From a virus, in the IMG/VR virus record IMGVR_UViG_3300045988_167732, positions 32,001 to 96,000 of that record: a DNA stretch of 64,000 nt. The stretch is one strand, 5' to 3'. Both the position numbers and the translations under genes were made by a program. Of this stretch, positions 1 through 64,000 are shown in pieces; the first letter of the stretch is position 1, and each line of letters opens with the position of its first letter. Under the pieces are notes generated by a model. That model was not told where the DNA came from, ran no database searches, and was given only the letters and a program-made list of their open reading frames with translations.

Positions 1-2
1 GT

Positions 3-662
3 GAAGATTCAGGTCATATGAGTGGTTCTCGTTGTGAATATATTAAGTTTGAAATTGAAGCAGATAGAGGCACTTTAGAACAGATGATGCGCTCTGAAAT
101 TGGAGTGCGTTATGACAATCAGGACAAGTATGCTTATATGGATTTGATTGAAGCAATTCCTCGTGTAAGTCCTGATGAGATTGTTAAGAATCTTGCTTCA
201 TTTAGATATATTGATAAAAACAATTTTACTTATATTATACCAAGTAATATTGAAAAAAATGAGAAAGCTAAAGCTTTGTATCAAAACCTCATGAGTAATA
301 TTGATACAACTCGTAGGCTTATTCGTGATATCCTTACTGAGAATGGTGTTAAAATTAATGCCGCAGTAGAAGATGCTAATTTTGTTTTGCCAAGAGCAAC
401 TAATACCACTTTAGCGATAGGTTTTACTCCTGAAGCTTTAATTACATTTATGCATAAGCGTTTATGTACTCGTGCTCAAGAACCTATTCGTAAGATTGCT
501 GTTGAAATGAAAAGACAAATTGCAGGAATTAATCCAGTGTTTGCTAAAGAACTTGTCCCTCATTGTCAATATCTTCTTTGGTGTCCAGAGGGCGATAAGT
601 GTTGTGGTAGATATCCTACTCGTGAAGAATTGAGGGATAAATTATGGAAGCAAGAATTATAA
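3..662 (+). CDS. thyX: ThyX-like flavin-dependent thymidylate synthase family protein, 5'-partial (open to window edge)
   Basis: C-terminal segment LPRATNTT..FMHKRLCTRAQEPIRKIA resembles the ThyX core. The N-terminal RHR motif is not clearly seen. Confidence 0.55.
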   Translation, partial: EDSGHMSGSRCEYIKFEIEADRGTLEQMMRSEIGVRYDNQDKYAYMDLIEAIPRVSPDEIVKNLASFRYIDKNNFTYIIPSNIEKNEKAKALYQNLMSNIDTTRRLIRDILTENGVKINAAVEDANFVLPRATNTTLAIGFTPEALITFMHKRLCTRAQEPIRKIAVEMKRQIAGINPVFAKELVPHCQYLLWCPEGDKCCGRYPTREELRDKLWKQEL

Positions 663-1207
663 TAATTAATGGTTCTGGTGGAAGTGGAAAGTCTACCTTT
701 GTAAAACTTTGTCAAGAAATTTTAGAGGACAATATTAGCTGGGAAAATAATTGGGAAGCATTAGAATTGTCTACAGTTGATTGGGTAAAAGCTGTTGCTC
801 AATTTGCTGGTTGGGATGGAAAAAAAGATGAAAAAGATAGGAGATTCCTTTATCAGTTAAAAATGGCTTTGGAAGAATGGGATAATTCTCCTAACCAAAA
901 AGTTTTTGACCAAATTAATTTTGTTATAAATAACGAAATGCTAAACAAAAAAAATTGGTTGTTTTTTGTAAATATTAGAGAACCAAAATGCATTGAAAAT
1001 TTTATTAAACAGAACGAAATAGCGACAGGATTACCTTGCAGTACTATGTTAGTAAAAAATGCAAATGTGGCTCCTATTATTTCCAATCCTGCCGATGGAG
1101 AGGTTCATTATTATCATTACGATACAATAATTAGTAATAGCTCTGATTTAGAAAATCTAAAAAAATGGGCGCATAATTATTTAAAATATGTTCAAAAAAT
1201 AATTTAA
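644..1207 (+). CDS. P-loop NTPase / nucleotide kinase-like protein
   Basis: Walker A motif IIINGSGGSGKSTF near the N-terminus. Overlaps the upstream stop. Confidence 0.7.
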   Translation: MEARIIIINGSGGSGKSTFVKLCQEILEDNISWENNWEALELSTVDWVKAVAQFAGWDGKKDEKDRRFLYQLKMALEEWDNSPNQKVFDQINFVINNEMLNKKNWLFFVNIREPKCIENFIKQNEIATGLPCSTMLVKNANVAPIISNPADGEVHYYHYDTIISNSSDLENLKKWAHNYLKYVQKII

Positions 1208-1213
1208 AAAGTA

Positions 1214-1243
1214 TTGACAATATGGTTCTACTTATGATATACT
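1214..1243 (+). promoter_or_regulatory. sigma70-type promoter with extended -10
   Basis: TTGACA 1214-1219, TGaTATACT about 18 nt downstream. The spacer (1224-1238) is complementary to 1248-1262. Confidence 0.6.
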
Positions 1244-1271
1244 TACTCATAGGTAGAATCATATTTTTAAT

Positions 1272-1544
1272 ATGGAGCATATTATGAAGAGAAAATTAAG
1301 TTTCATTGCTTTACAAAACATGGATGGTCATACAGTATGGGTTCATGATTTAGCAAATGATTGTTATGACCAAGAATGTATTGTAAAAGTTAATGTTGTT
1401 AGGACTATTAATCCTTTTAAGAATCAAAAAAAGAAAATTGTTGAATTTGTAGAATCTATTGAATTAACTAATGAAGAGTTTAGATTCGTGTATGGTCTAA
1501 ATGGAAAATGTTTAGATGGAGAATTTGAGGTGTATGTAAAATGA
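1272..1544 (+). CDS. hypothetical protein
   Basis: ORF in the + strand gene train, TGA stop overlapping the next start. Confidence 0.65.
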   Translation: MEHIMKRKLSFIALQNMDGHTVWVHDLANDCYDQECIVKVNVVRTINPFKNQKKKIVEFVESIELTNEEFRFVYGLNGKCLDGEFEVYVK

Positions 1545-1804
1545 TTTGTCAAGTTAATGCTTACCATTATGAAAAGGGTAATAAAGTTGTTGTTCCTCTT
1601 GGGCGTGTAGAAGAAAAAGGGACTGATATTATTTTTGAAGCTCAATATCCAGAATGTTTTAAGATTATTAAAAAATATATTGACAACAAAGGATTTAAGA
1701 GCTATTATTATAATTGTCATGTTACTCCAGAAGGAGTTTATAATGTAGATTATGGTAGTTACTCGGATTTTTGTGAATTTTATAAGGTGAATGATGATGA
1801 GTAA
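1541..1804 (+). CDS. hypothetical protein
   Basis: ATGA overlap with the upstream gene; packed operon. Confidence 0.65.
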   Translation: MICQVNAYHYEKGNKVVVPLGRVEEKGTDIIFEAQYPECFKIIKKYIDNKGFKSYYYNCHVTPEGVYNVDYGSYSDFCEFYKVNDDE

Positions 1805-2387
1805 AAAGAATTATAGTTGGCTTAATCTGAGCTATTTAAATAAATCTTATAAAGGATTGTCTTTTTTGCATCCAAAAAATTTAAAAGACCTTTATCCTAT
1901 ACATAAGCAGAGAAAAGATAGAGTTTTTAGGGGTTGGTGTAATATGGACATTTGGAGTTTTGATAGTTGGTTTCAACAAGTAGTCCCTGAAATGTTAGAA
2001 GAATTGGCTAAGACTCACGTTGGCTACCCAATGATTGATTTTGATAAAACTCGTCAAACGGGTAAACGAGAATATCGTGATTGGAGAGAGCTTACAAGAG
2101 AAAAGTTTAATTCTGATGAAGAATATAAAACCGCAGAAGAGGCTCAGTGTAAGGCATGGGAAGATTACCTGAAAGAAATTGCAACTCATATTCGTAATTC
2201 TACTGAAGAGACTTGTCCTAAGAAAAACTCTGTCCTTGAAAAGTATGACGGATGGGCAAATAAGATTCCCGAAGAAGAAAAAGAACAGTACTATCAAGAA
2301 GATGCTGAAATTGACAAGTATAGGCAATCTGAAATTGAAAAAGCTTTAGATATGATGAAGCCAATTTTCTTTGATTTGTGGGATTAA
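1791..2387 (+). CDS. hypothetical protein
   Basis: 198-aa ORF overlapping its neighbours. Confidence 0.7.
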   Translation: MMMSKKNYSWLNLSYLNKSYKGLSFLHPKNLKDLYPIHKQRKDRVFRGWCNMDIWSFDSWFQQVVPEMLEELAKTHVGYPMIDFDKTRQTGKREYRDWRELTREKFNSDEEYKTAEEAQCKAWEDYLKEIATHIRNSTEETCPKKNSVLEKYDGWANKIPEEEKEQYYQEDAEIDKYRQSEIEKALDMMKPIFFDLWD

Positions 2388-2388
2388 T

Positions 2389-2568
2389 ATGAGTAAAAAA
2401 AGAGTTAAAATTTTAACATATGATTCATTAATTTTTGAATCTCGTTTAAATATGTGGCTTAGTAGTTCTAAAAAGAATATTATAGATATTCAATTTACTA
2501 CAAGATATGATGAAGTGTTGGGCAGGGAAAGATATACAGCTTTTATTAAATATGAGGTAGATAAATGA
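2389..2568 (+). CDS. hypothetical small protein
   Basis: ATG at 2389, in frame with track ORF 2371..2568. Start choice is uncertain. Confidence 0.5.
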   Translation: MSKKRVKILTYDSLIFESRLNMWLSSSKKNIIDIQFTTRYDEVLGRERYTAFIKYEVDK

Positions 2569-3683
2569 TTTATTTAGACCATGCGGCTACAACTTTTGTA
2601 TCGCCTGAAATCATTGATATTATTAAAGATGATTTAGCTGAATATTGGGGTAATGCAAGCACGACCTATGGTTTAGGGCGCAAGAGTAAAAATTTAATTG
2701 AGGAAAGTCGTGCAAAAATTGCACATGTTATAGGTGCTTTTCCAGAAGAAATTTATTTTACTTCTGGTAGTAGCGAAGGTAATGCGTGGGCTTTAGCTCA
2801 AAAAAGCAAATGTTTATGTAGTCCTTATGAGCATCATAATATCACAGAAAATCCCAAGTCAATAATTATTGATAAGAATTATCTTATTGATGCTGTTAAA
2901 GTTACAGAGAAAAGTGAAGAGTTGGGTTTTCTGTGGGGAGATTATAGTGGATTTCTTTTGTCTTGGATGTATGTAAATAATGAGACAGGAGAAATTTTTA
3001 ATCCTCGTGAACATATGGATTTAGCTCATAGACTTAATATGTATTATCATTGTGATATGACACAGGCTTTAGGTAATGTTCCTATTGATATTAGACACAT
3101 GGCTGACATTGCTACTTTTAGTGGACATAAGGTGCATTCTCCTAAAGGTGTTGGCTTTATTTATTTTTCAAAAGACACTTTTCCTGTTGAGAAGATTAAG
3201 CCTTTAATTTATGGTGGGGACCAAGAAAGTAATCGTAGAGCTGGTACTGAAAATATTCCTTATATTCATGCTTTAGCTTTAACTGTTGATAAAGCTGTTG
3301 CACATCAAAAAGAAAAAGATTTAGCTTGTAAGAAAATGAAGAAAGCTTTCCTTGAAGAGCTTGGTAAATTATTTGAACCAAATGATTATATGATTGTTTC
3401 TCCTGCAAATAGTATTAATTCTACAGTGTGTGTTTGCTTCCACAATGTAGAGGGAGAAATTCTTCAATCTATGTTAGATGAAAAGGAAATTTATGTAGGG
3501 ACAGGAAGTGCATGTAATACAGGAGATATGAAAGCATCTGCTGTGTTAGAAGCTATGAAGATTCCAGAAGATTATATTCGTGGAGAAATTAGAATTTCTA
3601 TGAATGAAACTCAGAATACAGTTGAAGATGTAATTGAGACTGCAAGAGTATTACATGAATGTTATAAAATGGTTAGGAGTTGA
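2565..3683 (+). CDS. cysteine desulfurase (class V aminotransferase, NifS/IscS-like)
   Basis: N-terminal IYLDHAATT, PLP-lysine context SGHKVHSPKGVG, C-terminal GTGSACN active-site Cys loop. Confidence 0.85.
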   Translation: MIYLDHAATTFVSPEIIDIIKDDLAEYWGNASTTYGLGRKSKNLIEESRAKIAHVIGAFPEEIYFTSGSSEGNAWALAQKSKCLCSPYEHHNITENPKSIIIDKNYLIDAVKVTEKSEELGFLWGDYSGFLLSWMYVNNETGEIFNPREHMDLAHRLNMYYHCDMTQALGNVPIDIRHMADIATFSGHKVHSPKGVGFIYFSKDTFPVEKIKPLIYGGDQESNRRAGTENIPYIHALALTVDKAVAHQKEKDLACKKMKKAFLEELGKLFEPNDYMIVSPANSINSTVCVCFHNVEGEILQSMLDEKEIYVGTGSACNTGDMKASAVLEAMKIPEDYIRGEIRISMNETQNTVEDVIETARVLHECYKMVRS

Positions 3684-3688
3684 TTATA

Positions 3689-6388
3689 ATGAACTTTAAG
3701 CCAAGTACATATCAACAAGATATTTTAGATTTTTTTCTTAACAATCCTCAAAGTAACATGCTTGTAAATGCTTTGGCTGGAAGTGGTAAGTCAACAACTG
3801 CTTGTATGCTTTCTGAACATTCAAAAACTTCTGATTTATATATTGCATTTAATGCAAGCGTAGTTGAAGAGTTTAAGAAAAAAATTAAGAATCCTAAGAC
3901 TAAGGTTATGACGATGCATTCTTTAGCATATTCTATTATGCTTTATAATGTAGAACAAGAATCCAAGGATTCAGGAGAAAAGCCAAAAGGTTTTGGTTCT
4001 CAGCGCTCTAAAAGAACTGTGAGTTTAGATAATTTTAAGCCACATAAAATTCTTGATGAAGAAATTACAAAACGTTATGGTAGATATATTGAATTTGCCA
4101 AACGAGTTTTCTTGAAAGATAATTATGTAAATCTTTATAATTTATGCAGATTAACTCTTACAGATATGTCTTCAAATAAAGATGTATCTCGTTTAATTGA
4201 TGACCATGTGTTATTTTTATATTATGGTGATGAAGGTTATTCTGCACCCGATATTAGTGAAATTACTTCCACTTTGAAGATTCTTGATACTAAAAGTAGA
4301 CAGCAATTTGAAACTCAAGGTGTAATTGATTTTACTGACATGCTTTGGATTACTTTTAATAAACTTAAATATGATAATTGGGAAGTTCCTTATTGGGCTT
4401 TGTATACAAATATTTATTGTGATGAATGTCAAGATTTTAGTAATATCCAATTAAATTTCTTAAAGTTTATTAAAAGAGCTAAAGGAAGATATATTTTCAT
4501 TGGAGATTATCATCAATGTCAACCAGCAGGGACTAAAATTAAACTGATTGATGGAAAAGAAAAAAATATTGAAGATATTCAATATGGAGATAGAGTTGTA
4601 GAATATAGTACAAGTAGAGGTAGTTTTCTTTGTACTGAACGAGAGCGAGTGGGTGGCGGATTCGACAACTGTTTTTGTGGAGTAAAAAGTAAAGGTCTAT
4701 CTACCCCTAAATATTATACAGTATTAGACAAACAAGAATTTTTTACGGATTGTTTAATTAAAGTTACTCTTGAAAACGACTTTACGTCTCGTTATACAAC
4801 AAATCATAATTGTTATGTGAGATTTAATAGAGAAGCCACACAAAATGCCACTTGTCTTTATTTAATGGAAAGAAATGATGGTTATTTTAGAATTGGTACT
4901 GTAAAAATGTATGCTTCTCAAGCAACATTGGGAGTTAAGTATCGCGCAAGAGCAGAAAAGTTTGACCGTTGTTGGATTTTAGATGTTTTTGATAATGAAA
5001 CTTCTGCTTGGATGGCAGAGCAAACATATTCATTAAAATATCAAATTCCACAATTAATTTTTCAATTTGATAAAACTAAATATACTGAACAAGACTTAAT
5101 TACTTTATATAATGAGCTTCCTGAAATGAGAAGTAGAGCCATTGCTTTGTTAGAGTATTTTGGAAGAGATATTAATTATCCTTTGTGGTCAAGAGGAGAT
5201 ATTAATAATCATACTGCAAGAGACCATTGTTTTATTACACAATCGTGTAATATTATTCCTAAATATATGGATGCAATGATTTTTGATTCGACAAATACAA
5301 GGAAAAATAAAACAAGTATTGTTGCTACTTATAAAAATATTCAAAAAGTAGAAAAAGAGATTGGGGTTCAAAAAGTATATGGAATTACAACATCTTCTTA
5401 TCATAACTATATAGCTGATGGAATTTTAACTCATAATAGTATCTATAATTTTGCTGGTGCTAATGCTCAAGCTTTTAATCAAATTCCTAAGATGTTTGCT
5501 CCTGTAGAAACTTTTGATTTACCTATTTGTTATCGTTGTGCCAAATCTCATCTTAGTAGAGTAAATAGAGAATACGGAATTCCTATTCTTCCTCGTGATG
5601 GTGCTCCATTAGGATTCGTTAAAACTATTGACAAAAACAAAATTTCAGAGTATGCTAAAGCAGGAGACATGGTAATTTCCAGAAAAAACAAATGGATAGC
5701 TGAAGTAGTACTTGATTTAGCTCGAAATGGAACTCCCATTTTTATTGAAGATAAAGAGATGGTAGGGGCAATTAAAAGACAGATTTTATCATCCAAATGT
5801 ACCTCGGTTGGCGCACTCAAAAAATTTCTCCAGAAAGTAATAAGTAATTATAATAAAAAACTCTTTGAAATCGTTTCAAAAAATGTCCGTGAGGGGGGAC
5901 ACGAGGAAGAGCATTTGGAAGCCGTGACGGAGACAAATTCTAAGATAGATAACACGAGCTTTTTGTTGGAGATTTTGGAGGGTTATCTTGAACATCATGC
6001 TTCTTCTGACAGTGTTTCTAAATTCTCTAATTTTATTGATAAACTGTTAAATACGACTCCTTCTCCTAATTGTGTTAGACTTTGTAGTATCCATAAAGCT
6101 AAAGGTCTTGAAGCTACAAATGTTTTTGTTTTGAATGAAGCTAAAATTAATTACGATTTTAGGAATAGTAAAGAACAAAATATTCAGGAAAAGAATTTAA
6201 GTTATATTGCAACTACTCGTGCAAAAGAAGGTTTGTATCTTGTTAAAGAACCTTCTAAGACAATAACTACTAGAAATACTGATTATCTTCTTTCAGATAA
6301 CTATCTTCTTCCAGATAACGATGTCTTAAAGAAAAGGGAACAGGATTTTAAGAAAGCTATTGTACGAGAAACTATGGGTTGTTTTTAA
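3689..6388 (+). CDS. UvrD/PcrA-like SF1 helicase interrupted by an intein
   Basis: Walker A ALAGSGKST, DECQD, motif III GDYHQ/SIYNFAGA split by a Hint domain, C-terminal HKAKGLEA and TTRAKEGLY motifs. Confidence 0.85.
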   Translation: MNFKPSTYQQDILDFFLNNPQSNMLVNALAGSGKSTTACMLSEHSKTSDLYIAFNASVVEEFKKKIKNPKTKVMTMHSLAYSIMLYNVEQESKDSGEKPKGFGSQRSKRTVSLDNFKPHKILDEEITKRYGRYIEFAKRVFLKDNYVNLYNLCRLTLTDMSSNKDVSRLIDDHVLFLYYGDEGYSAPDISEITSTLKILDTKSRQQFETQGVIDFTDMLWITFNKLKYDNWEVPYWALYTNIYCDECQDFSNIQLNFLKFIKRAKGRYIFIGDYHQCQPAGTKIKLIDGKEKNIEDIQYGDRVVEYSTSRGSFLCTERERVGGGFDNCFCGVKSKGLSTPKYYTVLDKQEFFTDCLIKVTLENDFTSRYTTNHNCYVRFNREATQNATCLYLMERNDGYFRIGTVKMYASQATLGVKYRARAEKFDRCWILDVFDNETSAWMAEQTYSLKYQIPQLIFQFDKTKYTEQDLITLYNELPEMRSRAIALLEYFGRDINYPLWSRGDINNHTARDHCFITQSCNIIPKYMDAMIFDSTNTRKNKTSIVATYKNIQKVEKEIGVQKVYGITTSSYHNYIADGILTHNSIYNFAGANAQAFNQIPKMFAPVETFDLPICYRCAKSHLSRVNREYGIPILPRDGAPLGFVKTIDKNKISEYAKAGDMVISRKNKWIAEVVLDLARNGTPIFIEDKEMVGAIKRQILSSKCTSVGALKKFLQKVISNYNKKLFEIVSKNVREGGHEEEHLEAVTETNSKIDNTSFLLEILEGYLEHHASSDSVSKFSNFIDKLLNTTPSPNCVRLCSIHKAKGLEATNVFVLNEAKINYDFRNSKEQNIQEKNLSYIATTRAKEGLYLVKEPSKTITTRNTDYLLSDNYLLPDNDVLKKREQDFKKAIVRETMGCF
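4517..5437 (+). mobile_element. intein (307 aa) inside helicase motif III
   Basis: Starts with Cys (CQPAGTKIKLIDG). Has block B TTNHNCYV and ends ..GILTHN followed by Ser. Removal rejoins GDYHQ-SIYNFAGA. Confidence 0.8.
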
Positions 6389-6402
6389 GAAAGGATAATT
6401 TG

Positions 6403-6615
6403 ATGGCTAAGATTGAATGTAAAGGTTGTACTCCTAATTGTCCTTATTTTCCATATATGGATGGAACAGTTGATTGGGAATATAATGAGGAAGGATTGAA
6501 AGTCAGAAAGAAGAAAAAGATTTTTGTGTGTTCTTATGACGGTCATCAAATTACAAATTGGACTGATGCGTGTCCAAAAGAATTAGATAGAATACTTAGT
6601 GAAAAAATTAATTAA
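6403..6615 (+). CDS. small Cys-rich protein
   Basis: ATG after AAAGGA; several CxxC-like cysteines. Confidence 0.6.
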   Translation: MAKIECKGCTPNCPYFPYMDGTVDWEYNEEGLKVRKKKKIFVCSYDGHQITNWTDACPKELDRILSEKIN

Positions 6616-6635
6616 TTATAAAAGGAGTATTTAAA

Positions 6636-7355
6636 ATGGCTAATATTTTTAGTCGCAATTACAAGTTTGATGAGCCAAAGGTAACTTCTACTCAGAATAA
6701 GGATTATTTTACTACCGCAGTTGCTTCTACTGATGAAGATGGTAAGATTGTTTCTACTTCTGGTTATGTTTCTGTTTTGAAGCCCAAGGTAATGCATTGT
6801 CCTGACTGTGGTTGTCCTCTTGTGGTGCGTGATGGTAAGCTTGAATTTGCCGATGAAGATGATGAAGTCGATGATAACAGTTATGAAAATCCTGTTGAGT
6901 ACGAAGAAGTAAATAAGGATATGTTCGACCTTCCTCCTTATTACAATATCTGTTATGGTATCCCCGCTGACCTCTCTTTAGGTAGCGATACTGCTCGTAG
7001 ACTTGACAATTATTATCATATTGTTGATAAGATTCCTAATAAGTTTGATGAGCGTTGTGCTGGTGAAGCTATTTGGATTCGGAATTTATTTTTACTTATG
7101 ATTGCTAATAAGAAGTATGAACCAATTACTATGACTAATCTTGAACATTGTGTTGAAGACCTTGCTCAATATTGTATTAATGAAGAGATTTCTTATCTTG
7201 CTATGCCTTTTATTGGGTGTGGTAAGGGTAATCTTGATTGGGAAGATGTTCGTGAAATGATTCTTCGTGTTTTTACTGAAACGATTGAAGATGCTAAAAA
7301 GTTTGACGAGGTAAGCAAGAATTATAAGATTCATCTTACTTTCTGCTACCAGTAA
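6636..7355 (+). CDS. zinc-ribbon protein with possible C-terminal macro-like domain
   Basis: HCPDCGCP ribbon. C-terminal LAMPFIGCGKGNLDWEDV resembles the macro-domain IGcGxgGL loop. AAG/CTT-type codon usage. Confidence 0.5.
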   Translation: MANIFSRNYKFDEPKVTSTQNKDYFTTAVASTDEDGKIVSTSGYVSVLKPKVMHCPDCGCPLVVRDGKLEFADEDDEVDDNSYENPVEYEEVNKDMFDLPPYYNICYGIPADLSLGSDTARRLDNYYHIVDKIPNKFDERCAGEAIWIRNLFLLMIANKKYEPITMTNLEHCVEDLAQYCINEEISYLAMPFIGCGKGNLDWEDVREMILRVFTETIEDAKKFDEVSKNYKIHLTFCYQ

Positions 7356-7395
7356 TTTAACTGATTGGATTAGTAAAAAATAACTGAATAAACCC

Positions 7396-7424
7396 TTGAC
7401 AAAAGTAAATCTCTATGGTAATCT
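7396..7424 (+). promoter_or_regulatory. sigma70-type promoter
   Basis: TTGACA 7396-7401, N17, TAATCT. The spacer (7404-7417) is a 14-bp inverted repeat of 7428-7441. Confidence 0.6.
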
Positions 7425-7462
7425 AATCATAGAGATTTACTTATTAAGAAAGGAAGTGGAAA

Positions 7463-8389
7463 ATGCCCTATAAAAAAAGAAAAGATAATTTGTGGTGTGT
7501 TTATAAGCATACAAGCCCTTCTGGTGGAGTATATATAGGAATAACAAGTGATTATCCTTTAGCAAGGTGGAGAAATGGTCGAGGATATGATTGTTGTGAA
7601 ATTATGAATAAAGCTATAAAAAAATACGGTTGGGAAAATTTTACTCATGAAATATTATTTGATAATTTAACAAAAGAAGAAGCTTGTTAGAAAGAAATAG
7701 AATTAATAGCCTTTTACAAAAATTAGGGACATTGTTATAATTTAGCTGAACGGGGAACTAATGGATTAGCTTCAGAAGAAACTAAAAAGAAAATGTCTTC
7801 AAATAGACAACGGAAAAACGCTCATGGTTGGCGGCATGTTGTTTCTTTAGAAACTAAACAAACGGTAGCTAAAAAAATAAAAGGAATTAAAAGAAATTCA
7901 AAGACAAAAGAAAAATTAAGTAGCACGCATAGCAAAAAAGTTTACTAGTATAATTTAGATGGAGAATTAATTCAGGAATGGGACAGCGTATATCAAGCAT
8001 CTAATATATTAGGATTAGCTCGAAGTCCAATTACACGTTGTAGATTATATTAGCAAAAAACTTATTAGAACTGTTTATGGCTGCTTGATTATATTGATGC
8101 CGTATTAATATAGAAATATTTAAACGATGAAATCATTATTCCTCCGATTAAAAATAAGTCTTTATTACAAAAGAAAGTAAGTTGTTTTTAGGATGAGAAA
8201 AAAATTAAAACTTTTGATTCTATAAAAGAAGCTTCAAAATGGTCAAAAATTACTGAACAGCAAATTCGGTATGCTTGTAAAAATAATAAAATTGCAGGAG
8301 AATATTATTGGAAATATGAAGAAGATTATTTTGGTGACAATTATTTTCTTTATTGGGCCAATAATTAGGACAAAATAAAATAGGAGTAA
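7463..8389 (+). CDS. GIY-YIG homing endonuclease with NUMOD/IENR-like C-terminal repeats; needs read-through of 9 in-frame TAG codons
   Basis: N-terminal GVYIGIT..Y..R motif. Beyond the first TAG the same frame gives typical VYxYNLDGELIQEWDSVYQAS and IKTFDSIKEASKW..GEYYWKY repeats. The first TAA is at 8387. Confidence 0.8.
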
Positions 8390-8390
8390 T

Positions 8391-9650
8391 ATGGAATATT
8401 GTAAATATCTTATTTTAGTAGACCCTAATAATAATGGGGTTGATTCAAACAAATTCTACAAAATGGCTGGAAATGGTGATAATACGTTTACTGTAGAATA
8501 TGGTCGTGTTGGTGCTGCTCCTCAAACTAAAACTTATCCTATGTCTAAATGGAATTCTACTCTTTCTTCTAAGTTGAAGAAGGGATATGTTGACCGTTCT
8601 GATTTAATGCAGGAAGTTATTGCTGATTCTAAAGTTGAAGACAAGTCTAATGGTGTAGATGAATTTGGTTTGGTTCAAAACCTATCTGTCCGAGAGATTA
8701 TCAAGCGTCTTTGGGATTATGCTAATAAGACTATTCAATCTGCTTATTCTGTTCGTGCTGAAGCTGTTACTCAGGCTATGATTGATGCCGCTCAGGAAAA
8801 GATTGACTATATTGCAGCGAATTACAAAAACTGGTCTGTTGAGGAATTTAATAAGAATTTAAATGAGTTGTTCATTATTGTTCCTCGTAAGATGAAGCGT
8901 GTTTCTGATTGTCTTGTTTCTGATTCTTCCGAATATGATAAAAAGCTTTCCGAGGAACAGAGCTTGCTTGATACTATGGCTGGTCAAGTTTATAAACCCA
9001 AGGCAAAAATTGCTGACACTGATTCTGAGATTAAGGCTTCTGAAAGCATTTTGCAGAAGATGGGTATTACCATGGAAGAAGCTACTCAGGAAGATGTTGC
9101 TAAAATTAAAAAGGCAATGGGCGATTCTGCTGGGAAGTTTTACAAGGCTTGGCGTGTCACTAATCTTGAGACAGAAAAGAATTATCAGAAGTTTACAACT
9201 GAAAATAATATCGGTAATGTAAAACTTCTTTGCCATGGTAGTCGCAATCAGAATTGGTTTAACATTCTTAAGATGGGCTTGAAAATTCGTCCTGCTGGTG
9301 CAATTGCAACAGGAAGTATGTTTGGCCTTGGAATCTATTGGTCCAACCCTGAAAAGTACAAAGGAGGAGTAGCTAAGTCTATTGGGTACACTTCTTTGGG
9401 TGGATATTGGACTCGTGATTATCAGAATTGTGGCTTCCTTGCCTTCTTTGATGTAGCTATCGGAGATAGTGTTGATGCCTATTCTTTTGATTCCAAGTAT
9501 TATTCTTATAATCTTGAGAGACTAAAAAAGGACAATCCTAAAGCTTGGAGTTTGTGGGCTCATGGCAATACTTCTATGCTTCGCAACGATGAAATTATCG
9601 TTTACGATGACAGACAGATGACTATTCGATATTTAGTGGAGATTAGATAA
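8391..9650 (+). CDS. PARP-like ADP-ribosyltransferase with N-terminal WGR domain
   Basis: WGR-like FYKM..TVEYGRVG. C-terminal H-Y-E pattern: LLCHGS, GLGIYWS, NDEIIVY. Confidence 0.8.
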   Translation: MEYCKYLILVDPNNNGVDSNKFYKMAGNGDNTFTVEYGRVGAAPQTKTYPMSKWNSTLSSKLKKGYVDRSDLMQEVIADSKVEDKSNGVDEFGLVQNLSVREIIKRLWDYANKTIQSAYSVRAEAVTQAMIDAAQEKIDYIAANYKNWSVEEFNKNLNELFIIVPRKMKRVSDCLVSDSSEYDKKLSEEQSLLDTMAGQVYKPKAKIADTDSEIKASESILQKMGITMEEATQEDVAKIKKAMGDSAGKFYKAWRVTNLETEKNYQKFTTENNIGNVKLLCHGSRNQNWFNILKMGLKIRPAGAIATGSMFGLGIYWSNPEKYKGGVAKSIGYTSLGGYWTRDYQNCGFLAFFDVAIGDSVDAYSFDSKYYSYNLERLKKDNPKAWSLWAHGNTSMLRNDEIIVYDDRQMTIRYLVEIR

Positions 9651-9651
9651 A

Positions 9652-10143
9652 ATGATTGGTGAAATGCAGACTGCTTCTAGTGTAACTTTTGGTATTCCTT
9701 CTGATTTTCCTTCTCTTGTAGACTCTGTTGTGGGTTCTCTTAAAAAGGGATATAGAGATTATTGTTTTACAAATAAGCAACTAAAAGAAATTATTGAGAA
9801 ATGCCATGAGGCAAATGTAAGTTTTGCTTATCGTAAGCAGTTAGATGAAGATTGCAAGATTGAATATATTGAACTTATTCCTTGTACTTTTTATTTTGCA
9901 GAAACAGTTGAGGAAAATAAGGTAGAAAACATTCAAGTAGCAATGGAAAATCTTCCTGTGGCATTGATTTTCTGTCCTAAAAATAATAAGACTGATATTA
10001 CTATTGATGCTGATTATCAGGAAAAGAACGAAAAAAGAGTGAAGAGTTATAAGAAGCTTGCATATTTCGATGATGATGGTTATCCAGTATATATTGAAGA
10101 CCTTACGAGAATGAAAGAAGAAAAAGAAAATGGAACTTTCTAA
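9652..10143 (+). CDS. hypothetical protein
   Basis: 163-aa ORF starting 1 nt after the upstream stop. Confidence 0.7.
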   Translation: MIGEMQTASSVTFGIPSDFPSLVDSVVGSLKKGYRDYCFTNKQLKEIIEKCHEANVSFAYRKQLDEDCKIEYIELIPCTFYFAETVEENKVENIQVAMENLPVALIFCPKNNKTDITIDADYQEKNEKRVKSYKKLAYFDDDGYPVYIEDLTRMKEEKENGTF

Positions 10144-11020
10144 TGAATAGAAAGAAGTTTTATATGGATGCCTTTTGGGGGATGGAAATTTAAATATTCA
10201 CAAAAGCGCTAAAAATGCTACTTTTTCTTATACTTGTATTGATAAAGAAACGGTAGAAAAAGTTGCTTCTTATTTTACCAAAGATTTTTTCGGTAAGGTA
10301 TCTTTTTGTTAGTATTTTGACAAAAGAACCAATAAGGTTTATAGTCGTTATACTTATAGAACTTTATCATCTCCTGTTTTAACTGAAGAATATTATAATT
10401 GGTATCCCGATAAAAAGAAAATCATACCAAAAATAAATTTTACTCCCTTGATATGTTATTGGTGGTATATAGGTGACGGATGTTTAGATAAAAGACGTAT
10501 TTTTTTAGCGACAGATTGTTTTCCTAAAAGTAATCTGGAAGAAATCGTTTTGCCTAAATTAAACGATTTTTCACCAAGATTAATTAAAAATGGGAAAGAA
10601 ACTCATTTTAGGACTTGTTTTTCAGTTGAACGGTCTCAAAAATTTTTAGAGTATATTGGTGAATGTACTTTACCACATTTTTCTTATAAATGGGATTTTG
10701 TTCCTTTTGTAAATAATAAATATAATTTTTCAGAAAAAGAATAGAAAAATATTCTTTATTTAGCCAATCAAAATTTATCTCCTTTTTAGATTTCTAAAAT
10801 CATTTAGAAATATAATGTAGATACAATACGTTATTTTTTAAAGCAAAAAGGATTATATTCTCCTAAAGGCAACAAAGGCGCTCATTTGAAAACATTAATT
10901 AAAGAAAAAATTAATTCTCGGTTATCAGTGGAATTGATTTTAAAAGATTTAAATATTACTTTAGAACAATATTAGTATTTTTAGGATTTTGAAAAATTGA
11001 GGAATAAATATGGAATATAA
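10130..11020 (+). CDS. LAGLIDADG homing endonuclease with C-terminal HTH-like tail; needs read-through of 7 in-frame TAG codons
   Basis: Two LAGLIDADG-type motifs (LLGDGNL, WYIGDGCL) lie in one frame interrupted only by TAG. The frame continues past 10744 into LSPFxISKII..DTIRYFLK and ends at TAA 11018. Confidence 0.8.
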
Positions 11021-11834
11021 GACATTAGGTGACAGGATGAAGGGGGCTTATGAAAACAAATATCGTAATTATCTTCCTGAGAATCTTCCTGTTATCATAA
11101 GAGAAGACGGTGCTCATTTTCACAATTTCTGCCGTGGCATGAAGAAACCTTTCGACCCTATTTTTGTTAAAACCATGCAACAGACTATGCTTAAGCTCTG
11201 TGAACTTATTCCTAATGTTAAGTTTGGTTATGTTGAGTCTGATGAAATTTCTCTTGTCATGATTCAAAGTGAAAGAAATTCTCAGCCTTGGTTTGATAAT
11301 AATATTCAAAAGATTGTTAGTACATCTGCGGCTCTTTGCACTCTTTGGTTTAACAATTATTTTGCTGAGAATACTATTATTGATACAACCTTGGATATCT
11401 TTAATATAGACAAAGATTCTTACGATTGGAAAATGGTTCGTAAAGGACAAGAAATGCCTACTTTTGATAGTAGAGTATTTGTGGTCCCTGCCTTTGAAGT
11501 GCATAATTATTTTGTTTGGAGACAGCAGGATTGTACTCGAAATTCTATTCAGGCAGTTGCTCAATCTTTGTATTCTCAAAAAGAACTTCATGGTATTAAT
11601 ACTACCAAATTACAGGATAAGATGTTTACTGAAAAGGGTGTAAACTGGAACGATTATACGACAGTAGAGAAACGTGGTACTTGTGCTTATCGTATTCCTA
11701 CTACTGTTATTGGTAAAGATGGTCAAGAGACTATTCGTTATAAATGGATTCTTGATTATGAAATGCCAATTTTAACAAGTGAAGAAGGTAAAGACTTTAT
11801 TAGTCAGAAGGTATTTACCAATGAGTCTGTTTAA
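11010..11834 (+). CDS. Thg1-like protein (tRNA-His guanylyltransferase / 3'-5' polymerase family)
   Basis: GDRMKxYE, IREDGAHFHNF and FGYVESDEISLV match the Thg1 N-terminal catalytic motifs. Confidence 0.8.
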   Translation: MEYKTLGDRMKGAYENKYRNYLPENLPVIIREDGAHFHNFCRGMKKPFDPIFVKTMQQTMLKLCELIPNVKFGYVESDEISLVMIQSERNSQPWFDNNIQKIVSTSAALCTLWFNNYFAENTIIDTTLDIFNIDKDSYDWKMVRKGQEMPTFDSRVFVVPAFEVHNYFVWRQQDCTRNSIQAVAQSLYSQKELHGINTTKLQDKMFTEKGVNWNDYTTVEKRGTCAYRIPTTVIGKDGQETIRYKWILDYEMPILTSEEGKDFISQKVFTNESV

Positions 11835-12261
11835 AAATATTGCAAGAGCAAAACAATTAATTGATTTTAGTGGTTTGAATGTAAGAGGCACTAAAATTTA
11901 TCCTACAGATACAGATTACTATATGGAATTATGGGATTAGGGCTGTGCTTTAGGAGAGTTTAAATATAATAATAAGCCCATTGAAAAAGGTCAATATCTT
12001 TGTTTATCAAGACATGTCAAAACTTATACAATGGCAGGAAAATTTGCAATGGGGTTTATAGCCGACCACTATGTAAAAGACCCAGAAGATATGGTTCCTG
12101 CGGCAGAATGTTATGTTAGAGAATATTGTTATACAGGTATGTCTTTAAATGATAAAGGAGAGTATGAATTAATTTCTCCTAAGAAACCAACCACTGTAAA
12201 AGAATTACAGGATTGGTTTGTCAGAGAATGTCGATATAGGCGTAGAGTAAGTTTAGATTAA
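11821..12261 (+). CDS. hypothetical protein (1 in-frame TAG)
   Basis: ATG 11821 is in frame with track ORF 12031..12261; only a TAG near 11938 separates them. Confidence 0.7.
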
Positions 12262-12291
12262 ATTATATAAATAAGAAAGGAGATAAGTCCA

Positions 12292-12819
12292 ATGCAGTTT
12301 CAAGTTATGAGTCGTAGAGATTGTGTTAAGTATAGTTATGGTTCTCATGAAGAATCTTCTATTGTAATTAGCATTAACGATTCTGCCGATATTGGAGTGC
12401 GTCAACTTCCTAATAAATTTAATAACATTAAAGCGCAATTATCTCTCTTTTTTGATGACATTCAGCCATATAGAGGTATGAAATACTGGAAGAAAGATGA
12501 AGGCGTAATTATAGAAAATTATACAAACGCAGAGGGGTTTGTATATGAGTCTCGCATGTATCAGCTTATGACTGAAAAAGATGCTAAGAAAATTATTGAT
12601 TTTGTCAATAAATGGTATAATAAAGTAGACAAAATTATTGTACATTGCAATGCTGGAATTAGTCGTTCTTCTGGTGTTTGCGCTGGTATTATGAAATGTT
12701 TTACAGGTGATGATAGTCAGATTTATGATAATCCATATTATCATCCCAATACCTTGTGTTATAATTTAATTTTAAATGAATATTATAAGGAAGGAGGAAA
12801 AAGTAATGGAGACGCTTAA
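12292..12819 (+). CDS. Cys-based phosphatase (PTP/dual-specificity, CX5R)
   Basis: Active-site signature VHCNAGISRSSG. Confidence 0.75.
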   Translation: MQFQVMSRRDCVKYSYGSHEESSIVISINDSADIGVRQLPNKFNNIKAQLSLFFDDIQPYRGMKYWKKDEGVIIENYTNAEGFVYESRMYQLMTEKDAKKIIDFVNKWYNKVDKIIVHCNAGISRSSGVCAGIMKCFTGDDSQIYDNPYYHPNTLCYNLILNEYYKEGGKSNGDA

Positions 12820-13102
12820 TGCAGGTCGAGGAGTATGCGGTATTTGTTCAGGATGTGAAAACGAATTGATTTGCAAATACACAGATGATGTGTTCGAAGC
12901 AGAGAAGGCTTTTAATGAACTCAAGAAAAGTATTAAAGATTATCCTGAGTGCCTTTCTGTAAAACTTTCTTGCAAATATAAGAAGTATGTTACTACCAAG
13001 GCTGACATCTGGGGGTCAGATTGGGCTGGTTCTACTTATACTCGTACAAGTGCAAATTCTAATTTAGATATTACTCCTACATTGAAAAAGTCAGAATTTT
13101 AG
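12806..13102 (+). CDS. hypothetical Cys-rich protein
   Basis: ATG 12806 follows GGAGG; in frame with track ORF 12776. Confidence 0.65.
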   Translation: METLNAGRGVCGICSGCENELICKYTDDVFEAEKAFNELKKSIKDYPECLSVKLSCKYKKYVTTKADIWGSDWAGSTYTRTSANSNLDITPTLKKSEF

Positions 13103-13112
13103 TATTAAACTA

Positions 13113-13141
13113 TTGACAAAATAGTGTTTGTGTGGTAATAT
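13113..13141 (+). promoter_or_regulatory. sigma70-type promoter
   Basis: TTGACA-N17-TAATAT with an upstream TG. Confidence 0.6.
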
Positions 13142-13361
13142 AAATATACAGTTGGTTAATCGGCAGTTACGAGAAGACAAGATAACTCGTAAAGAAATGT
13201 GGTGCAACAGCTTTCTTGTCAAAGTGCCTAATATGTTGCCAAAAGACACCTTGCATCCAACTATAAAATCAAAAGGTAGCGAGTGTATCATTTTAACGGT
13301 TTTGGGTACACATCTAAATAAAACCTTGAGAAAAAAATAAAAAGAAAGTTTTATTAAAGCC

Positions 13362-13390
13362 TTGACAATTTGATGATTGCATGTTATGAT
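13362..13390 (+). promoter_or_regulatory. sigma70-type promoter upstream of tRNA-Leu/Pro
   Basis: TTGACA 13362-13367, N17, TATGAT. Confidence 0.65.
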
Positions 13391-13430
13391 TATCATGTCG
13401 AAAGGGAAAAAGACAAACAATAAAAAATAT

Positions 13431-13516
13431 GCGGGTATGGTGGAATTGGTAGACACACTTGATTTAAGTTCAAATGTCTTGCAGACGTGAGGGTTCGAGT
13501 CCCTCTACCCGTACCA
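13431..13516 (+). tRNA. tRNA-Leu(TAA), class II, CCA encoded
   Basis: Manual cloverleaf: 7-bp acceptor, anticodon loop TTTAAGT, long variable arm, T-loop TTCGAGT. Confidence 0.85.
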
Positions 13517-13606
13517 TTCGCTTTTGCGGAACAAACTTGAGGCGAGGGAAGTTAGAAAACAGTAGTACCTGTACTATGAATTGATTTATAACTCGCCCAC
13601 ATATTT

Positions 13607-13682
13607 CGGGGATTAGCGCAGTTGATAGCGCGCGTGGTTTGGGACCATGAGGCCGGGGGTTTGAGTCCCACATCTCCGACCA
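13607..13682 (+). tRNA. tRNA-Pro(TGG), CCA encoded
   Basis: Manual cloverleaf: anticodon loop TTTGGGA, T-loop TTTGAGT. Confidence 0.8.
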
Positions 13683-13722
13683 TATTTTTTCGAATTTATC
13701 ATAAAAAGTGAGGAAATTAATC

Positions 13723-14034
13723 ATGCAGAAGAGTTGGAATAAGTTTGTAGCTGGTATTCTTGTCGTTGTAATTTTTGTTGTTACGCTGGCATTGTCTGGT
13801 TGTAATAATAGCAAGAATAGTATCGGGGCTGATGTGGATAATGTTCCTGTTGGTTTTACTGATACTGGTTATATGGTAAAGAATGAACAGAATCGTGTTT
13901 ATCATATTGTTTCTGATATGAATGGCTGGCTTTATTATTGTTCTGATGTTGAAGGTAATCTTACTCCTGTTCTAAATGCCTTTGGTACTCCTACTAAGGA
14001 TACTACTCCTTTTGAGGAACTTAATAATGGTTGA
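13723..14034 (+). CDS. putative lipoprotein
   Basis: Signal peptide ending in the lipobox LALSGC. ATG 13723 follows GAGGAA. Confidence 0.7.
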   Translation: MQKSWNKFVAGILVVVIFVVTLALSGCNNSKNSIGADVDNVPVGFTDTGYMVKNEQNRVYHIVSDMNGWLYYCSDVEGNLTPVLNAFGTPTKDTTPFEELNNG

Positions 14035-14389
14035 AAATTATTCTCCTGATGAAAAGTTCCTTACTCAAGAATTTACTCTAAAGAGAGATGAGTTAGGAGA
14101 CTGGCTTACAGACGCAATGTGGGAAGGTCTAAAAGATTGCTTTAGAACTCCTATTTGTGAAGAAATGATTTGTGAGAAAGATGTTGTCTATGAAAGAGTC
14201 GTTGGGCTTGTAAGAACTCTTTATGTTGACCCTGAAAATAATTTTGTAACATTTGAGGGGCTTTTTTGGCCCAAGTATTCTTCTAAAACTAAGGAAGAGT
14301 GGAATAATATTAAGCTTTCAAATGTTTCTTTTTATGTTATAGAAGAAGAAAATCCTACAAAGATTCCTGTGTCTTGTTTTACAGTGTGA
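14027..14389 (+). CDS. hypothetical protein
   Basis: ATG 14027 is in frame with track ORF 13976. The earlier part looks like out-of-frame overlap with the upstream gene. Confidence 0.65.
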   Translation: MVENYSPDEKFLTQEFTLKRDELGDWLTDAMWEGLKDCFRTPICEEMICEKDVVYERVVGLVRTLYVDPENNFVTFEGLFWPKYSSKTKEEWNNIKLSNVSFYVIEEENPTKIPVSCFTV

Positions 14390-14397
14390 GGTAAATT

Positions 14398-14832
14398 ATG
14401 TCTAAGAAGAGTTTTAGATATCGTAATTAGGTTACTTGTCCTCGTTGTCATCAAAGGTATTCAATTAACTCTAATTATGAATGTCCATATTGTCACACAA
14501 AATTCTATGATTTGAGTTTTGTTGATACAAAAACAGAAAATAGCTTACCTGTTTATGTTAGATATAAATGTAATGGGTATACTGGCTTTGCAGAAAATTC
14601 TAAAGAAGAGTATGATGTATTTATTACAGTAGCAACATTAGGGATTAATGTCGAAAACAGTTTAAGTCATAATTATGAAAATTTTTATGGTTTTCGAGAG
14701 GAACTTTGTGGAAAATATTTAAAAACTGTTTCTTTTAATGTAAAAGCTGAAATGGAAGCATTAGCTACTTTGGGAGAAAATGATGAACCTGTTCTCTTTG
14801 TAGCTGAAGCTGTTCCTAAGAAGAAAAAATAA
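14398..14832 (+). CDS. zinc-ribbon protein (1 in-frame TAG)
   Basis: ATG 14398 follows GAGG. CPRC..CPYC lies upstream of track ORF 14512 in the same frame, separated only by TAG. Confidence 0.7.
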
Positions 14833-14837
14833 GGTAT

Positions 14838-14913
14838 GCGTCTATAGTCTAACTGGATAAAACAAATCTCTCCTAAAGATTAGTTCTGAGTTCGAGTCTC
14901 GGTAGGCGTGCCA
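14838..14913 (+). tRNA. tRNA-Arg(CCT), CCA encoded
   Basis: Manual cloverleaf: anticodon loop CTCCTAA. Backbone is similar to tRNA-Arg(TCT) at 26998. Confidence 0.75.
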
Positions 14914-14926
14914 GAAAGGAAAAGAT

Positions 14927-15163
14927 ATGCCTAAGTGGTTGATTATTGCAATTATTTTAATCCTTAATCATATTTTGTGGATTTTCTTTGCTCGTGTAAT
15001 GAAGTGTATCGCAGAAGAAGATGAAGATTATTGGGACTATTCTGACCTACTTGACTCTTTTGGAGCATTTTTCTTTCCCTTATTCGTATTTATTTTTTCT
15101 GCTGCTAAGTTTGTCAGTAGGAAAGCTATTTATTCTGGCAAATTTGATGATAATAAAAAGTAA
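14927..15163 (+). CDS. small membrane protein
   Basis: Two hydrophobic segments. Confidence 0.65.
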   Translation: MPKWLIIAIILILNHILWIFFARVMKCIAEEDEDYWDYSDLLDSFGAFFFPLFVFIFSAAKFVSRKAIYSGKFDDNKK

Positions 15164-15245
15164 AGAAAATAAAAAATTTCTTTTATTAAACACTTGACAG
15201 ATTTAAATATCTGTGTTACCCTATAAGAGAAGTGAGGAACACAAT

Positions 15246-15533
15246 TTGGAACTTTCTAAGAATCCTTCAATTAGATTCCTAACAGTTGTAAATGGTAAGG
15301 CTTGGTGTGATAATGATACCGAAACTAAAAAGTTTAAGTTGACTAATACACCTCCTGAACCTTTAAAAAAAGCTGTAGATATTATTGCAGAAGATTTGGG
15401 GATTGATTTTCCTGTAAGTTCTGCTAACTATGTTGCTAAAGCATATAAAGATTTTCTTGTAAAACATTTTGATTCGTATCATCAGTATTATAAGAAGCTA
15501 CAGGAAAATTCGCAAGAAACAGATAAAGAATAA
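15246..15533 (+). CDS. hypothetical protein
   Basis: TTG start follows GAGGAA. The track start at 15213 falls inside the predicted promoter, so the start is uncertain. Confidence 0.5.
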   Translation: MELSKNPSIRFLTVVNGKAWCDNDTETKKFKLTNTPPEPLKKAVDIIAEDLGIDFPVSSANYVAKAYKDFLVKHFDSYHQYYKKLQENSQETDKE

Positions 15534-15544
15534 AGGAGAAGGTT

Positions 15545-16018
15545 ATGTCAGTGTCTATTATTCAAGGCGATGTCCTTAAGACTTCGGCAAAGTATATTTG
15601 TCATCAGGTTAATACCTTTGGCGTAATGGGCGCTGGTGTTGCTCTTCAAATTAAGAAGAATTATCCTCATGTTTATTTGGAGTATAATAAATTTTGTAGT
15701 TATCATGCTCCTGAAGAGCTTTATGGCAAAGTTCTTCGAATTGAAGAAAATAAAGATAAAGTTTTTCTTAATATGTTTTCTCAGATTGGTATTGGCGGAC
15801 CAAACGTAAACACCAATTATGAATATTTTCATGAATGTCTTCTTAAGATTCGTGAAATGATTCCTATTGGAGAAGAGATTGCTATGCCTTATATGATTGG
15901 ATGTGGTCTTGCTGGTGGAGATTGGTCTATTATTAGCGCAGATATTTCTGACACTTTAGGACTAAGCCATATTGTACGTTTGTATGATTTTAATGGCGTG
16001 ACTTCGGTGAAAAAGTAA
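15545..16018 (+). CDS. macro domain protein (ADP-ribose binding/hydrolase)
   Basis: IQGDVL..ICHQVNTFGVMGAGVA and IGCGLAGGDW are classic macro-domain motifs. Confidence 0.85.
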   Translation: MSVSIIQGDVLKTSAKYICHQVNTFGVMGAGVALQIKKNYPHVYLEYNKFCSYHAPEELYGKVLRIEENKDKVFLNMFSQIGIGGPNVNTNYEYFHECLLKIREMIPIGEEIAMPYMIGCGLAGGDWSIISADISDTLGLSHIVRLYDFNGVTSVKK

Positions 16019-16020
16019 TT

Positions 16021-16494
16021 ATGAAAGTTTGGCTTAAATATATAGATTGTTGGTATGAAGATTGTTCTCTTGATGCTGTAATGACAGAAGAGGCTATGCT
16101 TAAAGATAAACAGAGCTATTATCTTGAAGCGACTGTTAAACTTTCTGAGGATATTAAATATCTTACAAATAAAGTGGAAATTGCTAAAAAAGAAAGACAG
16201 CCTTATATTGAACAGCATAAAGAATATTGTCAGAGAAAGAATGAATTAATTGAATCTTTAGATTCATTAGCAACTCTTTCTGATGACCAGCAAAAGCATC
16301 TTTATATTTTACTTAAAGATGTAAAAGCAAAGTTGCGCAAATATACAAAAGAGATTGAAAGAAAAAGTTTTTATATCAAAGACTTAGAGCGAAAGATTGA
16401 AAAACTCAGAAACCAAACTGAGGAAGAAATTCTTGATTCTTATTTAAGAGAAAATCATATTACTTACGAGAGTTGGGAAGTTCTTGAGCATTAA
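16021..16494 (+). CDS. hypothetical coiled-coil protein
   Basis: 157-aa ORF, charged and helical in composition. Confidence 0.7.
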   Translation: MKVWLKYIDCWYEDCSLDAVMTEEAMLKDKQSYYLEATVKLSEDIKYLTNKVEIAKKERQPYIEQHKEYCQRKNELIESLDSLATLSDDQQKHLYILLKDVKAKLRKYTKEIERKSFYIKDLERKIEKLRNQTEEEILDSYLRENHITYESWEVLEH

Positions 16495-16559
16495 ATATTA
16501 ATGTAGTCTTTGCGAAATGTAGAGCTTGATACCATTCATGCGTGAGTGGTATCATATAT

Positions 16560-16704
16560 GCAGGATTAGTGTTAGCGGTTAGCACGACGGTCTTCCCCTT
16601 TAATAGTTTAATGTAAAACCAATATGAAAATATTGATGTAAGTTCAAATCTTATTTAAAGGTCCAAAACCGTAAGGGCGAGTTCGAATCTCGTATCTTGC
16701 TCCA
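16560..16704 (+). tRNA. tRNA-Gly(TCC) interrupted in the anticodon loop by a 69-nt tRNA-like element
   Basis: Acceptor GCAGGAT/ATCTTGC, D-stem GTGT/GCAC, anticodon stem ACGGT/ACCGT, T-arm GCGAG-TTCGAAT-CTCGT, discriminator T plus CCA. Removing 16597-16665 leaves the loop CTTCCAA. Confidence 0.75.
16597..16665 (+). ncRNA. nested tRNA-like element (acceptor, D-arm, GAAA hairpin, T-arm, TCCA end)
   Basis: CCTTTAA/TTAAAGG acceptor, GTTT/AAAC D-stem, CAATAT-GAAA-ATATTG hairpin, GTAAG-TTCAAAT-CTTAT T-arm, then T-CCA. Confidence 0.7.
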
Positions 16705-16726
16705 TCAAATTTTATTTAATAAACAC

Positions 16727-16755
16727 TTGACAAAGCGTTTGTTAGATGTTATAAT
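16727..16755 (+). promoter_or_regulatory. sigma70-type promoter
   Basis: TTTAATAAACAC upstream, then TTGACA-N17-TATAAT. Confidence 0.7.
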
Positions 16756-16782
16756 TCAAAATGTAAAAAGGAAGTACGAAAA

Positions 16783-17229
16783 ATGACTGATATTACCCCT
16801 ATCGTAGTTGCTGTAATTGGTTTGTGCTCTTTGATTTTTACAGTTGTCCTTATCCCTTATCTCAAGAAGAAGGGTAAGTTGGACGATGTTAATCATGCTC
16901 TTACTCAAGCAGAACTTATTCGTAAGTATGCTTTAATTGCAGTTAAGGCTGCTGAACAGATGTTCCCTCGGGAAATTGAAAAGCGTTTGCAGGAAGCAAC
17001 AAAGTATTTTAATCAGCAGATGGAAGCTCTTGGTATTACTCTTGATGCAGATGAAGTTCGTAAGGCTATTGAAGCCGCTGTTTATGAGGTGAATCGTGAA
17101 CTTCATGATGAAAAGTTGAAGGAGAGCCAGCTTCAGAATAGCAATCCTGTTCCTTCAAATGACAAGATTGATAACACTGGTAATGTTATCCCTGATGAAG
17201 ATACTGTAACTGAAGAAGCAGTAGGCTAA
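16783..17229 (+). CDS. membrane-anchored protein (possible LL-H-type holin)
   Basis: Single N-terminal TM helix, then a long helical charged region. The family assignment is tentative. Confidence 0.45.
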   Translation: MTDITPIVVAVIGLCSLIFTVVLIPYLKKKGKLDDVNHALTQAELIRKYALIAVKAAEQMFPREIEKRLQEATKYFNQQMEALGITLDADEVRKAIEAAVYEVNRELHDEKLKESQLQNSNPVPSNDKIDNTGNVIPDEDTVTEEAVG

Positions 17230-17365
17230 GATAATTTTCCTTTCTTATCTTAATAAATGTGTTGTTGAGACGCAATTACTCAGCGTCTATAAATAAGTTA
17301 AGTAACGTGAGGTTTGTTGGTAAAATACGAAAGTCCTTTTTGGAATGGAAAAACCAATATTATAT

Positions 17366-17443
17366 GGGAGTATAGTTCAACTGGTTAGAATGCCGCCTTT
17401 ACACGGCGGAGGCTTACAGGTTCGAGTCCTGTTATTCCCACCA
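17366..17443 (+). tRNA. tRNA-Val(TAC), CCA encoded
   Basis: Manual cloverleaf: anticodon loop TTTACAC, T-loop TTCGAGT. Confidence 0.8.
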
Positions 17444-17466
17444 TCAGACTTAAATTTAAACAAAAG

Positions 17467-17589
17467 TTGACACTCACAGCAAATTTATTTTATGTTTTTG
17501 GAATAACGTCGTGTAAGGTTCGACTCCTTATTAACAAATCCCTTGAGCAAGGAATAGTTAACCGTAGATGGCTAGAAAAAAAGTGTTAA
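17467..17589 (+). ncRNA. P1/ACAGCAA structured RNA, copy 1 (contains T-arm-like hairpin)
   Basis: TTGACACT..AGTGTTAA closing stem, CACAGCAA after the 5' arm, internal TAAGG-TTCGACT-CCTTA, A-run before the 3' arm. Confidence 0.65.
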
Positions 17590-17602
17590 GATTGCTCATT
17601 AT

Positions 17603-17688
17603 GCAGATATGGAGTAATGGTATCTCACGGCTCTGCTACAGCCGCTTACCGCAAGGTAATACAGGTTCGAATCCTGTTATCTGCGCCA
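17603..17688 (+). tRNA. tRNA-Ser(GCT), class II, CCA encoded
   Basis: Anticodon loop CTGCTAC, long variable arm, T-loop TTCGAAT. Confidence 0.8.
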
Positions 17689-17809
17689 CAGAATTTATTA
17701 TAGCTGCTCGTAATAAATTCGTAGTATTAGAAGCAGTAAAGGTACGAGTATGGTATCCGGCACGGGAATGGTCGTTAAGGGCGAGATAAAGCTGAGCTCC
17801 CTTTTATAT

Positions 17810-17928
17810 CCTCATTAGTGTAATGGTGCATTCTCGTTAACTGATGTTGAGTAAACACTAAGGTAGCTCCTTAGCGATAACAGCCACATTGGGAGAGGAA
17901 GTTGGTTCGAATCCAATTATGGGGTCCA
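17810..17928 (+). tRNA. tRNA-like gene with a ~45-nt insertion in the anticodon region; isotype unresolved
   Basis: Acceptor CCTCATT/TATGGGG (6 of 7 pairs), T-arm GTTGG-TTCGAAT-CCAAT, T-CCA end, candidate anticodon stem TCTCG/TGGGA flanking a 52-nt segment. Confidence 0.4.
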
Positions 17929-18530
17929 GTAACTACGATACCGTCTTATAAAGATGGAAGTTCGCCTAACAGATGGAGTATCGCTTAATGTTAGGATGTG
18001 TATATGGCGCAACTAAGTTCAGACCGTCCAGAACCTACAACCATATTAGCGGTGACAGCTTGGAGAGACAGCAAATATGCGGAACTGGTGTAGTAATAAA
18101 AATAGCCATGGACAATATTTTTATTATGTTTGGAGTTCGATTCTTCTCTGCCGCTCCAAAAGACAGAATGGTTAGATATTTCTTGATGTCTTTTCAAAAA
18201 ACAAGAAATCCGTAAGATATAGTACGAAACTTATCTTGGAATACAGTTTAGCTGGTTACAATGTATTCGACACTGAACCGCCCTCCAAGTCTGATGGACT
18301 GGTAACAATAGAAAGACCGCTGTTTATTCAATCGGGTGCGTTAAGCCCTTATACAATAACAAGACTGATGATGAAAATGACCAAGATAATTGGGTGCAAG
18401 TTTGCTGAAATATTTCTGTAGACCTCTCCCTAATCGAACCGAGGGCAGATAAGTGGAAAGCTGGTCTGTCAGTAGTCATTAGTTTTTGTTTTGTGTACCT
18501 TTAATAAAATAAAAATAAAAGGGTGTTTTT

Positions 18531-18851
18531 ATGGATTACATTGATAAGCAGTTTGCTAAACGTGGATATAAATTAGTACGTCAAAATGAATATGGCGCTT
18601 ATTATGAAAGAAAAGATAATAAGTTTAATTATACAAGTGAGCTTTGTATTATAGCTAAAGCAAATGGTAAACATCTTATTCAGTGTTATGATGCCCAAGT
18701 AGTTTATGGTCATCCTGAAAAGGATTCTAATAACTATCGTGTTATGAATCAAGTTGATGGAATTGATGCTTCTCTTTCTTTTTGGATTTGGTTAAAGTTT
18801 CATCAGCTTAAACACAAATATAAGTGGGATAAGGTGAAGAAACATGATTAA
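18531..18851 (+). CDS. hypothetical protein
   Basis: ORF after the SD-like AAAGGGTG. Confidence 0.7.
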   Translation: MDYIDKQFAKRGYKLVRQNEYGAYYERKDNKFNYTSELCIIAKANGKHLIQCYDAQVVYGHPEKDSNNYRVMNQVDGIDASLSFWIWLKFHQLKHKYKWDKVKKHD

Positions 18852-19116
18852 GAAATATATTAAGAAGCCAGTTACCATTGAAGCTATTATTTGGGATGGT
18901 GCTAATGAAGCTGAAATTATGGAATTCGTTGGTGCTCATTGCTGTGTTACTACTCAGCATACTATTAATGGTACTGTAACTAATCTTATCATTAATACTC
19001 TTGAGGGAGACCATTATGCTTCTGTTGGCGATTATATCGTTAAGGGAATTAAAGGTGAGTTTTATCCTGTTAAGCCTGATATTATGAAATTGACTTATGA
19101 TGAGGTTACGGAGTAA
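18844..19116 (+). CDS. conserved phage small protein (GDYIV..GE.YP.KPDI..TY motif)
   Basis: Overlapping start. The motif is recalled from other phage proteins of unknown function. Confidence 0.65.
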   Translation: MIKKYIKKPVTIEAIIWDGANEAEIMEFVGAHCCVTTQHTINGTVTNLIINTLEGDHYASVGDYIVKGIKGEFYPVKPDIMKLTYDEVTE

Positions 19117-19553
19117 TGGATACTTCTTTGTTTGAAATTGTAGGTCATTATTATATTTGGACTGGTGAAATTACTAAATTCCGAGTTGATGATATTCTAA
19201 GAGATAAAGAATTTAATTATTGGTATAAGATAGATTCTGAAACTATTGAATATCCTTGGGAAGTTCGCATTTTAGATGCTACTCAAGTTTGGACTAATGC
19301 TGATTGTTATCAAGATAGTACATCGGGTAAATGGATTTATAGATGTATTCCTTATGATGGTTTAATCTTTAGTCTCGAAGCTAATTCTATGACAGAATTA
19401 GTAGACCTTATTAGAGATTTTGTTACTCCTCCTGAAGACAAAGAAGAAGAACTTGTTGCAAGTTCTAATCATAGTTGCTTTACTAATCAGGTTTCGATGT
19501 GCGTAAGAAAAAATTCTGATAAAAATTCTAATAAAGACTTGACAAAGATTTAA
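19116..19553 (+). CDS. hypothetical protein
   Basis: TAATG overlap with the upstream gene. Confidence 0.7.
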   Translation: MDTSLFEIVGHYYIWTGEITKFRVDDILRDKEFNYWYKIDSETIEYPWEVRILDATQVWTNADCYQDSTSGKWIYRCIPYDGLIFSLEANSMTELVDLIRDFVTPPEDKEEELVASSNHSCFTNQVSMCVRKNSDKNSNKDLTKI

Positions 19554-19651
19554 AAGTGTGGTAAGATAAATATATCTTAAGAGAAGAGAAAAATAAAAAC
19601 TTCTCAAAAAGATAAAAAGTAAAAAAGCAAAAAGAAAATTTTAATAAGTGG

Positions 19652-19680
19652 TTGACATCTTAAAGATGATATGCTATAAT
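19652..19680 (+). promoter_or_regulatory. consensus sigma70 promoter driving a P1 element and tRNA-Glu
   Basis: TTGACA-N17-TATAAT, exact consensus. Confidence 0.75.
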
Positions 19681-19716
19681 AAGTGCATAAGTAAAACCTC
19701 CTGATTCATTAAAAAG

Positions 19717-19832
19717 TAGACTCTTACAGCAAATTCCTAAAAAGGTTAACACAATTGTCTGCAAAACAATCATTAGCGAGTTCGATTCTCGTCAGAGGGC
19801 GCTCTGTGGTGAATAATACGCAAAAGAGTCTA
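19717..19832 (+). ncRNA. P1/ACAGCAA structured RNA, copy 2 (T-arm plus closed acceptor-like hairpin)
   Basis: TAGACTCT..AGAGTCTA stem, TACAGCAA, GCGAG-TTCGATT-CTCGT followed by the CAGAG-GGCG-CTCTG hairpin. Confidence 0.7.
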
Positions 19833-19841
19833 GGTTAATAT

Positions 19842-19917
19842 GCTCGGTTAGTCAAGTGGTCTAAGACGGCGGGTTTTCATCCCGTAAACAAGAGTTCGAT
19901 TCTCTTACCGAGTACCA
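19842..19917 (+). tRNA. tRNA-Glu(TTC), CCA encoded
   Basis: Anticodon loop TTTTCAT, T-loop TTCGATT. Confidence 0.8.
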
Positions 19918-20092
19918 TTATTCAAATCAGAAATCCGTTCTTATGATAGTGAGAGTAAGTTTTATCGGATTTAAATGAGGGGAACTTAAATCTATCGAAG
20001 GGTTAAGAAATAATTGTTTGACGAAAAGTTGTTTCTCCTTTCTCTCTATCTGATATGAATAATTTCCTTTCTGTAAGATGATATTTATAAAG

Positions 20093-20224
20093 TAGAGACT
20101 AACAGCAATTTTGAAAATATGTTAAAAAGCCAAGCTCCCATTCTTCGGTTCGAATCCGAACGTCTTCAGTTGAAGTATGTAGCCAAGTGGTTTAAGGCAG
20201 GAGTCCATAACAACAATGTCTCTA
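20093..20224 (+). ncRNA. P1/ACAGCAA structured RNA, copy 3 (circularly permuted tRNA-like fold)
   Basis: TAGAGAC..GTCTCTA stem. Order of parts: GCTCC, T-arm TTCGG-TTCGAAT-CCGAA, short closed acceptor hairpin CTTC-AGTT-GAAG, D-arm-like AGCCAAGTGGTTTAAGGC, then GGAGT pairing back to GCTCC. Confidence 0.7.
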
Positions 20225-20232
20225 GTATTTAT

Positions 20233-20375
20233 GCCCGTGTAGCTCAGTAGGAAGAGCACTTGCCTTGATGGAGTAGTATAAGAAATACATCCTATAAAGG
20301 AAGGTGTGAGTTCAAATCTCATTTTCATCACCGTTAAGCAAGGAGTCGAGAGTTCGAGCCTCTCCACGAGCACCA
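20233..20375 (+). tRNA. tRNA-Lys(TTT) (alternative reading Asn-GTT) interrupted by a 67-nt tRNA-like element
   Basis: Canonical D and T arms, anticodon stem CTTGC/GCAAG, discriminator A plus CCA, one C-A mismatch in the acceptor. Removing 20267-20333 leaves CTTTTAA. Confidence 0.65.
20267..20333 (+). ncRNA. nested tRNA-like element (ACCG end)
   Basis: GATGGAG/TTTCATC acceptor, GTAT-AAGAA-ATAC D-arm, GTGAG-TTCAAAT-CTCAT T-arm. Confidence 0.65.
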
Positions 20376-20411
20376 ATAGCAGAAATGCTAATTTTGTAAT
20401 GACTTCAATAG

Positions 20412-20474
20412 TAGACGCTTGCAGCAATTTTAATTGTACTTATCTGTTAAATAAGAATGCATAAAAAGCGTCTA
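20412..20474 (+). ncRNA. P1/ACAGCAA structured RNA, copy 4 (minimal, 63 nt)
   Basis: TAGACGCT..AGCGTCTA 8-bp stem, TGCAGCAA, A-run before the 3' arm. Confidence 0.6.
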
Positions 20475-20503
20475 GCCCCTTTCTAAAAGGAGAAATTAAA
20501 AAT

Positions 20504-20588
20504 GGGTGAGTAGTGAATCGGCAAACACGGGAGTCTGTAAAACTCTTTCTTAACGGAGTAGAAGGGTCGGCACCTTCCTCACCCACCA
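20504..20588 (+). tRNA. tRNA-Tyr(GTA), class II, CCA encoded
   Basis: Anticodon loop CTGTAAA, long variable arm, unusual T-loop GTCGGCA. Confidence 0.8.
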
Positions 20589-20607
20589 CTTTAAAGGAGA
20601 AAATATT

Positions 20608-20778
20608 ATGGGTTTCATGGGAGAAATTTCAGAAGATATTGGTTGGAATGATTGTATTAATTATCTTCTAAAGAATGTTGATAAATTTCAAGAGACTTTA
20701 GATGGTGGAGCTTATGATTATTTTCCCGACGAAGAAATCAAAGAAGCTTTAAAGAAGCTAATTAGACCAGAAATCTAA
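20608..20778 (+). CDS. hypothetical small protein (56 aa)
   Basis: AAAGGAG SD 7 nt upstream of the ATG, TAA stop. Below the ORF-track size cutoff. Confidence 0.55.
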   Translation: MGFMGEISEDIGWNDCINYLLKNVDKFQETLDGGAYDYFPDEEIKEALKKLIRPEI

Positions 20779-20800
20779 TAAAATTTTTGTTTTAAAACTC

Positions 20801-20829
20801 TTGACAAAATGAAAATTTTGCGCTATAGT
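20801..20829 (+). promoter_or_regulatory. sigma70-type promoter
   Basis: TTGACA-N17-TATAGT. Confidence 0.7.
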
Positions 20830-20907
20830 AAAAATATGATAAAGATACAAATTTATTTGTAAGCTAATTGTTCATTTTTTATTGTTCATAAAAGCATTCC
20901 TTTCAGG

Positions 20908-21036
20908 TAGACTCTAACAGCAACTTTACAATCACAAATGCTATGGGCCTGTTTGTTGGAGGTTCGAATCCTTCACTCCCGACCATCGGGAGTTAGCTCA
21001 ACGGATAGAGCAACAGATTTTGTAAAAATGAGTCTA
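20908..21036 (+). ncRNA. P1/ACAGCAA structured RNA, copy 5: circularly permuted tRNA (3' half-ACCA-T-5' half)
   Basis: TAGACTC..GAGTCTA stem. GGAGG-TTCGAAT-CCTTC T-arm, ACTCCCG-A-CCA, one T, then CGGGAGT-TA-GCTC..GAGC D-arm and a U-rich anticodon-like segment. The acceptor is a perfect 7 bp. Confidence 0.7.
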
Positions 21037-21099
21037 GTCAATAAATTAATAAATTGACGCTCCTATTTTTCTAATAGGCAAATATAAATTCCTTTCAAG

Positions 21100-21215
21100 T
21101 AGACACGTACAGCAAAATTACTTGATGCTTTAATATGGAAAATTAACGATAAGGTTCGACTCCTTAATCTTCTTTTGAAGATGCGTGGTTGCTGGAAATC
21201 AAAAAAACGTGTCTA
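21100..21215 (+). ncRNA. P1/ACAGCAA structured RNA, copy 6 (T-arm plus closed acceptor-like hairpin)
   Basis: TAGACACG..CGTGTCTA stem, CAGCAA pairs with TTGCTG, TAAGG-TTCGACT-CCTTA followed by ATCTTC-TTTT-GAAGAT. Confidence 0.7.
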
Positions 21216-21225
21216 GGTTAAGTAT

Positions 21226-21310
21226 GGCTGAGTGGCGAAATTGGCAGACGCAGTTGCTTCAAGTACAACCCTCGAAAGAGATGTGGGTTCAAGTCCCACC
21301 TCAGCTACCA
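21226..21310 (+). tRNA. tRNA-Leu(CAA), class II, CCA encoded
   Basis: Anticodon loop TTCAAGT, long variable arm, T-loop TTCAAGT. Confidence 0.75.
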
Positions 21311-21852
21311 AAGTTACAGTTCAATTGGCAGATAGCGAATGTAACTTATATTAAACTGCCCGATTCAGCAAGGATGGCTAAAGCCTTGTCGGTGTTCCAT
21401 ATATTTGAACTCATCTTTAGTCCGTTAAGCTAAAGCCCCAACGCCCGTCCGAAGTCTTGGAGTAGAGAACAAGTGAATGGTTCTCGAACGCAAAGTAAGC
21501 TGTCACAAGCTGAAAAAGGCTATAAGCCGCACATGGGTAGAACACAGATATATGGTGAGAGATGTTAGGGTGCGAATGTAACATCAAAAACCTACAGCGA
21601 AAAGCTATACGGAGAAGTCTGTGCCGTGTTTACGGGAATAGGTAGTTGCGTACCTATTCAAACAAAAACTCTGATTACTGCAACTAAATCGGGGTAGGTA
21701 TTGAGGTTATGGGTCATGTAACCTTAAAACACAATAAGCCGAGCATACTGCTTATTGCTCCTAACAGGTGGTGCTGAGGATGAACAACAAAAGCCAAGTT
21801 ATAGAGTTCTTGTAAAAAACTCTGTTGCTATTTGAAAGAATAGCTCAATTAT

Positions 21853-21928
21853 GGGCCTGTAACTCAGTTGGGAGAGTGTCTGCTTTGCACGCAGGAAGTC
21901 GCAAGTTCAAGTCTTGTCAGGTCCACCA
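21853..21928 (+). tRNA. tRNA-Ala(TGC), CCA encoded
   Basis: G3-U70 pair present, anticodon loop TTTGCAC. Confidence 0.85.
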
Positions 21929-22384
21929 TAAGAGTTAGTTGCTCTCTTAGGATAAAAAAAGCACCGTATTAACACGAGTTTACGATAATTAACTGGCCCT
22001 CGTCTGCGGGTAAACAGCAGTTTTAGGCTACTATAAGCCGAAGTTTTAAGGGCAGTTTCTTTAAAAAACATGCATATGGTTTTTCTTGTTATCTCTTTTT
22101 TATCCTAAAAATAGACGTAGCAGCATGACTTGAGGCTATACATCAAGCTCCTGAGACCGAAGAAAAAAAGCTCCCTGTATCGTCAATGGGAAAATAATCT
22201 ATCTGTTCCGTAATAACAGGTGGGAGGGAGTATTTTAGGTCGGCAAGACCACGAGAGGATAGCGCTGTTCTCTCAACCCTTTGCAAAGGTTGCTGATGGG
22301 TTTTCCAAACGGATGTGGAAATTAAATGAATGGAAGGGTATAATTCAGCCCAAAATCAGCTCTAAAATTCAAGAAAATATATTT

Positions 22385-22462
22385 GGGTGTGTAGTTCAGT
22401 CTGGTCAGAACACTTGACCGTTAATCAAGGAGTCGAAGGTTCAAATCCTTCCATACCCGCCA
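22385..22462 (+). tRNA. tRNA-Asn(GTT), CCA encoded
   Basis: Anticodon loop CCGTTAA, discriminator G. Confidence 0.8.
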
Positions 22463-22815
22463 AAAGTGGAGAGTGTAGGTTCGAGTCCTGCCCCGCTCGT
22501 GGGAAACCCTTGCAGGAAGCTGTTAGGTACAGCGCCACTTAGAATTTCTTTCACCTTATTACGCGAAATATGGGATTGAGATGTTGCTTTAGTCGGGTTC
22601 TTTTACAGCAGAAAATAAGAACGCACCTGTTTAATTGGGTTTTTCAGCACAGTAAAAACAAGAAAAACCTCGGTTGTTTAGAAATTTTCTTCTGATATTG
22701 AACGAAAACAAATAGAGAATTCTCTCATTGCAATGCCGAAAGGTAGTAAGTTACGAATTTACCCATGATAAATTACGAACTTGCTACCGAGTAGGGATAA
22801 GAGAGAATTAAACAT

Positions 22816-22891
22816 GCTTTGGTAGCTCAATTGGTAGAGCAGTGGACTGAAAATCCACGTGTAGCTAGTTCGATTCTGGCCTAAAGCACCA
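22816..22891 (+). tRNA. tRNA-Phe(GAA), CCA encoded
   Basis: Anticodon loop CTGAAAA. Confidence 0.85.
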
Positions 22892-22892
22892 T

Positions 22893-22976
22893 TGCTGGCG
22901 AGTGAAACGGATATATAAATCACGCTTGGCTCATACCCAAGTAATAGTGGGTTCGACTCCCATGCTTCAGCAACCA
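22893..22976 (+). tRNA. tRNA(CAT) (Met or Ile2 type) with extended acceptor stem and large D-loop
   Basis: Anticodon arm CTTGG-CTCATAC-CCAAG, T-arm GTGGG-TTCGACT-CCCAT. Two extra nucleotides between the T-stem and acceptor imply an 8-9 bp acceptor. Confidence 0.55.
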
Positions 22977-23000
22977 AAAAACAAAAGGAAGTAAATTCTA

Positions 23001-23306
23001 ATGACTGATTTTAAGACTTACATTTATTAGACAGCAAGTAATAAAAAGTTTGTTTATAGATGTCCTCATTGTAATAAAGGGATAATGCAAGTAGTAGAAA
23101 CAAAAATTGCTAAAAATGAAACTAATATTTTATCTTGGAATTATACTTGCCCAGTTTGTAAGAAAACGATTGTCTCTATTGAAAAAGATGGTTGTTCTTG
23201 CTTTAAGAGTGTGTTCCCTCCAATGACTCAAATTAGTGATAAAGAATTTGCTGATATTAAAAAGAATGTAGGAGAGAAAGATATTTATCTGTTCTCTGAA
23301 ACATAA
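23001..23306 (+). CDS. zinc-ribbon protein (1 in-frame TAG)
   Basis: ATG 23001 follows AAAGGAAG. In frame with track ORF 23085 across a single TAG. CPHC..CPVC. Confidence 0.7.
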
Positions 23307-23313
23307 AATAAAT

Positions 23314-23408
23314 GCTAGCGTACAGAAGTGGTCATAACTGCCATCACTTGAAATGATGTGTGACGGCTTGTATCCGTCTCGTGAGTTCGAATCTTACCGC
23401 TAGTGCCA
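23314..23408 (+). tRNA. tRNA-Ser(TGA), class II, CCA encoded
   Basis: Anticodon loop CTTGAAA, long variable arm. Confidence 0.8.
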
Positions 23409-23427
23409 TGGAAAAAGGAGATTAAAA

Positions 23428-23943
23428 ATGAGCAATAATAATTCAATCGAAATCGAACGTAAGTTTTTAATCTCTGGTTTTCCTAAAGTCGATTTTGATG
23501 AAGTCGGAATTGTTAAAACTATCTATATTAATATCAAATATAATTCTGATGGAAAAATTTTACAGGAAATTCGTATAAGACGTTGGTTTGAAAGTGGCAA
23601 AGGTTATCGTCCAGATGCTCTTACTTTTAAATCTGGTGGTACTTTAATTCGTACCGAAATTGAAACAAATCTTACAGATAATTCTTTGTTTGACTGTTTT
23701 AATGAACTTGGTTATAATCCTATTGTAAAAGATTATAGAGGTCTTTACAATAATGGTTGTTTAATTGAATTTAATCTTGTAGATGGCGGAACTGATACTG
23801 CTTTCTACTATGCCGAAGTTGAATTCAATTCTGAGGAAGAAGCTAATAGTTTTGTTTGGCCTTTTCCTGAAGTATTTATTGAGGAAGTTACTAATAAGCT
23901 TGAATATAAGATGGCAAATTATTGGAAACGTACTCGTGGATAA
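23428..23943 (+). CDS. CYTH-domain protein (triphosphate tunnel metalloenzyme)
   Basis: N-terminal IEIERKF carries the ExExK signature. Confidence 0.75.
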   Translation: MSNNNSIEIERKFLISGFPKVDFDEVGIVKTIYINIKYNSDGKILQEIRIRRWFESGKGYRPDALTFKSGGTLIRTEIETNLTDNSLFDCFNELGYNPIVKDYRGLYNNGCLIEFNLVDGGTDTAFYYAEVEFNSEEEANSFVWPFPEVFIEEVTNKLEYKMANYWKRTRG

Positions 23944-23966
23944 GGACTTTTATTAGTCCTTTATTT

Positions 23967-24098
23967 GCTTTCGTGGCTCAATCGGTAGAGCGCCTGATTT
24001 GATAGAGTGACAGAATGTATTGTCTTAGTTTGCAAGTTCAAGTCTTGCCTTTATCACCAGTAATCAGGATGTTGCAGGTTCGAGTCCTGTCGGAAGCT
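23967..24098 (+). tRNA. tRNA-Thr(TGT) interrupted by a 59-nt tRNA-like element; host CCA not encoded
   Basis: Acceptor GCTTTCG/CGGAAGC, anticodon stem CCTGA/TCAGG. Removing 24001-24059 leaves TTTGTAA. Confidence 0.75.
24001..24059 (+). ncRNA. nested tRNA-like element (ACCA end)
   Basis: GATAGAG/CTTTATC acceptor, GACA/TGTC D-stem, 7-nt linker, GCAAG-TTCAAGT-CTTGC T-arm, A-CCA. Confidence 0.7.
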
Positions 24099-24161
24099 GG
24101 GAACAAGGTCAAGCCTTCACGTTGGCGTTCCTGTTTAAACTAATTGACTAAAAGAGGTTTT

Positions 24162-25037
24162 ATGAAATATTGTCTCAATTGTGGTAAAGAATTAAATAAA
24201 CAAGTAAAAAAATTTTGTGATAATAAATGTTTTGTTGAATATTAGTATCACAAATATATTAAAAACTGGAAGCTTGGTAAAATTACAGGGGTCGTTGGTT
24301 TTGGGGTTAGTAAATATATAAGAAGATATTTATTAGAAAAGTATAATTATTCTTGCCAAGAATGTGGTTGGAATAAAATTAATCCTTATACTAATAAAAC
24401 ACCTTTGGAAATTCACCATAAAGATGGAAATTATTTAAATTGTTCAGAAGAGAATTTAGCTTTGCTTTGCCCCAACTGTCATTCTTTAACAGATACTTAT
24501 AAATCTTTGAATAGACCAGAAATGAGAAGAGATAGAACAAGATACAATCAAAGACCCAATCCTTTTTTTGATGAATTAAATTGTGATAAGAAAGAAAAGA
24601 AAAAATATTTTTGTCCGGTTTGTGGCAATGAAATAACCCGCAAGGCAAAATTATGTCTTAATTGCAGAAAAAAGGAAAATTTGAAAAACTCTAATAAACC
24701 CTCTAAAGAAATTTTAATGGAAGAATCTAAAAATTTTGTCTCTTATGTAAAATTAGGGGAAAAATATGGGGTATCTGACAATACTATTAGGAAGTGGTTC
24801 TCAAGTTACGATTTGCCTCTTCCTAAAAGGGAAAAAGCAGAATATAAACCAAAAGTCTACCATCCAGAATATTAGGTTTATACAACAAGAAAAACAGCTA
24901 CAGGATGGGAAAAATACTTAAAATTGGGTCAGCATAAAATTGCTCGATATGTTCCCAACCATACTGTTTCTCAAATAGAAGATTACATAAAAATTTTTTA
25001 TGATGAAGCTGTGAAAAAAGGAATTATTAATAAATAA
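24162..25037 (+). CDS. HNH homing endonuclease (2 in-frame TAG)
   Basis: N-terminal CLNCG..C..C ribbon, HHKDGN..N..NL..LCPNCH HNH core. The frame continues through TAG at 24873 to TAA 25035. Confidence 0.8.
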
Positions 25038-25068
25038 TAACAAACAAAAAAGAAATTTTAAAAAGTAC

Positions 25069-25097
25069 TTGACAAGATGAAAAGTATATGTTATACT
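25069..25097 (+). promoter_or_regulatory. sigma70-type promoter
   Basis: TTGACA-N17-TATACT. Confidence 0.7.
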
Positions 25098-25129
25098 TAA
25101 GATGTGGTTGAGAGATACAACCTAAAAAT

Positions 25130-25205
25130 GCGGCAGTGTGGAAGCGCTATCCAGCCTACGCACCGAACGTGGGAGTCGCCAGTTGGAATCTGGTCTGCCG
25201 CTCCA
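25130..25205 (+). tRNA. tRNA-Arg(CCG)-like, non-canonical (A33, 6-bp anticodon stem)
   Basis: Acceptor GCGGCAG/CTGCCGC, D-arm TGGA/TCCA, CCTACG-CACCGAA-CGTGGG, T-loop TTGGAAT, T-CCA. Confidence 0.5.
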
Positions 25206-25341
25206 ATTCCTTAGTAGTTTAAAAGACGATAAACAAATTAAAATACCCTTCAGTCGGAAAGCCTCTAATGAGTATAGAATGGCACTCAAGTAGGGAGTTC
25301 TGGATGGGCGAATCGGAACCACCAGCTAAGGAAAAATATAT

Positions 25342-25416
25342 AGGGGTATAGCCAAATGGTGAAGGCAGCGGTCTTTGACGCCGCCATTAAAGGTTCGAAT
25401 CCTTTTATCCCTGCCA
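25342..25416 (+). tRNA. tRNA-Gln(TTG), CCA encoded
   Basis: Anticodon loop CTTTGAC, T-loop TTCGAAT. Confidence 0.8.
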
Positions 25417-25445
25417 TAAGCAACAATTCAAATTATCGTTTAACG

Positions 25446-25564
25446 TAGACGCTTACAGCAAACAATAATAAAATCAAATTCTATAAAAAAGATTTATGGT
25501 ATTGTTCCTTGCTAATTAGTTTATGATGCTTTCATGATTCTCCTTTGTTAGTATTATGCGTCTA
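25446..25564 (+). ncRNA. P1/ACAGCAA structured RNA, copy 7
   Basis: TAGACGC..GCGTCTA stem, TTACAGCAA. AGCAAACAATA can pair with TATTGTTCCTTGCT. Confidence 0.6.
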
Positions 25565-25572
25565 GTTTATAA

Positions 25573-25639
25573 GTGCCGTACCAAGGTTGGAGCTACTCGA
25601 CGGAGAACTTAAGAAGGGGTTCGAATCCCCCACGGTGCA
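25573..25639 (+). ncRNA. tRNA-like minihelix RNA (acceptor plus T-arm, no clear anticodon arm)
   Basis: GTGCCGT/ACGGTGC acceptor, T-loop TTCGAAT. The central 35 nt does not fold as D and anticodon arms. Confidence 0.45.
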
Positions 25640-25696
25640 AGATTGAATTGTTTGGAGTACTACAAACAAGATGGTAAGTTATTGATGATTTAAAAG

Positions 25697-25759
25697 TAAA
25701 CCCTTACAGCAATTTAATTATTTAATTTTTGCTTGAAAAAAGATTAAGGATAGGGTTTA
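25697..25759 (+). ncRNA. P1/ACAGCAA structured RNA, copy 8 (minimal)
   Basis: TAAACCCT..AGGGTTTA stem, TACAGCAA. Confidence 0.6.
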
Positions 25760-25779
25760 GTCCTGTAATGTTGAAAAAG

Positions 25780-25865
25780 TAGACACATACAGCAATTAAA
25801 ATAAAAATACTGGGAAATATATTTAATTGGAATAAATACTTTTTTTAGATTTTTTATTGTGTCTA
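25780..25865 (+). ncRNA. P1/ACAGCAA structured RNA, copy 9
   Basis: TAGACACA..TGTGTCTA stem, TACAGCAA. Confidence 0.6.
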
Positions 25866-25876
25866 GGATTTTATAT

Positions 25877-26010
25877 GCTGATATAGCTCAATAGGTTAGA
25901 GCTTCCGACCACGAAATAGCTTAAGAAAAGCAAAGGATGTAAGTTCAAATCTTACTTTCGTGACCATTATAATCGGAGGGTTGAGTGTTCGAGCCACTCT
26001 ATCAGCACCA
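25877..26010 (+). tRNA. tRNA-Ile(TAT) interrupted by a 57-nt tRNA-like element
   Basis: Canonical arms, anticodon stem TCCGA/TCGGA, A-CCA end. Removing 25910-25966 leaves CTTATAA. Confidence 0.75.
25910..25966 (+). ncRNA. nested tRNA-like element (ACCA end, no anticodon arm)
   Basis: CACGAAA/TTTCGTG acceptor, GCTT-AAGAA-AAGC D-arm, 7-nt linker, GTAAG-TTCAAAT-CTTAC T-arm, A-CCA. Confidence 0.75.
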
Positions 26011-26107
26011 TTTAAATACAGGTAGCATTGGAGTAATTAACCAATGAGAAAATAATGCCCAAACATTAAGCTGTATTTTTTAAAAATTCTTTTGGGAGGA
26101 TTAAAAA

Positions 26108-26905
26108 ATGATTGAGTTAACTGAAGAACAGAAAAAATTAGAATTGTCAAATGATAATTGGAAAATTGTTCCAAATTGGTCAAGATATGAAGTAAATTAG
26201 TATCGGATTCTACGAAACAAAAAAACCAAACATATTTTAACATCAAAAGATAATAAGAGAGGATATTTAATTTATCTTGTTCTTAGAGATGATGATAACA
26301 GAATTCACATTTTGTCAAAACATAAAGCTGTAGCTTTGGCATGGGTTCCCAACCCCTAGAATTTACCTATTATAAATCACAAAGACGAAGACAAATTAAA
26401 TTGCTTTTATTAGAATTTAGAATGGTGTACAAGCAGTTATAATAACAGTTACAACGGGACAGGTAAAAAGAGAAGTGAAAAATTTAAAAAGACTTTTTTT
26501 GTTTATGATTCTGAGCGGAATTTAATAGAAAAAAGAAAAGGCATAAATGAATTTTGCGCAGAAAATAATTTATCTTCTCGGTGTGCTAGTTCTATTTTAA
26601 AAAAGAATAGTGAAGAAGAAAAATGTTATAGTATAAAAGGATTTTATCTTTTTTACGAACAAATAACAAAAGAAGATTTTTTATAGAGAAAGCAAAAAGT
26701 TTTTAATATAGGGAATTTAGGCAAAAAGAAATTTTCTAAAAAAGTTTATCAATATGATTTACAAAACAATCTTCTTCAAATTTATTCTAGTGTACATGAA
26801 GTTAAAGAGAAAAATGATTTAGCTACAACGTCAGTAATAAGTGCTTGTTGTAGAAATAAAATAAAAACTGCTTATGGATATAAATGGAGTTATGTTCCAT
26901 TATAA
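26108..26905 (+). CDS. HNH/NUMOD-type homing endonuclease (4 in-frame TAG)
   Basis: W..VPNWSRYEV, GY..YL, VHR-like KHKAVALAWVPNP, NHKDEDKLN..NLEW, C-terminal AYGYKWSY. All lie in one frame broken only by TAG. Confidence 0.8.
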
Positions 26906-26919
26906 ACAAAAAAATAAAG

Positions 26920-26987
26920 TAGACTCTTACAGCAATTACTTAGAGACTTGTGATTTGGGATTACATATGTTTTGAAAAATGAGTCTA
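26920..26987 (+). ncRNA. P1/ACAGCAA structured RNA, copy 10 (minimal)
   Basis: TAGACTC..GAGTCTA stem, TTACAGCAA, A-run before the 3' arm. Confidence 0.6.
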
Positions 26988-26997
26988 GCTTTATTAA

Positions 26998-27078
26998 GCG
27001 CCTGTAGTCTAATTGGATAAAACAGCACTCTTCTAAAGTGTATTTTTTATACGAGTTCGAATCTCGTCAGGCGTACCA
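26998..27078 (+). tRNA. tRNA-Arg(TCT), CCA encoded
   Basis: Anticodon loop CTTCTAA, T-loop TTCGAAT. Confidence 0.8.
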
Positions 27079-27153
27079 TGAGGAGTAGCATAGCGGCAAA
27101 TGCACTAGTCTCTAAAACTAGGTAAACAGGGTCGGCACCTGTCTCCTCTGCCA
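27079..27153 (+). tRNA. suppressor tRNA, anticodon CTA (reads UAG)
   Basis: Anticodon arm CTAGT-CTCTAAA-ACTAG, T-arm ACAGG-GTCGGCA-CCTGT, G-CCA end. D-loop, anticodon arm and T-loop closely resemble the phage tRNA-Tyr, but the long variable arm is missing. Positions 1:72 form a T-T mismatch. Confidence 0.75.
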
Positions 27154-27159
27154 GATATT

Positions 27160-27196
27160 GAGGGAATTAAATAAAAAATCTTAATTCCCTCTTTTA
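27160..27196 (+). terminator. intrinsic terminator closing the tRNA array
   Basis: GAGGGAATTAA..TTAATTCCCTC 11-bp stem followed by TTTT. Confidence 0.8.
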
Positions 27197-27278
27197 TATA
27201 AAAACAAAAACAAAGCAAACAAAAAACTAAAGTAAAACAAACAAAGTAAAACAAAGAAATTAAAGGAGACAAAAAATT

Positions 27279-27734
27279 ATGTGTGACAACTGCAAGAATG
27301 ACATTTCCCGACCGTCTAACTCTTCCATTGCTTATGGTGTTTATGAGAGTGGTGGCGTAGTCAAGGCTGAGGTAACTGATACTGCATTTGATGCAATGCA
27401 TGTTATTACTCGTCTTTGTGAAAAGGCTGATATGAAGACTATTTCTCTTGAAGGTATTTGGGAGAACACTCTTCTTGAAAACAGCTATCGTGGTAAGGCT
27501 AAGGTAAACCATGCTGATGGTGATAAGTTCGTTGAGGACATTGGTAAGGAGTTTGCTCGTGGCAAGGCTCTTGAAAAGTATCATCGAGCATTTGACCGTA
27601 AGATTCTTGCAATGCTTCTTGATGCACGAGTTTTGGTTGCAACCATTGAACACTATTGTGCTAAGAAGAGCATCAACACTGAAAAGATTCCTTCGATTGA
27701 AGCGATTTCTAAGAAGCGCTTTGGTTGTAAGTAA
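27279..27734 (+). CDS. hypothetical protein
   Basis: AAAGGAG SD; AAG/CTT-type codon usage. Confidence 0.75.
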   Translation: MCDNCKNDISRPSNSSIAYGVYESGGVVKAEVTDTAFDAMHVITRLCEKADMKTISLEGIWENTLLENSYRGKAKVNHADGDKFVEDIGKEFARGKALEKYHRAFDRKILAMLLDARVLVATIEHYCAKKSINTEKIPSIEAISKKRFGCK

Positions 27735-27905
27735 TTAAAAACAAAAGTAATTTATCCAAAATTTTCATAAATTCACTCCAAAAAGAGGAAGAGGTCGAAT
27801 GGCTTCTTCCTTTTTTTACACATTTTTTTGTAGAATTCTTTAATAAATGCTTGACAAGAAAAGATATCTATGGTAATATCTAAACAAATAGAAAGGAGAG
27901 TTGTT

Positions 27906-28319
27906 ATGGCAATTAACAATGCAATTACATACGGAGAAGTCGAGGAATTTTTCTCTACTCTTATGTCTTCTGAGACTCCTAAGATTCGTAAGTATCATGT
28001 TTATGGAATGTATCAGCGCGAACAAGAGAATGAAAAGAAAGTTGCTGAGTTTGAAAAAGCCGCAGGAGCAACTAAGGGTCCTTGGCGTTATTTTGGCACG
28101 ATGATTGGAGAGGACATGTGTGTTCTTACCCTTACTCAGCGTGAAGATACAGAATATTATTTTCCTGCTTATAAAGACAAAGACGGGAAAATTCATGTTG
28201 GTCTTGAAGGCTACAAAGAATTTGATTTTGCAGTTCTTGCTTGTGTAGCTTATAAGTATACAAATTCTACAAATTCAATTCCTTGGATTTGCAAATTAAT
28301 TGATAAAGAGGTAAAATAA
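27906..28319 (+). CDS. hypothetical protein
   Basis: ATG 27906 follows AAAGGAGAG. The track start at 27870 lies inside the promoter. Confidence 0.7.
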   Translation: MAINNAITYGEVEEFFSTLMSSETPKIRKYHVYGMYQREQENEKKVAEFEKAAGATKGPWRYFGTMIGEDMCVLTLTQREDTEYYFPAYKDKDGKIHVGLEGYKEFDFAVLACVAYKYTNSTNSIPWICKLIDKEVK

Positions 28320-28320
28320 A

Positions 28321-28686
28321 ATGCGTAAGCTTAATACGATTCAGAAGAGAAACAACCTTAATACTGTGTACGCAGTTGATGAAAAGGGCATTGGTAATGC
28401 CAACCATGTTTACAATGTTATTGTAACTGATGGTCAGGGTAATGAGACTCCATACTCTATTGCTTTCCAGAATGGTCCTCGCAAGGAAATGAATTCAATT
28501 CATGGACTTCTTGACACAGACCTTCTTGAGATTGTTCGTGACCGTATTCAGGGTTTCCAGTCTGGCGAGTTTGCTTGCCGTGAGAATGCGATTGCACTTA
28601 CTCATCTCGAAGAGTGTTTGCTCTGGATGAATCTTCGTGTTGAAAATCGTGCAGAACGTGGAGTACTTGGTACTTCTAATAAGTAA
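28321..28686 (+). CDS. conserved phage protein of unknown function
   Basis: The QNGPRKE..NG..D..LL.IV.DR..GFQSG.F.CREN..AL.HLEE..LW...R pattern is recalled from many phage genomes. Confidence 0.7.
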   Translation: MRKLNTIQKRNNLNTVYAVDEKGIGNANHVYNVIVTDGQGNETPYSIAFQNGPRKEMNSIHGLLDTDLLEIVRDRIQGFQSGEFACRENAIALTHLEECLLWMNLRVENRAERGVLGTSNK

Positions 28687-28691
28687 TTAAG

Positions 28692-29132
28692 ATGGATAGA
28701 AATAATCTTACTGTAATTAAAGGGGGGAAGGATGAAAATTCTTCTCCTTCTTTAGAAAATAGACCAATTCCAAAGTGCAAATTCTGTTCTCAGCCAATGA
28801 TTGCTGGAGAGAAAGATACCTATTATTGCACTTGTAAGAATTATTTGTCTTATTTACGTTTATTAGAGCAAATGCAAAAGTTAGAAGAGACTTATAAAAC
28901 CAATATGGCTACTTATCAATCTATTGCTCAAAAGCTTTTGCAGGATTCTGATTACTACAAAAAGGTAATTGCTCTTACAAGAAAGAGACAGGAAGAAGAA
29001 AAAGAAGAAAAAAGCAATCCTAAGAAGCCAGTAAAGGTAATTGATTTTACAGAAATAAACAATAATAAAAACAAGACAAAAGCTGAGAACGATGATATTT
29101 TAGGATATTATTGGTTCCCTCCAATTAACTAA
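28692..29132 (+). CDS. hypothetical protein
   Basis: 146-aa ORF with a CxxC..CxC ribbon and a coiled coil. Confidence 0.7.
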   Translation: MDRNNLTVIKGGKDENSSPSLENRPIPKCKFCSQPMIAGEKDTYYCTCKNYLSYLRLLEQMQKLEETYKTNMATYQSIAQKLLQDSDYYKKVIALTRKRQEEEKEEKSNPKKPVKVIDFTEINNNKNKTKAENDDILGYYWFPPIN

Positions 29133-29174
29133 ATTATTAATAAAATAAAACAAAAAGAAAGGAGACAAAGAAAT

Positions 29175-29456
29175 ATGCCACAGTGGGAAAGATGGCAAGG
29201 AGAATTACTTCACAGTCTCCAAGATATTATAACATATAGTCATTTAGGACTTGTATTTACTTTAATTCCAAACGATGAAATTTCTATAGACCAAGAAGAA
29301 AAAGAATTGCATTTGTCAATCAAAGCAATGGTTTATAAGAAATATTATAATTCTATTTCGCCCCCAAGATGGACTTGGAATGATTCTTTAGCATCTGCCA
29401 AAAATAATTTGATGGTATTTATTAATGAATGGTTAAAGAGAAAGGGGTTGTTATAA
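29175..29456 (+). CDS. hypothetical protein
   Basis: AAAGGAGA SD. Confidence 0.7.
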   Translation: MPQWERWQGELLHSLQDIITYSHLGLVFTLIPNDEISIDQEEKELHLSIKAMVYKKYYNSISPPRWTWNDSLASAKNNLMVFINEWLKRKGLL

Positions 29457-29464
29457 TATAAACG

Positions 29465-29827
29465 ATGGAAAATAATAATAAAAAGTTGCATGGTATTTTA
29501 GGATTAATTCTTAATGCTTTTTACTTTTTTATTGGAGCACATTATTTAACTACTTGTCATACGACAAGTATATTATCGTATATTGTTTTAGTAGTAGCCT
29601 TCTCTGTTTATATTGGATATTGTTATACTTTTGGTGTTAAATGGGAGATTAAGCATATTCAATACGATAAAGAAAAAATTGAAAACATAGAAAAGAAGAT
29701 TGAAAGCATGGAGAAAAGTATTAATTATCTCATGGAACACTCTCCTTTAGATGAGGAAAAATATAATAGATATTTAGATATTTCTGAACAAGAGGGTTTT
29801 GACCCAATTACACATCAGAGACTTTAA
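29465..29827 (+). CDS. membrane protein
   Basis: Two TM segments, then a coiled coil. Confidence 0.7.
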   Translation: MENNNKKLHGILGLILNAFYFFIGAHYLTTCHTTSILSYIVLVVAFSVYIGYCYTFGVKWEIKHIQYDKEKIENIEKKIESMEKSINYLMEHSPLDEEKYNRYLDISEQEGFDPITHQRL

Positions 29828-29892
29828 AAAAAATTTTTAAAAAGTATGTAATAAGTACTTGACAAAATAAAAGTTAAGTGCTATTATATAAC

Positions 29893-30168
29893 CAAGCTAA
29901 AGGTAACACTTTAGCGAACTAGAAAAGGCTTAAGACAAGATGTAGCAAGCATTATTTAATTGATTTGGTTGTAAAGCGTTTCACCAACGCAGATTGCTAC
30001 GACGAACTAAACTTGCTTAAAGGTAGTGGGAGCAATCCTCTAAAAGATTTCCGATGGTGGCTTGGAACTTCTCTATTTGACGTAAGAAGGTAAATGGATA
30101 AGGCAACATTCGTGTTAGCGTTTATCGTGTAGGAAATTTTAGAGCAGATAAAAAGAAAGGGAAATACA
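29893..30168 (+). ncRNA. long structured 5' leader or ncRNA downstream of a consensus promoter
   Basis: Promoter TTGACA-N17-TATTAT at about 29858-29886. The following 275 nt have no ORF and contain several nested helices (GCTAAAG/CTTTAGC, GTAGCAA/TTGCTAC, GGTTG/CCAAC). Confidence 0.5.
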
Positions 30169-30531
30169 ATGTCTACTAAAATTTACGAAATTATTCCTTA
30201 TGAAGTAGAAGCTTTAAAGTGGGAAAAAGACAATTGGAACGAAGTGGTAGAATTTTTTAAAGTCCATAATACTGAAATTAAGAATATTGTTAAATATTCT
30301 GAAAAGGAACTTGAAAGTTTTAAGAAGCTTAATAAGACTTGGTTTGAAAAGAAATTTGATAATGAGGGTAGAAATTCTTTTATTGCTTATAGACCAGAAA
30401 ATGATTCTTATGATGAATATGAAGAATTTGTTTTACTTGGAGATTATTTTGTAATTGGAAAAGATGGTTTAGTTTATGTAAAACACGGGCTCAATTTTGA
30501 GAGTATGTTTAGGGAGAAAGAAAATGTTTGA
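30169..30531 (+). CDS. hypothetical protein
   Basis: AAAGGGAAA SD-like motif. Confidence 0.7.
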   Translation: MSTKIYEIIPYEVEALKWEKDNWNEVVEFFKVHNTEIKNIVKYSEKELESFKKLNKTWFEKKFDNEGRNSFIAYRPENDSYDEYEEFVLLGDYFVIGKDGLVYVKHGLNFESMFREKENV

Positions 30532-30901
30532 AGTTAAGTTTCTTCGTCATAATAAAGCAAAATACAGAAGTAATGTTTCTCAAGAGTATTCTTTCAAGAA
30601 AACTTTTAATACTGTAACAGAACTTATGCAGTATTTGGATAAAGCTCCCAGACTTTCTATTTCAGTAGTTAATTATAGTGGTCTTAGCCATTCTGAATGG
30701 TATGCTTTTTGTCAAAAGAGGCATCAGAAAATTTGGAATGAGAGACTTAAATATAAAAAAGACCATCCTGAAATTTCTTGGATTGACCAATATCTTACGC
30801 CTGAACACAAGAAAAGAGAATTCCATAATTTGTTAAAAGGTGGCAAGTTTGAGCCCTCTCATAATCTTCCAAAAAATTATTATAAGAAGCATGATTTGTA
30901 A
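30524..30901 (+). CDS. hypothetical protein
   Basis: ATG 30524 follows GGGAGAAAG. Confidence 0.65.
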   Translation: MFEVKFLRHNKAKYRSNVSQEYSFKKTFNTVTELMQYLDKAPRLSISVVNYSGLSHSEWYAFCQKRHQKIWNERLKYKKDHPEISWIDQYLTPEHKKREFHNLLKGGKFEPSHNLPKNYYKKHDL

Positions 30902-30919
30902 CTTAAATTGATTTAATAT

Positions 30920-30969
30920 AAAGTTGTCAAGAAAAAGTTTTTAGAACTTCTTGACAACTTTATTTTTTT
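30920..30969 (+). terminator. intrinsic terminator whose 3' arm contains the next promoter's -35
   Basis: AAAGTTGTCAAGAA..TTCTTGACAACTTT 14-bp stem plus a T-tract. Confidence 0.7.
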
Positions 30970-30979
30970 GTGGTATACT
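30951..30979 (+). promoter_or_regulatory. sigma70-type promoter embedded in the terminator arm
   Basis: TTGACA-N17-TATACT with a TG extension. Confidence 0.65.
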
Positions 30980-31011
30980 TTATTTACAAAAATATTCAAG
31001 GAGTTTTTGAA

Positions 31012-31257
31012 ATGGAAAAAACTTTTAATATTAAGTGTACGATGGAAGAAAGATGGATTGATTCTTTTCTTTCTATGTTACGTTATATGGAAGCCTGTGG
31101 AAAGATTGGACATTCTACTTTAATTGGTTTCTATAGTGATGGTGATGGAGATTTTAGACCTCTGTTTGAACCTGATGTACAATTTAATAGAGATGACGGC
31201 TATGTTCCTGAAAAGGATAGTGGCAAAATCCCTTCGAGGATTTATGATGCTGGCTAA
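31012..31257 (+). CDS. hypothetical protein
   Basis: ATG 31012 follows AAGGAG. Confidence 0.65.
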   Translation: MEKTFNIKCTMEERWIDSFLSMLRYMEACGKIGHSTLIGFYSDGDGDFRPLFEPDVQFNRDDGYVPEKDSGKIPSRIYDAG

Positions 31258-31286
31258 AAGTTAGCCAAGATTGGAGACTTTGATGA

Positions 31287-31502
31287 TTGGAAGTATTGGA
31301 AAGTAAAACAGTTGTTCCTTTTACGCCAGAAGAATTTGCTGAAAGAGCACAAGAGATTGTAGATTTATGTCAAGGTGATGCAACTCTTTTAAATGGATGG
31401 GGACATAGAGCAATGGATAGTTTAATGGAAGATGTGTTATGGTCTTTAGGTTTTGATAAACGGATTGAAATTTTTGACCAGTTACGTCGGGTAAGGTATT
31501 AA
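31287..31502 (+). CDS. hypothetical protein
   Basis: TTG start follows GGAGA. Start is uncertain. Confidence 0.5.
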   Translation: MEVLESKTVVPFTPEEFAERAQEIVDLCQGDATLLNGWGHRAMDSLMEDVLWSLGFDKRIEIFDQLRRVRY

Positions 31503-31503
31503 T

Positions 31504-32052
31504 ATGAAACAAATTAGAAAAAATGTTTTTGAGACTAATTCTTCAAGTGTTCATTCATTGAGTATTAGTAGTAAAGATAATTATGATTATACTCAATTAG
31601 ATGATTATATTGAAGAAGATTATGGTCACAATGGTTACGGCAAGTATCTAAAATTAAATTTTGAAGCCTTTGGATGGGGTTGGGATTCTGATTTAGATGA
31701 CAATAGCGCAATAGCTAAACTTGAATATATTTTAACTGCTATAACTTGTTTCCAAGGTTATAATGTTAATTGGAGCAGCAAAGAAGATAAAGAAGAAGCT
31801 ATTAAAGAAGTTATGGAATCTGATGATTTCCAAAAGTTTGAAGATGATGTAAAGTACGCTCTTTCTAAACATGATATTCACATTACAGGAATTGAAATTA
31901 GTCCTGATGAAGATGGTTATGTAGACCATCAAAGTCTTGATTATTATGTTTCTGATGGAATGTATTATATTTTTGCAAGAGATGGAATTACATTAGAAGA
32001 TTATATTTTTAATAAATGTTATAGTTTGATTATCGACAATGACAATCACTAA
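31504..32052 (+). CDS. FETNSSS-family protein, paralog 1
   Basis: N-terminus MKQIRKNVFETNSSSVHS is shared with 33301, 34340 and 37840. The C-terminus is acidic. Confidence 0.75.
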   Translation: MKQIRKNVFETNSSSVHSLSISSKDNYDYTQLDDYIEEDYGHNGYGKYLKLNFEAFGWGWDSDLDDNSAIAKLEYILTAITCFQGYNVNWSSKEDKEEAIKEVMESDDFQKFEDDVKYALSKHDIHITGIEISPDEDGYVDHQSLDYYVSDGMYYIFARDGITLEDYIFNKCYSLIIDNDNH

Positions 32053-32192
32053 CGCAAAAATAAAAGAAAACAAGATAGAATAAAAGTGAAATTTTATCGT
32101 ATTAATTTTTATTAAAAAATTAACAATTTTCCTTGTTTTTTACTAAAAAAGTTGCAAAAACAGGGTGAAAAAGCAATTAAGGAGTAATTAAA

Positions 32193-32399
32193 ATGTCTAA
32201 TAATAATAGTTGTATGTTTAAGTGTAAGAAGAAGAACTCAATTGATGGAAAGATTTATCGTGTATATCAGATTATGCCTCTTCCTAATCAGTTTGGTGCT
32301 CTTGGCCTTGTGGGTATTATGTATTGTGAGCAGGATAAGAAGTTTGACGCTAATGATTTGAGCCAGTTTGAAATTATTGAAGAGATTTCCCTTCAGTAA
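32193..32399 (+). CDS. hypothetical small protein
   Basis: AAGGAG SD. Confidence 0.65.
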   Translation: MSNNNSCMFKCKKKNSIDGKIYRVYQIMPLPNQFGALGLVGIMYCEQDKKFDANDLSQFEIIEEISLQ

Positions 32400-32436
32400 T
32401 TAAATCAAAAAACTAACGAAATAATTTAATAAACAC

Positions 32437-32465
32437 TTGACATTTACCTCTCCTTATGATATTCT
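32437..32465 (+). promoter_or_regulatory. sigma70-type promoter with the spacer complementary to the downstream RBS
   Basis: TTGACA-N17-TATTCT (TG extended). ACCTCTCCTTA (32446-32456) is complementary to TAAGGAGAGGT (32480-32490). Confidence 0.65.
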
Positions 32466-32496
32466 TTTATTAGAAAAAATAAGGAGAGGTGTTTTT

Positions 32497-33291
32497 ATGA
32501 ACCTTTGCAATCAGTATAATCGTTTCGTTCGTTTTGTTGGTGATATTCTCATTACTGACCCTTGTTATATTATCCGTGAAGACCGTAAGATGAATTACAA
32601 TACTTATCCTAAGATGGAAGATTATTATTCCAAATACAAGATTATTGGGAATGGACATAAAGGTTATCCTACTCCTGATATGTACGAAGATGTTATTTAT
32701 ATTGAAATGAAGAAACCTCTTCGTATCTACGACCTTCCTGAAAGTCATCGTACTCCTGAGAGAGAAGCGAAGCTTGTTGATGCTTATGAAACGTGGATTA
32801 GAGGGACAAGAACAAAAGACCCTAATATTCACGTGATTCCTCTTTCTCCCACTTACGAAACTGAAAATGAAGCTTACAACAAAGCTGTAGCAAAGTGGGA
32901 TTCTGAACAGGAAGATGACTGGGGAAAGTGCTGCTGCGGAGAAGCCATGGAAAAGCTTGGCCTTAATACTTTTATCGTCTGCGACACTATTTATGGTGAT
33001 TGGTCTTGCACTACTTATAATAGTTTGACTAAAGAAAAGCTTGGAGAGTTCTGTGCTGATTCTGGTCAGGTTGGTATCTTCCTTATGGATGAAGTACTTA
33101 AGTATAATCCTGACCTTGACCTTCCTAAGCATTGTGCTACTATTATTAAAAACTTTGATGGACATGTTCGTGTCAATAAAAAGAATAATGGCAAGTACAC
33201 TTATGATAGCAAAGAATATGATGATATTGTTGCAGAGGTTGAAGGTGTCAGCAATACCTTGAATTTTAAAAGTGCTCAAACTGGATTTTAA
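32497..33291 (+). CDS. hypothetical protein
   Basis: ATG 32497 follows AAGGAGAGG. The track start at 32437 is the promoter -35. Confidence 0.75.
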   Translation: MNLCNQYNRFVRFVGDILITDPCYIIREDRKMNYNTYPKMEDYYSKYKIIGNGHKGYPTPDMYEDVIYIEMKKPLRIYDLPESHRTPEREAKLVDAYETWIRGTRTKDPNIHVIPLSPTYETENEAYNKAVAKWDSEQEDDWGKCCCGEAMEKLGLNTFIVCDTIYGDWSCTTYNSLTKEKLGEFCADSGQVGIFLMDEVLKYNPDLDLPKHCATIIKNFDGHVRVNKKNNGKYTYDSKEYDDIVAEVEGVSNTLNFKSAQTGF

Positions 33292-33300
33292 GGAGATAAT

Positions 33301-41926: not shown

Positions 41927-42867
41927 TGAGAGTTTTATCTTTGTTTGATGGTATTTGTTGCGGTCATCTTGCACTTGAAAGAGCTGGAATTAAGATTGAT
42001 TCTTATGATGCTTATGAAATTGAAAAGAACGCCATTAAAGCTACAGAAACAAATTTCCCTGATGTAGTTCATCATGGAGATGTAACTAAAGAAGATTTTA
42101 CAAAATATAAAGGGAAACTTGATTTAATTATCGGAGGTTCGCCCTGCCAAGGCTTTTCTTCTTCGGGTAAACAACTTAATTTCAATGACCCTCGAAGCAA
42201 ACTCTTCTTTGAATATGTGAGAGCAATTAAGGAATGTCAACCTAAATACTTTCTCCTTGAAAATGTTGTAATGAAAAAGGAATGGCAAGATATTATTTCT
42301 TCTTATCTTGGAGTAGAACCTATTGAGATTAATTCTTCTCTTGTTTCAGCACAAAATAGACGTAGACTTTATTGGACTAATATCCCTAATGTAACACTTC
42401 CCGAAGATAAAAACATTACTCTGGAAGATATTCTTGAAGATATTGAATTTCCTAATCCTGCGGCGATTAGAGGACGTAGATTAAACAAAGCTACTATTGT
42501 TGGTCGCAGATTAGATGAAAATGGCCATAGAAAAGATACTGATAAAACAATTCCTATTACACAATGTCTTGAAGTCCGCGCTACAAATACAGACAAATCA
42601 AATTGTCTCACTACTGTAGACAAGGATAATGTTCTTACACCACTTCCTATTGGTAGACATCCAGATGCTTTTAAAAATAATTTGCCTTTTAGATATTACA
42701 CTACAAAAGAAATGTGTCGTTTACAGACTGTTCCTGATGATTTTCTTAACATGATTCCAGATAGTGCAGCAAGAAAAGCTTTAGGTAACGGATGGACTGT
42801 AGATGTAATTGCTCATATTTTTAGTTTTCTTCCAGATGAATATAAAGAGGACAAAATAAATGATTAA
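41926..42867 (+). CDS. DNA (cytosine-5)-methyltransferase
   Basis: Motif I LSLFDGI, motif IV GGSPCQGFS, ENV, QTVPDDF, GNGWTVDV. Confidence 0.9.
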   Translation: MRVLSLFDGICCGHLALERAGIKIDSYDAYEIEKNAIKATETNFPDVVHHGDVTKEDFTKYKGKLDLIIGGSPCQGFSSSGKQLNFNDPRSKLFFEYVRAIKECQPKYFLLENVVMKKEWQDIISSYLGVEPIEINSSLVSAQNRRRLYWTNIPNVTLPEDKNITLEDILEDIEFPNPAAIRGRRLNKATIVGRRLDENGHRKDTDKTIPITQCLEVRATNTDKSNCLTTVDKDNVLTPLPIGRHPDAFKNNLPFRYYTTKEMCRLQTVPDDFLNMIPDSAARKALGNGWTVDVIAHIFSFLPDEYKEDKIND

Positions 42868-43045
42868 GATTGGTGAAAAAGAATTTGTTAATGGAGATAT
42901 CTATTACAATCCTTTTTTTGGGGATTTGTGGATAATTCAAAATAACACCGAGATACGCAAAATCAATGACACTTATACTACTGATGTTAACGATGTTGTT
43001 GGTTTTATATATGTCGGACATGTTGATTTGGAGGTAATACAATGA
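42860..43045 (+). CDS. hypothetical small protein
   Basis: 61-aa ORF overlapping its neighbours. Confidence 0.55.
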   Translation: MIKIGEKEFVNGDIYYNPFFGDLWIIQNNTEIRKINDTYTTDVNDVVGFIYVGHVDLEVIQ

Positions 43046-43407
43046 GTTATGATATTAGTTATAGAGTTCAATGTAAAGATGACCCTAAACTTTGGGCTGA
43101 TGTTGGAAACTGTGAAGCAAATATTACTTACAATTTGCGTGAAATGATTTAGAAATCTACAGGCTTAGAATGGAAAAATGAAGAAGATAATGGTCTTGTA
43201 AAAGATGTTATTCCTTTTATCATTCATGGTTTAGAAGAGCTTGAAAGATTTCCAAATAAATATAAACAATATGAATCTCCTAATGGATGGGGAACAATTA
43301 GTGGATGCAAGAGTTTTTTTACTCGATGTATTTTAGATTGGACTAATTTTACAGAAGATAGTTGGACTTCTCCTTATAAAGACATTGTTCATTTTTGGAT
43401 TGTATGA
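43042..43407 (+). CDS. hypothetical protein (1 in-frame TAG)
   Basis: ATG 43042 follows GGAGGT. Open to TGA 43405 with one TAG. Confidence 0.7.
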
Positions 43408-43604
43408 AATCAAATCAACATTTAATAAATCTAAATTTGGCAAATTGTTTGTTTTATTTATATTATTTTATTTTAATTGGAATAGCAGGATTAGATAATT
43501 CAACTGGAGAAATATTAACTCCTTTTTGTTTATTTATAAGTGGTTGTTTATTTATGATTGCTGTTCATTTTTTCAAACTTTATTTAAAGGACAAAGAAAA
43601 ATGA
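43404..43604 (+). CDS. small membrane protein
   Basis: Two hydrophobic helices. Confidence 0.6.
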   Translation: MKSNQHLINLNLANCLFYLYYFILIGIAGLDNSTGEILTPFCLFISGCLFMIAVHFFKLYLKDKEK

Positions 43605-43828
43605 CGATTGAAAGACTAAGAGATATTCTCAATGATGTAGCAAACGGTGCAAATTGGGAACTATACAAAAACTCATTAGTAGTAATTAGCGTAGAAGATT
43701 CTAGAAACACTGTGGGAAGTAGACCTTACACAAAAGTTCGCTCAGTAGGCATGGGCTTTGATTGGGAAGCAGGTCAATTTAGAATTGAACCTGAAAATAA
43801 ATTAATGGAGGTTAGTAAAAGAAAATGA
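43601..43828 (+). CDS. hypothetical protein
   Basis: ATG 43601 (ATGA overlap). Confidence 0.65.
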   Translation: MTIERLRDILNDVANGANWELYKNSLVVISVEDSRNTVGSRPYTKVRSVGMGFDWEAGQFRIEPENKLMEVSKRK

Positions 43829-44097
43829 ACACTACTCAAGTTGCTTTGTGCATCATCCTTGCTATCGGAGTTTTAACAATTTTCTTTTTAGCAGGAACTA
43901 TTATTGGTGGTATCCATGCTTATTCAAAAGCTTTTGCAGAAGCCGAAGAAACCCATAAAAATTTAGATGAGGCTAAAGAAAGTCTTATTAAATCTTTAGA
44001 AGGGAAAGCAGAAGCACAAAAAGAACTTATTGAATCCTATGAAGAGCTGGTAAAAACTCTTCAAGAAAAAAATAATAAACCCTTGACAGAAAATTAA
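43825..44097 (+). CDS. membrane-anchored coiled-coil protein
   Basis: N-terminal TM helix. Confidence 0.7.
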   Translation: MNTTQVALCIILAIGVLTIFFLAGTIIGGIHAYSKAFAEAEETHKNLDEAKESLIKSLEGKAEAQKELIESYEELVKTLQEKNNKPLTEN

Positions 44098-44111
44098 TCT
44101 TATGGTATATT
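44083..44111 (+). promoter_or_regulatory. sigma70-type promoter of a large ncRNA
   Basis: TTGACA-N17-TATATT with a TG extension. Confidence 0.7.
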
Positions 44112-44117
44112 AAGATT

Positions 44118-44746
44118 GTCCCAAGGGAAAGGGCGAAAAAAGTGCGGAAGAGATTCCCATTGGTTTGCACTACTCGGGCCTGATAGACAAATCACGTTCT
44201 TACCTGTAAGACATACAATTGAATATTCAATAATAGCTGAGATGCAATGACTTCGAAAGAAGCACCCTTCATAGGAATAGGAACTATGAAGATACTAAGA
44301 GCGTCAAGCTCTCCACCTGAAAGTTAATGGTGGAAATTCTTGCAAGAATCACGAAATCCTACCTTCCGAATTCTTGCTCGGTAGTGTAGGTTGATTGCCA
44401 ACTGAAGGATGTTGGACGAAGAGCGTCGCATTTCTTTAAATGCTAGGACCAGTGGCTCATAGTGAGGTGAACGTCGTCTATTCCTCACCTTTAATAAGAA
44501 TCCGATGGGGGTCGGAGCGCTTGTTATCGTATTTGAATAACCTACGGGTAGGTTGTTCGCAGTTTTACAGAAGACTTGTAAGCACTTGTCCGTCAAAATG
44601 GATAGCCGCAAACGGGAAAGTTTCAATGAGTGTAGGAAGTAATGTAACGGGGAATAACTTCTAAGTCTTTACAATTTATTGAATTAGCTAATTTAATAAA
44701 AGGTCTCATAATTAATTTAATATTGATTATGAGACTATTATTTTTA
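44118..44746 (+). ncRNA. large (~0.6 kb) structured ncRNA candidate, class unknown
   Basis: Own promoter, no credible ORF in any frame, visibly higher GC than the flanks, many local helices. Ends at the terminator hairpin GGTCTCATAAT..ATTATGAGACT plus a T-tract. Confidence 0.6.
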
Positions 44747-44761
44747 TAATAGAGGTGTAAC

Positions 44762-45247
44762 ATGGATAATTTCTGGAAGACATCATTGGAAAACAAGAAG
44801 AAAGAACTTTCTGAAATTAATAAAGATTTAAACAAACTTACAAAAAAATCTTATGATGAATATATTATGAAAGAACTCGCTCCAAAGCTGATTGGAAAAT
44901 GTTACATTCATCGGGGACATTATATTATGATTGTTCAACCTCCCAAATTGTTAGAAGGAAGATGTGAGGTTAACTATTCTTCTTCATGGGGTTGTATTGA
45001 GATTAACAATTTTGAAAATGAAACACCTTATGGTTGCTATACAGATTCAGAAATTGATTTAGCTCCTTATTATAATGAGGACATTGATTTGTTTTTCCTT
45101 TTAAATTATCCGAAAAATTTTACCCGTTTTCAGCCTATTTCTTGTGACGAGTTTTACGCCAAAATGGATGAAGCGATTTGCGAGTCTAAAAAGAGGATTG
45201 AAAATATGCTGAAAAAGGTAAATCCACGCAAATTTTACAGGTTTTAA
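44762..45247 (+). CDS. hypothetical protein
   Basis: AGAGGTG SD. Confidence 0.7.
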   Translation: MDNFWKTSLENKKKELSEINKDLNKLTKKSYDEYIMKELAPKLIGKCYIHRGHYIMIVQPPKLLEGRCEVNYSSSWGCIEINNFENETPYGCYTDSEIDLAPYYNEDIDLFFLLNYPKNFTRFQPISCDEFYAKMDEAICESKKRIENMLKKVNPRKFYRF

Positions 45248-45290
45248 TGTCAAAAATAGGTCAAAACGAGTAAAAAGAGGTAAATAAAAT

Positions 45291-46310
45291 ATGTTTTTTA
45301 AGAAGCCCGAAAAAAAGGTTGTTCTCGAATATGAATCTTACCCTGCATCTGGTGTAGATTTTGAAGAATCTTCCAGCGAATCTTACACGAATAATCTTCC
45401 TAATCACACAGTTCTCAGCAGAAATACTTGGGAATATGAAAAAATGGAAGATGTACCTTTTCCTATCGGAGAAGATTGGGAATGGATTGATTGTTACAAA
45501 GCTCTTTATAAGGTCTATTACCTTACTAATAAAGAAGTAAAATATATAGGTCCTAGTCGAAACTTTGCATACGAACTGAACAAAATCTATTCTTTACCAG
45601 AAGGAGAAGAAGAATTTAGCAAAGTGGATTACTGTGGCAATGGTTTTCATGCTTGTTTAACTGTAAAAGATGCTTTAACTTGGTATAATTACATTTCTTA
45701 TGATGCATTCATTGCTGATTATAATTATAGTTATAGTGTTGCTATTAAACTAACTGTTGTTGCTAAAGCAAAACTTTTGGTTAACAAAAAAGATTTGGCA
45801 AATTGCTATGGTAATACTAAACTTGACAACGGTAAAGTTGTAGGGAAAGCTATTATCTTAACTGGTTTTGTTAATCCAAAAGAAGTTTATGATAACCGAA
45901 AAGAAGACGTATATTGGAGAATTGACGTTCTTAATGATTACGGTTGTGATTATTTAAAAGCCATCTGCAAAAAAGAAGGCATTAATCTCAATGTTTTAAA
46001 TAAGTTAATCAAAAAGCTTGAAATTACTTTTCCCTACTATGAGAAAATACTTGACTTTATTGATGATAAAAATATCTCTACAACGGCTTATATCAACGCT
46101 ATGTTAGATGCATACCGTATTAATAGTAAAGAAATTTATCAATGCTTAAACATGAGTTATGGTCAAGTATTGACGGAAGAAATCGTAAACAACCTTGACT
46201 ATCAATTTGCAATGCGTTTAGCTGACAATGATGATGCTTATAACAGAAGCTTATCTGTAGCTGAAAAAATGCAGATTCTTTATTCTCATCAGATGATTTC
46301 TAAAAAGTAA
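45291..46310 (+). CDS. hypothetical protein
   Basis: 339-aa ORF, AAGAGGT SD. Confidence 0.75.
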   Translation: MFFKKPEKKVVLEYESYPASGVDFEESSSESYTNNLPNHTVLSRNTWEYEKMEDVPFPIGEDWEWIDCYKALYKVYYLTNKEVKYIGPSRNFAYELNKIYSLPEGEEEFSKVDYCGNGFHACLTVKDALTWYNYISYDAFIADYNYSYSVAIKLTVVAKAKLLVNKKDLANCYGNTKLDNGKVVGKAIILTGFVNPKEVYDNRKEDVYWRIDVLNDYGCDYLKAICKKEGINLNVLNKLIKKLEITFPYYEKILDFIDDKNISTTAYINAMLDAYRINSKEIYQCLNMSYGQVLTEEIVNNLDYQFAMRLADNDDAYNRSLSVAEKMQILYSHQMISKK

Positions 46311-46322
46311 ATTAATAAGTGG

Positions 46323-46351
46323 TTGACAAACTCGAAAGAGTATGTTAATAT
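46323..46351 (+). promoter_or_regulatory. sigma70-type promoter
   Basis: TTGACA-N17-TAATAT. Confidence 0.65.
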
Positions 46352-46357
46352 AATAAT

Positions 46358-46485
46358 AAGAACTGTGGTACAATTTACCTCCTTATAATAGACTGGATTT
46401 GCTAATAAGGCCACCTCCTTTTTCGTATTTTGTTCATGTTTGTTTCCTCCAAAAACAAATTTTGTACCACAGTTCTTTTTTATTC
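46358..46485 (+). ncRNA. sRNA or leader candidate with three CCUCC motifs, closed by a 16-bp stem and U-tract
   Basis: AAGAACTGTGGTACAA (46358-46373) pairs with TTGTACCACAGTTCTT (46462-46477), followed by TTTTTATT. ACCTCC, CACCTCC and TTCCTCC lie in the enclosed region. Confidence 0.5.
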
Positions 46486-46505
46486 CTTTGCAAAGGAGTT
46501 TACTA

Positions 46506-46730
46506 ATGAGATTGAATGATGTATCTCTAATAGGTTTTGCTCTTTATCTCTTATGCGGGTTTGCCGTAACATATAATGTTTATAATTGTCCTGCTAATAA
46601 AAATGATAAAGAAGTAACCTTGTTGCATTATTTAACTTTGATTTTTTGCTGGCCTATTGCTCTTGTTATGGCAGCAATTTATTGGTTTAAGATTCAAAGT
46701 GAAATAAGAAAACAAAAGAAAATTAAATAA
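46506..46730 (+). CDS. small membrane protein
   Basis: ATG 46506 follows AAAGGAG; two TM helices. Confidence 0.65.
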   Translation: MRLNDVSLIGFALYLLCGFAVTYNVYNCPANKNDKEVTLLHYLTLIFCWPIALVMAAIYWFKIQSEIRKQKKIK

Positions 46731-46801
46731 AACTCTTGACAACAGACTCTTTTTGGTTTATACTATTGATAGTAAATTAGACTGAAAGGAGTCTTTTCTA
46801 T

Positions 46802-47623
46802 ATGTGCAAATGGTGTGAGAATTATAGATTCACTATTAACGCTACAAGTAAAAAGAATCTTATTGACCATGGGGATTTTTATGTTCCTGCTAATTATTGT
46901 CCTGTATGTGGTACTTTACTAAATGAAAATCTCAAAAAGGATAATGATTTAAACAAACGCTATATTATTCGTGTTAAGCCTAATGTAACAGGATTGGGGG
47001 TCCCTGTAAATGGACAAAACTATTATTATACTGCGGAAGGTATGACCCGTGAAGAGGTCATTTTTGAAACAAAAAATGAAGCTTGTCCTTTTAAGACTTA
47101 CTTCGAAGCAAAATGCACGGCTGATTGGTTTTTCAATGAAGAAGATTATGAAATTGAAGAAATTGTAAGCCCTAATACGCCAAAAGAATCCTCAACAAAA
47201 AAAAGCAAAGAGCGAGTTTGTTTTGCTAAAATTAAAGTTCCTATTGGAAGCAAAGAAGACCAAGAAAGAAAAGTTTTTTATAAGGGGGCTACTCCTTTTG
47301 GTGATAAACCTATCCTTACAGATGAAGATGGAGCAAAATATTTTAGCTCTACTAAAGCTCTTAAAGAAGAATTGGACTGGTTTTATAAACCAGAAGATTA
47401 TATTGTTATTTTCAAAGATATTGTCAAAATGGCATTGCCTGACCATAAAGATGAAAAGAAAGAAAAACTTCCTCATTTTACGAAGGAAGATTTTTACTAT
47501 AAGTCTGATTCTGGTAGTGTAATTAGTACAATTTATGATAGAAATACGAACAAAAAATACGAATTTTCTTCTAAGACAATTGATAAATTTAATCAAATCA
47601 TAGATAAACTTAACAGTTTATAA
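46802..47623 (+). CDS. hypothetical protein with N-terminal zinc ribbon
   Basis: CKWC..CPVC; AAAGGAG SD. Confidence 0.75.
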   Translation: MCKWCENYRFTINATSKKNLIDHGDFYVPANYCPVCGTLLNENLKKDNDLNKRYIIRVKPNVTGLGVPVNGQNYYYTAEGMTREEVIFETKNEACPFKTYFEAKCTADWFFNEEDYEIEEIVSPNTPKESSTKKSKERVCFAKIKVPIGSKEDQERKVFYKGATPFGDKPILTDEDGAKYFSSTKALKEELDWFYKPEDYIVIFKDIVKMALPDHKDEKKEKLPHFTKEDFYYKSDSGSVISTIYDRNTNKKYEFSSKTIDKFNQIIDKLNSL

Positions 47624-47649
47624 TTAAAACAAAGTAAAGGAATGATAAT

Positions 47650-48144
47650 ATGATTAGTCCGACATATGGACGAGTAAATATGAAACAAATAGCCAAAATT
47701 ATTTTTGACTATATTAGAGAACGTACAGATGTAGCAGAACATAATCATATTGTCATTGGTACTGATAGTCAAAATCACAAAGATGAAACAAAAGCCGTCA
47801 TTGTCATTGCTGTCTATACCGATGGCAAAGGTGGTAAGTTCTTCTATGAGATTCAAAAACTACCCATTATCTTAAATTTGAAAGTTAAAATTCACAAAGA
47901 AACTGAATTAAGCATTGCTTATGCTGACCAGTTAATTGATGAATTAACAACTTTGTCTATTCAAGAAAATTTTGACTATGAAAAGTATACTAGCATTGGG
48001 ATTCATGTAGATGCTGGATATGCTGGACCAAGTGGTCAAGTAATTCCAGAAATTGTTGGATGGTTGAAAGGTGCTGGTTACGAACCAACTGTTAAACCAG
48101 ATAGTTTTGTAGCAAGTACGATTGCAGACAGGATTAGTAAATGA
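47650..48144 (+). CDS. DUF458/YkuK-like RNase H-fold protein
   Basis: The IVIGTDSQN...KAVIVIAVYTDGKGGKFFY pattern is typical of the YkuK family. Confidence 0.65.
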   Translation: MISPTYGRVNMKQIAKIIFDYIRERTDVAEHNHIVIGTDSQNHKDETKAVIVIAVYTDGKGGKFFYEIQKLPIILNLKVKIHKETELSIAYADQLIDELTTLSIQENFDYEKYTSIGIHVDAGYAGPSGQVIPEIVGWLKGAGYEPTVKPDSFVASTIADRISK

Positions 48145-48443
48145 AAAGTTCAAAAGATTTTTATTCTAATTGTTTACTTGAAGCTATTAAAGCTAAAATA
48201 AAAAATCCTAAAATTAAAATAATGTATCTTCCTGCTTTCTTGAATGAAGTTCCTTGCCCACATTGGATGTGGCTTGATGAGGAAGGAGAACATGATTTTC
48301 ATTACAAGGGATGCTTACCTTGGTATAAATGGGTTTGGCATAAAGGTCATATAAGAACAGTTCATCGAGGTTGTTATAAAGGCTGTATTGACCAGATGAT
48401 TGAAAAGAAATACTACAAAGGAGAAAAACAAAATGGCAACTAA
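48141..48443 (+). CDS. hypothetical protein
   Basis: ATGA overlap. Confidence 0.65.
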   Translation: MKSSKDFYSNCLLEAIKAKIKNPKIKIMYLPAFLNEVPCPHWMWLDEEGEHDFHYKGCLPWYKWVWHKGHIRTVHRGCYKGCIDQMIEKKYYKGEKQNGN

Positions 48444-48663
48444 ATGTTTTTGTGATAGATGCGGAATGCCTATTTCAAATCTTTTCAATATGAAGGTTTT
48501 GAAAATTAAAAGACATTTTGAACGTGGCGGCGAAATTTGGGATGATTATCAATCTTATGATTTATGTAGTAATTGTTTAAAGAATGTGGAAGAATTTCTT
48601 CAAAAAAAACAATTCTTAAAAATACTTTCAAATAATGGGAAAAGAAGCCATGAAAAATTTTAA
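48433..48663 (+). CDS. zinc-ribbon protein
   Basis: ATG 48433 follows AAAGGAG. CDRCG..CSNC. Confidence 0.65.
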   Translation: MATKCFCDRCGMPISNLFNMKVLKIKRHFERGGEIWDDYQSYDLCSNCLKNVEEFLQKKQFLKILSNNGKRSHEKF

Positions 48664-48952
48664 AAATAAACTTCTTGGTTTTTGGTATTATATTAAATTC
48701 TATTATATTCATCCTAATAAACCTTATATGGATAAATTAAAACGAGCAAGTGAAGTAATGAAAGCAAGTCCTTATTCATATAAGCAGTGGGCTGAAATTT
48801 TAAATAGGTCAGAAAAAGATGTAAGAAAGATTTTTCATAAGAGATTTTTCTTAACATGGAGAGATTACCAAATTATTGCAAATAAAACTAATACTACAGT
48901 AGCATATTTAATGCAAGGGACTACTGATAGTATATATATTAAAAGGAGTTAA
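48635..48952 (+). CDS. hypothetical protein
   Basis: 105-aa ORF. Start is uncertain (alternative ATG at 48650). Confidence 0.6.
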   Translation: MGKEAMKNFKNKLLGFWYYIKFYYIHPNKPYMDKLKRASEVMKASPYSYKQWAEILNRSEKDVRKIFHKRFFLTWRDYQIIANKTNTTVAYLMQGTTDSIYIKRS

Positions 48953-48958
48953 TTTAAA

Positions 48959-49339
48959 GTGAATTTGAAGAAAAGCTATACTTATTATATTGTATATATG
49001 GGCTTGAAACCTGAAGCAACTATTACAACTTATGGTAATGAAGAACGCACTCTTGATAAAGAGATTGACAGCATGGATGATATTGTTGCAATTCAAACAA
49101 AGCTCAATGAAGAATACGGCTTTGCTGATTGCGTAATTATGTTTTATAAACTCCTTAGAACTTCTTATAATACCGTTCAGAATAATCCTAGTGGTATGGC
49201 TGATATGATGAGCGCTATGGCAGGAATGATGGGTAGTGGACTTCCTCAGACTACTACAGAAGTTTCTGCTGATGAAGTAAAGGATGAAAAAAATGTCGAA
49301 GAAGCAAAGGAAGAAGATACGACAAGCAAAATTCAGTGA
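48959..49339 (+). CDS. hypothetical protein
   Basis: GTG start follows AAGGAG. Confidence 0.6.
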   Translation: MNLKKSYTYYIVYMGLKPEATITTYGNEERTLDKEIDSMDDIVAIQTKLNEEYGFADCVIMFYKLLRTSYNTVQNNPSGMADMMSAMAGMMGSGLPQTTTEVSADEVKDEKNVEEAKEEDTTSKIQ

Positions 49340-49682
49340 TTATCAATATAATGATAATGACCCTCGTTTTAAAGTTCTATTCCGTAATGGAGACTGGCTT
49401 GTAATTAAATTTATCAATGATGGAGCTTTTTATTCTTACTGCTTAAATTGTAGAGAATATCTTCATGCTACCTCCACTTTGTCTAATCCAGAATTTATTA
49501 CAAGATACTCTCTTGAAAGAGAATTTACTTATTGCCCTTATTGCGGAAGTAAAAATCTTAAAGATAAAAAATCAGCAAAAAAGAAAAATTATTCTTATCT
49601 AATTGAAGAAAAAGCTATCCAATACAAAGACTTACCAGAAGAATTAAAATTATATCCTTATAAAATTGGTAAGAAAACTTAA
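49293..49682 (+). CDS. zinc-ribbon protein
   Basis: CLNC..CPYCG. Start is uncertain (49284 or 49293). Confidence 0.6.
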   Translation: MSKKQRKKIRQAKFSDYQYNDNDPRFKVLFRNGDWLVIKFINDGAFYSYCLNCREYLHATSTLSNPEFITRYSLEREFTYCPYCGSKNLKDKKSAKKKNYSYLIEEKAIQYKDLPEELKLYPYKIGKKT

Positions 49683-49689
49683 TAACCAC

Positions 49690-49718
49690 TTGACAACTCT
49701 CTTTGCTTGTAGTATTAT
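49690..49718 (+). promoter_or_regulatory. sigma70-type promoter with the spacer complementary to the downstream RBS
   Basis: TTGACA-N17-TATTAT. CAACTCTC (49694-49701) is complementary to GAGAGTTG (49743-49750). Confidence 0.65.
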
Positions 49719-49757
49719 ATAAATACAAATCGAAAAAGTAAGGAGAGTTGTTAAATT

Positions 49758-50294
49758 ATGTTTACTAAACAGGAATATCTTGAAGAATATAAGAACTATA
49801 ATAAAAACGCTAACATTACTAAGCTTCTTGGTTATATTGAGGAACGTCTTGACCACAATGCCAATTTAGGATGTAGTGTTGCTCATTTTGAAAATTTTCA
49901 GCTCAGGCCGACTTTGTGGAAAATTTTAACCAATGATAAGCGATTTAAAGAAATTTGTAAATGTAGAGGATACGACATTACTTTTCAGAAGAATGAAGAT
50001 GGTTCTTGGGTTGATATTACCAGCGCCAAAGCAAAAGAAGATGCAGAAGATTGGAATCAGTTTTTTAAAGATAATGATGTAAGTTTTTTCTTTAATATTA
50101 TTATGGGGCGTCTTTTCGCTCTTGGCCTTGAAAAGAATATTAAGCATCCTTATTATACTATTCATAAAGATTGCTGTAGTTCTATTGTTTGGGAATTGGC
50201 AAACAATAAAACTTTTCTTGAAAAGATTGTTGAAAATGGATGGGACTTTGATTGTGGTCCTGACTCTATCCCTTATATTCAAATTAAGGGATAA
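49758..50294 (+). CDS. hypothetical protein
   Basis: AAGGAGAG SD. Confidence 0.75.
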   Translation: MFTKQEYLEEYKNYNKNANITKLLGYIEERLDHNANLGCSVAHFENFQLRPTLWKILTNDKRFKEICKCRGYDITFQKNEDGSWVDITSAKAKEDAEDWNQFFKDNDVSFFFNIIMGRLFALGLEKNIKHPYYTIHKDCCSSIVWELANNKTFLEKIVENGWDFDCGPDSIPYIQIKG

Positions 50295-50320
50295 TTAAAT
50301 AATATGTGTAGGAGAGAAAA

Positions 50321-50536
50321 ATGTATATTCCAAAAGATGACAGATAGGTATCTTTACTTTCTTTTACTGGCTGTGATGAAAAGAAATGTCCATGGAAGGA
50401 TTGTGTAAGGCATCCCGAAAGTGGATTTACCTATAATTCTATAGGGCATTTATCTTATCTTTGTAAAAAATTTAAAGAAGTCCCGAAAGAAGTTGAAGAA
50501 ACGAAGGAGAAAGAAACAAAGACAAATGATTCTTAA
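50321..50536 (+). CDS. hypothetical small protein (1 in-frame TAG)
   Basis: ATG 50321 follows AGGAGAG. Open to TAA 50534 with one TAG. Confidence 0.6.
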
Positions 50537-50882
50537 AATTATTATTAACCTTTGGCGATTTGTTTTTATTCTGGATGTTTTAGTTTTCTTTTATCTTGTC
50601 AGAGAAGTTACAAAATATGTAAACGATTTCTTTGACGCGAGAAATGTTAAGATTAAAGTATCCAGTACTGGTTCTGCAATTCCAATCATTCAAATTCTTA
50701 TTCTAAGTGCTCTTCCAATCATTAATATTATTTTAGGTTGGACATGGATATTTAATTACCAAAAATTTATGAAATTAACTTGCATTAAGCTAAATAAATA
50801 TCTTTATAAGATGGGCATCATTTCTGATGAATTAAAAGATGAATTTTATCATAAAGTCATTAAAGATTTTGAAGGGGTTTAA
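50526..50882 (+). CDS. membrane protein
   Basis: ATG 50526; TM helices. Confidence 0.65.
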   Translation: MILKIIINLWRFVFILDVLVFFYLVREVTKYVNDFFDARNVKIKVSSTGSAIPIIQILILSALPIINIILGWTWIFNYQKFMKLTCIKLNKYLYKMGIISDELKDEFYHKVIKDFEGV

Positions 50883-50887
50883 TTGAT

Positions 50888-51376
50888 ATGAAAATTGAAA
50901 AAGAAGTAATTCCTGCTCAAGAAAAAACATATTGGGTTGCAGATGATGGTCGTAGATTTTCTACCGAAGAAGAATGTTTCGCTTATGAAAAAAGAGCAAG
51001 TATTCGTGATGTGATGAATAAGCGTGCCTTTTGTGTTCCCAATCTTTATGAAGATAAAACAGAGTTTTGGTTCATTTTAGGTGAAGAAGCTACTCCTACT
51101 TATCTTATTAGTTATATTGAATATTTTTTAAGAGTTTATATTAGCTCTTGGCAAAAAAAGACTTTGACTTTAGCTTGTTCAGAACAGAAAAAAGACCAGA
51201 AGTATTATCTTATTGGATTAAGAATTGACAATAGTGGAGATAATGCTACTTTTGAAGTTCTTAATATTGATTCCGCAGAAGAAGAAACAAAAGAAGCTAT
51301 CACTGATTATAAAAAAATCTTGAAAGAATACTCGGCTCTTAGAAAAAGACTGTCTATTTTTCCCGAAACAAATTAA
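50888..51376 (+). CDS. hypothetical protein
   Basis: 162-aa ORF. Confidence 0.7.
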   Translation: MKIEKEVIPAQEKTYWVADDGRRFSTEEECFAYEKRASIRDVMNKRAFCVPNLYEDKTEFWFILGEEATPTYLISYIEYFLRVYISSWQKKTLTLACSEQKKDQKYYLIGLRIDNSGDNATFEVLNIDSAEEETKEAITDYKKILKEYSALRKRLSIFPETN

Positions 51377-51451
51377 TAAATACTTGACAACTCTTTTTAG
51401 GTCTGGTATACTTTGAATATAAAGTAAATCATTCCTGAAAGGGGTTGTTTA

Positions 51452-51790
51452 ATGTATAATCGTAATTTTCATAATAAAATTGGTTCGGACAAAATCAAGC
51501 TCACTTTCCATTCTCGTGACCGTGGTTTGGAAAGATTGGGTATTAAGAATGAAAGAGAGCTTCGTCAATTAGCTTGCAATGCTCGTAACAAAGGTATCAA
51601 TCTTGATGCTGTAACTATTTACAACTACGAAAAGATTGGACTAACCAATGAAGAAATGTACGCTTTTAAGCGTCGTTTCCGTACCAAGTCCAACAGCGAG
51701 CGTATTTATTACCACAAAGGTTTTGTTTTTGTATTTGCTGGTAAAAATGCTTGTACACTTAAAACTGTAATCGAACTAAAAAATATTTGA
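51452..51790 (+). CDS. hypothetical protein
   Basis: Promoter TTGACA at about 51386, SD AAAGGGG. Confidence 0.7.
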   Translation: MYNRNFHNKIGSDKIKLTFHSRDRGLERLGIKNERELRQLACNARNKGINLDAVTIYNYEKIGLTNEEMYAFKRRFRTKSNSERIYYHKGFVFVFAGKNACTLKTVIELKNI

Positions 51791-51799
51791 GGTGAAATT

Positions 51800-52204
51800 A
51801 TGAATTATAAAACTGGAAATAATGTAGTAGAAAATAAAATTGTTACTTATTATCCTGTTCTTGTGGTTAAGTTTAATGAATACAAATGTGCTTATTATAT
51901 TAAACGTGACCTTTTGTATTCTGTTCCTAATTATTTTTTCACTCAAGACATAGAAGAAGATAACATTCTTTGCGCAAATTCTGAGGGAGAGGCTTTAGCA
52001 TTGGTTGGAGAATTTAAATCTGACCCAAACAGCGAAAGTTTAATTAACACTTTCGTTAAAGCAGTTAAATCTTATAATAATCCCATCCATCTCCCAGAGG
52101 CTCCTCAATATATTGAACATTACTTTTCTGTTATTTGCAAAAAGCACGTTTTTACTACTTCTCTAATGGACAATAAATATCACACTTCCCCTGAAAACTT
52201 TTAA
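51800..52204 (+). CDS. hypothetical protein
   Basis: GAGGTG SD. Confidence 0.7.
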   Translation: MNYKTGNNVVENKIVTYYPVLVVKFNEYKCAYYIKRDLLYSVPNYFFTQDIEEDNILCANSEGEALALVGEFKSDPNSESLINTFVKAVKSYNNPIHLPEAPQYIEHYFSVICKKHVFTTSLMDNKYHTSPENF

Positions 52205-52215
52205 GGAGGTTTTAT

Positions 52216-52725
52216 ATGGATAACTATGAAGCTATGAAGCCTTGGGAGCACGGAAAGATTGTTGAAATTCATCATGATATTAAGTCTATTTCTGTGTATC
52301 CTGTCGTTTATGAAAACAAAGATTTTTATGTCTGTCGAGTATCAGGTTCTACAGAAATAATTACAATTAGAAAAAATTCTTGTCAAAATTACGTCTTTGA
52401 ATCTTACGAAAAGTATATGAGTTGGAGACGAAACAACCCTCTTGCTAGTCTTAATAGCAGACATTTCTTTGTATATATCCCCAAGGATGGGAAAATTTCT
52501 TTCGCTGACAATTTTCCTGTTAGAGATTCTCTTGATGAAGCATTGGCTAAAGCTGAACACGCTTATGATGAAGAGGAGAAATCTTTTAAGCGTTTGCAAA
52601 CCAGCTTTGAATATTATGCCAATAGAATTGAAGACACAAAAGAAACTTTAAGACAGAAAATGTCACGTATTGAAAATATTAAGGCTCAAATTGCGGAAAG
52701 GGACAAGAATAAAAATGGTATTTAA
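52216..52725 (+). CDS. hypothetical protein
   Basis: AAGGAGG SD. Confidence 0.75.
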   Translation: MDNYEAMKPWEHGKIVEIHHDIKSISVYPVVYENKDFYVCRVSGSTEIITIRKNSCQNYVFESYEKYMSWRRNNPLASLNSRHFFVYIPKDGKISFADNFPVRDSLDEALAKAEHAYDEEEKSFKRLQTSFEYYANRIEDTKETLRQKMSRIENIKAQIAERDKNKNGI

Positions 52726-53047
52726 TCTTACAGATAACGGTCTTACTCATTCTAATATGGAGACTTATTATTGTATTGGTATTCCCCGAAAGAAACTTCC
52801 TCTTAACTATGGTGAATCACCTTCTTATGGTTTTGCTAATAGAGGTTGGTCTAATATACCGTATCTCATTGCAGAGAATTTCACTCTTTCCTGTTTTTCT
52901 TTTGACAATGAAAAGTGTGCTAAAGAATGGTGGAGTAAGAATAAGAAGTTTTTCCTTGAAAACAAAACTTATACCAAGGAATATGACTTTAATTATGCAA
53001 AGATTATCAAGGTAGAAATTGGTAGTAAGTATACTATTATGCGTTAA
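52715..53047 (+). CDS. hypothetical protein
   Basis: ATG 52715, in frame with track ORF 52670. Confidence 0.65.
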   Translation: MVFNLTDNGLTHSNMETYYCIGIPRKKLPLNYGESPSYGFANRGWSNIPYLIAENFTLSCFSFDNEKCAKEWWSKNKKFFLENKTYTKEYDFNYAKIIKVEIGSKYTIMR

Positions 53048-53058
53048 AGGAGAATACT

Positions 53059-53451
53059 ATGGTTAACCTTAAAAATCAGCCTGTGTATTATATTACCATT
53101 AAAGCAAACCGAGACTCTGAAATTAAGACTCTTTATGCTGGTGAACACTTTGGTGAAGGTGGTTTTTTCATCAATTTCGATTCAGCAAAGCGTTTTAGTT
53201 GTCCTCTTTCTGCTGAAAAGTGGTTTAAGTTTAATTTCGATGAAACTAATCTTCCTCCTGAATATTATGACTGGACAAGCATTACCATTGAAGAGCTTAA
53301 GCTTGTTCCTGTTATGAATATCTATCTTTCTAAGGAAGAGACGATTTCAAATTCTAAAACTCTTGAAACCACCACAAGGCAAGAAAAGCCTAAGCGTACT
53401 TACAAAAAGAAAAAGGTAGAAGACAAAATCGACACCATTCCAGATACTTAA
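53059..53451 (+). CDS. hypothetical protein
   Basis: AAAGGAGA SD. Confidence 0.7.
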   Translation: MVNLKNQPVYYITIKANRDSEIKTLYAGEHFGEGGFFINFDSAKRFSCPLSAEKWFKFNFDETNLPPEYYDWTSITIEELKLVPVMNIYLSKEETISNSKTLETTTRQEKPKRTYKKKKVEDKIDTIPDT

Positions 53452-53582
53452 TTCATAAAAATTTAACAGTTTATCTATTGACAGATATTCTTTTTTATGC
53501 TAAACTAGTTATAGAAAAGGATATCTGTCCTTTATTTTAATTTAAATAAATCTGTTGAAATACACAGAAGAATGGAGATAAT

Positions 53583-54614
53583 ATGGCAACTGTTTAGTAT
53601 CATTATGGTAAAAATAATTCTTTGCTTCGTTGGTATCATCCTATTGTAAGAGGCGTGACTTATAATAATGTGGTGGTAATTGATTGGCCTAAGAGTGAAC
53701 TAAAGAGCGCAAGTATAGATATGTGTACGCAACCAAAGCTTAGTCCTGAAAAAATGTATAACCTTTATGGTTATAAACCTGATGTTGTAACAAACGCTTT
53801 CTTCTTTGATACTGCAAGCGGAACTTCTATCTGGAATTTGAAAAGTAATAATACTGTTTATGCCAAAGATGGTAATTTCTCTAATGGCTGGGGTATTACA
53901 AATTCTGGAAAGATTATGAATGGCGTATTTAACAATGGTGTTGGTTGGAGAGACTTTGGCACAGAATATCCTGCTTTATTTAAAAATAAACAGCCTCAAT
54001 CTGTAAAAAACTATGCTGACATTGATTATGAAGCCAAAAGACAGATGTTCGGTTGGACAAAGACAGATGGTAATCCTAAAAACGAAAAGTATTTTATTGT
54101 TTCTGTTGTATCTGGTGGTATGAAACTTTCCACTGCTCAGAATCTTATTAAATCTCTTTTTCCTGATGTAGATTATTGTTGCAATCAAGATGGCGGAAAT
54201 TCTACTTATACAAACTTTGAAGGAAAGCGTCTTTCTGCGTCTGGTTGGTTAAGACCTGTTGATTCTATTCTTGCTTTCTGGCTTCGTTCTAATGCTGAAA
54301 GAGAAAAAGCAGAAACAGAAGAAAAGAAACAAGACAAGGCTAACAAAAAAGAAGAAAACCGTCCTAAGAAAACTGGCTACCGTTGTCAGTTAGGAGCTTT
54401 TAGCAATTCTACTCGTGCAATTACTTACAGAAATGAAATTAGAACTCTTACTGGTGTAATTGATTATTCAACGGCTTTCTGTGTTCAAGACCCCAAAACA
54501 AAGCTCTATAAGGTCCAAGTAGGTTTTTTTGCTAAAAAGTCTGGTGCTGAAAAGGTTAAGGCAGATTTGGCTGAAAAGGGATATAATTGTTATATTTGCT
54601 ATGTGGAGGAATAA
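53583..54614 (+). CDS. cell-wall hydrolase-like protein: phosphodiester glycosidase-like domain plus C-terminal SPOR domain (1 in-frame TAG)
   Basis: NQDGGNST motif. C-terminal YRCQLGAFSN..YKVQVGFFAKK..A is SPOR-like. ATG 53583 follows GGAGA; a TAG is the fifth codon. Confidence 0.65.
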
Positions 54615-54979
54615 TGAAAATTTTTGATACTTGTCTTAAAATTGAAGAAATTTTAAAAGGTTATCTTATAGCTTCTAATAAAACAAGCGACAAAAAGAAA
54701 TCTGAATATTATAAGCATGAAGCTTACAGATTAAATTTTGCTACGAGAGAACTTGATTTATTTTATAACTGGGGCTTTTCTAATCTTGTTTATGTACCCA
54801 ATCTAAATCATTGGGCTTGTGTAATGCCTAAAGACTATGAATATCTTAATTCTACTTCTTATCCCTATTCCAAAGAAGACCCTCCTATTATCTTTGTAAG
54901 TGGTAATGTTGATAGTGTATTAGATGAATATTTAAGCGAATTAGATGAATATTTAAATGAGGAAAAAGGTAATGAATGA
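54614..54979 (+). CDS. hypothetical protein
   Basis: ATG 54614 follows GGAGGA. Confidence 0.65.
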   Translation: MKIFDTCLKIEEILKGYLIASNKTSDKKKSEYYKHEAYRLNFATRELDLFYNWGFSNLVYVPNLNHWACVMPKDYEYLNSTSYPYSKEDPPIIFVSGNVDSVLDEYLSELDEYLNEEKGNE

Positions 54980-55277
54980 GAAGAAGTATGAAGTGATTTC
55001 TGATATTACCTCTCCTATTGATTAGGAAATTGCAGATTTTGTTCAGCGTATTATTGACCAAGACGAAACTCTGGCTTCTTTGACTGATACTTTTTTTATC
55101 AGTTATGATTATGAGTATGAAAATGTTTATATTTGCACTACCTATCCACAGTATTTAATTGTAATTAATCACCAACTTTTTAAAGATTTGTGTGATATAA
55201 TTAATGAGTATTATGGATTTTCTGTCTTTGTTAGAAAAGTTGATTCAATTATTAGCATTAAATCCAAGGAAAGCTAA
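54972..55277 (+). CDS. hypothetical protein (1 in-frame TAG)
   Basis: ATG 54972 is in frame with track ORF 55080 across one TAG. Confidence 0.65.
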
Positions 55278-55297
55278 CAATTTAATTTAATAAATAG

Positions 55298-55326
55298 TTG
55301 ACAACACCTCTCCTTTATGGTATATT
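55298..55326 (+). promoter_or_regulatory. sigma70-type promoter with the spacer complementary to the downstream RBS
   Basis: TTGACA-N17-TATATT. ACACCTCTC (55304-55312) is complementary to GAGAGGTGT (55341-55349), followed by TTTTT and the ATG. Confidence 0.7.
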
Positions 55327-55353
55327 AAATGTACTAAAAAGAGAGGTGTTTTT

Positions 55354-55914
55354 ATGCTTGGAATTTTATGTGCTATTGGTGGATTTTTCGTTGTTGTATT
55401 TATTATATTTGTTTGTTGTTTTGCGTATATCATTTATAAAGATGGAGATGATGGATATAAAAACACAATAATTGATTGGATTAAAGAATATCGCAAAGAT
55501 TGGCGTAATTGGGCGCGTTTAAAGTTTAACGAATGGAAAAAATATTATATTTTAGCTCCTGATGAATGGAGACTGGCATGGTTTGCTCCTATGCGATTTA
55601 TTACAGATAAACACGGAACTAGGGATACAGTTCATATTAATTTTGGCTTTATTGGAAATATTAGATATATCCTTTTTAAGCATAACATGGATAACAAGTA
55701 TGAAAAGAATAAATCTGCTCAACGCTCTCAAGATAATTTAAGATATGTTCTCGAAGCTGTTCAAGGAGATATTGATAAAATCCAAAAGAAAACCGAAGAG
55801 GAAATCAATAAAGCCAAAGAAGAGACAGATAAGATTCGAAAGTCTTATTTAAACGAAGAATCTTATTTAAATAAAGAAATTGAATTAAAATCTACTGATA
55901 AATGGGAGAATTGA
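55354..55914 (+). CDS. membrane-anchored protein, tandem paralog A
   Basis: N-terminal TM helix. INFGFIGNIRY.. and a C-terminal coiled coil are shared with the 55916 gene. Confidence 0.75.
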   Translation: MLGILCAIGGFFVVVFIIFVCCFAYIIYKDGDDGYKNTIIDWIKEYRKDWRNWARLKFNEWKKYYILAPDEWRLAWFAPMRFITDKHGTRDTVHINFGFIGNIRYILFKHNMDNKYEKNKSAQRSQDNLRYVLEAVQGDIDKIQKKTEEEINKAKEETDKIRKSYLNEESYLNKEIELKSTDKWEN

Positions 55915-55915
55915 T

Positions 55916-56545
55916 ATGCTGACATTAAAAATTTTTATGATTTTTCTTCTTGTTGCTTTGGCAGGATTTTGTTTTTGGCTTTCTTGGTCTCTTTTTCTTG
56001 GTCCACTTATTTTAAAAGGAATCTTTGATGCTGATTTAGATAATATCAATGAAAAGCGCAAAGGCGAAGAATGTACCAAGATGGATTTTGATAAGTGGTA
56101 CGACATTTTTTGTTTAAACAATGAGAAATGGAATTTGGGTTGTCTTCCGTATTGTCGTGTTGATACAACAAGACAAAGATTTGGAGAAATTATTCTTACT
56201 TCAAATTATTGGAATTATAATTATGGTGTTAAAAATATTTATGTGGATTTTGGTTTTATTGGCAATCTAAAATATTCTCGTTGGCGTCATAAATATCTTA
56301 AAAATAAAAAGACCAAAGAAATTCAAGAAAGAGAAGTAAAAAATCTTAAATTTATTCTTGAAAGCGCTCAGGAAGATATTGAAATTCTCAAAAAGCAATC
56401 CAAAGAAGAAATTAACAAAGCAGCAGAAACCACTAAAAAAGTCAAAGAGAATCTTGACAAACAAAAGTTACGAAAGATGAAAACAGGGTATGATAATGAC
56501 CCTCCAATGTACTCCATCTTTAGATATGATGACGTAGAGTTTTAA
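55916..56545 (+). CDS. membrane-anchored protein, tandem paralog B
   Basis: VDFGFIGNLKY.., LKFILESAQEDIEILKKQSKEEINKA parallels paralog A. Confidence 0.75.
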   Translation: MLTLKIFMIFLLVALAGFCFWLSWSLFLGPLILKGIFDADLDNINEKRKGEECTKMDFDKWYDIFCLNNEKWNLGCLPYCRVDTTRQRFGEIILTSNYWNYNYGVKNIYVDFGFIGNLKYSRWRHKYLKNKKTKEIQEREVKNLKFILESAQEDIEILKKQSKEEINKAAETTKKVKENLDKQKLRKMKTGYDNDPPMYSIFRYDDVEF

Positions 56546-56591
56546 ATAAAAGATTTCTTTTATTTGATTAAAATGCTAAGGAGAATATTTA

Positions 56592-56813
56592 ATGTTTATT
56601 TGTTATGATAATTGTTTATTTAATTCCGATAATATTAATTTTATGAGAGTTAATGAAAGAGATGTCATAATTGGCTTGATGGGTGAAAATCATATTTTGA
56701 AGTATGAAAATAAAGACCTTGTAAAAAAGGCTTACTCTAAAATTCGTGTTGCTATTACAAAGAATTCTTCTATTGTAGATATCTCTGAAAGCAAACTTAA
56801 GGAGACAACTTAA
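56592..56813 (+). CDS. hypothetical small protein, paralog pair member
   Basis: MFICYDNCLFN, compared with MIICYDNQIIN in the next gene. Confidence 0.65.
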   Translation: MFICYDNCLFNSDNINFMRVNERDVIIGLMGENHILKYENKDLVKKAYSKIRVAITKNSSIVDISESKLKETT

Positions 56814-57119
56814 ATGATTATTTGTTATGATAATCAAATTATTAATTTAGATATGGGATGGAGAGCTATTCACATTACTGCCTGTAGAGATTTTGGCTGG
56901 GAAATTTCTCCCCCTGTTTATTCTCTTACTATTGAGCTTAATGATAAATCTTCTTGTAGTTTAGGAGTTTTTAGCGAAGATGAGTATTGTTTGGCAAAAA
57001 TAATGATGGACAAAATTAAAGAAGGGTTAGCGAACAATATTTCTTTCCTTGACCTTGATGATTACTTGAAAATGTGGAAGAAGAAATTAGAAAAAGAAAA
57101 GGAAACTAAGAATGGATAA
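56814..57119 (+). CDS. hypothetical small protein, paralog pair member
   Basis: Shares its N-terminus with the 56592 gene. Confidence 0.65.
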   Translation: MIICYDNQIINLDMGWRAIHITACRDFGWEISPPVYSLTIELNDKSSCSLGVFSEDEYCLAKIMMDKIKEGLANNISFLDLDDYLKMWKKKLEKEKETKNG

Positions 57120-57801
57120 TGGATTTAATTTAAAAGAGGATAGAATTACTTTTGACTGTATGCCAGAAGATATGCAAATGAGTGATGCAGGATTTAATGC
57201 CCTCATGGGATGTACTATTCTTTGGGGATTGATTTGTAATTTCTTCATCTGCATGTTCCTTGAAACACAGGTTTTTAACTTTGTATCGTCTCATCCTCTT
57301 CTCTTTATTCTAGGCTATTTTGCTCTGGCTTTTCTTGGAGCTATTATTATTAGTGGTACAGAAAACGCTGTAGTTGCTTTCCTTGGATTTAATCTTATTT
57401 GTTTGCCTATTGGAGCGCTTCTAAGCGTTTATGTAAGCCAGTATACAACATTGAGTATTAGCTATGTATGTCTTCTTACTGCTATTATTGTAGTAATTAT
57501 GATTGTTGTTAGCACAGTATTTCCAGAGTATTTTTGTTCTCTTGGACATATTCTTTTAGTATCTTTAATTAGTATTATTTTTATTGAGGGGACTTTGATT
57601 TTCTTCCTTGGATATACTGGTCATGTAATTGACTATGCAGTTGTAGCGTTGTTCTCTCTTTACATTGGGTACGATTGGTATTGTTCTCAGAGATATGCTG
57701 CAACACCTTATAATGCCATTAGTTGTGCAACAGACCTTTATCTTGATATTATTAATATCTTTGTTCGTTTACTTGCAATTCTTGGTAAGAAAAAAGATTA
57801 A
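57112..57801 (+). CDS. Bax inhibitor-1/YccA family membrane protein
   Basis: About 7 TM helices and the C-terminal DLYLDIINIFVRLLAILG motif. Confidence 0.75.
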   Translation: MDNGFNLKEDRITFDCMPEDMQMSDAGFNALMGCTILWGLICNFFICMFLETQVFNFVSSHPLLFILGYFALAFLGAIIISGTENAVVAFLGFNLICLPIGALLSVYVSQYTTLSISYVCLLTAIIVVIMIVVSTVFPEYFCSLGHILLVSLISIIFIEGTLIFFLGYTGHVIDYAVVALFSLYIGYDWYCSQRYAATPYNAISCATDLYLDIINIFVRLLAILGKKKD

Positions 57802-57805
57802 ATAC

Positions 57806-57834
57806 TTGACAACTCCTTATTTTTTTGGTATTAT
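57806..57834 (+). promoter_or_regulatory. sigma70-type promoter with the spacer complementary to the downstream RBS
   Basis: TTGACA-N17-TATTAT. CAACTCCTTA (57810-57819) is complementary to TAAGGAGTTG (57849-57858). Confidence 0.7.
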
Positions 57835-57864
57835 TTAAGTATCAAAGATAAGGAGTTGAATTTT

Positions 57865-58134
57865 ATGGAAAAGAAAAAGTACACTTATGATTTAACTTTT
57901 GCGGAAGTTCTGGAAGAGATTTGGTATAAAAATTGTTGGTATCAGGGTAACAATTTTGCTGATGGTTCTGTTCTCGAAGTTACGCCTGATAAGGACATTT
58001 ATATAAAGACCTTTGTACGTACCGTTTCTCATTCTACTCGTGTATATAGCTCCCCTCTCATTCTTACTGAGGGAGTTTATGAACAAATGTATCGTCGTGT
58101 ATATACACAGCCTGACGCTGAAAGGAGAGTTTGA
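57865..58134 (+). CDS. hypothetical protein
   Basis: ATG 57865 follows AAGGAG. Confidence 0.7.
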
Positions 58135-58529
58135 TGTTATATCATCTTTCTCGTAATCCTAATCTTACCACTTTAACTCCACAAATTCCAGAGACAGCAA
58201 TTCCTTATAATGAGGATGTATCTATTCCAAGAGTTTGCTTTGCTCCTACTATTGAAGGTTGTCTTTCAGCTTTAGGAGATATTAGTATGGAGTATTATGT
58301 TTATACTCCTGTTAATCAAAAACTCAAAGGATACTCTTGCAGAAGCCATGTTTGTGACGCTCCCGCTACAGGAGAAAGATGGATTAGAAAACCTGTTGCG
58401 GTTAAAAAGATTGGGAAAATCAAATCTTGTAACACAGGTACTTCTAAACCTATGACGATTAAATACAAAGGTCGTACAGAACAGATTTGGTATCTTAAAT
58501 ATACCTATAAATGGAAGGAGCGCTATTGA
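58134..58529 (+). CDS. hypothetical protein
   Basis: ATG 58134 follows AAAGGAGAG. Confidence 0.7.
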
Positions 58530-58843
58530 TGGAGCGTATTAAAAAGGGACGTAAACCCCCTACTCGTGATAAGAGAGAGAACTGTGGTATTGTAACTTCT
58601 CTTCTTGATGCCAATGGTAATAATATTATCACTGGTAATCTTTATGAGTTTAAAAGTCAGAAGTATCATTATATGGGAAAGGTTTTTTATAATAGATATC
58701 AGAAGGCTTTTGGTATTTTTATGGGGTGTTGGTATGGAGATAGGAATCCTAACAATCCCGAAAACTATGGCAAGTTTATTGCTATCCCTAAAGATAACGG
58801 TATGAAGAATCAAATTTTCCCTATTGAAGAAATGGAGCTTTGA
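58529..58843 (+). CDS. hypothetical protein
   Basis: ATG 58529 follows AAGGAG. Confidence 0.65.
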   Translation: MERIKKGRKPPTRDKRENCGIVTSLLDANGNNIITGNLYEFKSQKYHYMGKVFYNRYQKAFGIFMGCWYGDRNPNNPENYGKFIAIPKDNGMKNQIFPIEEMEL

Positions 58844-58844
58844 T

Positions 58845-59051
58845 ATGAAAATTAAATATATTAAATCTAAAGTTGTCTTACCAGAAGAAAATTACTGGTA
58901 TGACATTAATTATAATACAGAAATTGCAACTTGTTCTCGTTGTAAACGTAGAGGAAAAATTAGAACCACAATTACTAAATGGGGTGGTTACGCAATCAGT
59001 AATCCTTATTGTCCCGCTTGTGGTGCTTTTATGAAAAACGGCTGTAATTGA
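58845..59051 (+). CDS. zinc-ribbon protein
   Basis: CSRC..CPAC; ATG 58845. Confidence 0.65.
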   Translation: MKIKYIKSKVVLPEENYWYDINYNTEIATCSRCKRRGKIRTTITKWGGYAISNPYCPACGAFMKNGCN

Positions 59052-59059
59052 GGTATAAT

Positions 59060-59362
59060 ATGTCAAAAATTGTTTGTGCTGCTATTAAATTTACAAGCAA
59101 AGCAGATGAAGATAACATTATTGTTCTTCCTTGTATTCGTCATGGTGATGGATACAAGCAGTTTGCCTATCTTAACTTTGTATTAGCTGGAAATTATTCT
59201 CGCTCTGATTGGAATATAGAAGAAGGTTTTGTTGATAGCTATGGAAAATTTCATTCCAGAGAAAAGGCTTTCGACATTATGAAAGGTTCTTTTCCTGCTT
59301 CTCTTATTTATTTTAAAGACCAGCGTAATGAAACAGAGTTATATTCGGAGGACTTGTACTAA
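59060..59362 (+). CDS. hypothetical protein
   Basis: ATG 59060 follows GAGGT. Confidence 0.65.
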   Translation: MSKIVCAAIKFTSKADEDNIIVLPCIRHGDGYKQFAYLNFVLAGNYSRSDWNIEEGFVDSYGKFHSREKAFDIMKGSFPASLIYFKDQRNETELYSEDLY

Positions 59363-59631
59363 TGAATAATAAAGAACATCCTGATACTGTATCTTATGGT
59401 GTTTATGAACAAGTTGCATGGGAGAGAGACCTTGTAGAAGACCAATTGAATACACTTGGCTTTGGAGTGGGTAGTAAAGTAACATGCAGGAAGAAACTTG
59501 TAACTACATATCAAAAAGATGGACGCTATAATATTGCTCGAACCTTTGAAGTTTGTTCTGAATGTGGAGAACAGTTACATTCAGATATGAATTTCTGTCC
59601 TTATTGCGGAAGGAAAATTTTAGATGAATAA
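59362..59631 (+). CDS. zinc-ribbon protein
   Basis: CSECG..CPYCG; TAATG overlap. Confidence 0.7.
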   Translation: MNNKEHPDTVSYGVYEQVAWERDLVEDQLNTLGFGVGSKVTCRKKLVTTYQKDGRYNIARTFEVCSECGEQLHSDMNFCPYCGRKILDE

Positions 59632-60004
59632 TATTTTTGCTATACCTATTGGTCTTAGAGGGACAAGTACTGTTTGGCATAACGATACTAAAATTGGTAT
59701 TTGTCTAACTTCTAGTAATTCTCCTTTGCTTGGAAACTTTGTTCCTTTGAATGAAATTTCTGTTATGGATAATAAAGGTGATAATCCTTTGTCTGAAAAT
59801 GAACTCAAAACCATTACAGAAATTAGAACAGATATTTACGAAATTAAACCAGAATACGAAAACTTTATGTTACTTTGTACAGATGAAGAAGAAGTAACAT
59901 ATCTTGGAGAAAGAATAATTCATTTGTTTTATCTTTCTCATCGTGATGAATTCCTTGTAACTGGAATTAATTATTCTATTGCTGACCCCGAAAAAATTTC
60001 TTAA
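59624..60004 (+). CDS. hypothetical protein
   Basis: 126-aa ORF. Confidence 0.65.
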   Translation: MNNIFAIPIGLRGTSTVWHNDTKIGICLTSSNSPLLGNFVPLNEISVMDNKGDNPLSENELKTITEIRTDIYEIKPEYENFMLLCTDEEEVTYLGERIIHLFYLSHRDEFLVTGINYSIADPEKIS

Positions 60005-60074
60005 TAAACCCTTGAAATAATCCTTTTATTTTGTTATAATTACTGTATCAAAATTGAAAGGAGATAAAGCTGAT

Positions 60075-60899
60075 ATGAGCTTTTATCTGAAAGAAACCAC
60101 AACTAACTCTTATGTTCAGTTTGTTGGTAATCAGTACAGCTATATTTCAAATCCTGACAAGAAACATTTGTTTAAGGATGTTGACAAAGCTGCCAACATT
60201 GTTCTCAATCATTCTCTTGTTGACAAGTTTTTGTCAAATCGCGTATTTTCCATCTATCACGCCGAAACTGGCAATCTGGTATATGATAAACTTGTCTCTA
60301 ATGTGGCAAATAAAGGATTGATTCTCTCAAGTGTTTCTAAAGCGGTTCTTAACTTGCAAGAAAGTTTAGGTGAAGCACCTGTCACAAATGGGAATACTAT
60401 CGAAATGAAATTTAAAGATTCGGTTTTGCCCGTTGTTTCTCATTCCAATTGCGCAAAAGCAATGATTGATGGTGATGAACTTCCTGTCAAAGATTCAACC
60501 AAAAGATATCAAGCAAGCGAATATTCCAGAAACAAGACTCTTCCTCCTTTGGAAGCTATGTCAAAAACTTTTGAAAATATCACTTCTGCTATTAATTCCC
60601 TTCCATCTAATGAAGATTTAGCAACACAACTGGGTGATTACAATGCTCAGGTAGTTGATATTCTTCATTATATCGAGTTCTCTCACCTTGATGCTTGCAA
60701 TGGTTATCTTATCTTTAAAAAGCTTCAAGATGTCCTTATTGCAAGACGTACTGTTAAGGAACAGATGGAAATTATCAATAAGCTTGAAAATTGCGGTTTG
60801 ATTGTTGAAAAAATTAATGCCGCTAACAATCGAGCTAAGAAAACACTTGAAGAATCTCGTTCCTATTGTCCTCGTAGTGACATTGATATTTTTGATTAA
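60075..60899 (+). CDS. hypothetical protein
   Basis: ATG 60075 follows AAAGGAGA, downstream of a TTGAAA..TATAAT promoter. Confidence 0.7.
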   Translation: MSFYLKETTTNSYVQFVGNQYSYISNPDKKHLFKDVDKAANIVLNHSLVDKFLSNRVFSIYHAETGNLVYDKLVSNVANKGLILSSVSKAVLNLQESLGEAPVTNGNTIEMKFKDSVLPVVSHSNCAKAMIDGDELPVKDSTKRYQASEYSRNKTLPPLEAMSKTFENITSAINSLPSNEDLATQLGDYNAQVVDILHYIEFSHLDACNGYLIFKKLQDVLIARRTVKEQMEIINKLENCGLIVEKINAANNRAKKTLEESRSYCPRSDIDIFD

Positions 60900-60926
60900 A
60901 GTTTTTGACTAAAATTTAATAAACAC

Positions 60927-60955
60927 TTGACAGCTTCTTTCTTACTTGTTATAAT
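60927..60955 (+). promoter_or_regulatory. sigma70-type promoter with the spacer complementary to the downstream RBS
   Basis: TTGACA-N17-TATAAT. CAGCTTCTTTCTTA (60931-60944) is complementary to TAAAGAAAGGAGCTG (60966-60980). Confidence 0.7.
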
Positions 60956-60987
60956 GTAACTACAGTAAAGAAAGGAGCTGTTATTTT

Positions 60988-61212
60988 ATGAAAAAGGTTG
61001 ATAAAGTTCTGTGGTATCATCAGGAAGATTTAAGAAAAGATATCATTAAGGCTCTCTTTGGTGAGTATGCCATTCTCCACGAGGATTATATCGACTTCCA
61101 TTATGATGATGATAATCGCGCTGGACTTTTTGTTAAGGTGCAAGATAAAGACCAGCCTAATCTTACTAAGACTTTTTGTATTATGATTGATGAAGTTAAG
61201 GATGCGTTCTAA
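60988..61212 (+). CDS. hypothetical small protein, tandem paralog A
   Basis: QEDLRKDIIKALFGEYAIL..DYIDFHY is shared with the next gene. Confidence 0.7.
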   Translation: MKKVDKVLWYHQEDLRKDIIKALFGEYAILHEDYIDFHYDDDNRAGLFVKVQDKDQPNLTKTFCIMIDEVKDAF

Positions 61213-61233
61213 AAAGAAAGGAACTGTTATTTT

Positions 61234-61476
61234 ATGAAACGAATTGAAAATATTACCGCATACACTCAGGAAGATTTGAGAAAAGATATTGTCAAAGCTC
61301 TCTTTGGTGAGAATGCAATTCTTGGCGGAGACTATGTTGATTTTCATTACAAACCTGAAAATGATGCTGGTCTTGTTGTTAAATTTTATGATAAAGACTC
61401 GCCTTTTATATCTAAGACCTTTATTATTAGACTTGAAGATGCCGACAACAAGGAAGTTACAAAGGAGGAAATCTAA
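61234..61476 (+). CDS. hypothetical small protein, tandem paralog B
   Basis: QEDLRKDIVKALFGENAIL..DYVDFHY. Confidence 0.7.
   Translation: MKRIENITAYTQEDLRKDIVKALFGENAILGGDYVDFHYKPENDAGLVVKFYDKDSPFISKTFIIRLEDADNKEVTKEEI

Positions 61477-64000: not shown

What the first reader, a model, noticed from the sequence alone, without database searches (positions are those of the whole stretch)
25877..26010. Fourth interrupted tRNA: Ile(UAU) with a 57-nt nested tRNA-like element ending ACCA
This is the cleanest example. Host stem TCCGA, then C, then the insert at 25910-25966, then TTATAA and TCGGA. The insert reads CACGAAA-TA-GCTT-AAGAA-AAGC-AAAGGAT-GTAAG-TTCAAAT-CTTAC-TTTCGTG-A-CCA: acceptor, D-arm, T-arm and CCA, with only a 7-nt linker where the anticodon arm would be. 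Excision yields CTTATAA.
Basis: seen in the sequence. Interest (0 to 1): 0.88.

Follow-up and report, generated by a model that had tools for sequence, protein, structure and literature searches.

The report
tRNA-shaped intron inside phage tRNA-Ile
A gut jumbo-phage tRNA-Ile(UAU) gene is split in its anticodon loop by a 57-nt insert shaped like a miniature tRNA, one of a mobile, largely undescribed family that probably has to be cut out by the cell's own tRNA-trimming enzymes.

Summary
Window 25877-26010 is a tRNA-Ile(UAU) gene interrupted between C32 and U33 by a 57-nt element (25910-25966). The element has a 7-bp acceptor stem, D-arm, T-arm and ACCA tail, but no anticodon arm. Rfam's tRNA model hits the insert itself (43 bits).

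It is one of four such inserts in the window (Gly-UCC, Lys-UUU, Thr-UGU, Ile-UAU). I parsed 42 inserts, 11 types in 8 tRNA species, across the window and 13 syntenic loci from 12 related ~116-216 kb contigs. Further types occur in unrelated phage contigs.

Uninterrupted orthologues with identical exons fix the boundaries: base +1 of the mini-acceptor stem to the last base of a 4-nt NCCA-type tail. This holds wherever the insert sits in the loop (after loop nt 1, 3, 4 or 5).

Interrupted Ile genes keep a compensated cloverleaf, so they are functional and must be spliced.

Best inference, not shown: RNase P cuts the 5' junction, a tRNA 3'-end endonuclease cuts after CCA, and an RNA ligase joins the exons. 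No ligase was found.

Only the Lak megaphage paper's "enigmatic introns" come close. High interest.

The parts
25877..25909 (+). 5' exon of tRNA-Ile(UAU): acceptor 5' strand, D-arm, anticodon-stem 5' strand TCCGA, loop nt C32
   Evidence: Exon covariation across interrupted Ile genes.
25910..25966 (+). 57-nt tRNA-shaped intervening sequence. Acceptor 25910-16 / 25956-62; D-arm 25919-31; 7-nt linker 25932-38; T-arm 25939-55 with T-loop TTCAAAT; discriminator A 25963; CCA 25964-66.
   Evidence: RF00005, 43.2 bits; MFE fold; covariation; model R1, 64.7 bits.
25967..26010 (+). 3' exon of tRNA-Ile(UAU): loop TTATAA, anticodon-stem 3' strand, variable loop, T-arm, acceptor 3' strand, A-CCA
16560..16704 (+). 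tRNA-Gly(UCC) interrupted after loop nt 5 (CTTCC|AA) by a 69-nt mini-tRNA (16597-16665, tail TCCA) that carries a small GAAA-capped hairpin in place of the anticodon arm
   Evidence: Exons are 100% identical to the uninterrupted Gly(UCC) of L020 and L022.
20233..20375 (+). tRNA-Lys(UUU) interrupted after loop nt 3 (CTT|TTAA) by a 67-nt mini-tRNA (20267-20333, tail ACCG)
23967..24098 (+). tRNA-Thr(UGU) interrupted after loop nt 3 (TTT|GTAA) by a 59-nt mini-tRNA (24001-24059, tail ACCA). The host gene itself has no encoded CCA.

Best explanation
The locus is a functional phage tRNA-Ile(UAU) gene carrying an intron that is itself a miniature tRNA. The intron has a 12-bp acceptor/T-arm stack, a T-loop, a D-arm and a discriminator plus CCA, but no anticodon arm. 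It belongs to a family of mobile 'tRNA-shaped introns' that sit at variable positions in the anticodon loops of tRNA genes in gut jumbo phages.

Proposed mechanism (inferred, not shown):
1. In the precursor the insert folds independently.
2. RNase P recognises it as a tRNA and cuts at its +1 base. This is the 5' splice site and leaves a 3'-OH on the 5' exon.
3. A tRNA 3'-end endonuclease cuts directly after its CCA. Candidates are an RNase Z of the type that cleaves downstream of encoded CCA, or RNase E. This is the 3' splice site and leaves a 5'-phosphate on the 3' exon.
4. The two exons are held together by the acceptor, D and T arms and the anticodon stem of the host tRNA. An RNA ligase that accepts 3'-OH/5'-P ends seals them. 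This restores the loop CUUAUAA and releases a 57-nt mini-tRNA.

At the DNA level the introns come and go precisely between co-circulating phage genomes.

Confidence breakdown:
- The insert is removed at the RNA level from a functional tRNA: about 0.75.
- Removal uses tRNA end-processing enzymes as described: about 0.4-0.45.
For: **Shown**

1. The boundaries equal mature tRNA ends.
- In 42 parsed inserts (26 unique) the insert runs from the first base of a 7-bp acceptor stem to the 4th base after that stem.
- This holds whether it lies after loop nt 1, 3, 4 or 5.
- The boundaries are fixed independently of any structural parse by uninterrupted orthologues with identical exons, for Gly, Gln and Thr.

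2. The constant part is exactly the minihelix module that RNase P, RNase Z and the CCA enzyme recognise.
- It is a 7-bp acceptor stem, a 5-bp T-stem and a 7-nt T-loop.
- All 12 pairs are 100% paired and 9 show double compensatory changes. 0 of 500 shuffles reach the observed covariation score.
- The D-arm and the 'anticodon' region vary or are absent.

3. The tail is NCCA in most copies: ACCA, TCCA or CCCA. The variants ACCG, ACAA and TTCA keep the 4-nt length.

4. The tail format tends to follow the format of the phage's own tRNA genes.
- Phages whose tRNA genes encode CCA have 4-nt tails: window 16/16, L038 13/13, L058 6/6, L104 10/11.
- L073 (0/7 CCA) has a 1-nt tail, the discriminator only.

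5. The base before the insert is a pyrimidine in all 19 intron types: U in 16, C in 3. P is about 0.002 under uniform placement in the loop. In the same array 19 of 21 RNA genes also have U at -1.

6. The interrupted genes are under selection.
- Seven distinct interrupted Ile(UAU) exon sets fold into one cloverleaf. 14 of 21 pairs are compensated and none is broken.
- Ile(UAU) is interrupted in the window and in all 13 syntenic loci.
- The window has no intact copy of Ile(UAU), Gly(UCC), Lys(UUU) or Thr(UGU).

7. No free-standing copies exist in this clade. Every strong hit of model R1 in the window and in 393 kb of loci is nested in an anticodon loop.

**From the literature**

**From my own knowledge**
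- Bacterial RNase P needs only the acceptor/T-stem stack.
- It prefers U(-1) and pairs with C74 and C75.
- T4 Rnl1 seals 3'-OH/5'-P nicks in anticodon loops.
Against: - There is no RNA-level evidence of any kind. No transcript or junction reads were available.
- No RNA ligase, RtcB or splicing endonuclease was found in about 84 kb examined around the array. That covers the window plus 10 kb on each side, with Pfam and PHROGs on roughly 65 ORFs plus precomputed Pfam for the flanks.
- In many Firmicutes, RNase Z is inhibited by CCA, so the enzyme for the 3' cut is uncertain.
- Tails ACAA (Pro-62; Lys-67 in L026), TTCA and ACCG do not fit a strict CCA requirement.
- One lineage whose tRNA genes lack CCA (L076/L143) still has an ACCA tail.
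- Lak megaphage introns carry an extra 5' hairpin upstream of the tRNA-like module, which a simple RNase P cut would not remove.
- The acceptor 7/7 pairing was a filter in my parser. For the types that lack an empty-site orthologue, the boundary rests on that filter plus the 7-nt loop requirement.
Confidence: 0.5

Rival explanations
1. It is a true intron but is removed by a dedicated (phage- or host-encoded) endonuclease that recognises the mini-tRNA shape and leaves 2',3'-cyclic-P/5'-OH ends. The exons are then joined by RNA-repair enzymes, either kinase/phosphoesterase healing plus a ligase, or RtcB.
For: RNA-repair-type genes recur next to tRNA arrays that carry these introns.
- Ro60/TROVE-like DUF2828+DUF7788 proteins: window 39375-41144, L073, L162, L143.
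- RlaP nucleotidyltransferase: L073.
- AAA_33 kinase fused to an HD domain: L146. AAA_33 kinase: L069.
- A YrlA-like RNA inside the array.
- A P-loop kinase-like ORF at 644-1207 and a metallophosphoesterase just upstream of the window.
- Thg1-like and DSP-type phosphatase genes bordering the array.
- Non-CCA tails (ACAA, ACCG, TTCA) are easier to accommodate with a shape-measuring nuclease.
Against: - No candidate endonuclease or ligase was identified.
- These repair genes are equally well explained as counter-defence against host anticodon nucleases.
- The Thg1-like gene occurs in about 55 other large phage contigs. The 80 tRNAs sampled in all 70 Thg1-like loci include only three nested introns, all in window-clade contigs (Pro-62). 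The gene was not seen on the other intron-bearing contigs.
- The coincidence of both junctions with canonical tRNA ends, U(-1) and the CCA trend is explained more economically by RNase P plus 3'-end processing.
Confidence: 0.22
2. The mini-tRNA is the main product and the host tRNA is chiefly its carrier. The excised 57-mer would act as a decoy for tRNA-targeting defence enzymes, a regulator, or a primer.
For: - Free-standing anticodon-less mini-tRNA genes of the same design occur in tRNA arrays of other phages: L041/L061/L075/L081/L119, L045/L064, L047/L096/L116, L171.
- The inserts keep the D-arm, T-loop and CCA, which is more than the acceptor/T-stem stack that suffices as an RNase P substrate (the sufficiency is from my own knowledge, not tested here).
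- This is compatible with the best explanation rather than exclusive of it.
Against: - The inserts are dispensable. Gly, Lys, Thr, Gln, Glu and Pro genes exist with and without them in sister genomes with identical or near-identical exons.
- Acceptor-stem sequences differ freely between types, with no common identity element.
- There are no free-standing copies in this clade.
Confidence: 0.15
3. It is a selfish DNA insertion (MITE-like) that is not removed from the RNA. The interrupted genes would be dead tRNA pseudogenes.
For: Presence/absence polymorphism, and the same insert in different exon backgrounds. Ile-59 sits in the GGGGATG... and GGTGAGG... alleles. Lys-67 sits in two alleles.
Against: - Exons of interrupted Ile genes show 14 compensated stem pairs and no broken pair.
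- Ile(UAU) is interrupted in every genome of the clade, yet is conserved.
- The window has no intact paralogue of the four interrupted isoacceptors.
- Insertions are confined to anticodon loops, and removal always restores a perfect 7-nt loop.
Confidence: 0.08
4. It is a known intron type: a self-splicing group I intron or other ribozyme, or an archaeal-type bulge-helix-bulge intron cut by EndA.
For: Its location in an anticodon loop is shared with both classes.
Against: - At 57 nt it is far below group I size.
- There is no Rfam ribozyme or intron hit at the gathering threshold, or at E <= 1, across 12-29 kb.
- Both junctions lie at the same end of the intron's terminal helix: +1 of the 5' strand, and 4 nt past the 3' strand. 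In a BHB motif the junctions lie in two 3-nt bulges at opposite ends of a 4-bp helix (read directly).
- No EndA-like ORF was seen in the DNA examined.
Confidence: 0.03

Closest known systems
'Enigmatic introns' in Lak megaphage tRNAs (Devoto et al. 2019, Nat Microbiol; PMC6784885)
   Same: - Intervening sequences in the anticodon loops of phage tRNA genes (Tyr, Phe, Thr, Gly).
- They end in a tRNA-like module. Rfam found a tRNA inside the Thr intron.
- They are identical across cohorts and show presence/absence between genomes.
   Different: - Lak introns are 79-114 nt and start with a hairpin plus an A-rich linker upstream of the tRNA-like part.
- They have no CCA and end 1-2 nt after the acceptor strand (my reading of Table S6).
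- That paper proposed no mechanism, family definition, splice-site rule or covariation analysis.
- Here the whole intron is the mini-tRNA, ends in NCCA, lacks the anticodon arm and occupies four different loop positions.
Archaeal/eukaryotic protein-spliced tRNA introns (BHB motif; EndA/TSEN plus RtcB or Trl1)
   Same: Short, non-self-splicing introns in or near the anticodon loop that must be cut by proteins and religated. Archaeal introns also occur at non-canonical positions.
   Different: - No bulge-helix-bulge geometry.
- The splice sites are defined by the intron's own tRNA-like ends.
- The setting is bacterial and phage. To my knowledge no EndA-type tRNA-splicing pathway is known in bacteria or their phages.
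Bacterial group I introns in tRNA anticodon loops (e.g. cyanobacterial tRNA-Leu(UAA), Azoarcus tRNA-Ile)
   Same: Interrupt bacterial-type tRNA genes in the anticodon loop at various positions, and are mobile and patchily distributed.
   Different: Those are self-splicing ribozymes of 200 nt or more with a conserved catalytic core. This element is 57 nt with no ribozyme signature.
tRNA-like modules excised from longer RNAs by RNase P and RNase Z (mascRNA from MALAT1, mitochondrial tRNA punctuation, viral tRNA-like structures) - from my own knowledge
   Same: An embedded tRNA mimic serves as the processing signal for both of its ends. mascRNA likewise lacks a normal anticodon loop and is a CCA-enzyme substrate.
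   Different: In those cases the flanks are not rejoined. Here the flanks are the two halves of another tRNA and must be ligated, which would make it a splicing reaction.
YrlA / bacterial Y RNAs with a tRNA-like domain
   Same: A tRNA mimic with acceptor, D and T arms but no anticodon loop. A YrlA-like RNA and a Ro/TROVE-like protein are encoded in the same window.
   Different: YrlA is a free-standing sRNA with a long Ro-binding stem. It is not nested in a tRNA gene.

Membership tests
tRNA (Rfam RF00005), applied to the 57-nt insert | Score above the family gathering threshold | tested here: met
   43.2 bits against 29, at 25910-25963.
tRNA (Rfam RF00005), applied to the 57-nt insert | 7-bp acceptor stem, D-arm, 5-bp T-stem with 7-nt T-loop, discriminator plus CCA | tested here: met
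   MFE and centroid fold. Covariation in 18 family members.
tRNA (Rfam RF00005), applied to the 57-nt insert | Anticodon stem-loop with an anticodon (decoding function) | tested here: not met
   Only the 7-nt linker AAAGGAT lies between the D-arm and T-arm. Relatives have nothing there, or a 3-6 bp hairpin with a tetraloop. It is a tRNA mimic, not a tRNA.
Functional tRNA-Ile(UAU), applied to the host gene | Canonical cloverleaf and 7-nt loop after removal of the insert | tested here: met
   ARAGORN. Loop CTTATAA is identical to the uninterrupted genes in L005, L008 and L012.
Functional tRNA-Ile(UAU), applied to the host gene | Purifying selection on stems (compensatory change) | tested here: met
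   14 of 21 pairs compensated and 0 broken among 7 interrupted alleles.
Functional tRNA-Ile(UAU), applied to the host gene | Mature spliced RNA exists and is aminoacylated | not testable with these tools
   No transcript data available.
Group I intron | Conserved catalytic core (P3-P9), about 200 nt or more | tested here: not met
   57 nt. No Intron_gpI or other ribozyme hit.
Bulge-helix-bulge (EndA-type) tRNA intron | Two 3-nt bulges containing the splice sites, separated by a 4-bp helix | tested here: not met
   Both junctions flank the same end of the intron's acceptor helix.
Bulge-helix-bulge (EndA-type) tRNA intron | Splicing endonuclease encoded by phage or host | tested here: inconclusive
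   None found in about 84 kb of the ~221-kb genome. The rest of the genome and the host are unknown.
Lak-type phage tRNA intron (PMC6784885) | Located in the anticodon loop of a phage tRNA gene, with presence/absence between related genomes | tested here: met
Lak-type phage tRNA intron (PMC6784885) | tRNA-like module at the 3' end of the intron | tested here: met
   Here the whole intron is that module.
Lak-type phage tRNA intron (PMC6784885) | 5' hairpin plus A-rich linker, and no CCA | tested here: not met
   Absent here, and the intron ends ACCA (one search compared).
Bacterial RNase P substrate | 12-bp acceptor/T stack, T-loop, pyrimidine (preferably U) at -1, 3' NCCA | tested here: met
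   For this copy -1 is C. It is U in 16 of 19 types.
Bacterial RNase P substrate | Actual cleavage at +1 | not testable with these tools
   Needs an enzyme assay.

The most novel reading that the evidence does not exclude
A third, previously unrecognised route of tRNA splicing, operating in bacteria infected by large phages. The introns are miniature tRNAs, and their two ends are cut by the ordinary tRNA 5'- and 3'-end maturation enzymes (RNase P and an after-CCA/RNase Z-type endonuclease). The exon halves are then religated by an RNA-repair ligase. The introns are mobile between tRNA genes and phage genomes. They could also gate when A-ending-codon tRNAs (Ile-AUA, Lys-AAA, Gly-GGA, Thr-ACA) become available during infection. 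In some relatives the amber suppressor carries a different, ~200-219-nt insert. The excised mini-tRNA is a possible second product.
Probability: 0.4. Interest if true: 0.92.

Novelty: new variant of a known kind. Interest (0 to 1): 0.82.

Why it matters
- Bacterial-type tRNA genes are thought to contain only self-splicing introns. A protein-dependent intron whose splice sites are simply the ends of an embedded mini-tRNA would be a new splicing logic. It would give RNase P a role in intron removal.
- It would explain the 'enigmatic introns' left open in the Lak megaphage paper.
- It affects annotation. Default tRNA finders miss these genes: 4 of about 20 in this window, all readers of A-ending codons. 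Phage tRNA repertoires and codon-usage arguments are therefore systematically incomplete.
- The system is directly testable with a 134-nt transcript and commercial enzymes.
- The precise gain and loss between near-identical genomes offers a handle on how such introns move.

Tried and rejected
- **Close phage relatives.** Megablast of 13-28 kb against INPHARED phages gave no match.
- **Known RNA families.** Rfam at the gathering and E-value thresholds found no ribozyme or intron family. The only hits were tRNA, plus a sub-threshold YrlA match.
- **Collaborative homing.** I considered that the adjacent HNH genes (24144-25037, 26105-26905) are partners of the introns. Not supported as a requirement: L013/L024/L025 carry the identical Ile intron with no endonuclease ORF downstream.
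- **Thg1-like protein association.** The gene is widespread in large phages. The 80 tRNAs sampled in all 70 Thg1-like loci include only three nested introns, all in window-clade contigs. The gene was not on the other intron-bearing contigs. The search is pattern-limited, so this is weak negative evidence.
- **Search for an RNA ligase, RtcB or EndA.** Pfam and PHROGs on roughly 65 ORFs, plus precomputed Pfam for 10 kb on each side of the window, found none. Only an NAD-dependent DNA ligase lies upstream.
- **Literature.** Seven full-text searches found nothing beyond the Lak paper.
- **Genome-contig scan.** Most hits were ordinary Nostoc tRNAs with a TAGTTTAA D-arm, which are false positives. 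The true nested cases were on MAG contigs that look phage-derived.
- **ARAGORN's names.** Its Trp(CCA) and Ile(GAT) calls for two interrupted genes were rejected. The Trp call fails against the uninterrupted Gly(UCC) orthologue with identical exons. The Ile(GAT) call fails against the insert parse and ARAGORN's own Thr(tgt) call on the spliced product.
- **The 119-nt RNA at 17810-17928.** ARAGORN calls it an intron-containing tRNA, but with inconsistent anticodons between relatives. It does not fit this family.
Full report
**1. The observation**

- Default ARAGORN finds 16 tRNAs in a + strand array at 13.4-27.2 kb and misses this gene.
- With introns allowed it calls tRNA-Ile(tat) at [25877,26010] with a 57-nt intron.
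- The 57-mer folds on its own into a 7-bp acceptor stem, a 4-bp D-arm, a 7-nt linker, a 5-bp T-arm with loop UUCAAAU, and a single-stranded ACCA. This is both the MFE and the centroid structure.
- Its folding energy is only about 2 SD better than shuffles. However, Rfam's tRNA model matches the insert itself at 43.2 bits against a gathering score of 29, with the anticodon arm deleted.

**2. Setting**

- The window is identical to part of a 220,795-bp metagenome contig, ENA ERZ28659889 (sample SAMEA2467028), scaffold_22.
- It is AT-rich (33% G+C), and the large majority of ORFs, including all those with a family assignment, lie on one strand.
- Recognisable genes include a holin, an intein-containing UvrD helicase, ThyX, a C5 methylase, a radical-SAM enzyme and TnpB.
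- This indicates a jumbo phage. A human gut origin is my inference from the assembly name.
- An amber suppressor tRNA(CUA) closes the array. ORFs with many in-frame TAG codons are homing endonucleases.

**3. Four interrupted genes in the window, and many in relatives**

| Host tRNA | Gene | Insert | Length | Tail | Loop split |
|---|---|---|---|---|---|
| Gly(UCC) | 16560-16704 | 16597-16665 | 69 nt | TCCA | CTTCC\|AA |
| Lys(UUU) | 20233-20375 | 20267-20333 | 67 nt | ACCG | CTT\|TTAA |
| Thr(UGU) | 23967-24098 | 24001-24059 | 59 nt | ACCA | TTT\|GTAA |
| Ile(UAU) | 25877-26010 | 25910-25966 | 57 nt | ACCA | C\|TTATAA |

Two scans of IMG/VR brought in 13 syntenic tRNA-array loci from 12 related ~116-216 kb contigs. 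One used an Ile exon word and one used an array-embedded protein. ARAGORN plus a simple parser gave a presence/absence matrix of 42 inserts, 26 of them unique:
- Gly: 69-nt and 58-nt forms, or none.
- Lys: a 67-nt form after loop nt 3, a 50-nt form after loop nt 4, or none.
- Thr: 59 or 87 nt, or none.
- Gln(UUG): 85 nt, or none.
- Glu(UUC): 66 nt, or none.
- Pro(UGG): 62 nt, or none.
- Ile(UAU): always interrupted. It carries either a 57/58-nt form after loop nt 1, or an unrelated 59-nt form after loop nt 5.

**4. Exact boundaries**

Sister genomes carry uninterrupted genes whose sequence equals the spliced interrupted gene base for base:
- Gly: window versus L020 and L022.
- Gln: L016 versus L020.
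- Thr: L017 versus L020.

These empty sites fix the insert as running from the first base of its acceptor stem to the fourth base after that stem, with no ambiguity. They also correct ARAGORN's 'Trp' label to Gly; its 'Ile(GAT)' label is corrected to Thr by the insert parse. For Ile, uninterrupted genes in more distant phages have the same anticodon arm, TCCGA-CTTATAA-TCGGA.

The splice-site rule is therefore set by the intron, not by the position in the host loop.

**5. Anatomy of the family**

Constant features:
- A 7-bp acceptor stem stacked on a 5-bp T-stem, a 7-nt T-loop (TTCAAAT-like or TGCAAGA-like) and a 4-nt 3' tail.
- All 12 pairs are paired in all 18 aligned members.
- Every acceptor pair shows double compensatory changes. 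0 of 500 column shuffles reach the observed covariation score.
- Slid controls drop to 36-56% paired.
- Caveat: 7/7 acceptor pairing was a filter in my parser. The empty-site cases are independent of it.

Variable features:
- The D-arm. It is weak in Lys-50.
- The region replacing the anticodon arm. It is a 7-nt linker, a short tetraloop hairpin, or larger insertions.
- The tail. It is ACCA, TCCA or CCCA in most copies, and ACCG, ACAA or TTCA in a few.

Other regularities:
- The base before the insert is U in 16 and C in 3 of 19 types. It is never a purine. P is about 0.002 if placement in the loop were uniform.
- In the same array 19 of 21 RNA genes also have U at -1.
- A covariance model of the family finds only the four nested copies in the window with filters off. 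It finds only nested copies in 393 kb of related and unrelated loci.

In this clade the element exists only inside anticodon loops.

**6. The interrupted genes are alive**

- Seven distinct interrupted Ile(UAU) exon sets differ widely in sequence. Their acceptor strands are GCTGATA, GGTGAGG, GGGGATG, GGTGTTG and TCCCAAG.
- They fold into one cloverleaf with 14 of 21 pairs compensated and none broken.
- The window has no intact copy of the four interrupted isoacceptors.
- The insert must therefore be removed from the RNA, or improbably tolerated in it.

**7. Mobility**

- The same intron occurs in different exon backgrounds. Ile-59 sits in two alleles, and so does Lys-67.
- Identical exons occur with and without the intron.
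- Related introns sit in different tRNA species at the same loop position. The Thr-59/87 and Pro-62 introns share the D-arm TGACAGAATG.
- These points argue for precise gain and loss by recombination between co-circulating genomes, with occasional transposition.
- A dedicated homing enzyme is not evident. The HNH genes next to the Thr and Ile genes in the window are absent beside the same Ile intron in L013 and L024.

**8. Wider distribution**

A pattern scan for one D-arm variant found further nested mini-tRNAs in unrelated IMG/VR contigs from other samples:
- Leu(UAA): L038/L099 and L069.
- Lys(UUU): L058, L102 and L073.
- Asp(GUC): L104/L111 and L076.
- Ile(UAU): L033.

The same approach found more on MAG contigs that look phage-derived:
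- Asp: L123 and L143.
- Glu: L134/L162.
- Lys: L146.

The scans also turned up free-standing anticodon-less mini-tRNA genes in other phages' arrays.

Tail format tends to follow the phage's own tRNA gene format:
- CCA-encoding phages have 4-nt NCCA-type tails.
- L073 has 0/7 tRNA genes with CCA. Its insert ends at the discriminator.
- L076/L143, which lacks CCA in its tRNA genes but has an ACCA tail, is an exception.
- With only three CCA-less lineages (counting Lak) this is a trend, not a rule.

**9. Mechanism**

Shown:
- Both intron ends coincide with canonical mature tRNA ends.
- The conserved core is the minihelix recognised by tRNA end-processing enzymes.
- Position -1 is a pyrimidine.
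- The tail is usually NCCA.

Inferred:
- RNase P makes the 5' cut.
- An endonuclease that cleaves just after encoded CCA makes the 3' cut. T. maritima RNase Z does this, and RNase E can also create CCA ends (PMC7479834).
- The resulting 3'-OH/5'-P nick in the anticodon loop is the classic substrate of Rnl-type ligases (my own knowledge).

Not found:
- Any RNA ligase, RtcB or EndA in about 84 kb around the array.

The main rival is a dedicated nuclease plus heal-and-seal repair. It draws on the recurrent neighbourhood of Ro/TROVE-like, RlaP, AAA_33-HD kinase, Thg1-like and phosphatase genes. Those genes may simply be anti-defence RNA repair.

Other readings fare worse:
- The pseudogene reading is contradicted by exon covariation.
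- The group I reading is contradicted by size.
- The BHB reading is contradicted by junction geometry.

**10. Comparison with the literature**

- Seven full-text searches found one relevant report.
- It is Devoto et al. 2019, on Lak megaphages. It noted 'enigmatic introns' in phage tRNAs, with one Thr intron predicted to contain a tRNA, and offered no mechanism.
- The Lak introns are longer, begin with a hairpin and an A-rich linker, and lack CCA.
- The compact, CCA-ended, anticodon-less form described here appears to be undescribed. So do its splice-site rule, its covariation, its polymorphism and its spread over at least nine tRNA species and several phage lineages.
- I therefore rate it a new variant of a known but unexplained kind.
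- If the RNase P-based excision is confirmed, it would amount to a categorically new splicing pathway.

**11. Limits**

- All functional statements are inferences from DNA.
- The census outside the window's clade used one D-arm motif, so it is a lower bound.
- The host is unknown. Hints of Firmicutes come from an LL-H-type holin, and from a dockerin and the MAG bins of unrelated intron-bearing contigs.
- About 60% of the phage genome could not be inspected.

Noticed in passing
window 20931-21029 and 39375-41144; L073 8604-10115, L162 5825-7261, L143 6437-8000: A YrlA-like (Y RNA-like) match lies inside the tRNA array (RF02553, 41 bits, below the gathering score of 69). A Ro60/TROVE-like DUF2828+DUF7788 protein lies 18 kb downstream. 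DUF2828/TROVE proteins also sit beside tRNA arrays with nested introns in unrelated contigs. In relatives the YrlA slot is what ARAGORN miscalls 'Thr i(38,~100)'.
   Followed up: partly
window 11010-11834, 12292-12819, 644-1207, 6636-7355, 15545-16018, 8391-9650; L250 8629-9240 and 5257-7233: A cluster of RNA/nucleotide-end enzymes surrounds the array. It comprises a Thg1-like 3'-5' polymerase directly upstream, a DSP/Rit1-like phosphatase, a P-loop kinase-like ORF, two macro-domain proteins, a WGR-PARP, a metallophosphoesterase, a NADAR protein and an NAD-dependent DNA ligase just upstream of the window. The set is reminiscent of heal-and-seal / 2'-phosphotransferase chemistry, but no RNA ligase was found.
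   Followed up: partly
window 7448-8389, 10115-11020, 24144-25037, 26105-26905, 38821-39303: In-frame TAG codons are concentrated in homing-endonuclease ORFs: GIY-YIG/NUMOD1 (9 TAG), LAGLIDADG (7), HNH (2) and HNH+NUMOD1 (4). One unknown ORF has 5. Most genes use the standard code. The gene caller behind the public annotation skipped the two of these ORFs that lie within the annotated stretch examined (7448-8389 and 10115-11020). This suggests mobile genes that depend on the phage's amber suppressor.
   Followed up: partly
window 26998-27153; L016 16184-16488, L022 17596-17889, L023 18850-19142, L026 17879-18183: tRNA-Arg(UCU) and the suppressor tRNA(CUA) abut with a 0-nt spacer, so the CCA of one directly precedes +1 of the next. 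In four relatives the suppressor tRNA carries a ~200-219-nt insert in its anticodon loop. This insert matches no Rfam family, including group I, even at E <= 1.
   Followed up: partly
window 17810-17928: A 119-nt RNA has a tRNA-like acceptor stem, T-arm and TCCA end but an unassignable middle. It is conserved in most relatives; 12 of the 13 syntenic loci carry an ARAGORN call at the corresponding position. One substitution preserves an acceptor pair. ARAGORN gives it a different anticodon in different genomes, and Rfam tRNA scores only 14.7 bits.
   Followed up: partly
L041, L061, L075, L081, L119; L045/L064; L047/L096/L116; L030; L171: Free-standing anticodon-less mini-tRNA genes occur in tRNA arrays of other phages. 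They have the same acceptor/D/T design, often with a GAAA-capped mini hairpin. They are not nested in any tRNA, and most lack CCA.
   Followed up: no
window, upstream of the tRNAs at 19842, 20233, 20504, 21226, 25877, 26998 and beside 21029: A recurring GTCTAG motif lies about 10-15 nt (about 30 nt for tRNA-Tyr at 20504) upstream of several tRNA genes. Leaders almost always end in ...TAT or ...AAT immediately before +1. This may be a phage promoter or a processing signal.
   Followed up: no
window 3680-6388, 62183-63502, 23428-23943: A UvrD-family helicase is interrupted by an intein. A TnpB/IS605 OrfB gene lies near the window end. A 171-aa ORF between tRNA-Ser and the interrupted tRNA-Thr carries an EIERKF (CYTH-like ExExK) motif but has no Pfam hit (phrog_6660, unknown function).
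   Followed up: no

Follow-up and report, generated by a model that had tools for sequence, protein, structure and literature searches.

The 64,000-nucleotide stretch of phage DNA analyzed here (the window) probably carries, between two protein genes, a stand-alone gene for a large structured non-coding RNA that would be expressed early, act in trans and represent a new, uncatalogued family bound to a single phage clade. From its sequence the transcript is best read as an RNA of the ROOL/GOLLD kind that would be a member of neither family. The initial annotation had proposed a large structured, non-coding RNA that is promoter-driven and terminator-bounded, and this description is upheld by conservation, covariation, strand-specific G-U pairs and the lack of a conserved ORF.

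Boundaries and Transcription Signals of the RNA Cassette

The RNA is encoded on the + strand in a cassette at 44114-44741, delimited as an indel against an RNA-less relative (contigs L067/L091), with a predicted transcript running from ~44118 to ~44746. In the alignment to L091, window positions 43030-44113 correspond to L091 448-1529 and window positions 44742-45864 to L091 1558-2663, with 28 nt of L091 in place of the 628 nt of the cassette. Because one relative lacks exactly 44114-44741, the element is a discrete cassette, and the exact indel is framed by the promoter and the terminator. A GUGCG motif occurs at 44142; the empty-site comparison sets the boundary of the element at 44114 instead. 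The upstream neighbor, a gene for a 90-aa predicted membrane/coiled-coil protein (43825-44097, + strand), lies outside the RNA and marks the conserved locus, and the downstream neighbor on the same strand encodes a 161-aa protein (44762-45247) with its ribosome-binding site (RBS) ~5 nt after the terminator T-tract. With the terminator directly ahead of the next RBS, the arrangement also resembles that of a cis-acting leader, an observation that runs against a trans-acting reading. The RNA is located between protein genes in all relatives.

The promoter (44083-44111, + strand) is of the sigma-70 type with an extended -10 element and comprises TTGACA (44083-44088), a 17-nt spacer, TG (44103-44104) and TATATT (44106-44111), overlapping the stop codon of the 90-aa gene. 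The hexamers match the consensus at 11/12 positions with the TG present, and none of these three elements varies among all the homologues, unlike the spacer, in agreement with the near-consensus promoter annotated at this position. The promoter is kept in the RNA-less relative, where it lies directly ahead of the 161-aa gene. The pattern TTGACA-N13-16-TGNTAWAWT occurs five times in the 64-kb window, always on the + strand, against an expectation of 0.04, and two of the other four promoters of this class are within the tRNA island (13431-27153), which lies 17 kb upstream of the RNA. At the opposite end the intrinsic terminator (44702-44746, + strand) is formed by a 15-bp stem with a 5-nt loop (44702-44736) followed by ATTATTTTTA, matching the strong hairpin and T-tract of the initial annotation; it is kept in all homologues with six one-sided wobble-compatible changes (helix 30 of the model described below).

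Homologues and Distribution

At least 25 related phage contigs carry the element in the same genomic position, giving 26 distinct sequences of 633-856 nt, with ~630 nt in the window phage. Synteny extends over 15 IMG/VR contigs together with contigs from Logan, ENA and metagenomes, all from a clade of large AT-rich human-gut phages with TAG partly recoded. The clade is narrow, the flanking protein being at least 71% identical in all phages that carry a homologue, and because of this narrow origin the compensatory changes described below represent few independent events that may have been shared by recombination. L067/L091 lack the cassette altogether and L072 has lost half of it, indicating that it is dispensable or accessory.

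No homologue was found outside this clade. A blastn search of 50,697 phage records in distant mode, phage K among them, gave no match to the RNA, a scan of IMG/VR with two motifs returned only the same 15 contigs and chance matches, a two-part motif in metagenomes returned seven contigs from the same clade and two chance matches inside coding sequence, and two motifs gave no match in 185,579 reference genomes. The clade restriction is a lower bound on the distribution since exact-pattern scans miss remote homologues. A literature search for the conserved motifs of the RNA returned no paper containing them, and there was no match in the first 200 of the 408 supplementary files of a structured-RNA survey of the human microbiome (PMC8040213).

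Architecture of the RNA

The model on the + strand contains ~25-30 helices arranged as a row of hairpins at the 5' end, a middle region of H-type pseudoknots with variable copy number and a nearly invariant 3' core. The 5' domain (44142-44333) is composed of hairpins P1 (44142-44160), P2 (44178-44197), P3 (44198-44211), P4 (44218-44231), P5 (44248-44264), P6 (44267-44291), P7 (44298-44312) and P8 (44313-44333), with three compensatory pairs in P1, one in P3, two in P6, one in P7 and two in P8. P4 is a perfect 14-nt palindrome with an AUAU loop and is followed by an invariant single-stranded stretch, AAUAAUAGCUGAGAUGCAA (44232-44247). P5 is closed by a GAAA tetraloop and is 24-27 nt longer in most relatives, the loop of P6 is GAAUAGGAA, and some relatives have lost either P7 or P8. 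In L014, L015 and L082 a longer branched hairpin with a compensated base replaces P1.

The middle region opens with the PK1 module (44336-44390, + strand), containing the palindrome ATTCTTGCAAGAAT (44336-44349) and a hairpin of helices P10 (44358-62/44386-90) and P11 (44366-69/44378-81). The 8-nt loop of this hairpin, AUUCUUGC (44370-77), can pair with its complement GCAAGAAU (44342-49) as an H-type pseudoknot or a switch. The eight pairs of PK1 are 100% paired with only G-U-compatible single changes, and compensatory pairs are present in P10 (one) and P11 (two). The module is duplicated in L011, and a degenerate extra copy is present in L013 and L082. Hairpin P12 (44395-44419, helix 15), which has four compensatory pairs and is 98.7% paired, is followed by the PK2 module (44421-44488) composed of the closing stem P13 (44421-24/44455-58) and hairpins P14 (44428-31/44440-43) and P15 (44462-67/44483-88), the last with a 15-nt loop. 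The PK2 pseudoknot pairs GUCU in the P15 loop (44476-79) with GGAC (44446-49). An alignment of 20 orthologous and paralogous copies of the module is 99.5% paired, with two compensatory pairs in PK2 (AU<->GC and CG<->UA, in six sequences each) and two in P15. Homologues contain between one and three copies, and a covariance model of the module run on the 64-kb window recovered just the known copy.

The 3' core domain (44492-44670, + strand) is formed by P16 (44492-98/44520-26), P17 (44501-06/44511-16, GGGG loop), P18 (44535-44/44549-58, CGGG loop) and P21 (44570-77/44663-70). P21 encloses P22 (44583-87/44628-32), P23 (44588-93/44598-603), the tentative P24 (44606-08/44613-15) and P25 (44635-40/44657-62), which has a 16-nt loop containing CGGGGAA. 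Nucleotide identity of the core to 15 relatives is 92-99% (85% in the most divergent, L073), compared with 81-94% for the adjacent 161-aa gene. Compensatory changes occur in P17 (UA<->CG, four sequences) and P18, and wobble-compatible single changes occur in P16, P23 and P25; most helices of the core are too conserved to covary. The RNAalifold consensus gives the same fold for this domain. Between the core and the terminator lies P26 (44675-44700, helix 29), an AU-rich hairpin of 11 bp with a self-complementary AGCU loop that includes a 12-nt perfect palindrome (44682-44693) and is 100% paired with four one-sided wobble changes.

Three further pairings were considered. A long-range helix proposed by RNAalifold (44161-44173/44381-44392) was rejected as it is broken in L003 and L068-71 and the rival local hairpin P10 is compensated. 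P19, joining the 5' end (44113-44119) to 44559-44565, is kept as doubtful, being broken once and never compensated; a transcript beginning at the likely site near 44118 would lose most of it. A kissing contact between the P6 and P15 loops was not adopted, being invariant and overlapping PK2, with covariation on the side of PK2.

Support for a Folded RNA on the + Strand

The initial annotation had suggested an alignment with related phages as a source of covariation. In this alignment the 30-helix model has 97.6% of 3740 cells paired and 23 pairs with changes on both sides, compared with 9.7 in shuffles (0/500) and 2-7 in slid registers. Read on the - strand, pairing falls to 88.3%. G-U pairs account for 10.3% of cells and make the pairing strand-specific, identifying the + strand as the folded strand. 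That the compensatory changes keep the pairing, and do so in a strand-specific manner through G-U, points to selection on RNA and not on DNA. The minimum free energy is -181 kcal/mol for the + strand (z -4.1) and -150 for the - strand (z -2.25); 18 control windows give z values of -1.2 +/- 2.0 with a minimum of -5.0, so the z-score is not decisive alone.

Coding Potential and Composition

The longest ORFs in the region are 74 aa (+ strand), 100 aa (- strand) and 44 aa (+ strand). Since the phage has a tRNA with anticodon CTA and TAG-rich ORFs, translation under code 15 is a legitimate concern. No frame opens in the ~630-nt region when TAG, TGA or TAA is read through, the longest frames with TAG or TGA recoded being 74 codons (+) and 114 codons (-). 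Among 22 homologues the longest ORF shifts in strand, frame and length, and no ORF is conserved under the standard code. A protein gene under the standard code or with TAG, TGA or TAA recoded (code 15, code 4) was rejected as there is no open, conserved frame, and the absence of a credible ORF noted at the outset thus holds under every code tested, including TAG read-through. Indels among the homologues insert, delete or duplicate whole hairpins or modules and have lengths that are not multiples of 3. The GC content is 0.40 compared with 0.329 for the window (94th percentile of 628-nt windows), confirming the elevated GC that had been annotated, and there is no GC-skew switch at the position of the RNA.

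Comparison with Catalogued RNA Families

Rfam 15 applied to the whole window at the gathering score detects tRNAs only, and at E<=10 with relaxed filters the surrounding 1 kb (43900-44900) gives noise only. Four divergent homologues searched at E<=1 yield only an unrelated RAGATH-18 elsewhere in L015. The covariance model of ROOL (RF03087) does not match at gathering, at E<=10 or, in the four divergent homologues, at E<=1, and that of GOLLD (RF01998) does not match the window, the 1-kb region or the same four homologues. A group I intron (RF00028) was rejected, with no match at E<=10 and with the element located between a promoter and an RBS and not within a gene; group II introns (RF00029, RF02001 and related models) were rejected for lack of an Rfam match, and the GUGCG at 44142 does not coincide with the boundary of the element at 44114. 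There is likewise no Rfam match to tmRNA (also sought with ARAGORN), RNase P RNA, 6S, SRP, OLE, HEARO, raiA or Y RNA, nor to any cis-regulatory riboswitch, T-box or leader. The resemblance to ROOL or GOLLD, and the group I/II intron, tmRNA and RNase P candidates raised at the outset, therefore find no match even at E<=10, and the stretch 'CCGTCAAAA..GC..CGGGAAAG', previously likened to a group I P3-P4 region, resolves into two small hairpins with CAAA loops (P23 and P24). A type III antitoxin or defense context was also rejected: the RNA contains no tandem repeats, and PADLOC identifies only a DNA methyltransferase among the neighbors, with no defense protein nearby.

Functional Interpretation and Alternative Explanations

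The RNA lies behind a strong host-type promoter, and host RNA polymerase would transcribe it early and abundantly. The RNA would then act in trans as a folded molecule, with the 3' core as its probable functional center and the repeated pseudoknot modules as potential multivalent binding sites. It may serve as a scaffold or a decoy that titrates a factor of the host or the phage, much as a phage 'moron' or counter-defense element would, a mechanism suggested by the variable number of modules and by the cassette being dispensable. Complementarity between the conserved loops or linkers and the rest of the window is at chance level, and searches for a binding partner, target complementarity and dispersed copies of the modules found none.

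A self-assembling RNA-only particle, in which the RNA forms a homo-oligomer (a cage or ring) through loop-loop or duplex contacts and its function is tied to quaternary structure, is a less likely explanation that deserves consideration. The size, phage origin, pseudoknotted fold, conserved 3' half and variable 5' and middle regions parallel GOLLD and ROOL (PMC12286853). Three hairpins are perfectly palindromic and have self-complementary tetraloops: P4 (AUAU), the one at 44336-44349 (UGCA) and P26 (AGCU). Of the eight perfect palindromes of at least 14 nt in the window, the RNA contains two, which show no change in 22/22 and 21/22 homologues. Pairing of GCAAGAAU with AUUCUUGC could take place inside one chain or between chains, and the P6 loop AAUAGG is complementary to a CUAUU motif present in every P15-type loop. 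However, all of these candidate contacts are invariant and so have no covariation support between chains, four-base AU-rich kissing contacts would be weak, and the P6-P15 loop pairing competes with PK2, which covariation favors; no ROOL or GOLLD model matches, and a variable number of modules is a poor fit to a closed symmetric cage. It is unlikely that the RNA is instead a giant 5' UTR that uses the terminator at 44702-44746 to control the 161-aa gene and later genes, whether by attenuation or by sensing in the manner of a riboswitch. The RBS within ~5 nt of the terminator, with the ATG at 44762, the location of the 161-aa gene directly under the same promoter in the RNA-less relative and the lack of a convincing promoter of its own (a TTGATT/TATAAT match at 44723-44750 would start inside the RBS) are in keeping with such a leader. 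Against this, the Rfam riboswitch, T-box and leader families are unmatched, 600 nt with duplicable modules far exceeds known attenuators, most of the conserved structure is hundreds of bases from the terminator, and the cassette and terminator form one indel unit. Sequence inspection also reveals no conserved antiterminator opposing the lower terminator stem, the sole alternative pairing involving AU-rich bases of the upper stem.

The gene at 39375-41144, 3 kb upstream on the same strand, encodes a DUF2828/DUF7788/vWA protein with matches to PHROG 850 'RNA-binding protein' and to Pfam DUF2828, DUF7788 and VWA_2, and PARP/WGR and RNase H-like proteins are also encoded in the window. These raise the very improbable alternative of a Y-RNA-like partner of this protein, possibly Ro60/TROVE-like, acting in RNA repair or surveillance. 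Bacterial Ro60 genes usually adjoin their Y RNAs, a point in favor of this alternative. Against it, several genes separate the protein gene from the RNA, and 695 phage records contain the protein family but no detectable copy of the RNA. There is no match to Y RNA or YrlA and no tRNA-like module, the DUF2828 protein has no PDB sequence match and its single-sequence AlphaFold model (pLDDT 41.5) is unusable, and a literature search on the protein as a Ro60-like partner found nothing. Scarcely credible is the proposal that the region is not an RNA gene but a decayed or recoded protein gene or a DNA element, for example an origin, a packaging site or a palindrome bound by protein. TAG is recoded in some of the phage genes, the two invariant perfect palindromes could be DNA-binding sites and the GC content is elevated; yet recoding opens no frame and no frame is conserved, the indels are whole hairpins of lengths that are not multiples of 3, compensatory changes are present with the + strand 97.6% paired compared with 88.3% for the - strand, and the GC skew does not switch.

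The stand-alone, trans-acting RNA gene favored here would add to a small group, as structured RNAs of more than 500 nt are rare in bacteria and phages, and all those identified so far (rRNAs, group I and II introns, RNase P, OLE, GOLLD and ROOL) have proved biochemically remarkable. The RNA would be a new, unrelated family in this size class: covariation supports at least one of its pseudoknots, its core hardly varies, and its modules come and go among strains of an uncultured clade of human-gut phages. With natural variants lacking or truncating it already in existence it is a defined target for structural and binding work, and it also allows one to ask whether large phage RNAs, though of no common ancestry, follow one logic of self-assembly or of decoy and scaffold. 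More tentatively, it could represent a new class of ornate phage RNA working as RNA alone, either as a multimer assembled, like the ROOL and GOLLD nanocages, through its invariant palindromic hairpins and complementary loops or as a multivalent pseudoknot decoy against a host factor; in the decoy version the module copy number would be tuned by an arms race. If true, either version would join a third, unrelated family to the very few giant RNAs on record from phages, in a clade of TAG-recoding human-gut phages.

Comparison with Known Systems

Y RNAs and YrlA are structured non-coding RNAs found near a TROVE+vWA RNA-binding protein, also in phages. They measure ~100-200 nt and contain a Ro-binding stem plus a tRNA-like module, the latter being absent from the present RNA. 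ToxI and the phage 'pseudo-ToxI' are phage-borne non-coding RNAs of repeated pseudoknot units that vary in copy number and act as decoys neutralizing a host protein. The ToxI units are near-identical tandem repeats of ~34-45 nt, whereas the present RNA has modules of 45-140 nt set within a larger fold, with no ToxN-like or other defense protein nearby.

In the large Firmicutes phage K of Staphylococcus (Kayvirus), RNA-seq identified two intergenic RNAs, lnc001 (~635 nt) and lnc002 (~1.15 kb), one of which is reported to have its own early promoter, the text and table of that report disagreeing on which, and which were compared with GOLLD and ROOL by their authors (PMC9241854). They have no sequence similarity to the present RNA and their structure is not covariation-based; lnc001 adjoins a tRNA and has only a sub-threshold DUF3800-I match. 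ROOL (RF03087) is ~580 nt, occurs in phages and prophages of Firmicutes in gut or rumen communities, and has multiple pseudoknots and a variable internal region, being abundant yet non-essential with no known protein partner (PMC12286853). Its secondary structure differs from that of the present RNA, for which the palindromic hairpins with self-complementary loops are the sole, indirect lead to multimerization. Both GOLLD and ROOL are often beside or inside tRNA islands, compared with the 17 kb separating the present RNA from its tRNA island. With GOLLD (RF01998) the RNA shares the character of a very large (600-800+ nt) phage or prophage non-coding RNA of many helices and pseudoknots, and it is distinguished from GOLLD by other helices and motifs, by duplicable pseudoknot modules and by its occurrence in one phage clade only.

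Transcription Signals and Coding Capacity of the Element

The element, a predicted structured RNA gene at 44114-44741 (+), lies between a 90-aa gene (43825-44097) and a 161-aa gene (44762-45247) on the same strand. It is preceded by a sigma-70-type promoter at 44083-44111 (+) with TTGACA, a 17-nt spacer, and TATATT with an upstream TG, matching 11 of 12 positions and being the top-scoring site across 42-47 kb. The pattern TTGACA-N13-16-TGNTAWAWT is found at five sites in the window, all on the + strand, compared with 0.04 expected, and the RNA promoter is therefore a member of a real promoter class. The pattern scan places the other members (TTGACA with an extended -10) at 16727-16755, 19652-19680, 55298-55326, and 60927-60955 (+), and TTATGGTATATT is common to the promoter at 55298 and the RNA promoter. 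The terminator at 44702-44746 (+) is a 15-bp hairpin followed by a T-tract, and the GC content of the region is 0.40 compared with 0.329 for the window (94th percentile among 628-nt windows). Promoter, terminator, and raised GC content are thus as described in the initial annotation.

The longest ORFs in the ~630 nt after the promoter are 74 aa (+), 100 aa (-), and 44 aa (+), and among 22 homologues the longest ORF differs in strand, frame, and length (55-114 codons). No frame opens across 44098-44761 with TAG, TGA, or TAA read through, which covers the code 15 translation raised initially as a counter-case. The region is non-coding, and the original statement that it holds no credible ORF stands. 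Elsewhere the phage recodes TAG in a subset of genes, as seen from a suppressor-type tRNA with anticodon CTA at 27079-27153 (ARAGORN label "Pyl") together with + strand ORFs rich in in-frame TAGs (nine in 7448-8389, seven in 10115-11020, five in 38821-39303, and four in 26105-26905).

Fold and Covariation

The + strand folds at -181 kcal/mol (z -4.1) and the - strand at -150 kcal/mol (z -2.25). Since 18 control windows (z -1.2 +/- 2.0) reach a minimum of -5.0, the folding stability is suggestive, not decisive. The structure model, composed of 30 helices and 175 pairs and scored on a 22-sequence alignment (A2), has standard pairs in 97.6% of 3740 cells. Changes on both sides occur in 23 pairs compared with 9.7 +/- 1.9 in shuffles (0 of 500 reached 23) and with only 2-7 after a shift of the 3' partners by 1-3 columns, bearing out the dense helices noted from the sequence alone; the statistical weight of this covariation is limited by the narrow distribution and shallow diversity of the homologues. 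The compensatory pairs are located in helices P1, P3, P6, P7, P8, P10, P11, P12, P13, P14, P15, P17, and P18. G-U pairs make up 10.3% of cells and pairing falls to 88.3% when the - strand is read, so the folded molecule is the + strand RNA. The homologues differ by whole hairpins, with P5 extended by 24-27 nt, P7 or P8 deleted, P1 swapped in some for a ~50-nt branched hairpin, and duplications of 85-150 nt. A long-range helix proposed by RNAalifold (44161-44173/44381-44392) is rejected, being broken in several sequences while a rival local hairpin is compensated, and a second, pairing the 5' end with 44559-44565, is doubtful and is not adopted in the model.

In the middle region, the P15 hairpin and its upstream strand were aligned in 20 orthologous and paralogous copies (A3). 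The stem has three forms, all compensated (GUGAGG/CCUCAC, GUAGGG/CCCUAC, and GUGUGG/CCACGC), and bases of its loop form pairs with GGAC or GGU on the upstream strand. Two of these pairs show compensatory change, which defines PK2 (99.5% paired) as an H-type pseudoknot. In the candidate pseudoknot PK1, an 8-nt loop, AUUCUUGC, pairs with GCAAGAAU located 20 nt upstream; pairing is kept throughout (100%), and variation is limited to wobble-compatible single changes. Across 44492-44670, the 3' domain shares 92-99% identity with 14 of the 15 relatives compared (85% with L073, the most divergent), whereas the 161-aa gene is 81-94% identical. The RNAalifold consensus fold of this domain agrees with the model, and the majority of its helices are too conserved for covariation.

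Distribution and the Empty Site

Relatives were located through the flanking 90- and 161-aa proteins (15 IMG/VR contigs of 108-216 kb), with Logan, ENA, and metagenome contigs, one a 164-kb human gut contig, added by exact-protein look-ups and a metagenome motif scan. The element occupies the same locus in all these contigs, with 26 distinct sequences of 633-856 nt and 80-97% identity. The 161-aa family comprises only eight clusters, every one at least 71% identical. The most divergent relative is an RNA-less contig (ENA ERZ27253193 k141_699174; 161-aa protein 71% identical), in which the promoter is kept and the RBS follows it after only ~40 nt. Window positions 43030-44113 and 44742-45864 both align to this contig, with 28 nt in place of 44114-44741 (empty site at contig positions 1480-1600, whole cassette absent), indicating that the RNA body and terminator form a single discrete, dispensable cassette; the 12 kb of contig examined contains no copy at another site. 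A 1-kb Logan contig (SRR31228232_336770, positions 1-240) has a deletion that removes the RNA's 3' half together with the 5' terminator arm; this variant could be an assembly artefact.

Blastn of the RNA against 50,697 phage records gives zero matches, and scans for exact motifs in IMG/VR, in JGI metagenomes, and in GTDB (one genome for each species) return this clade only or nothing. The conserved motifs were not found in a literature search, and the searchable supplementary files of a human-microbiome structured-RNA survey hold no match.

Genomic Context

The wider neighbourhood has many small ORFs without family matches around annotated genes, which include a radical SAM protein (36897-37856), a C5 cytosine DNA methyltransferase (41926-42867), an RNase H-like protein (PF04308, 47650-48144), and a SPOR-domain protein (53622-54614). 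A UvrD-like helicase with an intein-like insert (3680-6388; weak Intein_splicing match, residues 294-586) is separate from a protein with WGR and PARP catalytic domains (8391-9650). GC content peaks in the window at 39375-41144 (0.46), which encodes a 589-aa protein (PHROG 850 "RNA-binding protein"; Pfam DUF2828, DUF7788, and VWA_2) overlapped by an antisense 600-aa ORF (39405-41207). Homologues of the 589-aa protein (34-37% identity) are found in 695 phage records, among them phages of Bacillus, Enterococcus, Listeria, Staphylococcus, Mycobacterium, and Escherichia, and a PDB sequence search gave no match.

The tRNA island (13431-27153) holds 16 ARAGORN tRNAs, tRNA(CTA) among them, and two of the five strong-class promoters. 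Rfam and ARAGORN disagree on six calls, three short and Rfam-only (54-66 nt; 16597-16662, 20267-20330, and 25910-25963) and three ARAGORN-only (20504-20588, 23314-23408, and 25130-25205), which may be unusual or truncated tRNAs. RAGATH-18 (RF03064) has no match in the window; the related contig IMGVR_UViG_3300045988_162176 carries one at 6898-6970 (59.9 bits, gathering threshold 44.9), ~2.9 kb downstream of the 161-aa gene start.

Proposed Mode of Action

The RNA forms a strand-specific, structured, non-coding unit that is independent, conserved, and dispensable; its 3' core is conserved and its pseudoknot modules vary in number. The favoured reading of its genomic features is a binding platform, in which host RNA polymerase would produce the RNA early and at a high level and the RNA would act in trans as a scaffold or decoy titrating a host or phage factor. 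A platform is preferred to a single precise catalytic fold because the self-contained pseudoknot modules vary in copy number, the cassette shows presence/absence polymorphism, and its position downstream of a pre-existing promoter is moron-like. ROOL/GOLLD-type RNAs build cages via kissing loops (PMC12286853), and by analogy self-assembly is a live, if rather improbable, alternative: the RNA has three perfectly palindromic hairpins whose loops (AUAU, UGCA, and AGCU) are self-complementary, and of the eight perfect palindromes in the window that reach 14 nt or more, it contains two, both essentially invariant.

The terminator abuts the RBS of the 161-aa gene, as a cis-acting leader of that gene might, but neither an antiterminator nor a known sensor was found, and this role is unlikely. 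The RNA could also be a Y-RNA-like partner of the DUF2828/vWA "RNA-binding protein" encoded 3 kb upstream, a reading that is weakly grounded and highly improbable.

Comparison with Known RNA Families

Rfam 15 was searched with the window at gathering thresholds, with 1 kb at E<=10 and relaxed filters, and with four divergent homologues at E<=1, and no family matches the RNA in any of these. As far as the Rfam 15 models see, membership of ROOL, GOLLD, OLE, HEARO, raiA, group I and group II introns, tmRNA, RNase P, 6S RNA, Y RNA, and known riboswitches is excluded; the initial annotation had proposed a scan with the models of ROOL, GOLLD, group I/II introns, tmRNA, and RNase P, for which this search gave zero matches. 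The RNA contains no tandem repeats, and no defence or toxin protein is encoded nearby. Because none of the named families takes it as a member, the RNA is classed as a probable new family within the known kind of large ornate phage ncRNA. To GOLLD and ROOL it bears a likeness of kind, although it belongs to neither. The same likeness of kind extends to the uncharacterised intergenic lncRNAs of phage K, among which lnc001, likewise without a ROOL or GOLLD match, is about 635 nt long (PMC9241854).
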